Source of the DNA: Planctomycetota bacterium
GTDB taxonomy: Bacteria; Planctomycetota; GCA-002687715; CAIWVZ01
Reading direction: 5' to 3'
NCBI GenBank assembly: GCA_044222185.1
Contig: JBGANV010000001.1
Location: 1,216,001 to 1,280,000 of the forward strand
Length of the DNA stretch: 64,000 bases
Positions within the stretch are counted from its first letter, which is position 1; the number at the start of each line of letters is the position of its first letter. The position numbers and the translations under genes were made by a program. Positions 1 through 64,000 of this stretch are shown one piece after another. A model generated the notes under the pieces. That model saw only the letters and a program-made list of their open reading frames with translations. It was not told where the DNA came from and searched no databases.

Positions 1-1
1 C

Positions 2-760
2 GACGCGGGGCGACTTGCCGACGCTGCGTTGACGAGTCCGCTCGTGCGGTCGTTCGGCATCTCCGGACTGACGCTCGAGTCGGTCCGATCACCGCTCGTT
101 GACGTCACGGGAATCCGGTTCCTCCTCGCCGCGCGTCCCATGGAGTCCCGCGCGGAGGCGTTCCGTGCGAGCGGGCTCGTTCGGGTGTTCCCGCCCCCCA
201 CGGATTCCCGAGCGACCCCCGAGATCTACGTCTATGAGAACCGTCGCGCGTTCGACGGCGTCTTCCTCGTACATGAGGCGACCGACACGTCGACTCTCCC
301 TGGCAAGCCCGCCCCCGCGCATGCGATCCACGACGGAACGATCGATGCGACGACGACGGCCGCCTTCGACGGGAAGCCGCCGCCGTTCGCCCCGGGCGCA
401 GCATCGAATGAGAAGGACGGAATCGTCGTCGTCGACCGGCGGCCCGGCACCTGGGAACTGGCCGTCACCCTGGCATCGGACGGATTCGTCCTCGTCAACG
501 AGACCTTCGATCCTGGCTGGACGGCCGCGCGCGATGACGGCGTGGGCGGCGAACTCCCGATCGCGCGCGCCGACGGCTCGCTCATGGCCGTCGCATTGGG
601 TCGCGGGTCGCACCGCTTGAGCCTGCGCTACCGTCCCCCGCGATTCACCCTCGGAGTGGTGCTCGCCGCCATCGCGGCGCTCGCCATGGGCGCCTGCCTG
701 ATCCTGAACAGACCGCGGGCCGACGCGGACGCGGCACCGCGACCGGAGCCCGCCACATGA
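2..760 (+). CDS. YfhO-family (GT-C-like) membrane protein, C-terminal part, truncated by the window edge
   Basis: Frame is open from position 2. C-terminal motif 'VLVNETFDPGWTA...ARADGSLMAVALGRGSHRLSLRYRP' followed by a TM helix is typical of YfhO. Stop overlaps the next start (ATGA). Confidence 0.8.
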   Translation, partial: DAGRLADAALTSPLVRSFGISGLTLESVRSPLVDVTGIRFLLAARPMESRAEAFRASGLVRVFPPPTDSRATPEIYVYENRRAFDGVFLVHEATDTSTLPGKPAPAHAIHDGTIDATTTAAFDGKPPPFAPGAASNEKDGIVVVDRRPGTWELAVTLASDGFVLVNETFDPGWTAARDDGVGGELPIARADGSLMAVALGRGSHRLSLRYRPPRFTLGVVLAAIAALAMGACLILNRPRADADAAPRPEPAT

Positions 761-3252
761 CGGTGCGGGCCGGGCTCGCAGCGGTCGTCGTCTTCTCGAT
801 CGCGTGTTTCCTGCCGCACCTTTCCCGGGGCCTCGGCCTTCGCGGCGCGACCGAGTCGGTCGTTCCGCCTTGGTCCGCCGTCCCTGTGGAAGCGAACCTC
901 GACGCCTCGGCGACCGACGCACTCATCTACAGCTACCCGAATCTCGTGCACTGGCAGCGCGCGGTCGCCGGGGATTGGACCGGCCTGTTCTGGAACCCGC
1001 ACCTGTTCTGCGGGACTCCGTTCCTGGCGACTCTCGACACGTGTGCGCTCTATCCGACGAACGCCCTCTCGCTCGTGCTTCCCCCCGGGGCGTTCCTTCT
1101 GGCAGTCGCCTTGATCCACGTGCTCCTCGCGAACGTCGGCGCGTATCTCGCATTGCTGCGCCTCCGGATCAGACCATCCTCCGCGCTCCTCGGTGCCTGT
1201 GCATTCGGTGCATCGCCGTGGTTCCTCGCGCATCTCGACGTCGTCAACTTCCCACAAGCGGCCGCGTGGCTGCCGTGGATGGCGTTGTTCGCCGACCGCC
1301 TCCTCGCCGACGGCCGCGTACGAGACGCCGCCGGCCTCGCCGCATGCCTCGCAGTCTCGATCCTCGGTGGGATGATCCAGATCACCGGCATCGCAGTCGT
1401 GTGCGTCCTGATGCTCGCGGCCGCGCGCGTCGTGACCATCTCGGCTCACGGTGGGCGCCGACGCGCGGCCCTGCGTGTCGCAGCGGCGATCCTGGCGGGC
1501 CTGGCCCTCGCCGCGCCGCAGCTCGCGCCGACCGTCGAGCATGGTTGGGACGCCCCGCGCGTCACGACGAGCGCGGGCGACGCCCTTCGCTTCGCGCACC
1601 GCCCGCTCGAGTGGCTCCAGCTCCTCTACCCCGAGATCCTGGGCACGCCCGCGGACCTCAGCCGATTCGGCGCGGGCAGCGCGCAACTTCTGACTGCGCC
1701 CAGCGAGTCCACGTATCCCCCGGCCGCGCTTGCCGGGAGTCGCGGCCCGGGCATGACGTTCACCGAGAGTGTTTGCGGCCCGGGAGTCGTCGCCCTCGCC
1801 CTCGCGCTGGCGGCGCTCGCGTCGAGCGAACGCAAACGCGCCCTCCCATTCCTGCTGCTCATCGCCATCGGTGCGCTCGCCTCGTCCGACTCGCCCCTGA
1901 CACGGCTCGTGTTCCAGATCCCGGGGTCGACCCTGGGCAATCCCAAGCGCTTCCTCCTCGCGTGCTGCGTCGGATTTGCCGGATGCGCCGCGCTGGGCGC
2001 CGAGGCCCTTGCCGATCGCCGCCGCGGGGCGCGGATCGCGGCGGTCGTTCCGGCATTCGCCATCGTCCTCTTCTGCGCCTCGATCGCCGCCGTTCCCGAT
2101 CTCGTCGAGGAGTGGCTCGCGCGAGCCGTGGGATGCGACGTCCGCTTCTGCCGTGGAGTCGCGGCCGTACTCTTGACCCAGGCCGCGCTCCCAGCGGGCG
2201 TCGCCATCGCCACGGCCGTAGTTGCACGCGCGCACCGACTCGGACCCTTCGCAGGACACGCGATTCTCGCCGGCCTCGCTCTCGTTTCCGCCGCGTCCTT
2301 CAACGCCAATCAGAACCCGGGACACGCCGAACGCCGCCTCTTCCCATCGACGGTCACGACGCGGTACATCGCGGCTCGCGCAAACCGCAGCGACGACGTG
2401 TCGCCGTTCCGTGCGGCGGCGACGACGCCGTTCCGGATCGCCCGCTTCCGCGGGGCTACGGCGCGCGTCCCGGCTCCGCTTCCTCCGAACACGGCGATCC
2501 TCTTCGGTTTCCGCGACCTTCAAGGCTATGAAGGGCTCGTCCCACCGCGGCTCGAGGAACTCCTCACTCGACTCCAGGCTGACGTCGTCTTCGAACACCA
2601 CATGGTGCGCGAATGGTCCGACGCCCGCGTCCTCGCGAAGCCCGTGTTCCACTTCCTCGGGGTTCGCCTCGTGCTCAGTTCGAACGACGAGGTTCCCGGC
2701 CTTCCGACGAGCACGCTGGTCCCCGAGGAGAACGTGGGGGTTTTCGAGAACTGGTCCGCTCGCCCCCTCGCATCGTGCGTGACGTCCGTGCGTACCTTCG
2801 AGTCCGACCCCGCGCTCCTCGACGCGCTGGTGGGCGACGAATTCCTCCCCGGCCGCGAGGTTCTCGTGCTCGCGCAGGACGCGTCGGCGCTTCATTCCAA
2901 GCCGCAAGCCGGCGGTGTCGATAGTCAACCGGCGGCACCAACCGTTCGCTGGAAGCAAACCAGTGCCGGCGTGATCGATCTCTCCTGGGAGGGCGACCTG
3001 CCCGGGCCACTCGTCGTGGCGGAATCGTTCTCACCGGGGTGGCGTGCCGAGACTCCCGATGGTGCGAGCGTGAAGATCCTGCGTGCGAATCACGCTTTCA
3101 TGGCCATGACCGTCCCTGCGGGCTCCCGCTCACTGACCCTTCATTACGTTCCGCGCGCGTTCTTCCTGGGCCTCGGCATCGCGTGCCTCGGGCTCGGGGC
3201 GCTCGGGCTCAGTGGTATTCTCTCGCACCGCCGCTCGCGACGGTCCCTCTGA
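757..3252 (+). CDS. YfhO-family polytopic membrane glycosyltransferase (GT-C-like)
   Basis: 'LFWNPHLFCGTPFLA..LYP', many TM segments, 'DLQGYEGL', and C-terminal 'ESFSPGWRA..LRANHAFMAMTVPAG..LHYVP' plus TM. Confidence 0.85.
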   Translation: MTVRAGLAAVVVFSIACFLPHLSRGLGLRGATESVVPPWSAVPVEANLDASATDALIYSYPNLVHWQRAVAGDWTGLFWNPHLFCGTPFLATLDTCALYPTNALSLVLPPGAFLLAVALIHVLLANVGAYLALLRLRIRPSSALLGACAFGASPWFLAHLDVVNFPQAAAWLPWMALFADRLLADGRVRDAAGLAACLAVSILGGMIQITGIAVVCVLMLAAARVVTISAHGGRRRAALRVAAAILAGLALAAPQLAPTVEHGWDAPRVTTSAGDALRFAHRPLEWLQLLYPEILGTPADLSRFGAGSAQLLTAPSESTYPPAALAGSRGPGMTFTESVCGPGVVALALALAALASSERKRALPFLLLIAIGALASSDSPLTRLVFQIPGSTLGNPKRFLLACCVGFAGCAALGAEALADRRRGARIAAVVPAFAIVLFCASIAAVPDLVEEWLARAVGCDVRFCRGVAAVLLTQAALPAGVAIATAVVARAHRLGPFAGHAILAGLALVSAASFNANQNPGHAERRLFPSTVTTRYIAARANRSDDVSPFRAAATTPFRIARFRGATARVPAPLPPNTAILFGFRDLQGYEGLVPPRLEELLTRLQADVVFEHHMVREWSDARVLAKPVFHFLGVRLVLSSNDEVPGLPTSTLVPEENVGVFENWSARPLASCVTSVRTFESDPALLDALVGDEFLPGREVLVLAQDASALHSKPQAGGVDSQPAAPTVRWKQTSAGVIDLSWEGDLPGPLVVAESFSPGWRAETPDGASVKILRANHAFMAMTVPAGSRSLTLHYVPRAFFLGLGIACLGLGALGLSGILSHRRSRRSL

Positions 3253-3254
3253 TC

Positions 3255-4037
3255 ATGCACGCGCAATGGAAGGTTTCCGTGATCGTCCCGGCCTACAACG
3301 AAGAGGCCACGATCGCCGAGGTGGTCCGCGACTTCCGCGCTCACCCTTCAGTCGACGAAGTCGTCGTCGTCGACAACAACTGCCGTGACGCAACGGCCGA
3401 ACGCGCTCGGTCGGCGGGCGCGCGTGTCGTCCAGGAGTCCGCGCCGGGCTATGGGTGCGCGCTTCGGCGCGGCTTGGACGAAGCGACGGGCGACTTCCTC
3501 GTGCTCGTGGAGGCGGACGGCTCGTTTCGGGCTCACGACCTGGACAAGTTCCTCTGCTACCTCCCCGACTGTCATCTGGCACTCGGCACGCGGACCACGC
3601 GCCAGATGGTGCAGCAGGGCGCCAACATGGACTTCCTCCTGCGATGGGGGAACGTCGCGGCGGCGAAGATCCTCGAACTCTTGTGGTACATCCCGAACGA
3701 ACCACGAATCACGGACGTTGGTTGCACGTATCGGGCCCTGCATCGCGATGCATGGGCCCTCATCCGCGACGGCCTCACCTGCGCAGGCCCGGCGTTCTCG
3801 CCGGAGATGATCTGCGAGACCTTGAGGCATGGACTCCGGGTCATCGAGATCCCGGTGCACTACTTCAACCGGGCCGGCGGCGAATCGAAGCACAGCAAAG
3901 GGCTCCCGCAAATCATCAAAACCGGACTGCGGATGATGCGCGCCATCATCCGCAAGAGGTTCGAAAGCCGTCCCGCCGCTGAGAGACTCGCCCGCGCGGC
4001 TTCGCTGGCGACTCCAGGGCAAACTTCGCCGCCGTGA
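3255..4037 (+). CDS. Glycosyltransferase family 2 (DPM1/polyprenol-phosphate sugar synthase-like)
   Basis: 'VSVIVPAYNEE', 'VVVDNNCRDAT', 'GYG.AL', 'EADGS', 'IEIPVHY..R.GGESK'. ATG at 3255 directly follows the upstream stop. Confidence 0.9.
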   Translation: MHAQWKVSVIVPAYNEEATIAEVVRDFRAHPSVDEVVVVDNNCRDATAERARSAGARVVQESAPGYGCALRRGLDEATGDFLVLVEADGSFRAHDLDKFLCYLPDCHLALGTRTTRQMVQQGANMDFLLRWGNVAAAKILELLWYIPNEPRITDVGCTYRALHRDAWALIRDGLTCAGPAFSPEMICETLRHGLRVIEIPVHYFNRAGGESKHSKGLPQIIKTGLRMMRAIIRKRFESRPAAERLARAASLATPGQTSPP

Positions 4038-4042
4038 GGCCC

Positions 4043-4069
4043 TTGACATCCCAATGGGTGAGGTACGCT
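4043..4069 (+). promoter_or_regulatory. sigma70-like promoter, probably leaderless
   Basis: TTGACA (4043-4048), 15-nt spacer (short), TACGCT (4064-4069), then ATG 7 nt downstream with no SD. Confidence 0.45.
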
Positions 4070-4076
4070 TCCGGGC

Positions 4077-5534
4077 ATGCCGTTTCCTAGCCCTCGGCGC
4101 GCCGCTCGGCGCTCCGGGATCTGCCTCCTCGCCCTCGTCATCTCGACAGTAGTTTCAGCGCAGTCCGCAAGCGGACTCGTGTTGCAGCCGGGCTACAAGT
4201 CCGCCATCTACGCAGGGCCGTTTCCGGACCTCGTGACGTCGATGACTCAGGACCCGCAGGGGCACGTCTACGTCGGGATGATCGGCGGGTGCATCCACCG
4301 TCTGACCGACTACAACCAGGACGGAATCGTCGACTCGACGAACGTGTTCTTCACCAGCGGTGGAACGTTTTCGTCGCTGACGGACATCCTCTGGATCGGG
4401 ACCAAGCTCTACGCAAGCCATCTGGGCACCGTCTCCACGCTGGAAGACACGAACAACGACGGTGTCGCCGACGTCGTCGCGACCATCGTCACGAACCTGC
4501 CCATCGGGTTCCACCAGAACAACGGTCTGCTCCAGGATGGCCCCAATCACCTCCTGATCTGCAGTGGATCGTGCACGGACATCGGGCCCGAGACGAACCC
4601 GATCAGCGCGGCGATCCTCCGCTGCGGGCTCGACGGGTCGAACCTCACCGTGTGGGCCACGGGCGTCCGCAACACGTTCCGCCTCGCGCGCCACCCGGCC
4701 ACCGGCGAAGTCTTCGGCGGCGACAACGAGTGGAATTCGCACCCATCGCTGCCGCTCAAAGGCGACGAGATCAACCGGATACAGCCGGGCGCCGACTACG
4801 GGTTTCCCACGTGCTTCGGGATTCCTCCGGCCGGGTCGACGTCACAACCTCCCACGGTCCAGTTCCCGCCACACGTGGCGCCGGTCGGGATGGCATTCAA
4901 CCCGAACACGATGATTTCGGGTTACCGGAACGAGCTCTACGTCGCGCTGTTCCCGCGGCCGTACATCAACGCCGTCGTGCGCGTCCCGATCTGGTATGGA
5001 CCGAGGACCGGCAACCCGGTCGGTGTCTACGACGGGTTCGCTCTCGCGTTCCAGAACCCGATCGACGTCGAATTCCTGCCCGACGGATCCATGCTCGTCG
5101 CGGACTTCACGGCGAAAGTGATTCACCGGATCACACCCATCAGCGACGCCATCGTGACGGTCGACGGAGTGCCTGAGATCGGCGGGACGTTCCCCATCCA
5201 GCTGAAGTCCGCCTCGCATCCATTCGCGACGATCATCATGGGTGCGTCCCATGCTGGTGGGCCGCCGCTTCCCCTCACGCCGCAGCTGAACCTCTACCTC
5301 GAGGCCAGTTCGCCGTTGTTGCCGTTCAGCCTCACCCCGAACAACGGGATCTTCCAGTTCCCGGCGCCGGGGCAGCTCGACGCCAATGGTGAGGCGACGG
5401 CGACCGTGTCGATCCCGAACGTCCCATCGCTCATCGGCAGCCAGTTCTTCGTCGCGTTCGTGGTCTTCGGCCCGAACATGACCATGCTCGAATCATCCCC
5501 CGAGCAGCGAATCCTCATCGTGCCGCAGTTCTGA
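4077..5534 (+). CDS. Secreted glucose/sorbosone dehydrogenase-like beta-propeller protein with a C-terminal beta domain
   Basis: Signal peptide, 'ATGVRNTF', 'GDEINRIQPGADYGFP', 'HVAPVGMAF', 'NPIDVEFLPDGSMLVAD'. Confidence 0.8.
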   Translation: MPFPSPRRAARRSGICLLALVISTVVSAQSASGLVLQPGYKSAIYAGPFPDLVTSMTQDPQGHVYVGMIGGCIHRLTDYNQDGIVDSTNVFFTSGGTFSSLTDILWIGTKLYASHLGTVSTLEDTNNDGVADVVATIVTNLPIGFHQNNGLLQDGPNHLLICSGSCTDIGPETNPISAAILRCGLDGSNLTVWATGVRNTFRLARHPATGEVFGGDNEWNSHPSLPLKGDEINRIQPGADYGFPTCFGIPPAGSTSQPPTVQFPPHVAPVGMAFNPNTMISGYRNELYVALFPRPYINAVVRVPIWYGPRTGNPVGVYDGFALAFQNPIDVEFLPDGSMLVADFTAKVIHRITPISDAIVTVDGVPEIGGTFPIQLKSASHPFATIIMGASHAGGPPLPLTPQLNLYLEASSPLLPFSLTPNNGIFQFPAPGQLDANGEATATVSIPNVPSLIGSQFFVAFVVFGPNMTMLESSPEQRILIVPQF

Positions 5535-5588
5535 GGGACTGGCCTGGAGGCCGCGCGTGGGGACGCACCGCGCACGGCATGGTCCCCG

Positions 5589-5630
5589 AAAAAGAACGAG
5601 GCCCCGCGACACCGTTGTGCCGCAGGGCCT
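5589..5630 (-). terminator. Intrinsic terminator on the minus strand
   Basis: 14-bp stem AGGCCCTGCGGCAC-aacg-GTGTCGCGGGGCCT, fully paired only on the minus strand (two G-U pairs), followed by CGTTCTTTTT. Confidence 0.65.
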
Positions 5631-5790
5631 GACGTCCATCCGCTTCTGGTCGTCCTCCCATTCGAGGGAGCGACCACGTCCCATTCGTTGCGAAATGAAG
5701 GCGGACTCCGCCAGCCATTGACACCGGGGACCCTCCGTCCGAACAGGCCTGAAGCCGTGCGCATCGTTTGAGGCCACCGCGGCCCCGAAC
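5589..5790 (-). ncRNA. Candidate structured small RNA (~200 nt)
   Basis: Orphan minus-strand terminator, several internal hairpins, 5'/3' complementarity, and a possible promoter TGGCTT-17-TACATC at 5824-5796. Confidence 0.35.
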
Positions 5791-5956
5791 AAGATGATGT
5801 ACGCCTGCCCGAACCGGTAAGCCACTCCGGAAGCCGCAGACCCGACTTCCTCTCGCCTGACCATTCACCGGGCTCCATGCCCGAGCGACATCGAATCGCA
5901 CCAGTGTTCTCGGATGTCCTTCGCAAGAGTTGAGGGCTGATGCGAGAACGCGCGGC

Positions 5957-5985
5957 TTGACAGCGGATCCCGCGGGCGGAAGACT
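5957..5985 (+). promoter_or_regulatory. sigma70-like promoter, probably leaderless
   Basis: TTGACA-17 nt-AAGACT, with ATG at 5993 exactly 7 nt downstream. Confidence 0.55.
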
Positions 5986-5992
5986 GCCGCCC

Positions 5993-6925
5993 ATGGATGG
6001 TCTGATGGGAGTGATCCTCTCCGCGGGCAAAGGTTCGCGGATCGACCCGTTCAATACGCAGTACCCGAAGCCGCTCCTTCCCGTGGGGAACGTGCCGATC
6101 CTCGGGCACCACCTGGAACGGTTCAAATCCCTTGGCATTCGCCACGCCAAGATCGTGGTCGGACACCTGATGGATCACATCATCAACTACTACGGCCGCG
6201 GCGACGAGGTTGGGCTGGCGATCCAGTACATCGAGCAGGAACACACGCTCGGAATCGCCCACGCCGTCGGGAAGGTCGAGCCACACGTCGACGGTCCGAT
6301 CCTGCTCTGCCTCGGCGACATCTTCTATCTCACGAGTGGCATCGAGCGGCTCGTCACCAGGTTCGCCCGCGGCGACGTCGCCGGAGTCCTCGCCGTGATG
6401 GACGAGCCGGACCCGGCGTCGATGAAGAAGAACTTCTCCGTCGAATTGGACGGCAACGGTTTCGTGCGGCGCGTCGTCGAGAAGCCACGCGAGCCCAGGT
6501 CGCGCCTGAAAGGCTGCGGGATCTACCTCTTCGGCCCGCAGATCTTCGACGCCATCCGCAAGACCCCCCGCACGGCGTTGCGAGACGAATACGAGATCAC
6601 GACCTCGATCCAGCTCCTCGTCGACGACGGTCACAAGATCGCGGTGGAGTCGGTCATCGACTGGGACCTGAACGTGACGTTCCCGAAGGATCTCCTCACG
6701 GGGAACATCCACTACCTCGAGCACCTCGGCCGCGACTCGATCGTCGATCCCTCGGCCCGCGTCCACCCCGACGCGCGCATCACGCGCACGGTCGTCGGGA
6801 AGAACGTCGTCATCGATTCGCCCATCGCTCTCGACGAATGCGTCATCCTCCCGGGAAGCCGAATCACCGGTTCGGAGGGATTGCGCCGAACGATCGTCTC
6901 GCGAGACATCGTGATCAGGTGCTGA
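5993..6925 (+). CDS. Sugar-phosphate nucleotidyltransferase (glucose-1-P thymidylyltransferase-like)
   Basis: 'GVILSAGKGSRIDP...PKPLLPVGN', 'LGIAHAV', 'LGD', 'VVEKP', 'EYEIT', and a C-terminal hexapeptide/LbH-like tail. Confidence 0.9.
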   Translation: MDGLMGVILSAGKGSRIDPFNTQYPKPLLPVGNVPILGHHLERFKSLGIRHAKIVVGHLMDHIINYYGRGDEVGLAIQYIEQEHTLGIAHAVGKVEPHVDGPILLCLGDIFYLTSGIERLVTRFARGDVAGVLAVMDEPDPASMKKNFSVELDGNGFVRRVVEKPREPRSRLKGCGIYLFGPQIFDAIRKTPRTALRDEYEITTSIQLLVDDGHKIAVESVIDWDLNVTFPKDLLTGNIHYLEHLGRDSIVDPSARVHPDARITRTVVGKNVVIDSPIALDECVILPGSRITGSEGLRRTIVSRDIVIRC

Positions 6926-6929
6926 TCCG

Positions 6930-8912
6930 GTGAGCCACGTCTCAGCTCCGGCGAAACGCGCGCCGAGCCCGGCGAAACGAGGGCCTACGCCGTGGCCGGC
7001 GTGCCTCGTCTTCTTGGCCGGCGTCGCCGTCTACTGGGCGTCCGCATCTTGCGCGTTCATCAAGGACGATCTGACGCTCGGTCAGCTCACGCAGGACGGG
7101 ATCCACCCCGACTCGGGCGCGATCCTGCGGAACTTCCTCTGGCCCACGGGCCTGACGCACGACCAGTTCTATCGGCCGCTTCCGGTCCTCTTCGGAGCAT
7201 TCGACCTTTGGGCTTTCGGGCCCAACCCGCTGCTCTTCCGAATCTGCAACGTCGGGTTCCATGCGCTGAACGGCGTGTTGCTCGCGCTGCTCGTCAACCG
7301 GCTCACGGGTTGGAGACGCGCAGCAGTCGGCTGGCTCGCCGGACTTCTCTTCGCACTGCACCCGCTTCACGCCGAGGCCGTCCTCTGGATCACGCAACGG
7401 ATGGTCGTTCAGTGCCTCACCTGGCACCTCCTCACGGCGTTGTGCTTCACGAGCTGGCTGCGCCACCGCCGGCGATCGAGCCTCGTCCTGACGGTCGTCT
7501 TCGCGGCTGCAGCCTGCCTCACGAAGGAAGTGTCCGCCGCCATGCCGGCGATGCTCGTCGTCCTCGCGTGGTTCGTCGGCCAGCCAGCCGGCGTCGGCGC
7601 GTTCGACCGTCGCCGGCTGCAACTCGCCGCGAAGGTCACGGGTCTGGCTGCGCTGATCCCGGCATTCGTCTTCGGCCTGCGGTACACCCTCTTCGGAACG
7701 TGGGAGGGGACGTACGGCAACCTCTCACCGGCGGCGTATGCGGCGTCACGCCACGTCTTCGAGCGGCTCCCGCAGAGCCTCATCAACGGCTTCTGGGCCG
7801 TCAACCCCTCCGAGGCATCACGCTCGGTTCGCATCTCGCTCGGGATCGCGTGGCTCGTCCTGCTCCTCCCGCTGCCGCTCCTGCGCCTCGCGCGGGGAGT
7901 CGTCCGGGGCGAGGCGCGCGCCGCGGCGGCGGTACTTGCCACGTTCGCGGTCGCGTCGTTTCTCCCGACGCTCTACATCTTCTACGTGGACCCGGGTCTC
8001 ACGAACGGGCGCTTCCTCTACCAGCCGATCGCGGGCCTCGTGGGGCTCGTGATGTGCGGATTCGCGCTGCCCGCGCGGCCCAGGTCGTCCTTGGACCTGT
8101 CCGTTCCGGCGGCCGCCGCAGTGCTCTTCGCCGTCGCCGGGCAGATCAACCAGCACGCCTACGACGGTGCGCATCGTCAGATCCAGGCCGTGACGCGCGG
8201 GATCCGCGAGCAACTCGAATACTGGAAGCCCGACGGCCTCGCCGTCGTCTACGACGTCCCGGTCGAGCACCACGGCGTTCCGACGATCGACCTCTATCTG
8301 CCCCTGCTCATGTCGCCACCGTTCCAGCCGACGACCATCGACGCATTCCCATTCGTCGGCGGATCGGAAGCCGAGTGGCCGCGTGCTCTCATCGGAACCG
8401 ACGGCAGGTCTGGCGGAGCGTTCTCCGCGTGGCGTGACCAACCTGGGCATGCGGAGCGCGCGCTTCTGCACCTCGTCTACGCCGACGATCCGCCGCGCGT
8501 CAGCCCGCTCTTCGGCGCCGCCGAAAGCGAAGAGGGCGCCAAGCCGCCCACGCTCGTCGCTCCCGAGGACGGCGCCGTCGTCGTCTGCCCTGGCGAGGAA
8601 CCGGTCTTCGTGTTCTCGGCTGTCCGCGGATCGGCCTACTACCGCTTGCACTTCCAGGTCCCGGGAAAGCGATTCGTCCTGGACGTGAAGCCGTCCACGC
8701 ATCTCGTGCGCAGCGGCACTCGCCTCGAGTATCGGTTCTTCCGGGGAAACGCGTCCGGCGTCCCGGACATGTGGCACGACGTGGGAGCCCAGTCGTTTCC
8801 AAGTCCGCTTCCGCTGCAATGGCGAGTGGAGGCGATCGGTGCCGAGCAGGACACGCTCGGCACGTCGGCATCGCGCCGCATGGTCGTGCTCAACGCTGCG
8901 TTGAAGCGCTGA
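6930..8912 (+). CDS. GT-C type membrane glycosyltransferase (PMT/TMTC/ArnT-like) with a periplasmic C-terminal domain
   Basis: 'FIKDD', 'FYRPL', 'LFALHPLHAEAVLWI', 'LTKE', 'RFLYQP', multiple TMs. Confidence 0.75.
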   Translation: MSHVSAPAKRAPSPAKRGPTPWPACLVFLAGVAVYWASASCAFIKDDLTLGQLTQDGIHPDSGAILRNFLWPTGLTHDQFYRPLPVLFGAFDLWAFGPNPLLFRICNVGFHALNGVLLALLVNRLTGWRRAAVGWLAGLLFALHPLHAEAVLWITQRMVVQCLTWHLLTALCFTSWLRHRRRSSLVLTVVFAAAACLTKEVSAAMPAMLVVLAWFVGQPAGVGAFDRRRLQLAAKVTGLAALIPAFVFGLRYTLFGTWEGTYGNLSPAAYAASRHVFERLPQSLINGFWAVNPSEASRSVRISLGIAWLVLLLPLPLLRLARGVVRGEARAAAAVLATFAVASFLPTLYIFYVDPGLTNGRFLYQPIAGLVGLVMCGFALPARPRSSLDLSVPAAAAVLFAVAGQINQHAYDGAHRQIQAVTRGIREQLEYWKPDGLAVVYDVPVEHHGVPTIDLYLPLLMSPPFQPTTIDAFPFVGGSEAEWPRALIGTDGRSGGAFSAWRDQPGHAERALLHLVYADDPPRVSPLFGAAESEEGAKPPTLVAPEDGAVVVCPGEEPVFVFSAVRGSAYYRLHFQVPGKRFVLDVKPSTHLVRSGTRLEYRFFRGNASGVPDMWHDVGAQSFPSPLPLQWRVEAIGAEQDTLGTSASRRMVVLNAALKR

Positions 8913-8923
8913 GCCGGGGCGCG

Positions 8924-10240
8924 TCAGCTCCGGGATTTTCTCGCTTCCTCGAACGTCGCCGCCAGGTCCATCGCGGCCCGGACGCAACGATCGGAGTTGA
9001 AGTAGTTGTAGTTGCCGAATCGCCCGACGATGTCGAGCCCGGCGTCTTTCAGCCAGCCACGGACGTCCTTCAGCCGCGCCTCGAGCCCGTGCTCGTAGAG
9101 GATGTAGGCGTAGTGGTTGTCGTAGGTCTTCGAGAACAGCACCTCGTTCGCCGAGATGATCCCGCAGCGCTCGAGGCCCGCGATCACCTCCTGCGTGACC
9201 GACTGCGGCGTGCCAGGCATCTTGCCGATGTACGTGACCTCCGCCAGGATCGAGCTCTTCCCCTTCGGCGCGTTGTTGGGGCTGTAGTTCGAAAGGAACG
9301 TGACGCGGTTCTGCGGGCCGTTCTCCGGATGAGGGAAGTACACCCACGAGTACTTGGGCAGGCGCGCGTGATCGATCGCGAGGAACACGCTGATGAGCGA
9401 CGTGTAGCCGAGCCCGTCGAACGCGGAGCGGATTCCCTCCGGGACATCGCGCAGGGTCTTCACGAGCTCGCGCAGCGGAAGCGTGGAGACGACGCGGTCG
9501 AAGGCCTCGCCGTCGACGCTCCATCCAGTCGGCGTGCGCGCAAGCGACGTGCACAGATGACCCAGCCGCACCTTGGTCGTCGTGAGCGTCGCGCGAATCC
9601 GGTCGACGATCGTCTGGAATCCACCGTCGCGCGGGTACCAGAACACGGCCTGGTGGCCGTAGCCAGTGGTGCGAATTCCGATCGATGAGCGAAGCACGTC
9701 GTCGATGGGCGCATCGGGCACGCGTCCGCGCACCCAGTCCGTGCTCATGGTGCGCAAGTCGACGTTCCAGATCCGTTCGTTGTACGGCCACATGAAGTGC
9801 CGTGAGATGCCCTCGCCGAAGCGCCACAGACACCAGTCGTGGAAGTTCGTGGGCTCGACGGCACCGTTGCGCCGTGCGAACGCCGCCTCCACGTACCCCT
9901 TCAGGCAGTCGAAGTTGTCCTGGGGCGGAAGATCACCGAGGCCGTTCTCGAACGGGTACATGACGTAGCGGTCGCGGTAGAAGATCCGCGCGTGACGCTC
10001 GTTCTCCACCGAACCGCCCGGGCCGAGGACGTCCAGGATGAACTTCAGGACTTCCTTGTCCGTGCTGTAGATGATGTGCCCACCGGACTTGTCGGCGACG
10101 AATCCGTCGGTGGTCTCGCTGGCGCAAAGGCCGCCGACGCGCGATTCCGCCTCCAGGATGTGGACCTCGTGCCCCTTCCGTTCGAGGAAGTGGGCCACGC
10201 TCACGCCGCTGATTCCGCCACCGAGGACTGCAACCTTCAC
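8924..10240 (-). CDS. FAD-dependent oxidoreductase (protoporphyrinogen oxidase/UDP-galactopyranose mutase-like)
   Basis: 'KVAVLGGGISG', 'RVGGLCAS', 'GGHI', 'FWYPRDGG', 'VGRFGNYNYFNSD'. GTG start overlaps the upstream TGA. Confidence 0.85.
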   Translation of the reverse strand: MKVAVLGGGISGVSVAHFLERKGHEVHILEAESRVGGLCASETTDGFVADKSGGHIIYSTDKEVLKFILDVLGPGGSVENERHARIFYRDRYVMYPFENGLGDLPPQDNFDCLKGYVEAAFARRNGAVEPTNFHDWCLWRFGEGISRHFMWPYNERIWNVDLRTMSTDWVRGRVPDAPIDDVLRSSIGIRTTGYGHQAVFWYPRDGGFQTIVDRIRATLTTTKVRLGHLCTSLARTPTGWSVDGEAFDRVVSTLPLRELVKTLRDVPEGIRSAFDGLGYTSLISVFLAIDHARLPKYSWVYFPHPENGPQNRVTFLSNYSPNNAPKGKSSILAEVTYIGKMPGTPQSVTQEVIAGLERCGIISANEVLFSKTYDNHYAYILYEHGLEARLKDVRGWLKDAGLDIVGRFGNYNYFNSDRCVRAAMDLAATFEEARKSRS

Positions 10241-10962
10241 CGGGCTCTCTCCCCTCGTCGGATACCCTGGCCCGACGCCCATTCGAGCAGTCGCGCGACG
10301 GTCAGTCCGCGGAAGTCCGCCACGCTTGCGATCACACCACTCATGTCCTGCTCCGGTCCGGTTCGTCCCCGCACCCCCACCACCGCGAATCCCGCAGCCC
10401 GCGCGGCGAGGATGCCCCGCGGCGAGTCTTCGAACGCGAGGGGCACGCTGCGGCGAGGTTCCGCCTCCCCGAGCCGCTCGCGGGCCAGCCGATAGACCGC
10501 CGGATCCGGCTTCGCGCGCGGCACTTCGTCCCCGCCGGCGACGGCCTGCACGAACGGCTGCAAGCCCGTGACCTCCAGCGTCCTGTCGACGATGCGACGC
10601 GGCGACGACGATGCCACTCCCACGGGGACATCGGCGTTCCGCAAAGTCGAGATGAACTCGAAGATCCCGGGTGTGACGGCCGGTTTACCCGGAGAGATCA
10701 GGGTCTCGAACGCGGCCACGCGCGCGGCACCCAACGCCTCGATCGGCGAGGCGATCCGAAAGCGCTCCCGGAGCAAGGCCCAGTACTCCGCGTCCGAAAG
10801 CCCGAGGTACTGGTGGTTGTCCTCGGTGGTCAGGCCGGCACCGAATCCCGCCAGCACACGATTCGTAGCCACGAGGTGTAGCGGTTCCGAATCGACGAGC
10901 GTTCCGTCCAGGTCGAAGATGACCGGGCCCAGTTCTTCAAATTCGGGGGCGCGGGAAGGCAT
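10237..10962 (-). CDS. HAD-family phosphatase (beta-phosphoglucomutase-like)
   Basis: 'VIFDLDGTLVDSE', 'ASSS', 'KPDPAVY', 'FEDSPRGI'. Confidence 0.9.
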   Translation of the reverse strand: MPSRAPEFEELGPVIFDLDGTLVDSEPLHLVATNRVLAGFGAGLTTEDNHQYLGLSDAEYWALLRERFRIASPIEALGAARVAAFETLISPGKPAVTPGIFEFISTLRNADVPVGVASSSPRRIVDRTLEVTGLQPFVQAVAGGDEVPRAKPDPAVYRLARERLGEAEPRRSVPLAFEDSPRGILAARAAGFAVVGVRGRTGPEQDMSGVIASVADFRGLTVARLLEWASGQGIRRGERAR

Positions 10963-11082
10963 GATGGTTGCGGAGCCGAAGAAACGAAGGACAGTTTCTG
11001 ACCCCGCGTCGCCTCGAGATGGGCCGGATCGTAACCCGCCCCTTCACGAGCCCGAAGGCGTGGAACCGAACGGAGTTCTCGC

Positions 11083-12126
11083 GTGAACGTCGCAACAAGG
11101 ACCAGCGTGGCGTCGGCCGTCCTCGCCGTCGTGATCAGCCTCACCGCGACCGGACCTGGCCCGGCGCAGAGTGCCGCAAAGGACACGCGGACGCTCACCA
11201 CGGAAGGTGTGACCTTCAAGCTCCCCTCGGGCTGGACGTGGCAGGCCGACGCAGCGTCCAACATCGCGATCAAGAAGGAGGTCCGTGTCGGCGACGAAAC
11301 GTACACGGTCACGGGGGAGCTGCTCTACGAGGCCGAGGCCTACCTCGAGCAGACGATCACGGGGCTCGAACAGAAGGTGAAGGAATCCAAGGGCGACCTC
11401 CGCGACCTGAAGGTCGACCGGTCTCAGAAGTTCGGGGACAACCCGGCCGTGCTCGTGAGCTTCACGCGCGTTCGCGGCGAGGACGGGAAGAACATCAGCG
11501 AGGAGCGGCAGTGGCTGTTCCGCCGTCAGAACGCGCTGTATCGCTGGGTGGAAGAGTACAACCGTCTCGTGGCCTCGACGGCCCTGGGCGCGCTGGCGTC
11601 AGCGCGCAGCGGCGTCACGTTCAAGGGCCAGGACGTCGCCCGCAAGGACACCGCTCGCAACTATCCAGAAGCGGGGGTGAAGTTCACGCTCCCGGCGGAC
11701 TTCGAATGGGTCGGTGAATCGAAGCCGCTCCCGACGGACGACAAGTCGAACGCGCTGCTATTCGTCGCGCGCACGGTCGTCACCGTCAAGGCCGGGCAGT
11801 CCTACGTGTTCTGCCAACTGGCCGCGCAAAAATACCCGGGAACGCTCGACCAGGTGATCGAGGGGAACAAGCAGCACTTCACCGAGGGGTTCTCGGAGGT
11901 GAAGGACTTCGTGATCGAGACGAAGCAGACGTTCAAGGACGAGAAGGCCGCGATGGTGCGGTTCTCCGGCCTCGGCGAGAAATCCAAGGAACGCACGACG
12001 ATTTCGCGCTGGTTCATGAAGCACAAAGGGTGGCTGCTGACGTGGATCGAACAGTCCCCACCGCAAACGAGCCCGTCGATGGAGGCCGCGCTGAAGAAGG
12101 CTCGCAGCGGTCTCAGTTGGATGTGA
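11083..12126 (+). CDS. Secreted hypothetical protein with two tandem PsbP/DcrB-like domains
   Basis: Signal peptide; internal duplication 'EGVTFKLPSGWTW' / 'AGVKFTLPADFEW'; strong coding codon bias. Confidence 0.7.
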   Translation: MNVATRTSVASAVLAVVISLTATGPGPAQSAAKDTRTLTTEGVTFKLPSGWTWQADAASNIAIKKEVRVGDETYTVTGELLYEAEAYLEQTITGLEQKVKESKGDLRDLKVDRSQKFGDNPAVLVSFTRVRGEDGKNISEERQWLFRRQNALYRWVEEYNRLVASTALGALASARSGVTFKGQDVARKDTARNYPEAGVKFTLPADFEWVGESKPLPTDDKSNALLFVARTVVTVKAGQSYVFCQLAAQKYPGTLDQVIEGNKQHFTEGFSEVKDFVIETKQTFKDEKAAMVRFSGLGEKSKERTTISRWFMKHKGWLLTWIEQSPPQTSPSMEAALKKARSGLSWM

Positions 12127-12138
12127 CGCGGGGCTCGC

Positions 12139-13062
12139 TCACCGGATGCGCCGCAGGCGCTCGGACCATCCCGAGCCGGTGCCGGCAAGGGCTTCGAGCT
12201 CGCGGAGGAAACGGCTCCCGTCGACGGCGTAGCCGGCAGTCGACGCAAGCCCTCGATATCGCTCCGTGAAGGTGCGATTGAAGCCCTCCATGAGCAACTC
12301 GCGGACGTATTTCGCGATGCAACTCGACCAGGCGATCAGCGGCGCCCGGCTCTCCCCTCCCACGAGGAACTCGAAGGTCACTGCGGGCCGCCCGGCCGGC
12401 GCGACGCGGTAGCGGCTTTCGGTGCGATCACGCCGTTCAGTCGCGGTCGGCATGAAGGGAAAGAAGCTGCTCACGAATTCCAAATAGTCGGTGCGCCCGC
12501 CGAGTCGATCACAACGCACCGCGCCGCCGACCGCCTCCTGTCCCATGAGGTCCTCGATGACGCTCCCCACGGTCTCCAGGTGAACCGCGGCCTTGTTGGG
12601 AACGAGCTGGAGACGCCGGTTGTATTCACGTTCGAGGAGGACTCGGAGCGAGGAACGCCAGCTCGCGCCCGTGGACGCTTGCACGTCCGTGGCGCGTGCC
12701 CACAAGTCGGAGAGTTCGCAGGGATCCGACCACCTGGGAACGGGGTCGTCCCAATGGCCGTACCAGGGGTGATCCGTCGCGGCGGCGACACTGCCGCCGC
12801 AGACGTCCCGCACCGAGGTCGGCAGACGACCGCGGGCCAAGCCGATCCCGATCAGGGCCGTTCGCTCGAGGCGCGCGTGCGCGTGCTTTCCCTGAAACAC
12901 ACGCTTGCTGTCGTCGATCACGAGGCCGGCCCGGCGCAAGGGACCAATCGTCGACTCGAGGGCGAGGCCATCTCCATCGACCCGAAGACCGGCTACGACG
13001 AGTGGCCCGAGAATCGGGCCATATCCAGCTTCGTCGACCCCCGCCTCGAAGACCGGATTCAT
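12139..13062 (-). CDS. rnhB: Ribonuclease HII-like protein
   Basis: 'AGVDEAGYGPILGPLVV', 'DDSK', 'CDRLGGR', 'SCIAKYVRE', 'AGY'. Confidence 0.75.
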   Translation of the reverse strand: MNPVFEAGVDEAGYGPILGPLVVAGLRVDGDGLALESTIGPLRRAGLVIDDSKRVFQGKHAHARLERTALIGIGLARGRLPTSVRDVCGGSVAAATDHPWYGHWDDPVPRWSDPCELSDLWARATDVQASTGASWRSSLRVLLEREYNRRLQLVPNKAAVHLETVGSVIEDLMGQEAVGGAVRCDRLGGRTDYLEFVSSFFPFMPTATERRDRTESRYRVAPAGRPAVTFEFLVGGESRAPLIAWSSCIAKYVRELLMEGFNRTFTERYRGLASTAGYAVDGSRFLRELEALAGTGSGWSERLRRIR

Positions 13063-13107
13063 GTTTTCCCCGCGAGCTTGCCGAAATGGAGTTGGGGCAT
13101 CCCACCT

Positions 13108-13485
13108 GTGCTCGAAGCGTTCATCTCGATTCGCGACCCACTCCTGCGTGACGTACTGCGGACCGCGCTCCGGTCGGCGAGGAGTTTCCGTCCGTCCATC
13201 GTTCCGCGCAACGACCTGGCCGGCCTCCTGGCGGATTCCCGCCACGTCGATCTCGTGATCATCGACATCGACGTGAAGAGCGGTTCGGACGAGGAATTCC
13301 TCGCTGAACTGGTCACCGCCCGCTCGTCGGTAGGAATCGTGGTCGTCGCCACTGGGGCCGAGCGCGCGCACGTCAACCGTCTCAAGCTCGGGCATGACGT
13401 CCTGACCGTGGTTCCCACGCCGATCGACGCCTTCGACCTTGCGAGGCGATTGCGACGGGTCGCCCAGTCCCTGGTTCGTCGATGA
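13108..13485 (+). CDS. Stand-alone atypical receiver-domain protein
   Basis: REC-like pattern 'RDPLLRDVLRTAL...VDLVIIDID...IVVVA...PTPIDAFDLARRL'. GTG start. Confidence 0.55.
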   Translation: MLEAFISIRDPLLRDVLRTALRSARSFRPSIVPRNDLAGLLADSRHVDLVIIDIDVKSGSDEEFLAELVTARSSVGIVVVATGAERAHVNRLKLGHDVLTVVPTPIDAFDLARRLRRVAQSLVRR

Positions 13486-13528
13486 TTCCCCCCATCCCCG
13501 ACCGAAAAAGTCTCCCGATTTGCGGCGC

Positions 13529-13557
13529 TTGATCGCCCGCGGGTCGATAGTCAGAAT
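13529..13557 (+). promoter_or_regulatory. sigma70 promoter of the tRNA
   Basis: TTGATC-17 nt-CAGAAT followed by a GC-rich discriminator (GCGCCCC). Confidence 0.6.
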
Positions 13558-13570
13558 GCGCCCCTCGTTC

Positions 13571-13642
13571 GCCGACGTAGCTCAGCGGTAGAGCAGCGGT
13601 TTCGTAAACCGCAGGTCACGAGTTCAAATCTCGTCGTCGGCT
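13571..13642 (+). tRNA. tRNA-Thr(CGT), CCA not encoded
   Basis: Acceptor stem GCCGACG/CGTCGGC, D arm TAGCTCAGCGGTAGAGC, anticodon arm GCGGT-TTCGTAA-ACCGC, T loop GTTCAAATC. Confidence 0.97.
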
Positions 13643-13987
13643 CTCGGTGCTTCTCTTTGGCGGCGCGCAGGCCTGCGCCAGCGCTCGATCCGGTTTGACC
13701 TCGACGTCTTGCGTCATCCATGTCCCGGCTGATCGAACCGCCCGCCGCCGCAACCACGCGAACCTCCCCAGCGGCCTCCCGGTCGCACGGTGCATGAGGC
13801 CATCGCCACGCGGCGAATGCAGCGTGCGCCGGACCGGCCAACCGGCATCCCTGACCGGCGAGACCGGACCGTCGCACGGACGCCTCGACCTGTACGATCC
13901 TCGGCCGCGGACGGTTGTGATTCCGGTGGACCCGGTTCACCCGCCTGAACCACCTTGGGCATCCGCGGCCACGTCAATGTGAAGTCC

Positions 13988-16123
13988 ATGACGACTCCCC
14001 CCAGGATCGCCTCACGCCCGTTTGCCCCGTCGCCCGTCGAGATGGAAGGCCTCCGCCGGCTGGCGAGGCGCCTCGTCGACGACGACAACGACGCCGACGA
14101 CATCGTCCAGGAGTCGTTCCTCCTCGGACTTCGGCGCCGAAGCGCCACGGTTCTCAACCTGGGGGCCTGGCTGCGAGGCGTCGTTCGCAACAAAGCCCGC
14201 GAGTCACGGCGCGCAGCCCAGCGCCGTTTGGCGTCAGAACTGGCAGCTTCGCAAGGACCAAATCCAATGACTCCTCTGGACATCGCCGCACGGATGGACG
14301 TCCACGCCCGGCTTCTCGCCGCGATCGGCGCGCTGGCCGAGCCCTATCGGAGCTCCGTGTGGCTCCACTATGTCGAGGGCCGAACACCTGCTGAAATCGC
14401 CCAATCGTCAGGCAGGCCCGTCGAGACCGTACGAACGCAGATCAAGCGTGGAATCGCTCAGCTCCGTGACGCGCTCGACGCCGATCACGGCGGCGATCGC
14501 CAGGCGTGGGCCCTCTCGCTCGCGGCCTTCGCAGCGGCTGGGCCATCAGCCACGGCCCCAACGACTGCGGCGGCCGTGGGCATCGGAATGGGGCAGGTGC
14601 TGCTGGCAGCTTCCGTAGTGCTCGCCTTGACGCTCTCCGTACCGGGATCTCGGTGGATCGCGTCACCCACACCAGACCCCGCTCCCGCATCGATGCCGGG
14701 CGGCGACCCCGTCGCGCGCTCGGTCCCGGCGACGACTTCTGGCGCTTCAACTCCTGTGCCCGCGTCTTCGGACCGGGCCGCCCGCCAACGCATGGAACCG
14801 ATCCCGTGGAGCGAACCCTCGGCGGATTCGCGATCGAACCTCGAGATCGTCGAAGGTGAGTTCTCGTTCCATTACCAGCAGGGGTACTCGTTCGAGACTC
14901 AGTCGGTGGTGAACGACCTCGCGGATGCCGACCTCACGTTCGAATCCTGTGCCGGCGGAATCGCAAGCGTCACACTCAAGGCACCAGGAGGCACGATCAC
15001 GAACCTCGAGCGCCTCGGAACGCGCATTCCGAGCGTGAAGCGCGCAGCCGCACTGGCACGTGCGGTCGTTCGAGCCGAGACGAGCGCGTTTGGAGATCGG
15101 GAACAGGCCGGCGGCAACGACCGTAGTCCAAGCTCCGATGCGTTCCTCCTCAAGACTCGTCACGGGCAATGGGCCAGTCTTGCGATCGCATCACGCGCTG
15201 AAACCGGCGGGTGGACCACGAAACCCATCTCGATCCACTACGTCATGAGTCGCTCGACCGCCGTGTTTCGTGACGGAACCGGCGACCTCACGGTCGACGG
15301 CGTCGAGATCGACACTGGCGTTCTCACTCGGCTCGACCGGGAGATCCAGGACGCCGAGGAGCGCGCGCTCGCCCTACGGAGCGAGCCGATTCTGCTCCGC
15401 CTGCGTGAGTTGGACCGGTTCGCCGCACGTCTCCAACCGGAGATCGCGGCACGAGACGGCGCGGACGTTCGGGTCGCGGCGGTTCTCGATCGGGAGTTTG
15501 CCGCCCCTCTGGGGAACCGGGCGGCCTACATCGCGGCGACCTACAGCTTCGAGCACGGGACCCGCGACGACGAGGGCGCGACGCACAATGACTGGGACTT
15601 CGTGCTCCAACGCGAGATCACGGTCTGCACCGTCACCGATGACCACAGCGAGATCTGGGACCTGGGCGAGCTGAGTTACGCCGACGGACGCTCGGGCAAG
15701 GTGGCGCCCGCGCACGGGACCAGGACCCATTCCCCGATTCGCGGCCATCTTCTTGCGATCCACACCCTGGACGACGACTCGGATCTGTGGACGCTCCTGC
15801 GCGTCGAGGCCACCGTCCCCGGGGAATCGATGGTGTTCTCATATTCCGTCCTTCGGGACCCGTCCGCACTCTTGCGCTCCCTGTACGTCGCGGACGATGC
15901 ACTTCAAACACCCGAGGTGCGGATGCAGATCCGCGGTGGAGCCGGCGGCGGAAACCCCCACGTCGCCGCCCTCGACAGATCGACGAATGGCTACATCAGC
16001 TCTCTCGAATCGTCGCCCATGGAGGTCGACGGCGCCATCGACACCAGCGAGCGCCACAGGGCATTCGTCTCGGGCGGGCTCGTGCCGCTGGGGAAGGTGT
16101 TCATCATCGAGCGCGTGGAGTAA
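13988..16123 (+). CDS. ECF sigma factor fused to a TM helix and a large extracytoplasmic region
   Basis: sigma2 'DADDIVQESFL..AWLRGVVRN', sigma4 'LHYVEGRTPAEIA..VETVRTQIKRG', hydrophobic TM, then a long C-terminal region. Confidence 0.85.
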   Translation: MTTPPRIASRPFAPSPVEMEGLRRLARRLVDDDNDADDIVQESFLLGLRRRSATVLNLGAWLRGVVRNKARESRRAAQRRLASELAASQGPNPMTPLDIAARMDVHARLLAAIGALAEPYRSSVWLHYVEGRTPAEIAQSSGRPVETVRTQIKRGIAQLRDALDADHGGDRQAWALSLAAFAAAGPSATAPTTAAAVGIGMGQVLLAASVVLALTLSVPGSRWIASPTPDPAPASMPGGDPVARSVPATTSGASTPVPASSDRAARQRMEPIPWSEPSADSRSNLEIVEGEFSFHYQQGYSFETQSVVNDLADADLTFESCAGGIASVTLKAPGGTITNLERLGTRIPSVKRAAALARAVVRAETSAFGDREQAGGNDRSPSSDAFLLKTRHGQWASLAIASRAETGGWTTKPISIHYVMSRSTAVFRDGTGDLTVDGVEIDTGVLTRLDREIQDAEERALALRSEPILLRLRELDRFAARLQPEIAARDGADVRVAAVLDREFAAPLGNRAAYIAATYSFEHGTRDDEGATHNDWDFVLQREITVCTVTDDHSEIWDLGELSYADGRSGKVAPAHGTRTHSPIRGHLLAIHTLDDDSDLWTLLRVEATVPGESMVFSYSVLRDPSALLRSLYVADDALQTPEVRMQIRGGAGGGNPHVAALDRSTNGYISSLESSPMEVDGAIDTSERHRAFVSGGLVPLGKVFIIERVE

Positions 16124-16630
16124 CGCGCGAACGTGACGGGCGACTCGAACGGACACGGGGAGTTCAAGCTCGTCGTCGGGTTCTGCCCGATCGCACACAT
16201 CGCGGAAGCGTTGGACCCGACGACGCACGAGAAGACGTTGCGCTGGTTCTCCCTCGATCGCGGAAGTTCGAGCCTCGCGCCCAAGACCTCGGTTCGCGCC
16301 GAGATGACCGTCAACATCCCGATCCGTCGTGGCGACGAACCGAAGGTCTTCGTCGAGATCGCGAACTCGAGCTGGGCGGACGTCACGTTGAGCGGGCGGT
16401 TCGCTCCCGACGTCGCGAAACCGACGTCGACCACACAGCTGAAGTCCGGGCGGCAAGTGCTCAAACTCCTCGAGACCTTCCGCAATCGACACGAGGGCGA
16501 AACGCAGCCGACGCGCTCGCGAGTCCTCGACCCGAGTTGGACCGGCTCGCTGCGCCCGATCGTCGAAGCCATGCCCGAGGGTCCCTTCCGCACCGAACTG
16601 AGGTCCGCGCTGTCGTCGGACTCCCGCTGA
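16124..16630 (+). pseudogene. In-frame continuation of the ECF fusion protein beyond a single TAA
   Basis: Same frame as 13988..16123: ...GTG GAG TAA CGC GCG AAC GTG... No SD for an independent start. Confidence 0.6.
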
Positions 16631-16736
16631 GGGCTCCGGACGGCACCGCCCGCGGCGGCGCATGCCGTCCTCGCGGAACGTCCAGAACGTCCCGTCGATC
16701 GCTCGGGTTGATTCCCGCATAGGATGTCCGACGAAC

Positions 16737-17914
16737 ATGGTCCGCCGTCGCCACATCCTCGTGACTCTCCTGCTGGGCGTTGGCGCATCGCTCGTATTCA
16801 TCGTTTCGCGCTCCAGCACATCCATGGACGTGCGGTTTCCCCCGCTCGAGGCACTCCGTACACCGTGGCCAACGGGCTACGGCGAGCTGTGCGAACCGCA
16901 CCACGTCACGCGCGTCGACGGGCGGCCATGGTCGTGGCCTGCGCCCGCGGCGTTCGACGCGGCACGCGACGCCGTTCGGAGCGCCGGCCCGATTCCCATG
17001 CTGACGGGCGTCATGGACGTGCCGACCGAGGAGCGCGACCCCCGTTGCCCGTCGCCGCCTCGTTCACGTGCGCGGCGCTCGCCACCGGCCCCACACGACC
17101 AATCGTTCGGATCGAAGCGATCCAGCTCGCAGCCGACGATCCCCGAGCGCAACCCATTCGCGACGACCTCGTCGGCAGGGCGGCGGCAACCGACGTCAAC
17201 GACCCGCACGGCGTCGTGTCATTCACGCTCCAATGGCGATGGCAGAGCACAGGGGGATCCGTCGTGGCGCGCGCGCTGCATGTCGAACCCGCGCCCCGCG
17301 GAGGTCTGACCCACGAGGTCGTCGCTCTCCGCGGATACGTCGATGCGATTCTCGCGGACAGTCCGGGCGATCCGGTGATCCCCGTGGGGCACTGCTCGAC
17401 GGACGATCGACCGGAGGAAGTCGCGAACGCGGAACTGAGGCGCGCATTCGACGAGGCCGCCACCGGCCGCTTCGTCCGCCTCCGGCTGCGTGTGCACGGA
17501 GGCCTGCCCAGAGTGGCCTATGGCACTCACAGGCCGCCCCCGATCGTTGCAGTGGGCCTCCCCGACACGCCGATCGCCATCGAAGCCTTCTACGCCGGGC
17601 TGTGCTGCGCTCGCGCTGGCGACGACTACGACGCGCCGCTCATCCCCGACGACCCGCTCGGTGTGCAGATCGTCGAGGCTGGACTCGCAGACGTGTTAGC
17701 GCCGTGGCTGCGCCGCATGGCGGAGGATCCGGCCGTCGACCCGTTCAACCGTCTCCGCATGGCGCGAATCCTGGCGTCCGTTCTCGGCCACGGTCGCGGC
17801 GAGCCGCGCCTGTCGATTCGATCGACATGGACGCGCGATTCCGCGCTCGTGCTGCAGCAGATCGAGACTCTCGATCTTTGCCAGGCCGCTCGGTGGTGGT
17901 TCGGGTTCCGCTGA
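16737..17914 (+). pseudogene. Membrane-anchored hypothetical protein, frameshifted near 17039-17043
   Basis: N-terminus MVRRRHILVTLLLGVGASLVFIV lies in one frame and the protein-like C-terminus in another. The switch is near a C5 run (GACCCCCG). Confidence 0.5.
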
Positions 17915-18110
17915 GCGGCCTCGGGTCCTCGCCGACGCCGATCGCGGCTGCGATGCTCGCGAACTCGAATCAACCCGAAGACCCGATCGCACCCTCGAAC
18001 CGACCTCGCCACCGACGACACGCGCGCCGACGTGTGCGAGAGCTGCGTGACGGGTCCACGCGACGAGTTCGCCCAGGAAAGCGGCTCGGCCTCGGTGTAA
18101 CTTCGCCGCC

Positions 18111-19169
18111 ATGACGTCACCCGAAGCCCCCGTCGCAGCCAAGCCTCCGCGCATCCGATCGGTCGACTGGCATCGCGGCCTCGTCGTGCTCGTCATGATC
18201 GAGTGCCACGCGCTCGTGTTCCTCGCCAGCGTCCACGACCAGGAACCCGCGCGCGCGTTCCTGAACAACATCAACGGGCTCGTGGCACCATCGTTCTTGT
18301 TTCTCGCGGGCTTTGCATTCGCGTACGTGTCATCGAACGTCGCCGGCGACCCGGTGGCTCGCCGTCGCCGCGCGATTGCCTCGCTCAAGCGAATCGGCCA
18401 GGTGCTCATCGGCGCCACGCTCATGCGGTGTGTGTCGTCGCCCGCGATCACGAATCCGGCACTGAGGTACTGGCTGCAGGTCGACATCCTCTCCTGCATC
18501 GCATACTCGCTCCTCCTGATCTGGGCGCTGTTCCGACTGATCGGCCAGCGGCCGAACCTGTGCGGCTGGATCTGCCTCGTCCTCGGGCTGGGAATCCTCG
18601 GCTGTGCGCCCCTCACGGAGGGCGTCCGCGACGCGGGAGCAATCACGTACTTCCTGAACGGGAGCACGGGGTCCATGTTCCCGGTGGCGCCGTGGGCGAG
18701 CCTGGTCTTCCTCGGCGGCGCTGCCGGCGTCGCCGCGCGTCATGGCGTGCGATGGCATCGGCTGGCATTCGCAGGGTTCGTCGCACTCTTCGGGACGATC
18801 GCGTTCTTCGGAACCGACGTCATGAGCCTGTACTCGTCGCCGCACTCATGGCTCGTCGCCAATGCTTCGGAGCGCATCTGGAAGCTCGCGGCCATCGGGC
18901 TCGTGCTGAGCTTCGTCGAAGGTGCGACGCATGCGACGCCGCGCTTCGCCGACTCGATCGTGGTGCGGTTCGTGACGTTCTTCGGCACCCACTCGCTCAG
19001 CGCGTATTGCGCCCACCTGCTGATGATCTACGGCGCCTGGGGTTTCCATCCGCTGAACCGGTTCCACGGAAGGCTGGAATGGGCGAGCTATGCGGGAACG
19101 GCGGCGGCAATCATCGCGGCGACGTACGTGGTCTGTCGCCTCCTCGATCGGGCTCCGACCGGGAAGTGA
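18111..19169 (+). CDS. DUF1624 / heparan-alpha-glucosaminide N-acetyltransferase-like membrane protein
   Basis: 'RIRSVDWHRGLVVLVMIECH', 'APSFLFLAG', 'DILSCIA', 'FPVAPW', 'GTHSLSAYCAH'. Confidence 0.8.
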   Translation: MTSPEAPVAAKPPRIRSVDWHRGLVVLVMIECHALVFLASVHDQEPARAFLNNINGLVAPSFLFLAGFAFAYVSSNVAGDPVARRRRAIASLKRIGQVLIGATLMRCVSSPAITNPALRYWLQVDILSCIAYSLLLIWALFRLIGQRPNLCGWICLVLGLGILGCAPLTEGVRDAGAITYFLNGSTGSMFPVAPWASLVFLGGAAGVAARHGVRWHRLAFAGFVALFGTIAFFGTDVMSLYSSPHSWLVANASERIWKLAAIGLVLSFVEGATHATPRFADSIVVRFVTFFGTHSLSAYCAHLLMIYGAWGFHPLNRFHGRLEWASYAGTAAAIIAATYVVCRLLDRAPTGK

Positions 19170-19239
19170 TCCCCGCTGGACTCGACTGGCGACGCCGTCG
19201 GGAACGGTTGCGACGGAAGCCGGACCATATCCGCCCAAG

Positions 19240-19268
19240 AAAAAAGGCCGCTCCCTGGGAGCGGCCTT
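19240..19268 (-). terminator. Intrinsic terminator of the HEAT-repeat gene
   Basis: AAGGCCGCTCC-ctg-GGAGCGGCCTT inverted repeat with an A tract on the plus strand (U tract on minus). Confidence 0.85.
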
Positions 19269-19300
19269 CTCTCGAATCCAGGCGGCTGCGCCGCCCTGGA

Positions 19301-21454
19301 TCACTTGACGAGGTCGATGGTGACCTTCTCGCGCGCCATGCGGAGGATGTTCGCACGGGTCTGCGGAGCGATCGGGGCGATGCCTGCGGCCTGCGCCAGC
19401 ATCGTCATGAACTCGTTGGACCCGCCGGCGCGGACCGAATCCCAGAGCGCGTTCTTCGCGTCCTCGGTCACGGTTCCCGCCGCGCGGCCGATGCGCGCGA
19501 GCGCCACGCACGCCGCGCCACGGAGCGGCTCGGCCGCAGTCGTGTCACGGACGAGCTCGACGAGGCCCGCAACCGCCGCCGGATCACCGATGTTGCCGAG
19601 GGCGGCGATCGCCGGTCCACGGACGCGATCATCACCCTTCAGCGTCGACAGCAGGGCGCTCGTCGCGCCGGATGCAGCGAGGACTCCGCCGCGCGGGTCC
19701 ATCTTCGCGAGTGCCGAAGCGGCCGCCGCGGCCGTCAACGTCGCGGCTTCGCGACCGGCATCGAGGCTCGTCACGAGAGCGCGGAGAGCCGGCTCGTACG
19801 CATCGCCGACGGGCGGCGTGTTGATCCAGCCCTGCACCTTGCCTTCGTACTGCGCCTTGGCGGCTTCCGCATCGGCTGCATCGACGATCATGACGACGGG
19901 CGTCTTCTCGGTGCGCGGGTCGCGACGGATCGCCGCGAGCACTTCCGAGACGTGGGTGCCACCGCCCAGGTTGTACCGGACGACGACGATGTCCTCGATC
20001 GGGTACTCGCGCAGGCGCGCGACACCGACCGCACCGTTGTCCACACCCGCCGCGAAGTAGTGCTTCGCGTTCAGGTCCGCCGCAATGCGGTTCCGCGTGT
20101 CGGCGTTGTCGTCGATGACGAGGACGTTGCGCACGGCATCCTGGCCGAGGGCTTCGGCGAGCGCCGGAACGACCTGGTCGCTGCCCGGGAACGCGCTGCG
20201 CGGCCCGATGCCTGCAACCGCAAGGGCCGCCGCAAAGCGAACCGCCTTGTGCGGTGCCGCGAGCGCCATCGCCATGCCCGACGACTGGGGCAGGGTGTCG
20301 ACACTCAGGAGACCGCCGAGGAGCTTCACCGCAGCCGCAGCCACGTCGGAGCGGCCATCGGCCATGGCCTTGGCAATGACCTTGTCCAGGATCGCCGGGC
20401 CACCGACGTTTGCGATCATCCGAGCAGCACCTGTCGCGGCTGCCACCGGCGCCTCGTCTCCCTCGGCCTTGAGGTCGCGGCCGAACTCGGCCTCGGCCAG
20501 CAGCACCGACGTCAGGGCGACGACGCCGTCCTCGTTCGTCGGGTCGAGCGCGAGGAGGTCGTAGAGAGCCGTCTCGGCGAGCTTCAGGTGGTAGAGGTCG
20601 CGCGGGACTTCGCGGGCGACGAGGTTCGAGCTGTCGCCGTCCTTCACGAAGGCCCAGACCGGATACTGCGTCCGGTACGGATTCACGACGGCGGAGTCGC
20701 GCTTGTAGAAGCGGTCGGCGAGTTCGAGGAACTTGGCGGCGTAGCCGGAGTTCGACGCGCCGATCTTCCCGAGAGCCTCCGACGCGGCGGACTTCACGCT
20801 CGGCTCCGCATCGCGCTCGGCGGCTGCGGCGAGGTACGGAACGCCGCGGACGTCCTTCAGGAGTCCGAGCATCGTGGCCGCGTTCATGCGCGTGATCGTG
20901 TCGTCAGCCTTCAGCACCTGCGTGAGCGGAAGCGCGGCATCCGAACCGAGCTTGCGGATCCACAACATCGCGGTCACGCGACGCTCGGTCTCGCTCGCGC
21001 CGAGCTCGCGCCACAGCTGCGCCACCGCATAATCGCCGTGATTCGCGGCCAGGGTGACGAGCGCCTTCTCGCGCGCGGCGAAATCGCCGGTTCGCGCGTC
21101 GTCCAGGAGCTTCTTGATGGCCTCCTGGTCCGCGGTCTTCGCCATGGCGGCCGGGCGGGCGCGCTTGAAGAGGGCCTCGACCGCAGCCGCGATCTGGCCG
21201 TTCTGAACCTGGAGGCGCGCCCATTGGGCCGCATCCAGCGAGTTGCGAAGCGTGTAGGCGTCCTCGGCTGACGGGTCTTTTGCAAGAACCTCGTTGAGCT
21301 TCGTGAGCGCTTCGTCGTTGTGGCCGCGCTCCATGGCCGAGTAGGCCTGCTTCAGTGCCTCCGCCGGGTCCTGCGCGACCAACGCGCTGGGCGCAACAAC
21401 GAAGAGGACCAGCGCAAAAACGGTGGTCGTCGAAAGCGATCCCCGCTGAGTCAT
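19301..21454 (-). CDS. Exported HEAT-repeat protein with an embedded receiver-like domain
   Basis: Signal peptide ending 'LVAQD'; HEAT/PBS repeats ('RMNAATMLGLL', 'AASEALGKIG', 'AIAALGNIGDP'); REC-like 'VLVIDDNADTR..DPRTEKTPVVMI'. Confidence 0.8.
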   Translation of the reverse strand: MTQRGSLSTTTVFALVLFVVAPSALVAQDPAEALKQAYSAMERGHNDEALTKLNEVLAKDPSAEDAYTLRNSLDAAQWARLQVQNGQIAAAVEALFKRARPAAMAKTADQEAIKKLLDDARTGDFAAREKALVTLAANHGDYAVAQLWRELGASETERRVTAMLWIRKLGSDAALPLTQVLKADDTITRMNAATMLGLLKDVRGVPYLAAAAERDAEPSVKSAASEALGKIGASNSGYAAKFLELADRFYKRDSAVVNPYRTQYPVWAFVKDGDSSNLVAREVPRDLYHLKLAETALYDLLALDPTNEDGVVALTSVLLAEAEFGRDLKAEGDEAPVAAATGAARMIANVGGPAILDKVIAKAMADGRSDVAAAAVKLLGGLLSVDTLPQSSGMAMALAAPHKAVRFAAALAVAGIGPRSAFPGSDQVVPALAEALGQDAVRNVLVIDDNADTRNRIAADLNAKHYFAAGVDNGAVGVARLREYPIEDIVVVRYNLGGGTHVSEVLAAIRRDPRTEKTPVVMIVDAADAEAAKAQYEGKVQGWINTPPVGDAYEPALRALVTSLDAGREAATLTAAAAASALAKMDPRGGVLAASGATSALLSTLKGDDRVRGPAIAALGNIGDPAAVAGLVELVRDTTAAEPLRGAACVALARIGRAAGTVTEDAKNALWDSVRAGGSNEFMTMLAQAAGIAPIAPQTRANILRMAREKVTIDLVK

Positions 21455-21579
21455 CGACAGTTTCTCCAGTTCCAAGATGCCGATTCCGATCTTTTTTCCC
21501 GCATGTCGCCCGCGCTCCCGGCTCCGATCACGAAGCCGGTTCTCCGTTGACGGGCGCAGACATCTCACGATGGGGCGAC

Positions 21580-21607
21580 ATTTTAGGACCGCGCAACAAA
21601 GAGTCAA
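21580..21607 (-). promoter_or_regulatory. sigma70 promoter
   Basis: Minus strand TTGACT-16 nt-TAAAAT. Confidence 0.65.
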
Positions 21608-21635
21608 CGTGAAGACGCCGGTCAGGTTGGTCCGA

Positions 21636-22787
21636 TCAGCCCCCCGCGAGCTTCCCGAGCGACACGGGTCGCGTCGCTCCGGTGATCCGCGGCAGGTTCG
21701 ATGGACCGCAAAACAGGCGTTCGTTCCCGAGGACGGCGAACAGTAGCGCCTCCTTGGCGTCCGGGTCGATCCCCACCTCCGAAAGACTGCGAACCGGCGC
21801 GGGGGCCAGGGCCTCGCGGATCCCGTTCATCAGCGCCGCGTTGTGGACTCCGCCTCCGCTGGCAATCACCTGGCGGACCGAGTCGGCGCCGCCGGCGACC
21901 CATCCCAGGGCCCGCCGGATGCTCTCCCCCACGAGCCGTGTGTGTGATGCGAGCAGGTCGCGCCAGGAGATGGAGGGGAACCGCGCACGGATCGAGCGCA
22001 CGTAATCGCCGCCGAACGCCTCGCGGCCGGTCGTTTTCGGGGGCGACGCAAGGAAGTACGGGTGCCCGAGCAGGGCGTCCAGGACGGGTCCGTCGGCAGT
22101 ACCCGCCAGGGCCAGCCGTCCACCGGTGTCCTCCCGCTGGCGCCCCTCTGACGCCTCGGCCGCCAGAAGGTCCAGGGTGACGTTGCACGGCCCCACGTCG
22201 AACGCCGCGACCCCGTCGAGGCCTCCGGGGCACCAGGTCAGCGACGTGATGCCGCCGAGGTTGAGTGTCACCGTTCCGGGAGCATCGCCGAACAAGACGG
22301 CATCCAGGTACGGCATCAAGGGGGCCCCGGCGCCGCCGTGGGCGACGTCGGCAGCTCTGAAATCCCCGATGACAAGGCAGCCTGTCTCCGCCGCGATGAC
22401 GTCCAGGTCGGCAATCTGGAGGGTGGTGGTCGCCACCCCATCCGGCAAATGGCAGATCGTCTGTCCATGACTCGCCACCAGGTCGACGTCTCGGAGACCC
22501 ACGTGAGCCAGGCGCGCGACCTCGCCGGCGGCCGCCGCGAACCGCCGTCCGAGCTCGCGATTCCAACGGCAAACGTCCACGCACCCGACGTCAGGAGCCC
22601 GCAGCAGTGCGTCGCGCAGCTCTCGCTCGAACGGGACCATGGTGAACGCAAGAATCTCGTGGCGGATCCCCAGCCCGTGGCCGCGCACGCGAACGAGAAT
22701 CGCATCCACGCCGTCCATCGACGTTCCGCTGTTGAGCCCGACGATGAGCCGTGATTCCTTGTCCCTCGCACGCTGCCAGCGCTCCAT
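21636..22787 (-). CDS. anmK: Anhydro-N-acetylmuramic acid kinase
   Basis: 'GLNSGTSMDGVDA', 'SHGQT', 'DFRAADVAHGGAGAPL', 'NLGGI', 'FDVGP', 'PPKTTGRE', 'GGGVHN', 'KEALLFA'. SD GGAGGA. Confidence 0.95.
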   Translation of the reverse strand: MERWQRARDKESRLIVGLNSGTSMDGVDAILVRVRGHGLGIRHEILAFTMVPFERELRDALLRAPDVGCVDVCRWNRELGRRFAAAAGEVARLAHVGLRDVDLVASHGQTICHLPDGVATTTLQIADLDVIAAETGCLVIGDFRAADVAHGGAGAPLMPYLDAVLFGDAPGTVTLNLGGITSLTWCPGGLDGVAAFDVGPCNVTLDLLAAEASEGRQREDTGGRLALAGTADGPVLDALLGHPYFLASPPKTTGREAFGGDYVRSIRARFPSISWRDLLASHTRLVGESIRRALGWVAGGADSVRQVIASGGGVHNAALMNGIREALAPAPVRSLSEVGIDPDAKEALLFAVLGNERLFCGPSNLPRITGATRPVSLGKLAGG

Positions 22788-22870
22788 GGGTCCTCCGCCC
22801 CGACCTCGCGTCCGCGTCGGGGCCGGTATTGTAGAAGCGCCGGCGGCTCACACCGCCACGGAGAAAGTTC

Positions 22871-24226
22871 GTGTCAAAAGTCCTGATCGTCGATGACGAG
22901 AAGCCGATCCGCGACGCGGTGCGGATGATCCTGAAGTACGAGTCCATGGAGTGCGTCGATGCGGGTGACGCCCGATCGGCGCTGAAGCTCGTGGACGAGG
23001 ACCAGGAGATCGGAGTCGTTCTCTGCGACGTGAAGATGCCCGGCATGGACGGGCTCGAGTGCCTGGAAGCGATCAAGTCACGCCGGCCGGGGCTTCCGGT
23101 CATCATGGTTTCAGGACACGGCACCGTCGAAACGGCCGTCGAGGCCACGCGGAAGGGTGCCTTCGACTTCATCGAGAAGCCGCTCTCGCGCGATCGCCTG
23201 CTACTGACGCTGCGCAACGCCGCCGGAACCGAGAGCCTGCGGCGCGCGAACGAAACGCTTCGCGAGGAGCTGGCCGCCAGATTCAAGATCCTGGGCTCCT
23301 CCCCGCCGATCGTCGCCCTGCGCGAGACCATCAAGCGCGTGGCGCCGTCCGACGCCCGAGTCCTCATCACCGGTGAGCACGGGACCGGCAAGGAACTCGT
23401 CGCGCGCAACCTCCACCTGCTCTCGGCCCGCCACAACGAGCCGTTCGTCGACGTCAACTGCGCGGCGATTCCGAAGGAGCTCATCGAAAGCGAGTTGTTC
23501 GGCCACGAGAAGGGCGCGTTCACCGGCGCCGACAAGCAGAAGATCGGCACGTTCGAGCAAGCGAACGGTGGGACCATGTTCCTCGACGAGATCGGAGACA
23601 TGGACCTGGCGGCACAGGCAAAACTTCTGCGCGTGCTCGAGGAGAGCAAGGTTCAGCGCGTGGGCGGCGGCGCCCCGATCCCCGTCAACGTGCGACTCAT
23701 CGCCGCGACGAACAAGGATCTGGAGAAGGAAGCGAGCGAGAACACCTTCCGGGAAGACCTCTTCTACCGGCTGAACGTGATTCCCATAAAAGTCCCGCCC
23801 CTGCGGGAGCGGACCGAGGACATTCCTGAGATCTTCCAGCGGTACTTCGGGGACTACTGCCGCCGGTACCAGCGCGCGGGTCTCAAGCTCGAACCCGGGG
23901 TCATCGAAGAGCTGAAGCGCCTCCCCTGGCCCGGAAACGTCCGGGAGTTGCGCAATTTCGCCGAGCGGCTCGCGCTGCTGGGACCGGACCCGGCCATCAC
24001 GGTCGACACCGTCCGCCAGCTGGCCACGGTCAGAACGGCGTCCGACACCGACGTCTTCGCACTCGACAACTTCGAGGCCTTCAAGAACGCAGCCGAACAC
24101 GCCTACCTCGCGCGCAAGCTTCAGGAAAACGGCTGGAACATCAAACAGACGGCCGAGCGGCTCGGCATGCAGCGCAGCAACCTCTACAAGAAGATCGAGC
24201 GATACGACCTTCGTGGACCCGAGTGA
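22871..24226 (+). CDS. sigma54-dependent response regulator (NtrC/NtrX family)
   Basis: REC ('VLIVDDE', 'CDVKMPGMDG', 'EKP'), AAA+ ('GEHGTGKE', 'ESELFGHEKGAFTGA', 'FLDEIG', 'WPGNVREL'), Fis HTH. Confidence 0.95.
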   Translation: MSKVLIVDDEKPIRDAVRMILKYESMECVDAGDARSALKLVDEDQEIGVVLCDVKMPGMDGLECLEAIKSRRPGLPVIMVSGHGTVETAVEATRKGAFDFIEKPLSRDRLLLTLRNAAGTESLRRANETLREELAARFKILGSSPPIVALRETIKRVAPSDARVLITGEHGTGKELVARNLHLLSARHNEPFVDVNCAAIPKELIESELFGHEKGAFTGADKQKIGTFEQANGGTMFLDEIGDMDLAAQAKLLRVLEESKVQRVGGGAPIPVNVRLIAATNKDLEKEASENTFREDLFYRLNVIPIKVPPLRERTEDIPEIFQRYFGDYCRRYQRAGLKLEPGVIEELKRLPWPGNVRELRNFAERLALLGPDPAITVDTVRQLATVRTASDTDVFALDNFEAFKNAAEHAYLARKLQENGWNIKQTAERLGMQRSNLYKKIERYDLRGPE

Positions 24227-24292
24227 GGTCGGACCACGTACGAAGCGTTGCCAAAAAACTCCGTGACGCCTTGTCGCCGGCCGGGGGCGGGC

Positions 24293-24301
24293 TGATATAC
24301 T
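24293..24301 (+). promoter_or_regulatory. Extended -10 promoter of the ExbBD cluster
   Basis: TG-A-TATACT about 60 nt upstream of ATG 24364; GGAG SD. Confidence 0.55.
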
Positions 24302-24363
24302 GCCGCCCGCGATCCTCACCCCGCCAGGTGATCGCATTTCTTGGTCGGCCCCTGGAGTCTTAG

Positions 24364-26001
24364 ATGAACGAAGGCCACGAGCAGGCCCCCGTCCAGCATT
24401 CGCTTTCGGAGATCCTGCAAGACCACACGACCTTCGAGGACCGTGTTCAAAACATGGCACGAGGCGCACCGGTCCTGGTGATCGCCATCATCGTGCACGT
24501 CATCCTTGGCCTCGTACTCGGCATGGTCTACTTCCACGAGAAGGAGAAGGCCGCCGAAGCCGAGCACATGGACGTCGGTCAGGCGAACGCGATCGATACG
24601 ACCAAGATCGAGGAAAAGGCTGACGCGCCGAAGGAGATCGAGCGCACGGCCATCCCACAGGTCGACGAGAACGCGGTCACGGACGTCACGAACGATGACA
24701 GCTTCAACACTGTCACCGACGACACCGTGAACCCGTACGCACAGAACAACGAGCGCTTCGGCGTGTCCGAAGGCGTCGACGACGCGCCGGACAACCTGCT
24801 CACCATGAGCAGCGGCGGCAAGGGCCTCGCTGGCGCCATCGGCGTTGGCAACAGCGGCTCGGGCGCCGGTGGTGGTGCTCGCAAGGGCAGCCCGTTCGGT
24901 GGATCGCGTGTCAGCCGGCGCAACGCACAGTCGGCCCAGCTCCAGCAGACCGAGAAGGTCGTCATGGCCGGTCTCGAGTGGCTGAAGCGGCACCAGAGCC
25001 CGGACGGAAGCTGGGACTGCGACAACTTCGCCTCGAACTGCGACTCGAAGCTCGGGCCAGCGTGCTCGGGTCGCGGTCAGGCAACTTTCGACGCCGGTGT
25101 GTCCGGCCTCGCGCTCCTCGCCTTCCTCGGTGCCGGCTACGACAGCCAGCGGCCGGGCCCGTACCTCGAGACCGTGAAGAACGGGCTCAAGTACCTGAAG
25201 GGCATCCAGGACGCCCAGGGCTGCTTCGGCTCCCAGGGCGACTCGCGATTCACGTACGCGCATGCCTGCGCCACGCTGGCGATGTGCGAAGCGTACGCGT
25301 CGAGCAAGCAAGTTCCCTGGAAGCGCTCGGCGCAGAGCGGCGTCGACTTCATCAACCAGTGCCAGAACCCATACAAGGCGTGGCGCTACGGCATCAAGCC
25401 GGGCGACAACGACTCGTCGGTGACGGGCTGGATGCTCATGGCCCTGAAGTCGGCGAAGGATGCCGGCCTCCAGGTCAACGAGCGCACGATGAAGGACGGC
25501 CTCGCGTTCGTCGACTCGATGACGGACGAGGACACAGGGCGAACCGGGTACACGAAGAAGGGCGAGCCGCCCGTGCGTCCGGAAGGCGCGCAGGCCAAGT
25601 GGCCGGCTTCGGAGTCCGAAGCGCTGACCGCAGTGGCCATGTGCTCGCGCATCTTCACCGGGGCCGCCGACGGCAACCCGATGATGAAAGCTGGAGCCGA
25701 CCTGTTGTCGAAGCACCTGCCGGTCTGGAACGAAGCCAGCGGGTCGATCGACATGTACTACTGGTACTACGGCACGCTCGCCATGTTCCAGATGGGTGGC
25801 AACGACTGGGAGCGCTGGAACAAGGCGCTCAAGACCGTCGTCATCGACAACCAGGTCAAGGATGGCTGCACGAAGGGAAGCTGGGAACCGAAGGACCCGT
25901 GGTGCGATGAAGGCGGTCGAATCTACGCGACGGCCCTCATGACGCTCTGCCTCGAGGTCTACTACCGCTACCCCAAGGTGTTCGGCGCCACGAAGAAGTG
26001 A
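24364..26001 (+). CDS. Membrane-anchored prenyltransferase/squalene-oxidase-repeat (alpha/alpha barrel) protein
   Basis: N-terminal TM containing His, acidic and Gly-rich spacer, QW-like repeats 'GLEWLKRHQSPDGSW', 'GLKYLKGIQDAQGCF', 'DMYYWYYGT', 'GGRIYATAL'. Confidence 0.85.
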   Translation: MNEGHEQAPVQHSLSEILQDHTTFEDRVQNMARGAPVLVIAIIVHVILGLVLGMVYFHEKEKAAEAEHMDVGQANAIDTTKIEEKADAPKEIERTAIPQVDENAVTDVTNDDSFNTVTDDTVNPYAQNNERFGVSEGVDDAPDNLLTMSSGGKGLAGAIGVGNSGSGAGGGARKGSPFGGSRVSRRNAQSAQLQQTEKVVMAGLEWLKRHQSPDGSWDCDNFASNCDSKLGPACSGRGQATFDAGVSGLALLAFLGAGYDSQRPGPYLETVKNGLKYLKGIQDAQGCFGSQGDSRFTYAHACATLAMCEAYASSKQVPWKRSAQSGVDFINQCQNPYKAWRYGIKPGDNDSSVTGWMLMALKSAKDAGLQVNERTMKDGLAFVDSMTDEDTGRTGYTKKGEPPVRPEGAQAKWPASESEALTAVAMCSRIFTGAADGNPMMKAGADLLSKHLPVWNEASGSIDMYYWYYGTLAMFQMGGNDWERWNKALKTVVIDNQVKDGCTKGSWEPKDPWCDEGGRIYATALMTLCLEVYYRYPKVFGATKK

Positions 26002-26066
26002 GCGCGGCTGTCGGTTCTCGCCCTGCCAGGAACTAATCACCCCCACGGCGCTTCGTGGGGTAAGGG

Positions 26067-28925
26067 ATGTTTCTCATGCGATTCGCGTCCGGTGTGATTG
26101 CATCGGCGGCCGTCCTGATATTGACGTCCGCTTCGCCGGCCCAGCACGGGACGGCACGTGACTACAAAGACTTTGCGAAGGCCCTCTCCGAGAACACCTA
26201 CTTCGACCTCGCCAAGGAGGTCGTGAACGAAGGACTCGGCGCCCTACAGGGCGGGGACGACAAGGCGATCCTCGAATACGCGCTGTGCGAGATCTCGGCC
26301 AATGAGGCCTTTCGCACGCCCAAGCCCGAGGAGCGCCAGAAGAACCTCGAAGGCGCGACCAAGGCCTACGAGGACTACCTCAAGAAGTACCCGAGCAGCC
26401 CGGTCCTTTCCGAGGCGCGCTACCAGATCTCCGAGCTGCTTCGCAGCGCCGGCGAAGCCGTCGCGCGGCAGCTGAAGGACGAGAAGGACGCGACGAAGAA
26501 GGACCAGCTTCGCGAGAAGGGGCTGAACTACTTCACGAAGGCCGAGGCGTTCGCCACGCAGCGCGTGGAAGAGCTGAAGGCGAAGCAGAACAAGTCCGAC
26601 ATCGAGAAGGACGAGTTCAAGGCGCTCCGCTTCGCGATCCCGGTCATCGCCTATTCGAAGGTCACGCTGTACGACGATCGCAACAGCCTCAACGCGCAGG
26701 TCGCGTTGAAGGCGGCCAAGGAAGGGTTCGAGGACTTCGACCTGGAGTACACGGGCGAGCTCCTCTCCTTCGAGGCGCGCCGCTACCTCTTCCTCATCGC
26801 CGTCGACGAGAAGCGGAACGACGAGGCCGAAGAGCTCATCGCCTTCTCGTGCGACCAGCTCGCCGAGGCCGCGCAGAACCAGCCTGAGATCCTTCAGGAC
26901 GAGTCGACGCGCGACGTCATGATCTCCAACTTCCACGACATGGCGCAGTTCCTCACGCAGACGAAGGCGCCGCCCGAAGGCAAGAAGGCCATCGAGCGCG
27001 TCGAGACGCTGCTGAAGGCCATCCCCCGCCTCATCACGATCCGCGAGGGTCGCGAGTGTCTGCTCATCCTCGCCCGCGCCTATGCAGCCGAGGGCCAGGC
27101 GGACAAAGGCAAGAAGCTCGCGGACGACATCTTCAAGGCGGATCCGTCGGGCCCGACGAGCGCTGCCGCGGATGAATTGCGCAAGGGTGGCAAGGGATTC
27201 GCCACGAGCGGTGGCGGTGACCTCTCGACGATCCTCGTCCAGCTCCAGGGATGCGTTGAGCGCAAGGACACCGCGACGGCCGAGAAACTGCTCGGCCAGG
27301 TGTTCGCGCGCGACGTGACCAAGGCGAAGATCGATGACCTCGCCGAGGCGCTCTTCCTCGGAGCGAGCACGTACTTCGAACGCGGCAACTACGTCGACGC
27401 GTCCGTGTGCTTCGGGCTGATCGTCGAGAACTACCCGCAAACGAAGCGCGCTCCCCCGGCCGCGAGCAACGCCGCCATGGCGTACGGCCGCATGGCCGGC
27501 ATCGAGAAGAAGAACGGCTCGGGCTTCGAGTTCTGGAAGAACAAGAACAAGGAAGCCATCGCCGATCTGATCCGCCGCTATCCGCAATCGCCGGAAGCCG
27601 CGGGCGTCACCTTCTTCGCCGCACTCGACGCCGAAGCCGAGGGCAAGTTGCCGGAGGCGATCGACCTCTTCGGCAAGGTCCCGGGCGGCAACGTGAATTA
27701 CCCCGAGGCGCAGTTCCGCATCGGTAAGTGCGCGACCGACATCGCGACACAAGCCGAGAACCGCGATCAGAAGGACGAAGCCAAGAAGCGCTTCACGCAA
27801 GCCGTTTCAGGCTTCGAGAACGCCATCACTTCGTACGCAAAGTCCGCGGCCGACACGCTGAACAAGGCGGACATCGCCAAGGCGCGACGCGGCAAGACGG
27901 ACTCCCAGCTCATGCTGAGCCAGATCTACCTGCGTGACGACTTCAAGCAGGTCGACAAGGCGCTGGGACTCCTCGACAACGCGGAAGCGGACAACAAGGA
28001 CGACAAGAACAAGGTCGCCCAGATCTGGAACTTCCGCGTCCGCGCCTTCGTGAAGCAGGGCCAGGGCACCAAGGCCGCCGACCTCTTCAAGCAGTGGTTG
28101 AAGCAGCAGACCGACGCCGGCGCCGTCGCCCCGACCGCCATCAGCGTCGCAGCGGCCGTCGACAAGGAGGCTGGCGAAAAGGTCAAGGCGAACGACAAGT
28201 CGGCCAACGAGCTGTACCGAACCGCAGCCGAGATGTACACGCTCGCCATCGACTCGGCGGGCAGGGGCGGTACGGCGAAGGTGGATTGGTCGCAGGTCGG
28301 TGGTCGTCTCCTGGCCATCGCCGGGCGTCTGTCGGGCCTCCCCGACGATCTCTCGCTGTCGAACATCGACCCCAACGCGAAGCTCGCGGAACAGGCGATG
28401 ATCGAGAAGGCGAAGAAGGCCTACGACTTCGCCAGCGAGGACAAGACCGGCACCGTCAACGTGGAGCGGCTGAGAAACACGGCCCGTTGCCGCGCGCTCA
28501 CGGGCGACTGGATCGGCGCGATCAGCGCGTTGACCGACATCACGACCAAGCAGCCGCTCTTCATGCAGGACGGGAAGCTCGACGCGGAACGCCTCAAGCA
28601 GAATCCGTCGCTCCCCGCCATCAACCTGGACCTCGCGGTCGCCTACATTCGCGCCGGCAAGTCGGACAAGAGCCAGTACTCGTCGGCTTCCGACATCGCG
28701 AGGAACCTGATCGCCAACTCCGAGCAAGGCAAGAAGATGTACTGGGAGGCCAGGTACCTCTACCTGCTGGCCATGCTCGAATCGGGCAACGTCTCCGAAC
28801 TCGACGGCGCGCTCGACTCGCTCGAGAGAACCAACCCGGAGGCGGACAAGAACGAGTACGGCATCAAGGCGAAGATCGACCAGATCCGCGCCATCCGGAA
28901 CAAGAAAGCAGTCATCACGAAGTAG
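26067..28925 (+). CDS. Large exported TPR/alpha-solenoid protein
   Basis: Signal peptide; TPR-like units ('YEDYLKKYPSSP..EARY', 'IVENYPQTKRAP', 'LIRRYPQSPEA'). Confidence 0.8.
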   Translation: MFLMRFASGVIASAAVLILTSASPAQHGTARDYKDFAKALSENTYFDLAKEVVNEGLGALQGGDDKAILEYALCEISANEAFRTPKPEERQKNLEGATKAYEDYLKKYPSSPVLSEARYQISELLRSAGEAVARQLKDEKDATKKDQLREKGLNYFTKAEAFATQRVEELKAKQNKSDIEKDEFKALRFAIPVIAYSKVTLYDDRNSLNAQVALKAAKEGFEDFDLEYTGELLSFEARRYLFLIAVDEKRNDEAEELIAFSCDQLAEAAQNQPEILQDESTRDVMISNFHDMAQFLTQTKAPPEGKKAIERVETLLKAIPRLITIREGRECLLILARAYAAEGQADKGKKLADDIFKADPSGPTSAAADELRKGGKGFATSGGGDLSTILVQLQGCVERKDTATAEKLLGQVFARDVTKAKIDDLAEALFLGASTYFERGNYVDASVCFGLIVENYPQTKRAPPAASNAAMAYGRMAGIEKKNGSGFEFWKNKNKEAIADLIRRYPQSPEAAGVTFFAALDAEAEGKLPEAIDLFGKVPGGNVNYPEAQFRIGKCATDIATQAENRDQKDEAKKRFTQAVSGFENAITSYAKSAADTLNKADIAKARRGKTDSQLMLSQIYLRDDFKQVDKALGLLDNAEADNKDDKNKVAQIWNFRVRAFVKQGQGTKAADLFKQWLKQQTDAGAVAPTAISVAAAVDKEAGEKVKANDKSANELYRTAAEMYTLAIDSAGRGGTAKVDWSQVGGRLLAIAGRLSGLPDDLSLSNIDPNAKLAEQAMIEKAKKAYDFASEDKTGTVNVERLRNTARCRALTGDWIGAISALTDITTKQPLFMQDGKLDAERLKQNPSLPAINLDLAVAYIRAGKSDKSQYSSASDIARNLIANSEQGKKMYWEARYLYLLAMLESGNVSELDGALDSLERTNPEADKNEYGIKAKIDQIRAIRNKKAVITK

Positions 28926-28967
28926 GCAGGTCGCTGAACACGACCTCCAGCACGAGGAATCAGAACG

Positions 28968-30086
28968 ATGAACGTTCGTGGCTTCAATCAACTCATGATC
29001 GCGATGGCGCTCGTGACGCTCTCGAGCCGGGTATTCGCTCAGAACGACACGATCACCCTCAAGGACAACTCGACGAAACAGGGCACCGTCCAGGAATGGG
29101 ACTACCGCGGCGTGAAGGTCGCGGTCGGCGGATCCGGGACGACGACGATCAAGGCCGATGACGTGCTCGGCGTCGAATTCGCGGCAGCCCCGAAGGACTT
29201 CAAGGAAGGCAAGGACGACCTCGCCGGCGGGAAGTTCGACGAGGCGGTCGCCAAGTTCCAGGCACTCATCGACAACGCGAAGGCCCGTGCGGCGATCCGT
29301 CAGGAGTCGCACTGGTACAAGGCGCAGGCCTTGAAGGGCTCTGGCAAGAACGACGAGAGCGTGGCCGCAATGAAGGCCATGATCGCCGACGGTCAGTTCC
29401 CGTCGTCGCACTACCTGGAGCAGATCCACGACCTCGTCCCCACCATGCTGGCGCAGGCTGGCAAAGGTGCGGAGGCCATCACCTTCATCGAGGGTGAGGA
29501 GTCCCGGATCAACAAGCTTCCCGAATCGGGCGGGCTGCTCGAGGGCCTGAAGCTCGGCCGCGCGCGCGCCTACCTCGCATCGAACGACCTGGCGAAGGCC
29601 AAGTCCGAGGCAACTGCGCTCGCTGCGACGACTGGGGCCCGCGCCTCGGAGGCCAAGGTCATGCTCGGCACCATCGCGCTGGCCGAGAAGAACCCGACCG
29701 AGGCCGAGAAGCTCTTCCGCGACGCCCTGAAGGTCGTGACCCGCTCCCGCGAGCGGGCTGCCTGCTACAACGGCCTCGGCGCCGTTCTCCAGCAGCGCGG
29801 CAAGGAGACGAGCAAGCCCGACCTCCTCCGCGAGGCCCTCCTCAACTACCTCCGCACGGCCCTGATGTTCGCGCCCGCCCCCGGAGAACCGACTGGCGAG
29901 CACGAGAACGGGCTCTACAATGCCGCCAACTGCTTCCAACTGCTGGGGGACGTGTCGAGCGACAAGGACGTACAGAAGCGCAACTACGGTCGAGCGGTCG
30001 AGATGTACCGCCGTTTCGTCGCAGAGTATCCGCAGTCCCCACTCAAGGCCGACGCGCAGTCGCGCCTCTCCAAGCTCGGCGGTTGA
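28968..30086 (+). CDS. Exported TPR protein with a small N-terminal beta domain
   Basis: Signal peptide ending 'VFAQ', 'DTITLKDNSTKQGTV', TPR repeats, 'FVAEYPQSP..ADAQSRL'. Confidence 0.8.
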   Translation: MNVRGFNQLMIAMALVTLSSRVFAQNDTITLKDNSTKQGTVQEWDYRGVKVAVGGSGTTTIKADDVLGVEFAAAPKDFKEGKDDLAGGKFDEAVAKFQALIDNAKARAAIRQESHWYKAQALKGSGKNDESVAAMKAMIADGQFPSSHYLEQIHDLVPTMLAQAGKGAEAITFIEGEESRINKLPESGGLLEGLKLGRARAYLASNDLAKAKSEATALAATTGARASEAKVMLGTIALAEKNPTEAEKLFRDALKVVTRSRERAACYNGLGAVLQQRGKETSKPDLLREALLNYLRTALMFAPAPGEPTGEHENGLYNAANCFQLLGDVSSDKDVQKRNYGRAVEMYRRFVAEYPQSPLKADAQSRLSKLGG

Positions 30087-30136
30087 TCGAGCGAACACCC
30101 ATACAGGAACTCTCATTCTCAGGAGCAACCGGAACC

Positions 30137-30853
30137 ATGAAGCACCGATTCGCGATGATGTGTCTCGTCACTGTGCTGTTCGCCGGAGCCGTCGCGGCCC
30201 CGGCACTCGCCGCTGAGGAAGCGACCGGCAAGCACAAGAGCGTCCTCGAACTGTTCGAGACCACTGGCTGGGTCGGTTGGTTGATGGTCGCCACGTCCAT
30301 CATCGGCACCGTGCTCTGCATCCAGAACGTCGTCGAGATCCGGATGGACAAGCTCGCTCCGCCGGACCTGACGAAGGAGATCGAAGACGCCATCAACGAG
30401 GGCGACCTCGATCGCGCGCTCGACGTCGCCATGTCGAGCCGTTGCTACTTCGGCCAGATCATGGGCGGCGGGCTCATGCTGAAGGAAGCCGGCTACGAGC
30501 AGATGGTGAACGGCATGGAGCAGGTGGCCGCCGAAGAGGCGTTCAAGCTCAACGCCAAGATCTCCAACCTCTCCCTCATCGGAAACGTCGCCCCGCTGCT
30601 CGGACTCCTCGGAACGGTGACGGGAATGATCTCGTCGTTCCAGGTCATCGCGCAGAAGGCCGCCCCGACGCCTGCCGACCTCGCGTCGGGCGTGTACGAG
30701 TCGCTCGTCAACACGACCATGGGTCTGTTTCTCGCCATCGTCTTCCTCACGCTGTTCTTCTTCATGAACAACCGCGTCAAGAAGATGTCGCTGAACTGCA
30801 ACCTGATGGCCGTCGAAATGCTCAAGAACACGGGCCTTCACAAGCACGCCTGA
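30137..30853 (+). CDS. exbB: MotA/TolQ/ExbB proton-channel protein
   Basis: 'IGNVAPLLGLLGTVTGMISSF', 'LASGVYESLVNTTMGL'. Confidence 0.92.
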   Translation: MKHRFAMMCLVTVLFAGAVAAPALAAEEATGKHKSVLELFETTGWVGWLMVATSIIGTVLCIQNVVEIRMDKLAPPDLTKEIEDAINEGDLDRALDVAMSSRCYFGQIMGGGLMLKEAGYEQMVNGMEQVAAEEAFKLNAKISNLSLIGNVAPLLGLLGTVTGMISSFQVIAQKAAPTPADLASGVYESLVNTTMGLFLAIVFLTLFFFMNNRVKKMSLNCNLMAVEMLKNTGLHKHA

Positions 30854-30874
30854 TCGCAGGCGTGGGAGCCATCC

Positions 30875-31441
30875 ATGGCGTTTCATGACATCGAAGTCGA
30901 GCAGGACGTGGCGCCGAACCTGGTGCCGATGGTCGACATCATGTTCCTGCTGCTCCTCTTCTTCATGCTCAACGCTGACATGAGTCAGCGTGAGCTGGAG
31001 GAGATCGTTCCGCCCGTCGCGAAGGCCGCTCAGGAGGACAAGCCGAATGCGGGTGACACCTTCCGCATCACGGTCAACATCCACCATCTGAGCGAGGCCC
31101 AGGGGTCAACCTGCGCGATCCACAAGATCGGGCAGGTCTGCCGCGACGACGGTCACTGGCGCATCGCGGTTTCCGGTCGCTCCTACGAGTTCAACGCGGA
31201 AGGCCAGAAGCGGCTCGTTCAGCACCTGACCGAGCTCGCTCGCAAGGGCAAGACGAACCCGAACGACCCGAACTCGATCTCGGAGACCAAGATGCTGGTG
31301 CGTGCCGACCGGTTGGCCCCCTACGGGTACATCCAGAAGGCGATGGAGGCTGCGGCATTCGCCAAGCTCTACAAGATCGAAGTCGGGGCGGGAATCCCGA
31401 AAGAGGTCTTGAACGAGCGTGCCGCCGCGCAGCCGAAGTGA
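30875..31441 (+). CDS. exbD: ExbD/TolR protein 1
   Basis: 'NLVPMVDIMFLLLLFFM' (conserved Asp), 'VRADRLAPYG'. Confidence 0.9.
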   Translation: MAFHDIEVEQDVAPNLVPMVDIMFLLLLFFMLNADMSQRELEEIVPPVAKAAQEDKPNAGDTFRITVNIHHLSEAQGSTCAIHKIGQVCRDDGHWRIAVSGRSYEFNAEGQKRLVQHLTELARKGKTNPNDPNSISETKMLVRADRLAPYGYIQKAMEAAAFAKLYKIEVGAGIPKEVLNERAAAQPK

Positions 31442-31447
31442 CGCCGA

Positions 31448-31475
31448 CGGGCGCGGGGTTCGAGCCCCGTGCCCG
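31448..31475 (+). other. Intercistronic GC-rich hairpin
   Basis: CGGGCGCGGGG-ttcgag-CCCCGTGCCCG, 11-bp stem, no U tract. Confidence 0.6.
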
Positions 31476-31646
31476 CGCGACCCGTGGTGACGAATCGAGC
31501 CACTTGACGCGTTCCGGCGCGTCGACAGTGGTGACACAAACAACCTGCTGCATGAGGACTGCGGCCCCCGGGGCCAGGCCGTGAGTCCAACACGGGATCA
31601 CCCGCGCGAGCGGGCGAAACCGTGACAACTGTCGAGGAGACGTGAC

Positions 31647-32117
31647 ATGGCTGGTTCTACCGGCAAAGACAATCCGGTCGGCATCAACGTGACGCCGCTC
31701 GTGGACATCATCTTCTGCCTGTGCCTCTTCTTCATGTGCTCGCTCAAGTTCAAGCCACTTGACGGCAAGATGGACTCCTGGCTGCCGAAGGACAAAGGTC
31801 CCGGCCCGGCAACCGCGAACCCGACGCTCGACGAGATCCGCGTGGTGTTGTCGTTCAGCTCGGAGAAGAACCAGCTCGAGCGGTTCTTCGGACAGCGCCC
31901 GATCGAGAGCGGCGAGAAGGGTGACGCCCTCCTCGCCAAGCTGATCAAGGACCAGTACACCTCGTACCAGTCCCTCGGGAAAACGGACATCCCGGTGATC
32001 ATCGACTCCGGCCCCAAGGTGCCATGGCAGTACGTCATCGACGTGATGAACATGTGCCAGGAGCAACGGATCAACAAGATCGAGTTCGCGTTCGGCACCC
32101 AGCACAAAGGTGGGTAG
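31647..32117 (+). CDS. exbD: ExbD/TolR protein 2
   Basis: 'INVTPLVDIIFCLCLFFM', 'VIIDSGPKVPWQYVIDVMN'. SD GAGGAG. Confidence 0.9.
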   Translation: MAGSTGKDNPVGINVTPLVDIIFCLCLFFMCSLKFKPLDGKMDSWLPKDKGPGPATANPTLDEIRVVLSFSSEKNQLERFFGQRPIESGEKGDALLAKLIKDQYTSYQSLGKTDIPVIIDSGPKVPWQYVIDVMNMCQEQRINKIEFAFGTQHKGG

Positions 32118-32141
32118 GACGCGAAGGACCTGACGCGTCCC

Positions 32142-33023
32142 ATGCCCTACATGCGCGCGAGGCTCCGCCACCCGCTCTACCGTCCAATGGGGACGGAGCC
32201 GCCCAAACCCTTTCTGAAGACTCCTGAAGGCAAGCGCATCACCATCTTCGGGTTTGGATTCGCCGCGCTGATCGCAACGCTCCTGAGCGGCGTGAAACAC
32301 CCGTCGGCTCAGGAGACACGGCAAACCGACTCGCAGCCGACGTCGCGTCCCGTGACGGTGCTCGCGCATCCCCCCGCGACGTTCATCCCGGCCTCGGTGC
32401 TTCACGTCATCCGGGCCGTCCAGGACGAGACCGAAGAACCGTCCGAGGCGGCGCGGGCCGCGGTGCTGAAGTGGCTCTACCCCACCGCGGGGCCCGAGTC
32501 CGGGCCCACGGAGCTCCCACCAACTCTGAATCCGACGGAACTGGCGATCGACGAGGCCCGTGCGTTTCCGGACGCGTTCCGCGGCGGTCACGTGCGTACG
32601 CGCGGCCAGGTCATTCGGGTGCGAACCTACGACTCGGACCGCGTCCCCGGCGAGCGGATCTATCGCGGATACCTCGTCCAGGACCCGCGCGCGGCCGGCG
32701 TGATGTTCGACACGATCAACCCGCTTCCGGGTGACAAGTTCGAGAAGCTCGACCCCATCGAGATCGAGGGCGTATTCGTCCAGAACATTCGCTACGAAGC
32801 GGTGAACGGCAAGTTCCAAACGGTCCCCTACATCGTCGCCACGTCGATGAGGGTCGCGCGGCCTGAGACGCCGCACAGTTTGTGGCAGAACCCACTCGTG
32901 CTCCTCATGATGGTTGCCATCGTCCTGTTCGGATTGGCAGCCTGGCTCATAATCCAGCGAAGACTCCGAAGGGACATCCCGCCGCCGGGCTTCCGCGCGC
33001 GTCGTCCCGGTCCCGGGAGATGA
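32142..33023 (+). CDS. Hypothetical two-TM protein with a periplasmic OB-fold-like domain
   Basis: TMs at both ends; 'FRGGHVRTRGQV', 'DPIEIEGVF'. Confidence 0.7.
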   Translation: MPYMRARLRHPLYRPMGTEPPKPFLKTPEGKRITIFGFGFAALIATLLSGVKHPSAQETRQTDSQPTSRPVTVLAHPPATFIPASVLHVIRAVQDETEEPSEAARAAVLKWLYPTAGPESGPTELPPTLNPTELAIDEARAFPDAFRGGHVRTRGQVIRVRTYDSDRVPGERIYRGYLVQDPRAAGVMFDTINPLPGDKFEKLDPIEIEGVFVQNIRYEAVNGKFQTVPYIVATSMRVARPETPHSLWQNPLVLLMMVAIVLFGLAAWLIIQRRLRRDIPPPGFRARRPGPGR

Positions 33024-34606
33024 AAGACATCATGCAAACGTGCAACCTTTGTGGCTCAGCGATTTCCCCCGAGATTGGACCGCCGGTTCTTGCGCAGCAA
33101 GGACAGGTCGTCTGCCAACCCTGCTGGAAGAAGTCCGGCGCCGCGGCCCCGGCCGCACAGCGGCGCCCCGTGACGGCCTCGCGCACCGCCGCCGTCACCG
33201 GGTCGGCGCGTCCGGCGACCGGTTCGTCGCGCCGGACCGGCGCAACGCCAGCTCCGTCGGCAGCACGCGCGGGCCGCACCACCGGTTCCTCGCGGACCGC
33301 GGCGCCCGCACCCCGCGCGGCCGAGGCCGCGGAGGAAGGCGGCGAAACGAACGTCGCGCGTCACATGACGACGCGGTCACAGGAGATCATCCAGGTCGGC
33401 TCGACCGGCCTCGGCCGTCACGCCCAGAAGATCGTGATGATCGTCATGGGCGTCCTCGTGATCGCGGCCGGCATCCTGTTCATGGTGAACAAGAACAAGA
33501 AGGCCGCCGAGGCGGAGGAAACCGCTCGCATCCTGAAGGAAGCCGATGACGGCATCTCTGCGATCGTGACGGCGGTCCAGAAGTACCCCGAGGACTTCAA
33601 GCGTCAGCTCGAAGTGGTCTCGAGCGTCCGCGACGCCGTGAACAAGCTCCAGGACGCCGATCACAAGGGCAAGCTGATCAACCTGGAGAACGAGATCCGC
33701 ACGAAGCAGACCGCGGCCAAGACGTCACAGGAGGCCATGGACCTCCTGACCTCGGCGGAAGCGGACGTGCAGGATCCGAACAAGCTCGACTCGGTCAAGG
33801 CCAAGATGAACTCGCTCGAGATCCGCGCCAACACCATGGGCAAGGAGTACGGCGAGCGCGTGAAGAAGATCAAAGAGGCCTACAGCCTCATGAGCGTGAA
33901 GAAGTTCGCCGACACTGCCCGTGCCACGAAGGACGGGGACATCTCGAGCGCGCTCAACGCCTACGACACCGCGATCCGTTCGATCTACGACCTCGTCGAG
34001 AAGCTGCCGAAGCCGCCGCCCGAGATGATCGAGATCTTCAAGGCTGTCCTCGGAGAGTCCGACGCCCTCGTCGAGAAGCTCGTGACGCCTGAGTACGAGG
34101 CGAAGATCCCCGAGCGCGACCTCCTCTCCCCCAAGGAGAAGTCCGTTTGGGGCAACAGCGATGGCATCAAGTGGGAGTTGAAGGGCAAGGAGATGGTGGT
34201 CGAAGGCGTCGAAGTCCCCGGCCGAAAGATCGTCGGCGTGTTCTCCGCGATCCCGCCCGTGGCGGAGATGTGGCAGGACATCATCCTGGACGTCGAGTTC
34301 ACGATCACCGCCGGCGACAGCTTCACGTCGATGTACCGGTACCTGCCTGGAAAGAAGGCCTATGAACTGGGGTACAAGGTCGACCCGAACACGGGCTTCC
34401 AACTGAACAAGAACTACCACCAGATCATCCGCGTCGTCGGAAGCTCGTTCACCCAGAAGGAGTCGGGCAATCCGGATCAGTCCGACAAGCTCGGGTTCTC
34501 CGTCAGCCGCACGGGCGGGATCGGCTTCGCACTGAAGCCCGGCACCAAGATGGTCTTCTCGACCTTCAAGGTGAAGGTCCTCCGCACGACGGCCGGAGTG
34601 AAGTGA
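33020..34606 (+). CDS. Zn-finger / low-complexity linker / TM / periplasmic helical plus beta-sandwich protein
   Basis: 'CNLC..CQPC', R/T/S/A-rich linker, TM 'IVMIVMGVLVIAAGILFMV'. ATGA overlap with the previous gene. Confidence 0.75.
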   Translation: MKDIMQTCNLCGSAISPEIGPPVLAQQGQVVCQPCWKKSGAAAPAAQRRPVTASRTAAVTGSARPATGSSRRTGATPAPSAARAGRTTGSSRTAAPAPRAAEAAEEGGETNVARHMTTRSQEIIQVGSTGLGRHAQKIVMIVMGVLVIAAGILFMVNKNKKAAEAEETARILKEADDGISAIVTAVQKYPEDFKRQLEVVSSVRDAVNKLQDADHKGKLINLENEIRTKQTAAKTSQEAMDLLTSAEADVQDPNKLDSVKAKMNSLEIRANTMGKEYGERVKKIKEAYSLMSVKKFADTARATKDGDISSALNAYDTAIRSIYDLVEKLPKPPPEMIEIFKAVLGESDALVEKLVTPEYEAKIPERDLLSPKEKSVWGNSDGIKWELKGKEMVVEGVEVPGRKIVGVFSAIPPVAEMWQDIILDVEFTITAGDSFTSMYRYLPGKKAYELGYKVDPNTGFQLNKNYHQIIRVVGSSFTQKESGNPDQSDKLGFSVSRTGGIGFALKPGTKMVFSTFKVKVLRTTAGVK

Positions 34607-34607
34607 G

Positions 34608-35639
34608 ATGCCGGCAGCTGCACCCTCGAAAGTCACGCCCGTCCAGTGGATGGTCGTCTGCGGAGTCGGCGTCCTGGTGCTCGTCGGCGGAGGATGGGTC
34701 ACCTACAAGATGATCATCGATCCGCCGCCGAAGATCGTCGAGAAGCCCTTCGTTCCGCCGGACCTGAAGATCAAGCGAAACCTCGCGCCCGAGAGCCAGG
34801 TGGCGCTCGCTCCGAAGCCGAAGCGGCTCTTCTATCAGTTCTTCGAGGCCGTGGGCGCCAACGATCGCAAGACGGTCGTGAAGTGCTGCGAGATCACCGA
34901 GGACAAGATCGACCTCATCCTCACGGAGGAGCGAGTCGCGATCATGAAGCTCGCTCGCGAGGGCCAGAAGTTCGCGATCGAGAAGGAAGAGATCAAGGAC
35001 GACACGGCGACCTACCAGGTCATGTTCCAGAACGTCAAAGGTCTGGACGTGATGGAGCTCCTGCTCACCATGAAGAAGAAGGGTGGGCCGGAGGACTGGC
35101 AGATCACGGACTTCCAGGACAAGTGGATGGCGGCCTCGGGGCACGTCGCCGAGAACAAGTTCGTCGCACTCGGCGCCGATCGAAAGTTCGCCATCGCGCC
35201 CAAGGTCGAGCGTGACTCGTTCAAGAAGATCCCCGAGGGTGAGCCGACCACCCTCGACTGGTTCCCGGAGACGACGGACGCCCAGAAGTCCGACATCGAG
35301 AAGCACCTGAAGGCGCTCGAGGACGAGAACAACCCCGCTCGCGCGACGGCCGCGTCCCAAGCGCTCATCCAGATGGGCAAGCTCCCGATCCCCCGCCTCT
35401 TGACCGAGCTCGGCAAGCTCGACCCCAAGAAGGAAGACGACAACAAGCGCGCCAACACGATCGACCGGACGCTCGCGGCCCTCACCGACCAGGAGATGGG
35501 ATACAACGTCAGCGAGATGAGCGAGCTCATCCCGCCGCTCGAAGCGCGCCGTCGCGCGATCCGTCGCTGGTTCGGTTGGTGGAAGCTCCACTCCGCCGAT
35601 CCGCTGCCCAAGCGCAACGCGCCCGCTGACGAGAAGTAG
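34608..35639 (+). CDS. Membrane-anchored hypothetical protein (NTF2-like plus HEAT-like)
   Basis: N-terminal TM; 'FFEAVGANDRK..EEIKDDTATYQV..MKKK..DWQIT'; helical C-terminus. Starts 1 nt after the upstream stop. Confidence 0.7.
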   Translation: MPAAAPSKVTPVQWMVVCGVGVLVLVGGGWVTYKMIIDPPPKIVEKPFVPPDLKIKRNLAPESQVALAPKPKRLFYQFFEAVGANDRKTVVKCCEITEDKIDLILTEERVAIMKLAREGQKFAIEKEEIKDDTATYQVMFQNVKGLDVMELLLTMKKKGGPEDWQITDFQDKWMAASGHVAENKFVALGADRKFAIAPKVERDSFKKIPEGEPTTLDWFPETTDAQKSDIEKHLKALEDENNPARATAASQALIQMGKLPIPRLLTELGKLDPKKEDDNKRANTIDRTLAALTDQEMGYNVSEMSELIPPLEARRRAIRRWFGWWKLHSADPLPKRNAPADEK

Positions 35640-35952
35640 TTGCAGGAACGGCGAGGGCCGGTGCCGCTCGGCGCCGGCCCACTCGCGGCGCCCCCTGCCC
35701 TGGAGCCGGTCTTCGGGCGCGACGGCGCACGGCGTCCTGCGCACCGGACTCGCGCGCCACACCCCCCTGCCGTGTGCCCGTCCTCGCGGGAAGGAATGGC
35801 GCCCGCCGTGCGATTCCACGCGTCCCGGCGTTCGGATCGGCACGATTGCCGGCGCTTCACGTGGCGTACGAAGCCATCCGCCCCTGATGCTCCCGCTGCT
35901 TTCCCCGTGAATTCGCGGCGGCGACGCCGGTTGGCCTCATTCATCCATTTCG

Positions 35953-35968
35953 CGGCACGGGCATTGCA
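35953..35968 (+). promoter_or_regulatory. sigma54 (-24/-12) promoter
   Basis: CGGCACGGGCATTGCA has GG-N10-GC spacing and closely matches TGGCACG-N4-TTGCW. Confidence 0.65.
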
Positions 35969-36325
35969 GGCCAAATGCCACGTGCAAACCGGGTGACCCT
36001 TCACACTCGGCGGCTTGGCAGGCAGGTGTTGGCCTCGGGGCGTTCGGAGCCGAGGCCAAAGAGAGCGAGCGGGTGCGCCGGGTGGCCATTGGCATCTTCG
36101 CTTCCAGGGGAATCCGACCTCGCCCGCGTGTGACCGATCCGTGGGACGATCCCCGTCCGAGCGCATCACGCCCGGACTGCACGGGACGAGACCCACGCGA
36201 GCTGTGCGATTGCAACGCCGCAGCTGCCCGACCCTGGCTGCGGTCGCACGATCGCAGATGAACATTCGGCCGGGATCCGAGGACGCGCGGCGTCGAGAGA
36301 CTGGAACTGACAGGAGACCCAACCG

Positions 36326-38923
36326 ATGCGGATGGAAATAGGACGCCTCGGCGCGTACTGCGCCGTGCTGCTTGCGATCGTCATGCTCTCAGCGTGCGGA
36401 GGATCGAACGGTCACGGAACAACGTCACAGATCCTGCGCATCTCGGTTCAGGCCACGGATCAGACGCTCTGGCCGGCCACCGCCGGCATGCCCTGCGTCT
36501 CGAACCTCCCGCTGACGACCGCCTTCGCACTCGACTTCAGCGACGCAGTCGACGCGTCGAGCCTGCCTGCGATCCACGCGGCAGGGCCAGTTTCCATCAC
36601 CCCGGCCCAAGCGGCCAGCGGTGCGGTGCTCGGCACCTTCCACGTGGTCGATGACCCGTCGCGGCCACCTGGGAACCGGGCTCGGGTGATCTTCGCCCCG
36701 CGATATCCGTCGACCCCGAGCAACGTCTGCTCGGGTGGGCTGACAGGCGGGACGACATACGACATCTCGGTCCCGAGCGGTTTGAACGGGAATGCGGTCG
36801 TCACGGTGAGTGGGCGTCCGCTCGAAAACTCGGCACAGGCGTGCTTCACGACCTGCCCCTGCGGCGTCAGCGGCGGCCCGTGCAACCCGATCACGGACCC
36901 CGTCCCCGGCGACGCTCACGTGATCGGCACGCTTCCGGCCACATCCGATCCGGCCCCGCCGGCCATCTCGGCTTGCAGCATCGGCAACGACGTCGTGGTC
37001 GTGCTGATCGACGAGCCGCTCGACCCGGCAACGCTGACGGCAGCGAGCGTCCGCATCCTGGACGTCGCCACGCAGGCCGTGATCCCTGGCACGCTCTACC
37101 TCATGCAGGGCGATCCCTTCGGCGGGACGGCTTCCGCCACGCGCCTCGAGTTCACGGCACGGCACCATCTCGCCGCGGGCCGCACCTTCGAGATCGTCAT
37201 CGGGCCCGAGGTCCGCGACTTCGGCGGCAACCCGATCCAGACGTCCGTCTCGGGTCCCCCTGGCGCGCATCTCTACTTCGCCACGTCGCCCGGCGCCCCG
37301 CTCGCCCAGGCGCCGATCACGGAGTCGTTCGCCGATACCGGCGGGCTGGCGACTCAGTCCGGCAACATCGCGTGGGATGGCTCGGGCACCGCGCACGCGA
37401 CGCTGCCGACGGCCGTGATCGGCGACGGCAGCGACGGGGCATTCGTCGCCAGCGCGAACGTGACACTCGATACGGGCGTGCCAGCGTCGCGGCATGGCGT
37501 GTTCAACTTCACGACGTTCACCGTCGCCGCGGGCGTCACCGTGCGCGTCGTCGGCCCCTATCCCTGCCACATTCGCTGCCAGGGTGACGTGAGCGTCGAC
37601 GGCATCCTCGACGTTCGCGCCGGCACCAGCGCCTCGGCGCCGTTGGGCTCGCCGGACCAGGCGGCGAAGGCCGGCCTCCTGAACAACGGCGGCGGCCTGG
37701 GCTGCGTCGCGGCGGGCGGCGTAGGTGGCGCCGGAGGCGGCGCGGGAGGGGCTGGATCCCCGGGAACTTGCAACGTTCGGGCGGCGACGGGCGAGAATGG
37801 CTACGGCCCGACGATCGACGGCGCCCCCAATCCCGGTGTTCCCGGGAACGCGACGTACGCGGGTGGCGTCGGCGGCGACTCTGGTTGTTTCCCCGTGGTC
37901 AGCGGCTGCACGCTCGGCGACCTCGGCGGCCTCGGTGGCGCTGGCGGGACGGCGGCGACGGTGGGAGCCGACGGACTTCCGCACGTGAACTCCGTTGCAT
38001 GCCCGCTGCAGACGATCCCGACTCAGCAGCCGATCGCGCATGCGTCGCCCGTCGTCGCTTCGTTCATACCTCCCGTCAGCCTGCTGTCTGCAGGCTCCGG
38101 CGGTGGTGGCGGCGGCGATCACACGGAGACGATCCTCACCCCTCCTGCCGCTGATGACCAGGGCGGTGGCGGCGGCGGCGGCGGCGGCGGAATCCGGATC
38201 ACGAGCGGTGGGAACTTCGTCCAGGGTGGGACCGGACGGATCCTCTGCAGTGGCGGATCCGGCAACATCGGGGCGGTGTTCGGGGGTTCTGGCGGTTCCG
38301 GCTCTGGTGGGGAGATCTGGATCCAGGCGCTCGGCAGCGTCTCCTTGGCGACGACCGCGATCCTGGACGTCGACGGACCCCCGCGCCCGGCCGTCGGCGT
38401 GAACATGTTCGGATGTTCGAACCAGGCGTCGGGCGACGGCGGCGACGGACTCGTGCAGATCGAATACGGCGCCGGCACTGCGCCAAGCGGGTTCGTCACG
38501 AACCCGCCCGCGGCATCGAGCCTCGTCGTGCTGTCGGTTCCGACAGCAGCCACGGTCGAGGGCACGGCCTACTCGTCGTTCCGCCATAGCGGTGACTCGC
38601 TTCCCGATTACACGGGAGTCCTCGAGACGGTGAACCTGGGCACGGCCCCGGGCGCCGTCGTCGAGATCACCTACGAGGGCGCGCACGAAGCGATCACGAG
38701 CAGCGCTGCGGCCCCGATCGCCGACCTCACTACGCTGAAGTCGACGGCCACGGGCGGCGGCCCGATCACGGCGTCGAACATCGACGAGTTGGACGGATTC
38801 GCATTCATCCGCTTCAGGGTGAGGATCGCATACGCGTCACCGCCTGCGACGCCAGCCTCGGCGACGCTTCCGTCCGTCGACGAGGTGAGCATCCTTTACG
38901 CCACCTCCATCGCGTGTCCGTGA
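36326..38923 (+). CDS. Surface lipoprotein with two Ig-like (Big_5-type) domains and a Gly-rich region
   Basis: Lipobox 'LSAC', 'DFSDAVDASSL', 'IDEPLDPATL..VRDFGGNP', poly-Gly tracts. SD AGGAG. Confidence 0.8.
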   Translation: MRMEIGRLGAYCAVLLAIVMLSACGGSNGHGTTSQILRISVQATDQTLWPATAGMPCVSNLPLTTAFALDFSDAVDASSLPAIHAAGPVSITPAQAASGAVLGTFHVVDDPSRPPGNRARVIFAPRYPSTPSNVCSGGLTGGTTYDISVPSGLNGNAVVTVSGRPLENSAQACFTTCPCGVSGGPCNPITDPVPGDAHVIGTLPATSDPAPPAISACSIGNDVVVVLIDEPLDPATLTAASVRILDVATQAVIPGTLYLMQGDPFGGTASATRLEFTARHHLAAGRTFEIVIGPEVRDFGGNPIQTSVSGPPGAHLYFATSPGAPLAQAPITESFADTGGLATQSGNIAWDGSGTAHATLPTAVIGDGSDGAFVASANVTLDTGVPASRHGVFNFTTFTVAAGVTVRVVGPYPCHIRCQGDVSVDGILDVRAGTSASAPLGSPDQAAKAGLLNNGGGLGCVAAGGVGGAGGGAGGAGSPGTCNVRAATGENGYGPTIDGAPNPGVPGNATYAGGVGGDSGCFPVVSGCTLGDLGGLGGAGGTAATVGADGLPHVNSVACPLQTIPTQQPIAHASPVVASFIPPVSLLSAGSGGGGGGDHTETILTPPAADDQGGGGGGGGGGIRITSGGNFVQGGTGRILCSGGSGNIGAVFGGSGGSGSGGEIWIQALGSVSLATTAILDVDGPPRPAVGVNMFGCSNQASGDGGDGLVQIEYGAGTAPSGFVTNPPAASSLVVLSVPTAATVEGTAYSSFRHSGDSLPDYTGVLETVNLGTAPGAVVEITYEGAHEAITSSAAAPIADLTTLKSTATGGGPITASNIDELDGFAFIRFRVRIAYASPPATPASATLPSVDEVSILYATSIACP

Positions 38924-38932
38924 GACCGATGG

Positions 38933-38965
38933 GTCCGCCCGTGGGTCGCCTCGGCGACCCCGGAC
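38933..38965. terminator. Hairpin between convergent genes
   Basis: GGGTCGCC-tc-GGCGACCC extended by GTCCG/CGGAC; no clear U tract. Confidence 0.45.
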
Positions 38966-38978
38966 GGTGCCGGCGCTT

Positions 38979-41048
38979 TCACCCCTTCTTCGGACCGCCC
39001 AGGTGCTCCTGGATCGCCCGCCACATCAGCCGGTGCATGTGCTGGTATTGGGCCTGGCTGCCGACGCCGTGGCGGGACTTCGGATAGAGCATCATCTCGA
39101 AGTCCTTGCCCCGGCGTTCGAGCTCGTAGACGAATCGAATCGTGTTCTGAAGGTGAACGTTGTCATCCATCGTGCCGTGCAGGAGCACGAGGTGGCCCTT
39201 CAGGTTCTTGGCGGCGTTCAGGCACGAGGTCTTCTCGTAGCCTTCCTTGTTCGCCTGTGGGCGATCCATGTACCGCTCGGTGTAGATCGTGTCGTAGAGC
39301 CGCCAGTCGTAGACGCCGGCGCCGGCAATCCCGAGAGCGAAAGCCTCGCTGTGCGTGAGGGCGAACGCGGTCATGAATCCGCCGTAGCTCCAGCCCGTGA
39401 TGCCGACTCGCTTGGCATCCGCCCACGGGTTCTTGCACAGCCAGGCGATTGCGTCCTCGAGGTCCTGCAGCTCCTGGATGCCGAACTGCTTGTAGCAGCT
39501 CGCCGTGTACGACTGCCCCTTGCCGCTGGCCGATCGCACGTTCACCTGGAACACGATGTAGCCCTGCTGCGCGAGGAACTGCTCCCACGGTGAGGGACCC
39601 CACCGGTTCGTGACACTCGGCGTGTCGGGCCCCGAGTACGTATCGATCCAGATCGCGTGCTTCGCGTCCTTGTCCATGTCCGGTGGCTTCGTGACCACCG
39701 CGTCGAGCATCACGCCATCACGGGTCGGAATCTCGACGAGCTCGGTCGTCGCGAATGCCGATTGTTCGATCCCCGGGACGGTCGCCTTCGCCAGGACCTT
39801 CACGACGCTCCCATCGTCTCGACACAGCCGTTGCTCGGGCGGCGCGCTCACGGAGGAGACCGTGTCCAGGAAGTACGTGCCGTCCCCGTTCAGCGTCGTG
39901 CGGTGGGACCCCCGTCCCTGCGTCATGCGAACGACGTCGCCGCCGGCGAGGGGAACGCGATAGAGGTTCGAATCCACGGCGCCGTCCTTCGTCGAGGTGA
40001 AGAAGATCATCGCCTTCTTCTCGTCGACCCTCACGACGTCCTTCACGGCCCATTCGCCCTTCGTGATCGTGGTTCGAAGCGTGCCGTCCGCGTCGTAGTG
40101 ATAGAGGTGGCGGAATCCCGTGCGATCGCTCTGCCAGAGGAACGAGCCGTCCTGGAGCCACTGGGGTTCCTCGATCACTTCGACCCAGCTCTTGCTGGTC
40201 TCGCGGAACAGCGCCTTGACCGCGCCGCTCTCCGGGTCGACGGAAGCCAGGTCCAACCAGGTCTGAATGCGATTCTGGATCTGGACCAGCGCTCGCTTGC
40301 CATCGGGCGTCCATCCGACGCGGACGAGGAGGATGTCCGGCTCGTACGCCGAGAGGTCGGCCCAGATCGTCTTCTTGGACGCGACGTCGTAGATGCCGAG
40401 TTTGGCCGTCGGGTTCGGGTCACCGGCCTTCGGGTACTTCGTCGTCTCGAGCTTCACGGTGCGATCGGTATCGAGCGACGCCGGCACGTGATCGACGACG
40501 GTGAAATCCTTCACCTCGGCCTCGTCCAAGCGGAGGAACGTGAGCCGGGTCGAGTCAGGCGACCACCAGAACGCCTTGAACTTGCCCCGCCCGTAGACTT
40601 CCTCCTGATAGACCCAGTCGAGGTATCCGTTGAAAACCGCCGGGCCGCCGTCGGTCGTCACCGGGACGTCCTTGCCGTCCGGGCCGGCGAGGATCAGGTT
40701 GTTCTCTCGGATGTACGCTTCGAGTTTCCCGTCGGCGCTCCGCTCGGCCAGCAGCCGATCGGACGCCTCGGGACGGCTCGCCGGAGCCGGAGCCGCATCG
40801 GTGCCTGGTTCGCCAGTCTTCCCGGTCGCGGGATCGAGCCAGAGCGTCTTGCCGCCCTCCTTCACGACGACGTGCACGCCGTCGGCGGCCCAGCGCGCGC
40901 CCGACAGACGACCCGCGAAACTCGGCGCCGGAGCGACGCCGATCGCCTGATCGAAGCTGAGCTTCGGGCGGTCCTGCGCGAGGAGCGGCGCCACGACCGC
41001 CGCAACGATCAGCACACCGTTCAGAAGACGTGAACACGAAGTCCGCAT
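38979..41048 (-). CDS. S9B dipeptidyl-peptidase IV family protein, exported
   Basis: 'DWVYQEE', 'YPKAGDPNP', catalytic 'GWSYGG', 'DDNVH', 'RHG'; signal peptide. Confidence 0.95.
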   Translation of the reverse strand: MRTSCSRLLNGVLIVAAVVAPLLAQDRPKLSFDQAIGVAPAPSFAGRLSGARWAADGVHVVVKEGGKTLWLDPATGKTGEPGTDAAPAPASRPEASDRLLAERSADGKLEAYIRENNLILAGPDGKDVPVTTDGGPAVFNGYLDWVYQEEVYGRGKFKAFWWSPDSTRLTFLRLDEAEVKDFTVVDHVPASLDTDRTVKLETTKYPKAGDPNPTAKLGIYDVASKKTIWADLSAYEPDILLVRVGWTPDGKRALVQIQNRIQTWLDLASVDPESGAVKALFRETSKSWVEVIEEPQWLQDGSFLWQSDRTGFRHLYHYDADGTLRTTITKGEWAVKDVVRVDEKKAMIFFTSTKDGAVDSNLYRVPLAGGDVVRMTQGRGSHRTTLNGDGTYFLDTVSSVSAPPEQRLCRDDGSVVKVLAKATVPGIEQSAFATTELVEIPTRDGVMLDAVVTKPPDMDKDAKHAIWIDTYSGPDTPSVTNRWGPSPWEQFLAQQGYIVFQVNVRSASGKGQSYTASCYKQFGIQELQDLEDAIAWLCKNPWADAKRVGITGWSYGGFMTAFALTHSEAFALGIAGAGVYDWRLYDTIYTERYMDRPQANKEGYEKTSCLNAAKNLKGHLVLLHGTMDDNVHLQNTIRFVYELERRGKDFEMMLYPKSRHGVGSQAQYQHMHRLMWRAIQEHLGGPKKG

Positions 41049-41108
41049 GCGATTCCTTTCGTCAGCTCCAGGTGTGACGGATTCGATGCCGAGTGGGCTC
41101 CCTCGTCA

Positions 41109-41621
41109 TCAGTCGGGATTGGAACGCGCCATGTGCGGCCGTACGGCCGCCAGGGTGTCCGAAATGGCTTCGAGCCATCGTTCGTCGCTTGCGCACCAAC
41201 GCTCCAGCAACGAGGAGAGGACGCCGTGCCGCTCGGCTGACACGGTCGATTCGGCGCCAGCCGCCGACGCCACGGGCCCTGCGATGAGCTCTATCGACTG
41301 GGAACGGAAGTGGCGAAAACGCGCCACGAGCTCCACCAGGTCACGGAACGACACGTCCAATGCCGGTGACGGTTCGGGAGCGACGAACGATGCCCCCTCG
41401 CCGGTTCCGACGACGTGACGAGCCTCGCGCCCGAACGTCTCGCGCTCGAGCGTACCCAGATCGGCGACGAGGCGCCTGATGCTCGGCCGTCCCGCAGGCG
41501 GTGTGATCAGGGACCACGCCTCCCTGCACTCCTTCAAGACCAGCTCGACCCGGTCCGGAGCCGCCTCGAGACGCCGCAGGCAACGCTTCAATCCCGCGGC
41601 CGGTGTGCCGCCGTCGACCAT
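41109..41621 (-). CDS. Hypothetical protein, possibly a degenerate DinB-like four-helix bundle
   Basis: 'PSIRRLVADL...LVARFRHFRSQSIELI...DERWLEAI'. Start lies 4 nt after the acyl-CoA dehydrogenase stop. Confidence 0.5.
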   Translation of the reverse strand: MVDGGTPAAGLKRCLRRLEAAPDRVELVLKECREAWSLITPPAGRPSIRRLVADLGTLERETFGREARHVVGTGEGASFVAPEPSPALDVSFRDLVELVARFRHFRSQSIELIAGPVASAAGAESTVSAERHGVLSSLLERWCASDERWLEAISDTLAAVRPHMARSNPD

Positions 41622-41625
41622 CGTA

Positions 41626-42819
41626 CTACTGCAGGAGCGTCGCGATGTCCGGGAGCAGCGAGCGCGACACCTGACTCATCAGGGCGCGGTTGCTCCCCTC
41701 GCCGACGCGGGTGACGAAGAGATCGTTGTGATGGCGAATCAACCCGAACTCGTCGAGGCAGGCGACGCCGCCGCAGATTTCCATGGCCTCGACGATGAGG
41801 TGGGACGCGCGTCGCGAACATTCGATCTTGATCTTCGCGGCCTGCTCGCGGCTGATCTGCCCCGAGTCGTAGAGGTTCAGGAGACGCACGAGCCACGTCA
41901 CGGACTGCTCGACAGCGATGTCGAGGTCCAGGATGACGTCCTGCACCCGCTGGAATCGGCCGATGGGCTTGTCGTCGAACTGAACGCGCTCGGAGGCATA
42001 GACGCGGCACTTGTCGAGCGCGAAGGCCATGGACGCGACCGCGAGCCCCGCGATGAAGAGTCGCCCGCCGGTGAGCGTCTCCCCCATGACGCGGAACCCG
42101 TCGTTCTCGCGACCGACGATCGTCTCGTCGCCGACCTCGACGTCGTTGAACGCGATGGACCCGGTGGACGATTGCTGCCAGACCATCTTGCCGCCCATCT
42201 CGTTGTAGGCGACGCCGCGCGCGTCCATGGGAACGAGGAAACAGGTGGAGCGGTGTCCCCGTTTGCCGTCGGGGTTCGTGAGCGCGTGCACGATGACGTG
42301 ACTCGCCCACCGCGCATTGGTCGACCAGCACTTCTCCCCACGGATGACCCAGCGATCCCCGCGTCGGTGTGCCGACACCTCCGGGTTCGCCGCGTCCGAC
42401 CCGCGCCCCGGCTCGGAAAGGCCGAAGACGAACATGCGCTTGCCGGTCGCGAGGTCCGGCAGGTGACGCCGCTTCTGCTCCTCGCTTCCCCAAAGCTGAA
42501 TGGGTTTGCTCCCGAGCGACGTTGCGGCTCCGGGCGTGATCGCCACCGAGTGGCTGTGGTACCCGAGCGCGAGGCCCATGAGCACCAGCTCCAGCTGTCC
42601 GCCGCCTTGACCGCCGTACTCGGTTTCGATCGGGAGTCCGAAGAGCCCCAGCTCTCCCATGCGTCCGATCACGTCCCCGGGAACGTGCTCGTGGTTGCGC
42701 TCCCACTTCAGGATCTGGGGAGCTACTTCCTGATCCGCGAAGTCGGCGACGCCGCGGTAGAACGCGAACCGGTCTTCGTCGAGAAGCTGCTGAAGATAGG
42801 TGTCGATGCGCCGCTGCAT
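41626..42819 (-). CDS. Acyl-CoA dehydrogenase
   Basis: 'FGLSEPGRGSDA', 'GEKCWSTNA', 'RVQFDDKPIGRFQRVQ', 'GEGSN'. Confidence 0.93.
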   Translation of the reverse strand: MQRRIDTYLQQLLDEDRFAFYRGVADFADQEVAPQILKWERNHEHVPGDVIGRMGELGLFGLPIETEYGGQGGGQLELVLMGLALGYHSHSVAITPGAATSLGSKPIQLWGSEEQKRRHLPDLATGKRMFVFGLSEPGRGSDAANPEVSAHRRGDRWVIRGEKCWSTNARWASHVIVHALTNPDGKRGHRSTCFLVPMDARGVAYNEMGGKMVWQQSSTGSIAFNDVEVGDETIVGRENDGFRVMGETLTGGRLFIAGLAVASMAFALDKCRVYASERVQFDDKPIGRFQRVQDVILDLDIAVEQSVTWLVRLLNLYDSGQISREQAAKIKIECSRRASHLIVEAMEICGGVACLDEFGLIRHHNDLFVTRVGEGSNRALMSQVSRSLLPDIATLLQ

Positions 42820-42861
42820 GCGGTGGTCCTTGGCCAAACTGCGTGTCCGGGTCGACACGCG

Positions 42862-42890
42862 TCGACGGGGCGCGAAAAGCGCGGCATAGT
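42862..42890 (+). promoter_or_regulatory. sigma70-like promoter (leaderless) overlapping a divergent -10
   Basis: TCGACG-17-CATAGT with GTG 7 nt later; minus-strand TACTAT overlaps it. Confidence 0.4.
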
Positions 42891-42897
42891 ACGGGCC

Positions 42898-44583
42898 GTG
42901 ACACCCACCCGCAAGAAACCGAAGGCGAGCCGGCGCGCCGCGACGTCCGGCAATCGGCAAGTCGCCGGCGCGATCACCCTCACGTGCTCGATGGCCCTTT
43001 TCCTTTGGACGAGTTGCAGCGTGAACGCCAACAAAAACGCCTGGGATTCCCCCAAGACCGTCGCCGAGGCATCCAGTTACGCGCGCACGTCCACGTCCGC
43101 GGACGTCGCGGCCTTCGTCGCGGATTGCGCTGCGCACGATTCTCGCCTCGTGCCGCTCCCCATCGGGAGTTCGACCGAGGGCCGCGACGTCACGCTCGTA
43201 CTCGCGGCCGATCCTCCCGTGAGGACGATCGATGACGCCCGGCGCGACGGCCGCATCGTCGCGCTGGTGATGGCGAACATCCACGCGGGCGAGGTCGAGG
43301 GAAAAGAAGCCGTCCAGGAGATCCTGCGCGAAATCGTCCATGGCGATCACGACGCCTTGCTGCGCGACGTCATCGTCGCCTTCATCCCCAACTACAATCC
43401 CGACGGCAACGATCGGATCGACCGGCGCAACCGCCCCGATCAGGCAGGCCCCATCGAGGGAGTGGGACAACGCCCCAACGGCCAGAATCTTGACCTGAAT
43501 CGCGACTACCTGAAGGCCGAGGCGCCAGAGACCGAAGCCCTGATCCGCACCGTACGCGCACTCGATGCCGCGATCGTCGTCGACCTGCACACGACGGATG
43601 GCTCGTACCACGGCTTCGACCTCACCTACGCGGGTCCGCTCCATCCGGGCACGGATCCCGAGATCCTCGCGTTCGAGCGGCAGACGTTCCTCCCGGCGCT
43701 TCGCCTGGGGATGCGGGCCCGCGGTTTCGCGACGTTCGACTACGGCAACTGGCTCGACGAGGACAAGCCTGGCTCGGGCTGGGTGACGTTCGAGCACAAG
43801 CCGCGGTTTGGGAACTCCTACTTCGGCCTGCGCAACCGCCTCACGCTCCTGTCGGAGGCCTACAGCCACGACGTCTTCGAGAAGCGGATCGCATCCACGA
43901 AGGCTCTGGTACTCGAAGGGCTGACGATCGTCGCCGAGCGGCGAGGGCGGATTCGCGAGTTGATCGCTGGGGCCGACGCCCGAGCGGCGCGCTTGTCGGC
44001 AGACGGCGCCCGCCTCCCGACGACCGCCGAAGTCGCGCAGTCGGATCCGGCGGGCTGGATCCCCGTTGGCTCCGTTCGCGAGGAGAAGGATCCGGTCACC
44101 GGGCTCGTGCGGCAGTTCGACACCGACGTCGCGACACCGGTGCGCATGCCCGTCTTCGCCTGGTTCGACGGCGTCCGCCACCGCTCCGTTCCACCGGCCT
44201 GGGTGATCGAATCGCCGTCCGGTGCGCTCCTGCGGGTCCTGGAAATCCACGGGATCGCACACTCCCGCCTTCCCGCAGAAACCGAATGCGACGTCCGCGT
44301 TTTCCAAATCACGAAGGAAGAGATCGAGCCCCGGCCGTTCCAGGGCCATCGCCTCGCGACATTCCACGGCTCGGATCGGGTGACGAAACGGAGGCTTCCC
44401 GTGGGAGCGCTCGTCATCCCTTCGGATCAGCCGCTGGCACGCCTCTGCTTCACTCTCCTCGAACCCGAGTCCGATGATGGATTGGGGACGTGGGGCATCC
44501 TCGGCGCAACCGCAGACGCGGACGGCACGCGGCCGTTCGCAGTCATGCGCTGCGTGGATGAGAGACTCGCGACGACGCGCTGA
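42898..44583 (+). CDS. M14 zinc carboxypeptidase
   Basis: 'NIHAGEVEG', 'NPDG', 'DLNRD', 'DLH'. Start approximate. Confidence 0.9.
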   Translation: MTPTRKKPKASRRAATSGNRQVAGAITLTCSMALFLWTSCSVNANKNAWDSPKTVAEASSYARTSTSADVAAFVADCAAHDSRLVPLPIGSSTEGRDVTLVLAADPPVRTIDDARRDGRIVALVMANIHAGEVEGKEAVQEILREIVHGDHDALLRDVIVAFIPNYNPDGNDRIDRRNRPDQAGPIEGVGQRPNGQNLDLNRDYLKAEAPETEALIRTVRALDAAIVVDLHTTDGSYHGFDLTYAGPLHPGTDPEILAFERQTFLPALRLGMRARGFATFDYGNWLDEDKPGSGWVTFEHKPRFGNSYFGLRNRLTLLSEAYSHDVFEKRIASTKALVLEGLTIVAERRGRIRELIAGADARAARLSADGARLPTTAEVAQSDPAGWIPVGSVREEKDPVTGLVRQFDTDVATPVRMPVFAWFDGVRHRSVPPAWVIESPSGALLRVLEIHGIAHSRLPAETECDVRVFQITKEEIEPRPFQGHRLATFHGSDRVTKRRLPVGALVIPSDQPLARLCFTLLEPESDDGLGTWGILGATADADGTRPFAVMRCVDERLATTR

Positions 44584-44682
44584 TCGCGGAACGAATCCCC
44601 GTGCACGTCAATCCAATGGACCGGATTCGCGTATAAGTCAGCGACTCGGTGGGCGCGCGGAGGCGCGATCGAGGGACCCACG

Positions 44683-45408
44683 ATGGGCCACAAGACGATC
44701 ATCATCATCGGCGAGCACGAACCGGGCTTCCCGGCCCATGAGCGGCTGCGCGACGCCGTTCGCCACGCCTCGTCCGCCCTCGACGTCGTCGTCAACACCC
44801 GGTGGTACACGAACGACGAACTGGCACGCCGTCCTGGGCTCGTCGAGGATGGATCCGCCATCATCGTCGCGCCGCGGGGTTCCCGCCCGACCCGGGTCCT
44901 GCCGGCCGCCGTGATCGCAGCCCTCAAGACCGCGCGGGAACACGACACGCCGACCCTCGCGACCGGCGACGGCCAGGAGCTGAGCCTGATCGAGTTCGGC
45001 CGCAACGTCGCCGGGATCCCGGGCGCGGCCAGCGCGTTCTACGACGAGGACGCAAAGGATCCGATCGTCAAGGAAGTGATGCTCCGTGACGGGGCAGACC
45101 GAATCGCCGGCACCCTGGACCTCGAAGTCCGCGCCGACCCCGTGCTCTCGCCGTGGCTTCCGCCCGTCAGGCGGGAGGAGCAGGTGGACCTCACCCACGT
45201 CCTCAATCCGGACTACGTGCCGGTGTTGGAAGAGGCCGGTCTGCACCTGGCGGGAACCGATGCGGTCACCGGACGGCCGTTTCTGCTGACGTTCCCGGCG
45301 AACCGCTGGCACGTCGCAGCGGCTTTCCTCCCGCAGCTGCGAACGTCCGAGCGGGAACCTCACCCGTTGTTCGTGGGCCTCCTCAGCCACGCCACCGGGC
45401 TCGTCTGA
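44683..45408 (+). CDS. CTP-synthase GATase-like protein, catalytically degenerate
   Basis: Resembles short PyrG-like proteins ('AREHDTPTLAT.DGQELSLIEFGRNVAGI', 'LNPDYV..LE'), but Cys and His-Pro-Glu are absent. Confidence 0.7.
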   Translation: MGHKTIIIIGEHEPGFPAHERLRDAVRHASSALDVVVNTRWYTNDELARRPGLVEDGSAIIVAPRGSRPTRVLPAAVIAALKTAREHDTPTLATGDGQELSLIEFGRNVAGIPGAASAFYDEDAKDPIVKEVMLRDGADRIAGTLDLEVRADPVLSPWLPPVRREEQVDLTHVLNPDYVPVLEEAGLHLAGTDAVTGRPFLLTFPANRWHVAAAFLPQLRTSEREPHPLFVGLLSHATGLV

Positions 45409-45494
45409 GTGTCCGATCGAGGACGAGATCACGACCAGGGGGCGGCTATCATCCCCGCCTCCCCGACCACGAGTCTGGACGAAGGACCACCCGT

Positions 45495-56500: not shown

Positions 56501-56744
56501 CGAGCAGACTTGGGTCGATGGTCGGCCGTATTTCACGCTCGAACGCGACGCAGCGATGAGGAAGACGATCGCGGATGAGCGCACCAGACTGGTGCAGAAG
56601 ATCCTCGCGAGCGCCAAGGACGGCCCCGGGGACGCACCGCCCGACGGAGGCCCACCCGGCGGGCCCGGGGGCCGACGTCGACGACCGACCGATCACGACG
56701 TTCGCGGGGATTGCGGGTGCTCGGAGGTGGACGCCCATGAATGA
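53538..56744 (+). CDS. Double-domain amidohydrolase family protein, exported
   Basis: First domain 'IYPGLIESY' (no HxH); second domain 'PGLIDCHSH', 'KFALGENP', 'HCHSYRQDE', 'SFNSD', 'GSLEAGKDADLVIW'. Confidence 0.9.
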   Translation: MKFRNLRTLTFVALAAWSALGQGDLPARLPPENGPQSMEVGWHVLRGGTVHLDSERTIEKGVVEIRDGRIVRVGPASEPVAGIGAREWDTTGHHIYPGLIESYIEVDAPAPDAQSGGVHWSAKVTPQRSALDGKGLDAKTADALRRLGFCAAAISPKGGVFRGRAAVVSTEDPTPEPSRAGPAVLKEDVYQSVGMSVSFSFGDPPATPGTAPRTEAWPAYPSSLMGTIAVIRQTLLDADWAARVGKAIGPNADVGALGHLDGARPILFDVADEQDVLRAGKLAAEFHRTGIVLGTGREFRRLSAIAKSRLPIIVPLDFPDRPKVSSVSDGEAVDLREMMSWEQSPTNLRRLVAAGVQVAITSSKLRDRSKFRENLRLAIRNGLSESTALRLLTVVPATILGIERVGTLDPGNRANVLVTDGPLFGKDAKIRDVWIDGRRHEITPPKEEVPRGDWSVTIAGPKVPSLELGVQPENKLGLRSGDQKSQAKDVRLDQGRLEFVAELPGVAGALASFSAVLDGDRLVGTVRLADGSLSPWSASRIAGSETRAAESREAESRTSSRRSNESGPSTRAASRPSSKPDDDAPVTDVPETFGHPFGPYAHADLPLRRYSVLLSGATVWTSGPQGVIENGFVLLESSRIKYVGARRPTDLPAVTVEIDCRGKHVTPGLIDCHSHTGIARGVNEGGEAVSAEVRVEDVTDADAISWYRQLAGGITTVNSLHGSANAIGGQNCINKNRWGAIRADDLHFRGAPPGIKFALGENPRGANSPPERQGNPRYPQTRLGVEALIRDRLTAGRDYAAAFERWRAAGRPAASEPRRDLELDAMAEILAGTRLVHCHSYRQDEILMLCRLSQEFGFKLGTFQHVLEGYKVADAIKETSRGGSTFSDWWGYKLEVQDAIPENGAIMHEVGVTVSFNSDSDELARRMNLEAAKAVRYGHVTPEEALKFVTINPARQLAIDATVGSLEAGKDADLVIWSGHPLSVSTKAEQTWVDGRPYFTLERDAAMRKTIADERTRLVQKILASAKDGPGDAPPDGGPPGGPGGRRRRPTDHDVRGDCGCSEVDAHE

Positions 56745-58068
56745 TCGCACCAGAGTCGCGCTCGTCGTCACGCTCGTGCTCGCGTCTGCGGGCAGCGCCC
56801 AGGACCTGGGAGTGAAGGCCGCGGCCCAGAGAGCCCCGGTCGTGCTCACCCATGCAATGATTCACCCGGTCACAGGCCCCGTCATCGAAGATGGAGCGCT
56901 GCGTTTCGAGTCCGGAAAGATCACCGCCGTCGGCAAGGTGGAGCCGTCGGCCAAGGACACCGTGATCGACGTCCGCGGCCACCACGTCTACCCCGGACTG
57001 ATCGCCTGCTGGACACGCCTCGGGCTCACGGAGTTCGACGAGGTCCGCCAGTCCATCGATCATTCGGAGACCGGTGAGTACACGCCCGAGGTGAAGGCCG
57101 CAGTCGGCGTCAACGCCGACTCGACCCTCTTCCCCGTGACGCGCTCGAACGGCGTTCTGCTTGCAGGAGTCGTGCCCGGCGGCGGAACCATCGCCGGCCG
57201 CATGAGCGTCCTGCAGCTCGAGGGCTGGACGTGGGAGGAGATGACCGTGCTCGACGTGGGCGGACTCGTGGTGAACTGGCCCGCGGCGCGGCGCTCACCG
57301 TTCGGCTTTGGGGCCACCGGTGCGGATGCAGACTCGGCACGCGAGTCGAATGCCGCGATCACCAGACTCGACGCCTACTTCTCCGCTGCGAGGGCGTACG
57401 CGTTCTCACGCGCGGTCGATCCGTCCACGCCGTCGAACATCCGATACGACGCCATGGCGGCGGTCTGGGCGTCGAAGTTCTCGGCCGCGCGCCCCGTGTT
57501 CATCACCGCGGAGACGCTGGCGCAGATCGAGGCGGCCGTCGCGTTCGGAGCGCGCCACTCGCTCTCCGTCGTGATCGTCGGCGGCCGCGACGCGCCGTTG
57601 TGCGCCGAGCTGCTGCGCGCCCGCAAGGTCCCCGTCGTCGTTCCGGGCACCCACCGCCTTCCCCGCCGCGGGGACTCGCCCTACGACGAATCCTTCACTC
57701 TCCCGGCGCGGCTCGAGGCCGCGGGAATCACGTGGTGCCTCGCCAGCGGCGAGGAGACGCCCCACGAGCGCAACCTCCCCTTCAACGCCGGAATGGCCAC
57801 GGCTCACGGGCTGTCACGCGAGGCGGCCCTTCGTGCGATCACGCTCGCACCGGCACAGGTGCTGGGCATCTCGGATGGGTTCGGCTCCATCGAGGTCGGC
57901 AAGTCCGCGACGATCTTCATGACGGATGGCGATCCGCTGGAGATCATGACGCAGACGAAGCGCGCGTGGATCGCGGGCCGGGAGATCGACCTCGCCAACA
58001 AGCAGACCCACCTCGCGGAGAAATACCGGACGAGATACCGGCAGCGCGCCCTGCTCTCCGACAAGTGA
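56737..58068 (+). CDS. Amidohydrolase family protein (partner subunit, lacks HxH)
   Basis: 'VYPGLIACWTRLG', 'AITLAPAQVLG', 'GSIEVGKSAT'. Overlaps the upstream stop. Confidence 0.88.
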   Translation: MNDRTRVALVVTLVLASAGSAQDLGVKAAAQRAPVVLTHAMIHPVTGPVIEDGALRFESGKITAVGKVEPSAKDTVIDVRGHHVYPGLIACWTRLGLTEFDEVRQSIDHSETGEYTPEVKAAVGVNADSTLFPVTRSNGVLLAGVVPGGGTIAGRMSVLQLEGWTWEEMTVLDVGGLVVNWPAARRSPFGFGATGADADSARESNAAITRLDAYFSAARAYAFSRAVDPSTPSNIRYDAMAAVWASKFSAARPVFITAETLAQIEAAVAFGARHSLSVVIVGGRDAPLCAELLRARKVPVVVPGTHRLPRRGDSPYDESFTLPARLEAAGITWCLASGEETPHERNLPFNAGMATAHGLSREAALRAITLAPAQVLGISDGFGSIEVGKSATIFMTDGDPLEIMTQTKRAWIAGREIDLANKQTHLAEKYRTRYRQRALLSDK

Positions 58069-58078
58069 CGGTCACACC

Positions 58079-61000
58079 ATGACGGACCAGACGTTGGGCG
58101 GAGCGGCGCCAGATCCATCGGCACGACCATGGGACACCGGAATGGAGACGGTCCGGCGTTGCTGGCAGGAGACCGTCCTCGCCGGTGCCGACTGGCGCTC
58201 TCAGGCCGTCGAGGCCTCCTACGGGAGGAGGCCGCCTGACGCCGCCACGGCCATCGAGCTCGCCACGCTACGGCTGTCGACGAATCCCCCACCCAGCGAC
58301 GTGCCCGCGACGCCTGCCGCCGCCGGCTACGACTTGCTGGAGGAGATCGGGCGCGGCGGCATGGGCGTCGTCTATCGTGGACGGCAGCGCAACCTCGACC
58401 GCGACGTCGCCGTCAAGACCATCTCCCCGAAGCTCGGCGACCGGATGGTCGCGCACTTCGTGACCGAGGCGCGAGTCACGGGCTCCCTCTCGCACCCGAA
58501 CATCCTGCCCGTCTACGATCTCGGCGTCGGAGACGACGGCAAGCCGTTCCTCGCCATGAAGCTCGTCGGTGGCCGGCCCTGGAGCGCCCTCCTCCACCCG
58601 AAGACGGAGAGCGACGAGGCTGCCGCGCTGGCACTCGACTTCCCCGCGCACCTGGGAATCCTCATCGCCGTGTGCAACGCCGTCGCCTACGCGCACCAAA
58701 GCGGCGTGATCCATCGCGATCTGAAGCCGAGCAACGTGATGGTCGGCGAGTTCGGCGAGGTCCTGCTCATGGATTGGGGCCTCGCGCTGAAGCTGGACTC
58801 GCGGTCGCAGGCACATGCGGAATCAGGTCCCGTGGGAACGCCCGTGTACATGTCGCCGGAACTCGCCGTGGGTGACGTCCCGGGGCATGGGCCGTGGACC
58901 GACATCTACCTTCTCGGCGGCATCCTCCACGAGATCATCTCGGGGCGTCCGCCCCACGGTCATTCGACGCTCCCCGAAGTGATCGACGCGGCGATCCGCA
59001 GTTCGCCGCCATCGTTCACCGACGAGACTCCCCTCGAGCTCCAGCAGATCTGCAGCCGCGCCATGGCCCGCGATCCGCGCGAGCGACACCCGTCGGCCAT
59101 CGCGTTCCGGGACGCGCTCACGGCATTCCTGCGGCATCGGGAAAGCATCGCCATCTCGGACTCTGCACGAGGCCGCCTGCAACGGTCCCGCTCGAAGGCG
59201 GAGTCCGACGAAGCGGTCCGTCACGAGGGATTCAGCAGGGCCGTCGCCGGGTTCGAGCAGGCCCTGGTGCTGTGGCCTCAAAACCCGGAGGCGATCTCGG
59301 GCCTCGCTGCGGCGCGCCTCGACTGGGCAGGCGCGGCCTTGGCCGCTGGTGATCTCGCGCTCGCCGAAGCGCAGCTGCGCTCTCTCGCCGTCGATGACGA
59401 GCGCGTCGCCACGACGACTCGCGCCGTCGCCGTCGCGCGCGACCGGCGCTTGCGAGCGACCGAACATGCGAGGCGCACGAAGATCGCGCTGATCGCCGCC
59501 GGCCTCCTGCTGTTCGCGAGCGTTGCCACGGGATTGATCGTCGTCTCGATCGAGCAGGGACACACACGGCGCGCACTCGAAGGCGAGAGCGCCGCCCGCG
59601 GCCGCGCCGAGCAACGGGCTGTGGACATCCGCAAGCTCACGCAGTCGCTCGTGTACGAGGTCCACGACGCCGTGGAGAAGCTCCCCGGAGCGACGCCCGT
59701 GCGCGCCACGCTGGCGGCGCGGGCCGTCGAGGTACTGGACAAGCTCGCTGCGGAATCGACGGACGACCCAACGCTCATCGCAGAATTGTCGGCGGCCTAC
59801 GAGCGCGTGGCGGCCGTGCAGGGGCACAGCCTCACGGGGCATCTGGGTCAGGCTTCGGAAGCGCTGAAGACGTTCGAGAAGGCCCTCGCCTTGCGGACGC
59901 GCGCCGCAACGCTCGCGCCGGCGAACGAGGACAACCAACGGGCCGTCGCAATCGTGAATCGACTGATCGGCGAAGCCCTCGTCCGCCTCGACCGCATGCG
60001 CGAGGCCCACGAGCACTACGAGGCCGCGCAGAAGCTCATCGCGGCAGTCGAGGCACGGAACCCCGATCACCCGCTCGTGCTCCGCGATCGAGCGGGCATT
60101 CTCGAGCGCCGGGCCGACCTCGCGAAGGCCGAAGGGCGAATCGTGGAAGCGCTCGAGATCCAGCGCGAATGCACGCGCATCGCCAACCGCATCCTCCAAC
60201 TGAAACCCGGTGATCCGGAGGCGAAGGCCGACCTGACGGGTTCGCTGCTCGGCGAAGCGCAGCTCCTGTGGCTCACGGGACGGGCCGGCGAATCGATCGA
60301 CGTCGCACGCCGCACCGTCGCGATGCAGCAGGAACTCCTCGCGGCCGCACCCAACGACGCCGAACGGCGCCGAAGCCTCACCATCAGCCTGGAGGCACTC
60401 GCCGAGGGGCTCGTGAGTCAGGGCCAGATGGACGAAGCCATCAAGATCGACCGCAACGTCGTCACGGCTCGGCGCAAACTGTCGACGGACGACCCGGCGA
60501 ACGTGCAAGCACGGTCGGATCTCGGAAGCGCTCTCTTCCATCTGGGCGACGCGTTGATGAAGGTCAGCGAATTCAACGAGGCGATGGCTGCCTACAAGGA
60601 ATGGCAGGTCGTCGCCAAGGAATGCGCCGCGCTCGACCCCGGGGATTCCCAGTTCCAACGGGACGTGGTCCTCTCCGACCTCTTCGCGGCCCAGGCGCAG
60701 CTTGCCCTCGGCGACCCGGCCGGCGCGAATGCCGTGCTCGGGCGCGCACTCGAGAACGCCGAGAAGCGGACTGCGGCCGAACCCAAGAACGCGAATTCCG
60801 CGCTGGATGCGGTTCAGATCCGGATCCGTCGCGCGGAGGCCTTCACCGCACTCGGGGACGATTCGTCGGCGGTCGCCGAGCTCGAGCGAGGCCTGGGCTA
60901 CTTCCTGCCGTTCGGGGACCTCGGCGGAAACTTCGCCGCGCTGCGTCGCACGCGAGCACACCTGCTCGAGCGCTACGGCGACCTGCTCCAGACCGCCGGC

Positions 61001-61939
61001 GACCTCGACGGTGCGCAGGCCCGATTCGCCGAGGCGATGAACACCGCCCTTGCGGCGACGATGCGTGACGGCACGAACGTGGAAGCCATCCGGGACGCCG
61101 CCGTGCTCGCCACGAAGCTCGGCGGAGTGCTCGAAGGCCTCGGGCGACTCCCCGAAGCCGGCCAGAGATTCCGCGAGGCTCTCACGAGCATGGAGCGCGC
61201 GATCGCCGCGTCGGGGAACACGCTCTATTACCGGGACGTCGGCACGATCCGCCACCTCCTCGGGTCCGTGTGCCAGAGCCAGAAGCAGTTCGACTCGGCC
61301 CGCGAATCGTTCGATGCGTCGATCGCGGCCTTCGGCAAGGCGCCGACGACCGACGTGCTCACCCTCCGAGAGCTCGCGCTCGCCCACGAGAAGCGCGCCG
61401 GACTGAGGCAGGCGCTGGACGAGGATCCGCTGCCGGACCTGGAAGCCGCGAGCGCATCCATGGCACGCGCCCAAAAGCTCGTGCCCGACAACCAGGACGT
61501 CGCACTCGAAGCCGCGCGGTACCTGGGGCGGCGTGCCGAGATCGTTCTCGCGCGCGGCGACGCCCGGTCCGCCGAGTCCCTGCAACGTCTCGCGCACGAG
61601 ATGCTGGAGTCCTTCGCCGGAACACCCGGAGCGACGGCGTCGTTGCTGAATGCGCTCGCCTGGATGCTCTTGACGGACAAACCCGACTCGGTCCGCAACG
61701 CGGCCCGCGCCCTCGAGCTCGCGCTCCTCGCCGTTCGCGCGACGGAGGGAAGACACGCGGGCATTCTCGACACGCTCGCGCTCGCCTATTTCGAGAACGG
61801 GCAGCGGCGGCTTGCGATCGAAACCGAGCGGAAGGCGCTGGCTCTCCTCGCGGACACGCCGAGCAACGCTGCGACACGCGCCGAGTTCCAGGCGAATCTG
61901 GACCGCTTCCAGGCGCCGGCTGCAGAGTCACGCCCGTGA
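58079..61939 (+). CDS. Ser/Thr protein kinase with TM and extracytoplasmic TPR repeats
   Basis: 'IGRGGMGVVY', 'VAVK', 'HRDLKPSN', 'DWGLA', 'GTPVYMSPE', TM, TPRs, 'LNALAW..LDTLALAY'. Confidence 0.93.
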   Translation: MTDQTLGGAAPDPSARPWDTGMETVRRCWQETVLAGADWRSQAVEASYGRRPPDAATAIELATLRLSTNPPPSDVPATPAAAGYDLLEEIGRGGMGVVYRGRQRNLDRDVAVKTISPKLGDRMVAHFVTEARVTGSLSHPNILPVYDLGVGDDGKPFLAMKLVGGRPWSALLHPKTESDEAAALALDFPAHLGILIAVCNAVAYAHQSGVIHRDLKPSNVMVGEFGEVLLMDWGLALKLDSRSQAHAESGPVGTPVYMSPELAVGDVPGHGPWTDIYLLGGILHEIISGRPPHGHSTLPEVIDAAIRSSPPSFTDETPLELQQICSRAMARDPRERHPSAIAFRDALTAFLRHRESIAISDSARGRLQRSRSKAESDEAVRHEGFSRAVAGFEQALVLWPQNPEAISGLAAARLDWAGAALAAGDLALAEAQLRSLAVDDERVATTTRAVAVARDRRLRATEHARRTKIALIAAGLLLFASVATGLIVVSIEQGHTRRALEGESAARGRAEQRAVDIRKLTQSLVYEVHDAVEKLPGATPVRATLAARAVEVLDKLAAESTDDPTLIAELSAAYERVAAVQGHSLTGHLGQASEALKTFEKALALRTRAATLAPANEDNQRAVAIVNRLIGEALVRLDRMREAHEHYEAAQKLIAAVEARNPDHPLVLRDRAGILERRADLAKAEGRIVEALEIQRECTRIANRILQLKPGDPEAKADLTGSLLGEAQLLWLTGRAGESIDVARRTVAMQQELLAAAPNDAERRRSLTISLEALAEGLVSQGQMDEAIKIDRNVVTARRKLSTDDPANVQARSDLGSALFHLGDALMKVSEFNEAMAAYKEWQVVAKECAALDPGDSQFQRDVVLSDLFAAQAQLALGDPAGANAVLGRALENAEKRTAAEPKNANSALDAVQIRIRRAEAFTALGDDSSAVAELERGLGYFLPFGDLGGNFAALRRTRAHLLERYGDLLQTAGDLDGAQARFAEAMNTALAATMRDGTNVEAIRDAAVLATKLGGVLEGLGRLPEAGQRFREALTSMERAIAASGNTLYYRDVGTIRHLLGSVCQSQKQFDSARESFDASIAAFGKAPTTDVLTLRELALAHEKRAGLRQALDEDPLPDLEAASASMARAQKLVPDNQDVALEAARYLGRRAEIVLARGDARSAESLQRLAHEMLESFAGTPGATASLLNALAWMLLTDKPDSVRNAARALELALLAVRATEGRHAGILDTLALAYFENGQRRLAIETERKALALLADTPSNAATRAEFQANLDRFQAPAAESRP

Positions 61940-63088
61940 CGAGCGGCCATCCCGGGAGACGCGCTCGAGCACCCGCGCGACCTTGCGCGCCACCGCATCG
62001 CGGCTGAAGCGCGACGCCGCGTCGGGCACGAGGAACCTCGTGGGGTCCTCGATCGCGTCCGCCAGCACGCGCGCGAGCGCGACCGGGTCTCCCGGTGGAA
62101 CGAGCGCCGGGCCTGTGAGTACGTCCGGCAGGCCGCCGGTTTCGGATCCCACGATCGCGCTCCCGCAGCATGCCGCTTCGAGTGCGACGACCGGCACGCC
62201 CTCCGTCCGCCCGCCCGCCAGCTCGCGGCTCGGGACCGCGACGACTGATGCCGACTGAAACAGGCATGACAGCTTGGTGGGTCCGAGGCGTCCTGGCAAC
62301 TGGAGGTTCACTCCGAGCTCCCGCGCGAGCCGGGCGAGCGCCGGTCGCTCCGGACCGTCCCCGGCGATCACGAGATCTGCGTCCAACGCCGCGCTCGCTC
62401 GCACGAGCACGTCGAAGCCCTTGATGGCGACGAGGCGGCCAGCAGCCACGATGCGCCGCGCGGCGCGCGGTGTTTTCGCGGACGGGCGGAAGCACTCGGT
62501 GTCGATTCCCATCGGCGTGCGGACGATGAGGTCAGGCGCGACGCCCAGCATTTCGCCGAGTGCGCAGCCAGATGCCGTGGTCGCCACCACGGCGCTCAAC
62601 TTTCGAACGAGCGGTCGCCGCAGCGCGAGTCCCAAGAGCCCGCGCGAGAGCCAATGCACGTCGCCTCCGTGCGCGACACCGACGACGGGAATCCCCGTGC
62701 GCGCGCGCACCGCCCAAGTCCCTGCGGGCGCCAACCAATGGGCCAGGATCACGTCGCAGCCCTCGGCTTCGCGACGGATCGTCCTGATTGCAGCGACGCC
62801 AAGTCGCGCGAGCGCCCGCCACGCGGCCAGTCGGCCCAGTCGCGCGGCGTTCGCCTCCATGCCGTCGCCGTACACGAGATCGTGATCGGCGCCGACCGTC
62901 GACCGGAAGCGCGCCACGGGCCCCGCCGCGGAGTCAGGAGTTCGCTCCGCCAGCCCTGACGCATGAGGGGCGAGAGTCTTCACGGCGAGGCCTGCATTCT
63001 GCAAGCCGACGTTCAGGTCGCGTACGAAGCGTCCCGCATGATCGTCTGCGTCGCGCGGATACGACGACGTGACGACGAGGACGTTCAC
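61928..63088 (-). CDS. Glycosyltransferase family 4
   Basis: 'VLVVTSSYPR', 'AHWLAP', 'HGGD', 'GRLVAIKG', 'EGVPVVALEA'. GTG overlaps the upstream TGA. Confidence 0.9.
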   Translation of the reverse strand: MNVLVVTSSYPRDADDHAGRFVRDLNVGLQNAGLAVKTLAPHASGLAERTPDSAAGPVARFRSTVGADHDLVYGDGMEANAARLGRLAAWRALARLGVAAIRTIRREAEGCDVILAHWLAPAGTWAVRARTGIPVVGVAHGGDVHWLSRGLLGLALRRPLVRKLSAVVATTASGCALGEMLGVAPDLIVRTPMGIDTECFRPSAKTPRAARRIVAAGRLVAIKGFDVLVRASAALDADLVIAGDGPERPALARLARELGVNLQLPGRLGPTKLSCLFQSASVVAVPSRELAGGRTEGVPVVALEAACCGSAIVGSETGGLPDVLTGPALVPPGDPVALARVLADAIEDPTRFLVPDAASRFSRDAVARKVARVLERVSRDGRSSRA

Positions 63089-63894
63089 ACCGGTCTCGCG
63101 ACCGATCCGGTCGTCGGGGCCTTCGTCGCGACCGGGTCGGACGCGGCGCTCGAGCCGCGGTCGCCTCGCGCGCGCCGCGCACGCCGGATCTCGCGCCATC
63201 CGCGCCACAGGATTCCCGCGATGCGGGGAACGACGACGAACGGGTCGATCCCCGAAACCTCGTCCCCGTAGATCGCGCGGACGGGAACGTCCACGACCCT
63301 GACGCGGCGCACGGCGAACTTGACCAGCATGTCGTTCGGAAACCCGTAGCGCGGATAGAGCGTCGACAGGTCGATGGCCTGCAACGCGCTGCGGGTCGCC
63401 ACGGTGTACCCACATTGGCTGTCGCCGATCGACCGAAGACCCGTCGCGAGGCGCGTCAGCCAGGAGAGGAGCCGGTTGCCGACGATCCGAAGGAACGGCA
63501 TGGATCCGTAGCCGTCCGCGTGGAGGAAGCGATTGCCCTTGGCGTAGCCGGCGGTGGAACCGAGGGCTCCGACGAGACGGGCCAGGTCGCCAGGGTCCAT
63601 CTGCGCGTCTCCGGCCATGACGGCGCACGCATCGGAGGACGCGCCCCCGTGAGCGAGGAACGCCCTGTAACCGTCGACGATGGCCGCACCCACGCCCCCG
63701 TTCGCCGTGCGGCGGACGAGATCGATGCGGGAATCCCTGAACTCCTGCACGACCTGGGAGGTGCGGTCAGGTGACGCGTCGTCGACGACGACCACACGAT
63801 CCACGAATGGCGGGATCGACGCGAGCGTTCGCCCGATGAGCCGCTCCTCCTCGAACGCGGGGATCACGACCCAGATCGCACGGCCCTCAAGCAT
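63085..63894 (-). CDS. Glycosyltransferase family 2
   Basis: 'VVIPAFEEE', 'VVDDASPD', 'NGGVGAAI', 'MAGDAQMDP', 'KGNRF', 'DSQCGY', 'RYGFPNDML'. Confidence 0.92.
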   Translation of the reverse strand: MLEGRAIWVVIPAFEEERLIGRTLASIPPFVDRVVVVDDASPDRTSQVVQEFRDSRIDLVRRTANGGVGAAIVDGYRAFLAHGGASSDACAVMAGDAQMDPGDLARLVGALGSTAGYAKGNRFLHADGYGSMPFLRIVGNRLLSWLTRLATGLRSIGDSQCGYTVATRSALQAIDLSTLYPRYGFPNDMLVKFAVRRVRVVDVPVRAIYGDEVSGIDPFVVVPRIAGILWRGWREIRRARRARGDRGSSAASDPVATKAPTTGSVARPV

Positions 63895-64000
63895 GGCGCT
63901 TCTTCCCGAGCACGCGTGCGAAGCGCGCCCGGTCCTCCGGGCCGAAAACCCCGATGACGAAGAGCAGGACGATGAACACGGCGACGCCACAGGAGAACCC
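63887..64000 (-). CDS. C-terminal fragment of a membrane protein (possibly a polysaccharide flippase), truncated by the window edge
   Basis: Open frame GFSCGVAVFIVLLFVIGVFGPEDRARFARVLGKKRHA* overlapping the GT2 start. Confidence 0.5.
   Translation of the reverse strand, partial: GFSCGVAVFIVLLFVIGVFGPEDRARFARVLGKKRHA

Follow-up and report, generated by a model that had tools for sequence, protein, structure and literature searches.

The gene at positions 24364 to 26001 of the window, the whole 64,000-nucleotide stretch of Planctomycetota DNA that was analyzed, raises the question of whether a protein labelled a prenyltransferase is a terpene enzyme or the partner of a proton-driven motor. Ton and Tol are the textbook routes by which inner-membrane energy reaches the outer envelope in Gram-negative bacteria, and the envelope biology of the Planctomycetota is still debated. 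The sequence-only reading had assigned the protein a TonB/TolA architecture with a new, non-TonB head; anchor, spacer, and head were all seen, and the gene is tied to an ExbB-ExbD-ExbD set. The protein is probably a TonB/TolA-class periplasmic transducer of force (or signal) in which an (α/α)6 toroid replaces the TonB_C/TolA_C head. The architecture, together with the protein's own proton-driven motor genes, points to a class of planctomycetal envelope force transducers not described so far. The protein is divided as follows.

24364..26001, + strand: TonB/TolA-like protein with an (α/α)6 barrel head (545 residues, ATG start)
24364..24471, + strand: its cytoplasmic N-terminus, residues 1-36, ending in R33-G-A-P36 (alignment columns)
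24472..24534, + strand: its membrane helix, residues 37-57, with Ala41-x3-His45-x6-Leu52 of the SHLS type (motif, model, hhalign)
24535..24933, + strand: its periplasmic spacer, residues 58-190 (composition, low pLDDT)
24934..25998, + strand: its (α/α)6 barrel, residues 191-545, with QW-like repeats (AlphaFold2 model, structural matches)

The single N-terminal membrane helix with an AxxxH motif is followed, as first described, by a disordered spacer of about 130 residues that is acidic and then Gly-rich. Residues 58-135 contain 13% Glu and 12% Asp with a net charge of -12, and residues 136-190 contain 27% Gly. The AlphaFold2 model has pLDDT values below 50 at residues 71-85, 93-101, and 103-179, which is most of the stretch 71-179. 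Residues 58-190 correspond to the non-globular domain II of the TonB/TolA class. The distance from the end of the anchor motif to the barrel has a median of 126 residues and a range of 120-154 in 98 homologs. The barrel is predicted to lie on the periplasmic side of the membrane from the Arg/Lys residues ahead of the helix and the acidic stretch behind it, and the signal peptides present on barrel paralogs bear on the same topology.

The SHLS motif, S-x3-H-x6-L-x3-S, is defined in PMC12215075, where cryo-EM places its Ser and His in TonB and TolA in contact with ExbB/TolQ. Residues 37-57 of the barrel protein (VLVIAIIVHVILGLVLGMVYF) carry Ala41, His45 (codon CAC, 24496-24498), and Leu52 with the S/A-x3-H-x6-L spacing, and Tyr56 occupies the fourth position, x3 after Leu52. 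The A41-x3-H45-x6-L52 helix, which spans residues 37-67 in the AlphaFold2 model, matches the N-in single helix with Ser-x3-His(-x6-Leu-x3-Ser) that marks the TonB/TolA class. P-x4-[S/A]-x3-H was found in 98 of the 120 best homologs (Ser in 67, Ala in 31), and 65 of these 98 have Leu at H+7. The fourth position is poorly kept, with Ser in 16/98. Most of the 22 homologs without the motif are N-terminal truncations, forms with a signal peptide, or fusions. Among the 102 intact anchors, just 4 have the helix but not the His; these proteins (P0009, P0016, P0019, and P0027) belong to the window's own clade and carry Ile, Leu, or Val instead. An alignment of 63 homologs (A1) has His45 in 60/63, Ser (41) or Ala (22) at position 41 in 63/63, Pro36 in 63/63, Leu52 in 40/63, and Arg or Lys in column 33 in 52/63. 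The anchor motif persists down to about 40% sequence identity. The conservation of S/AxxxH, proposed as a check when only the sequence was at hand, is therefore borne out. A strict search for [S/A]xxxH-x6-hydrophobic within an uncharged hydrophobic 21-mer, run over all ORFs of the genome that pass the coding filter, returned 6 matches among 3509 ORFs, 2 of which are the barrel protein and a 63% identical paralog.

The family anchor also resembles the anchors of TonB proteins. Comparison by hhalign of the family N-terminal profile (96 sequences) with the N-terminal region of 14 TonB_C proteins from the phylum gave a probability of 92.7% and E = 4.2e-7 over 38 columns, part of this signal arising by construction because the input sequences were chosen by motif. 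For the TonB set, 6 of 20 fetched TonB loci lacked a usable anchor after the filter, and one more was left out for masked residues. As controls, two profiles of ExbD N-termini gave probabilities of 3.9% and 0.4% with the same family profile. A-x3-H also lies within the helix of the TonB_C protein encoded in the window's genome. The helix could instead be a rotor-type element that sits inside the ExbB pore like ExbD/TolR and does not dock outside it like TonB. Such a class was proposed in PMC12204202 for a second vWA family that co-occurs with tolQ alone, and some proteins fuse ExbD-like domains to barrels. However, the helix contains no Asp, the family keeps His and an S/A four residues earlier in place of the ExbD-type Asp, and the cluster already has two complete ExbD genes with the invariant Asp. 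An ExbD-like rotor was rejected on the missing Asp and the ExbD control values and is highly improbable.

The head is a QW-repeat barrel with several Cys and no DxDD motif, in agreement with the sequence-only reading. Residues from about 182 to 537 are helical in the AlphaFold2 model, and most 10-residue blocks have pLDDT above 90. A regular expression located two QW-like repeats, LEWLKRHQSPDGSW at 204 and LKYLKGIQDAQGCF at 275. Many polar and aromatic residues of the family are invariant or nearly so. The barrel has 11 Cys, and the nearly invariant Cys234, Cys287, and Cys529 could form an active or metal site. No D-x-D-D occurs anywhere in the barrel protein, and the motif is present in only 4/63 homologs, at non-conserved places. 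TonB_C (PF03544) gave no match to the protein up to E = 0.01. VIA-align matched the barrel to 8paj_A (Z = 27.7), 8zg0_A (Z = 26.9), and squalene-hopene cyclase (SHC) 1gsz_A (Z = 26.5). Class II terpene cyclase domains are thus the closest fold (Z = 24-28), with sugar epimerases and GH76 enzymes close behind (Z about 24). The C[G/L]EQ sequence is the thioester motif of the alpha-2-macroglobulin/complement thioester domain (TED). This identity was considered for the barrel and rejected; C[GL]EQ occurs in 0/63 sequences, and the C4Adg TED chain 1hzf_A reached only Z = 18.5 at rank 46, below the cyclases and glycan enzymes.

The fold bears directly on an alternative in which the protein works as a periplasmic enzyme tethered to the membrane, of a terpenoid-cyclase-like or a glycan-active (α/α)6 kind. 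Its helix would then be a mere signal anchor, and ExbBD would serve something else. Besides the structural ranking, the family profile matches SHC with E = 4.5e-10, the polar and aromatic residues and the three Cys are conserved as an enzyme's might be, most family members are not beside a motor, and many barrel paralogs are simple secreted forms. The SHC alignment is, however, limited to the QW-repeat region 394-591, and the SHC catalytic motif presumably lies before it. The 'prenyltransferase' label goes back to a marginal PF13243 match, which just passes (28.5 bits, cut-off 26.1) and covers no more than residues 192-289, and the NCBIfam cyclase models score far under their cut-offs (TIGR01787, 31.8 against 322.7 bits; TIGR01507, 28.3 against 431.1 bits). 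P-x4-S/A-x3-H would not persist in 98/102 intact anchors if these were plain anchors, nor would a plain anchor look like that of TonB; the barrel is also linked to the motor by two conserved operon types and by fusions with ExbD. A head that is an enzyme positioned by the motor would be compatible with both readings. An enzyme with a mere signal anchor is unlikely. The original statement that the protein is not a terpene enzyme is likely to be right, though the structural comparison counts against it.

The barrel gene is the first of a cluster that reads barrel protein, TPR, TPR, ExbB, ExbD, ExbD and continues on the same strand. The neighboring genes are as follows.

22871..24226, + strand: NtrC-type response regulator with receiver, sigma-54 AAA+, and Fis HTH parts, the upstream neighbor (Pfam Sigma54_activat E 1.3e-72, Response_reg 1.1e-29, HTH_8 1e-9)
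26067..28925, + strand: 952-residue TPR protein with a signal-peptide-like N-terminus (TPR families)
28968..30086, + strand: 372-residue TPR protein with a signal-peptide-like N-terminus (TPR families, related loci)
30083..30853, + strand: ExbB/TolQ-family motor subunit (PF01618 E 2.8e-25)
30875..31441, + strand: ExbD/TolR paralog 1, 188 residues (PF02472 E 5.6e-16)
31647..32117, + strand: ExbD/TolR paralog 2, 156 residues (PF02472 E 2.7e-13)
32142..33023, + strand: 293-residue membrane protein, p293 (homolog in related clusters)
33020..34606, + strand: 528-residue bitopic protein, p574 (model pLDDT 85.3)
34608..35639, + strand: 343-residue protein with an N-terminal membrane helix, the last of the same-strand run (ORF list, weak HEAT-like match)

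The genome has 6 MotA/ExbB matches, and the cluster ExbB is among them. The membrane-helix Asp is invariant in both ExbD paralogs (Asp21 in 31 sequences of paralog 1 and Asp20 in 33 sequences of paralog 2). The 952-residue TPR protein scores 43.2 bits against the YbgF/CpoB model, under the cut-off of 90.1, and its gene adjoins the barrel gene in related loci, where it is conserved. No match to p293 was found in Pfam or NCBIfam. The p574 model has a cytoplasmic zinc-ribbon-like N-terminus, a membrane helix with a helical bundle, and a periplasmic lectin-like β-sandwich. Foldseek matched this model to DUF1080 and legume-lectin jelly rolls (E 5e-7 to 1e-5). The C-terminal part had borderline matches (0.90) to PVC clusters in the ESM Atlas and a weak lead to PF06439, and the fold search is consistent with this lead in indicating a lectin-like jelly roll.

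The linkage of barrel and motor recurs in two operon types. Orthologs of ExbD paralog 2 mark type 1 and were found in 17/201 sampled phylum genomes. A barrel-family gene lies in the cluster at 10 of 18 type 1 loci from 16 other genomes (9 genomes); 3 of the remaining loci are cut by contig ends, and 5 have no barrel-family gene. Two loci (L010 and L013) have the full order NtrC, barrel, TPR, TPR, ExbB, ExbD, ExbD, p293, p574. Type 2 is represented in the window's genome by a minus-strand operon (L088) of TPR, ExbB, ExbD, and a 1229-residue protein. This protein opens with an N-terminal helix and a PD40 repeat; two more helices come next, the third of the protein reading SLLVH, and about 500 disordered residues lead on to a C-terminal barrel that belongs to the same family. 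Its N-terminal part matches 35/201 phylum genomes. ExbB and ExbD are followed by the large barrel-ended protein in 16/20 fetched loci, plus the window's own genome, and the upstream TPR gene is conserved in 18/20. The third helix of the large proteins contains [S/A]xxxH in 18/18. Barrels are also fused to ExbD-like periplasmic domains in P0034, P0028, and an own-genome paralog (L094:9520-11592; PF02472 E 3.4e-9), and P0103 is a fusion of the barrel with the p574 C-terminal part (BLASTP E 2e-28). Retention of the motif to about 40% identity and in 18/18 proteins of a second architecture is hard to explain without selection on the motor contact.

A genetic tie to an ExbB/TolQ-ExbD/TolR motor is found in the window cluster and both operon types and is missing from most of the wider family. 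Only 2 of the 78 closest GTDB loci have ExbB within 10 kb, and in most of the 78 the barrel gene follows mfd and a SurA-like gene and lies beside further barrel paralogs. The 63% identical paralog on contig C4 has no motor genes nearby. The family is large; a search scored 1558/8000 candidates at E up to 0.001, and 576/650 pattern-matched stretches of species genomes encode a relative. Orphan copies with no adjacent motor would fit a protein that serves as a static tether, or as a scaffold for partners such as the TPR proteins, that lacks energy coupling and retains the motif and gene order as inherited leftovers. The His is also dispensable in natural variants, which include the four proteins named above and locus L170, where Ile, Leu, or Val replaces the His and the gene is still within an ExbBD cluster; Asn occupies the position at L180. 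Yet leftovers would not be expected to persist over this range of identity and in the very different type 2 architecture, and in E. coli, too, tonB lies apart from exbBD. A static tether is quite unlikely, and coupling to the motor is the preferred reading.

The sequence-only reading had also cast the protein as the missing TonB equivalent, and this claim fails. The same genome has one canonical locus that encodes a TonB-dependent receptor, ExbB, ExbD, and a TonB_C protein. The genome's only TonB-dependent receptor sits there, its only TonB_C match is at C14:414989-415216, and TonB_C is present in 141/201 sampled phylum genomes. The barrel protein is thus one more transducer, served by a motor of its own, and not a TonB replacement. 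Because the sole TonB-dependent receptor has its own TonB, a Tol-like role in envelope or glycan handling is more likely than one in nutrient import. Searches for Tol-Pal in the genome (93.8% completeness) detected no component above its cut-off, with 88.6 against 343 bits for TolB, 47.6 against 125 bits for Pal, and no match for TolA_C.

Like TonB of the E. coli type (PF03544), the protein has one N-in helix, preceded by a Pro and carrying S/A-x3-H-x6-L on a single face, then a long periplasmic spacer without globular structure and a globular head at the C-terminus, and it is encoded with exbB and exbD. It differs in that its head has about 355 residues compared to roughly 80 for TonB_C, its spacer is acidic and Gly-rich whereas that of TonB is Pro-rich, its cluster motor has two different ExbD genes, and no TonB-dependent receptor is nearby. 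The anchor motif is common to TolA as well, and the motor is of the TolQ/TolR type; the best NCBIfam matches of the cluster ExbB and ExbD are tolQ and tolR, all under the cut-off. YbgF/CpoB-like TPR proteins in the barrel operon and the PD40 (TolB-like) repeat in the type 2 operon are further likenesses to Tol-Pal. The barrel protein lacks the TolA C-terminal domain, and the tolA_full model matches it weakly (16.2 bits against 59.45, residues 38-100 only). SHC (PF13243) shares the (α/α)6 barrel and QW-like repeats but has two barrels to the one found here, which has no DxDD, is predicted to be periplasmic, and is tethered through a TonB-like anchor.

The nearest published precedent is the set of vWA-headed transducers added in 2025. 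Williams-Jones et al. 2025 (PMC12204202) describe vWA-headed force transducers with an SHLS helix that adjoin TPR-tolQ-tolR-tolR in the PVC group and argue that further ones await discovery. The window's genome has one at C1:1918958-1921087, with FHA, a helix with A-x3-H, a Gly linker, and vWA. The head of the barrel protein is an (α/α)6 toroid and not a vWA fold, and its gene lies upstream of the TPR genes, whereas the vWA gene is downstream of the tolR pair. The words toroid, prenyl, and cyclase do not occur in the main text of PMC12204202. Among the matches listed by a full-text literature search, none connected TonB, TolQ, or ExbB with a domain resembling squalene cyclase or prenyltransferase.

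From these observations we infer a mechanism of docking, force transmission, and ligand binding. The N-terminal helix, with Ala41, His45, and Leu52 on one face, would dock outside the pentamer of the downstream-encoded ExbB, and the two different ExbD paralogs would form the proton-conducting rotor inside it. The acidic and Gly-rich spacer of roughly 130 residues would span the periplasm. The barrel would bind a wall or outer-membrane partner, and the motor would pull or signal on this partner. Accessory parts would be the secreted TPR pair and the lectin-like membrane protein. A broader and more tentative proposal is that the toroid proteins are a third structural class of motor-coupled transducers in Planctomycetota, after TonB_C/TolA_C and vWA, and grip a glycan, wall polymer, or outer-membrane partner. 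With TolQR-like motors, CpoB-like TPR proteins, the lectin-like membrane protein, and the TolB-like propeller of type 2, they might make up a PMF-driven envelope machine standing in for Tol-Pal. If the transducer assignment is true, Planctomycetota gain another transducer head type in two conserved operon designs, and many phylum proteins labelled 'terpene cyclase/mutase' or 'prenyltransferase/squalene oxidase repeat' are probably mislabelled. The hypothesis is directly testable because the motif, motor, and partner genes are all defined.

Other features of the motor contact were compared with published Ton systems. The helix 3 Pro of ExbB, tied to TonB sensing in the cryo-EM paper (PMC12215075), is absent in the barrel-linked ExbBs of type 1 and in the genome's Ton-locus ExbB. 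The helix 1 Ser-x3-Trp reported there for E. coli has no counterpart, with no Trp at S+4 in any ExbB aligned, Ton-locus ExbB included, so that this check is uninformative either way. A D-box (motor-box) strand that binds ExbD/TolR is defined in PMC10907165. The strict alternating pattern of such a strand was found behind the helix in 18/98 homologs compared to 25.8 expected from shuffles and is not enriched. Complex prediction with ExbD1 (40-188), ExbD2 (38-156), and residues 58-135 of the barrel protein scored 0.00 in both runs, which were made without controls and count neither way. Pro-flanked alternating stretches are present behind the helix in some family members.

The intergenic region upstream of the barrel gene (24227-24363) has no sigma-54 -24/-12 site (TGGCAC-N5-TTGC, up to 2 mismatches), and the 55 matches across the window do not exceed chance, which predicts 48. 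A search of 22500-36500 for sigma-70-like sites and + strand terminator-like sites found neither. At four other loci (L010, L012, L013, and L168), too, the barrel ortholog has an NtrC-like gene upstream.

The 545-aa barrel protein is probably a transducer of the TonB/TolA class in which the head is new; it is putatively coupled to its own ExbB-ExbD-ExbD motor. The sequence-only reading had described an N-terminal TM segment with AxxxH, an acidic and then Gly-rich spacer, and a QW barrel without DxDD, and this description proved correct. An AlphaFold2 model, for which 63 sequences were the input, has a mean pLDDT of 78.7, with most of the barrel above 90, the spacer below 50 and helix 37-67 confident. 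The barrel contains 11 Cys, of which Cys234, Cys287 and Cys529 are conserved in 61-62 of 63 sequences; the protein has two QW-like repeats, and D-x-D-D is absent from its sequence.

Parts of the 545-aa barrel protein (24364-26001, + strand)
Residues 1-36: cytoplasmic
Residues 37-57: membrane helix, with Ala41, His45 and Leu52 at S/A-x3-H-x6-L spacing
Residues 58-135: acidic, net charge -12
Residues 136-190: Gly-rich, 27% G
Residues ~182-537: helical barrel

A cryo-EM paper on the E. coli Ton and Tol motors (PMC12215075) gives the motif as Ser-x3-His-x6-Leu-x3-Ser; the Ser and His touch the first helix of ExbB or TolQ, and conservation is lower at the Leu and final Ser. The earlier proposal to check S/AxxxH in homologs was borne out: P-x4-[S/A]-x3-H is present in 98 of the 120 best homologs, with Leu at H+7 in 65 of the 98, and the 63-sequence alignment has an invariant Pro36, S or A throughout at position 41 and His45 in 60 sequences. 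Most of the 22 homologs that lack the motif are fragments cut at the N-terminus, forms with a signal peptide or fusions, and four of the 22 keep the helix and lose the His. When hhalign compared the family's N-terminal profile (96 sequences) with that of 14 true TonB_C proteins from the same phylum, again restricted to the N-termini, it returned a probability of 92.7% (E 4.2e-7, 38 columns), a value to be read knowing that the motif helped to cut out both sequence sets. Twenty TonB loci were fetched, six had no anchor under the filter and one was dropped for masked residues. Control comparisons with two ExbD N-terminal profiles gave 3.9% and 0.4%. A strict genome-wide motif scan of uncharged hydrophobic stretches found 6 matches among 3509 ORFs, using a filter that misses both the canonical TonB and the 1229-aa barrel protein of the second motor operon.

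The gene is second in a same-strand run that includes the motor genes, and no terminator-like site was found on the + strand between 22500 and 36500.

Gene run containing the barrel gene
22871-24226, +, NtrC-type regulator, first gene
24364-26001, +, barrel protein, second
Third in run, +, TPR protein, 952 aa
Fourth in run, +, TPR protein, 372 aa
30083-30853, +, ExbB
30875-31441, +, ExbD, first paralog
31647-32117, +, ExbD, second paralog (ExbD2)
After ExbD2, +, 293-aa membrane protein
33020-34606, +, 528-aa bitopic protein
Last of run, +, 343-aa protein

In each of the two ExbD paralogs the Asp of the membrane helix is present in all aligned homologs. The 205-bp interval between their genes (31442-31646) is the sole long gap within the cluster. 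An ExbD2 ortholog is present in 17 of the 201 phylum genomes sampled, and a barrel-family gene lies within the cluster at 10 of 18 ExbD2 loci (9 genomes), these loci coming from the 16 genomes other than the window's own. Three of the remaining loci end at a contig edge and five have no barrel gene. Eight of the 10 clustered barrel proteins carry [S/A]xxxH in the helix, and the His position is Ile in one (L170) and Asn in another (L180). Swayne and Postle are said to have found in 2011 that Asn can substitute for His20 in E. coli TonB. ExbB alignments (window 30083-30853, L168-L185 and L129-L147) show that the helix-3 Pro is absent (A-I-V) from ExbBs paired with N-terminally anchored barrels, and that A-I-P is kept in the operon encoding the large protein, by 19 of 20 ExbBs.

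Three results argue against a simple transducer picture. The first is the natural variants without His. The second is that many family members are unlinked to a motor: ExbB is nearby in 2 of 78 species-genome loci of the barrel family (L010 and L013), and at most of the 78 the barrel gene has mfd and a SurA-like gene before it and more barrel paralogs after it. The third is a D-box test that showed no enrichment: a strand with the strict alternating pattern followed the helix in 18 of 98 proteins vs 25.8 expected from shuffles. The mfd/SurA-like neighborhood is itself conserved, with no motor gene; L015, L034 and ~30 further loci have mfd, a SurA-like PPIase, the barrel gene and then further paralogs of it, of which one contains a PEGA domain.

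A second, independent link of the barrel to a motor is found elsewhere in the same genome (C15:358000-377999, 8742-16702 within locus L088, minus strand). The genes there run in the order TPR (1062 aa), ExbB, ExbD, a 1229-aa barrel protein and a 1229-aa subtilase with two P-domains. From N to C terminus the barrel protein has a helix, a PD40 repeat, a second helix, a third helix with SLLVH, ~500 disordered residues and the barrel, and it occupies the usual tonB position in the operon. Its N-terminal 380 aa have matches in 35 of the 201 genomes. Conservation of the operon core extends across the phylum: ExbB, ExbD and a 1100-1400-aa protein ending in a barrel were found at 16 of 20 fetched loci, the upstream TPR gene is kept in 18 of 20, and the third helix has [S/A]xxxH in 18 of 18 large proteins examined. 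Of the other four loci, one is cut short by its contig, one has the barrel in a separate ORF, at one no motor was found, and one has no barrel. The downstream protease is not conserved among the 20 loci.

Gene fusions were also found. ExbD-like periplasmic domains are fused to the barrel in homologs P0034 and P0028 and in an own-genome paralog (L094:9520-11592; PF02472 E 3.4e-9), and in homolog P0103 a barrel is fused to a segment matching the C-terminal part of the 528-aa protein from the cluster (E 2e-28). The L094 paralog (contig C7, minus strand) has 690 aa, with the ExbD-like domains N-terminal to the barrel; its start is provisional because one in-frame TGA is reported in a longer 913-aa frame. 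The 528-aa protein model (pLDDT 85.3) shows a zinc-ribbon-like fold at the N-terminus, a membrane helix with a helical bundle, and a beta-sandwich resembling DUF1080 and legume-lectin jelly rolls in a fold search. The zinc-ribbon-like part, with two Cys pairs, is predicted to be cytoplasmic and the long helical bundle periplasmic. This protein has 179 representatives in a 1.84-billion-protein library and no Pfam family.

The evidential basis for labeling the 545-aa protein a cyclase/prenyltransferase is weak. The PF13243 match is confined to residues 192-289 and, at 28.5 bits, lies just above the cut-off of 26.1; NCBIfam cyclase models reach ~1/10 of their cut-offs, and tolA_full weakly matches residues 38-100, the helix and following stretch (E 0.0048). 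Publicly named homologs, all from Planctomycetota metagenome bins, are called 'terpene cyclase/mutase family protein' or 'prenyltransferase/squalene oxidase repeat-containing protein'. VIA-align of the barrel against 48,161 chains placed 8paj_A, a single-domain myxobacterial cyclase-like protein, first (Z 27.7, rmsd 2.8 Å, 289 residues), followed by drimenyl diphosphate synthase (26.9), SHC (26.5) and oxidosqualene cyclase (24.4), with cellobiose 2-epimerase (24.2) and GH76 enzymes (~24) just below. In the same ranking a complement thioester domain, the fold that the suggested check named beside SHC, scored 18.5 and a prenyltransferase beta subunit 18.2. Foldseek agreed. At the sequence level the family profile covers SHC just over its QW-repeat region (residues 394-591). 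The fold therefore names no function.

The sequence-only reading had also cast the protein as the missing TonB equivalent, a claim that does not survive the genome search (7.08 Mb, 93.8% complete). It found six matches to MotA/ExbB and a single one each to TonB_C and to the TonB-dependent receptor; the latter two genes lie together at one locus, along with ExbB, ExbD and a TPR gene. Of the 201 phylum genomes sampled, 141 have TonB_C. Models of TolB, Pal and TolA_C gave nothing over their cut-offs in this 93.8% complete genome. An envelope or glycan task, rather than nutrient import, is suggested by the single receptor, the CpoB-like TPR proteins, the partner with a lectin-like fold and the propeller encoded in the sister operon. 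Fourteen barrel matches were found in the genome, among them three with TonB-like anchors (in the window, on contig C4 and the L088 protein), one ExbD fusion and several with signal peptides.

Among the papers listed by full-text literature searching, none described such barrel-headed transducers. The nearest precedent is the 2025 class of force transducers described in PMC12204202, in which the head is a vWA domain rather than a barrel. A vWA-headed protein with the same anchor type is encoded in this genome and resembles that class. This protein (C1:1918958-1921087, +) begins with an FHA-like region, followed by a helix bearing P-x4-A-x3-H, a linker rich in Gly and a vWA domain whose metal-site motif is DxTGS, and it has no ExbB match nearby. 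The genome also contains two short genes of the MotA/ExbB family that have no ExbD next to them (C15:298760 and C4:26755); one directly follows a CobN-type chelatase gene and the other precedes an ApbE/DUF2271 gene.
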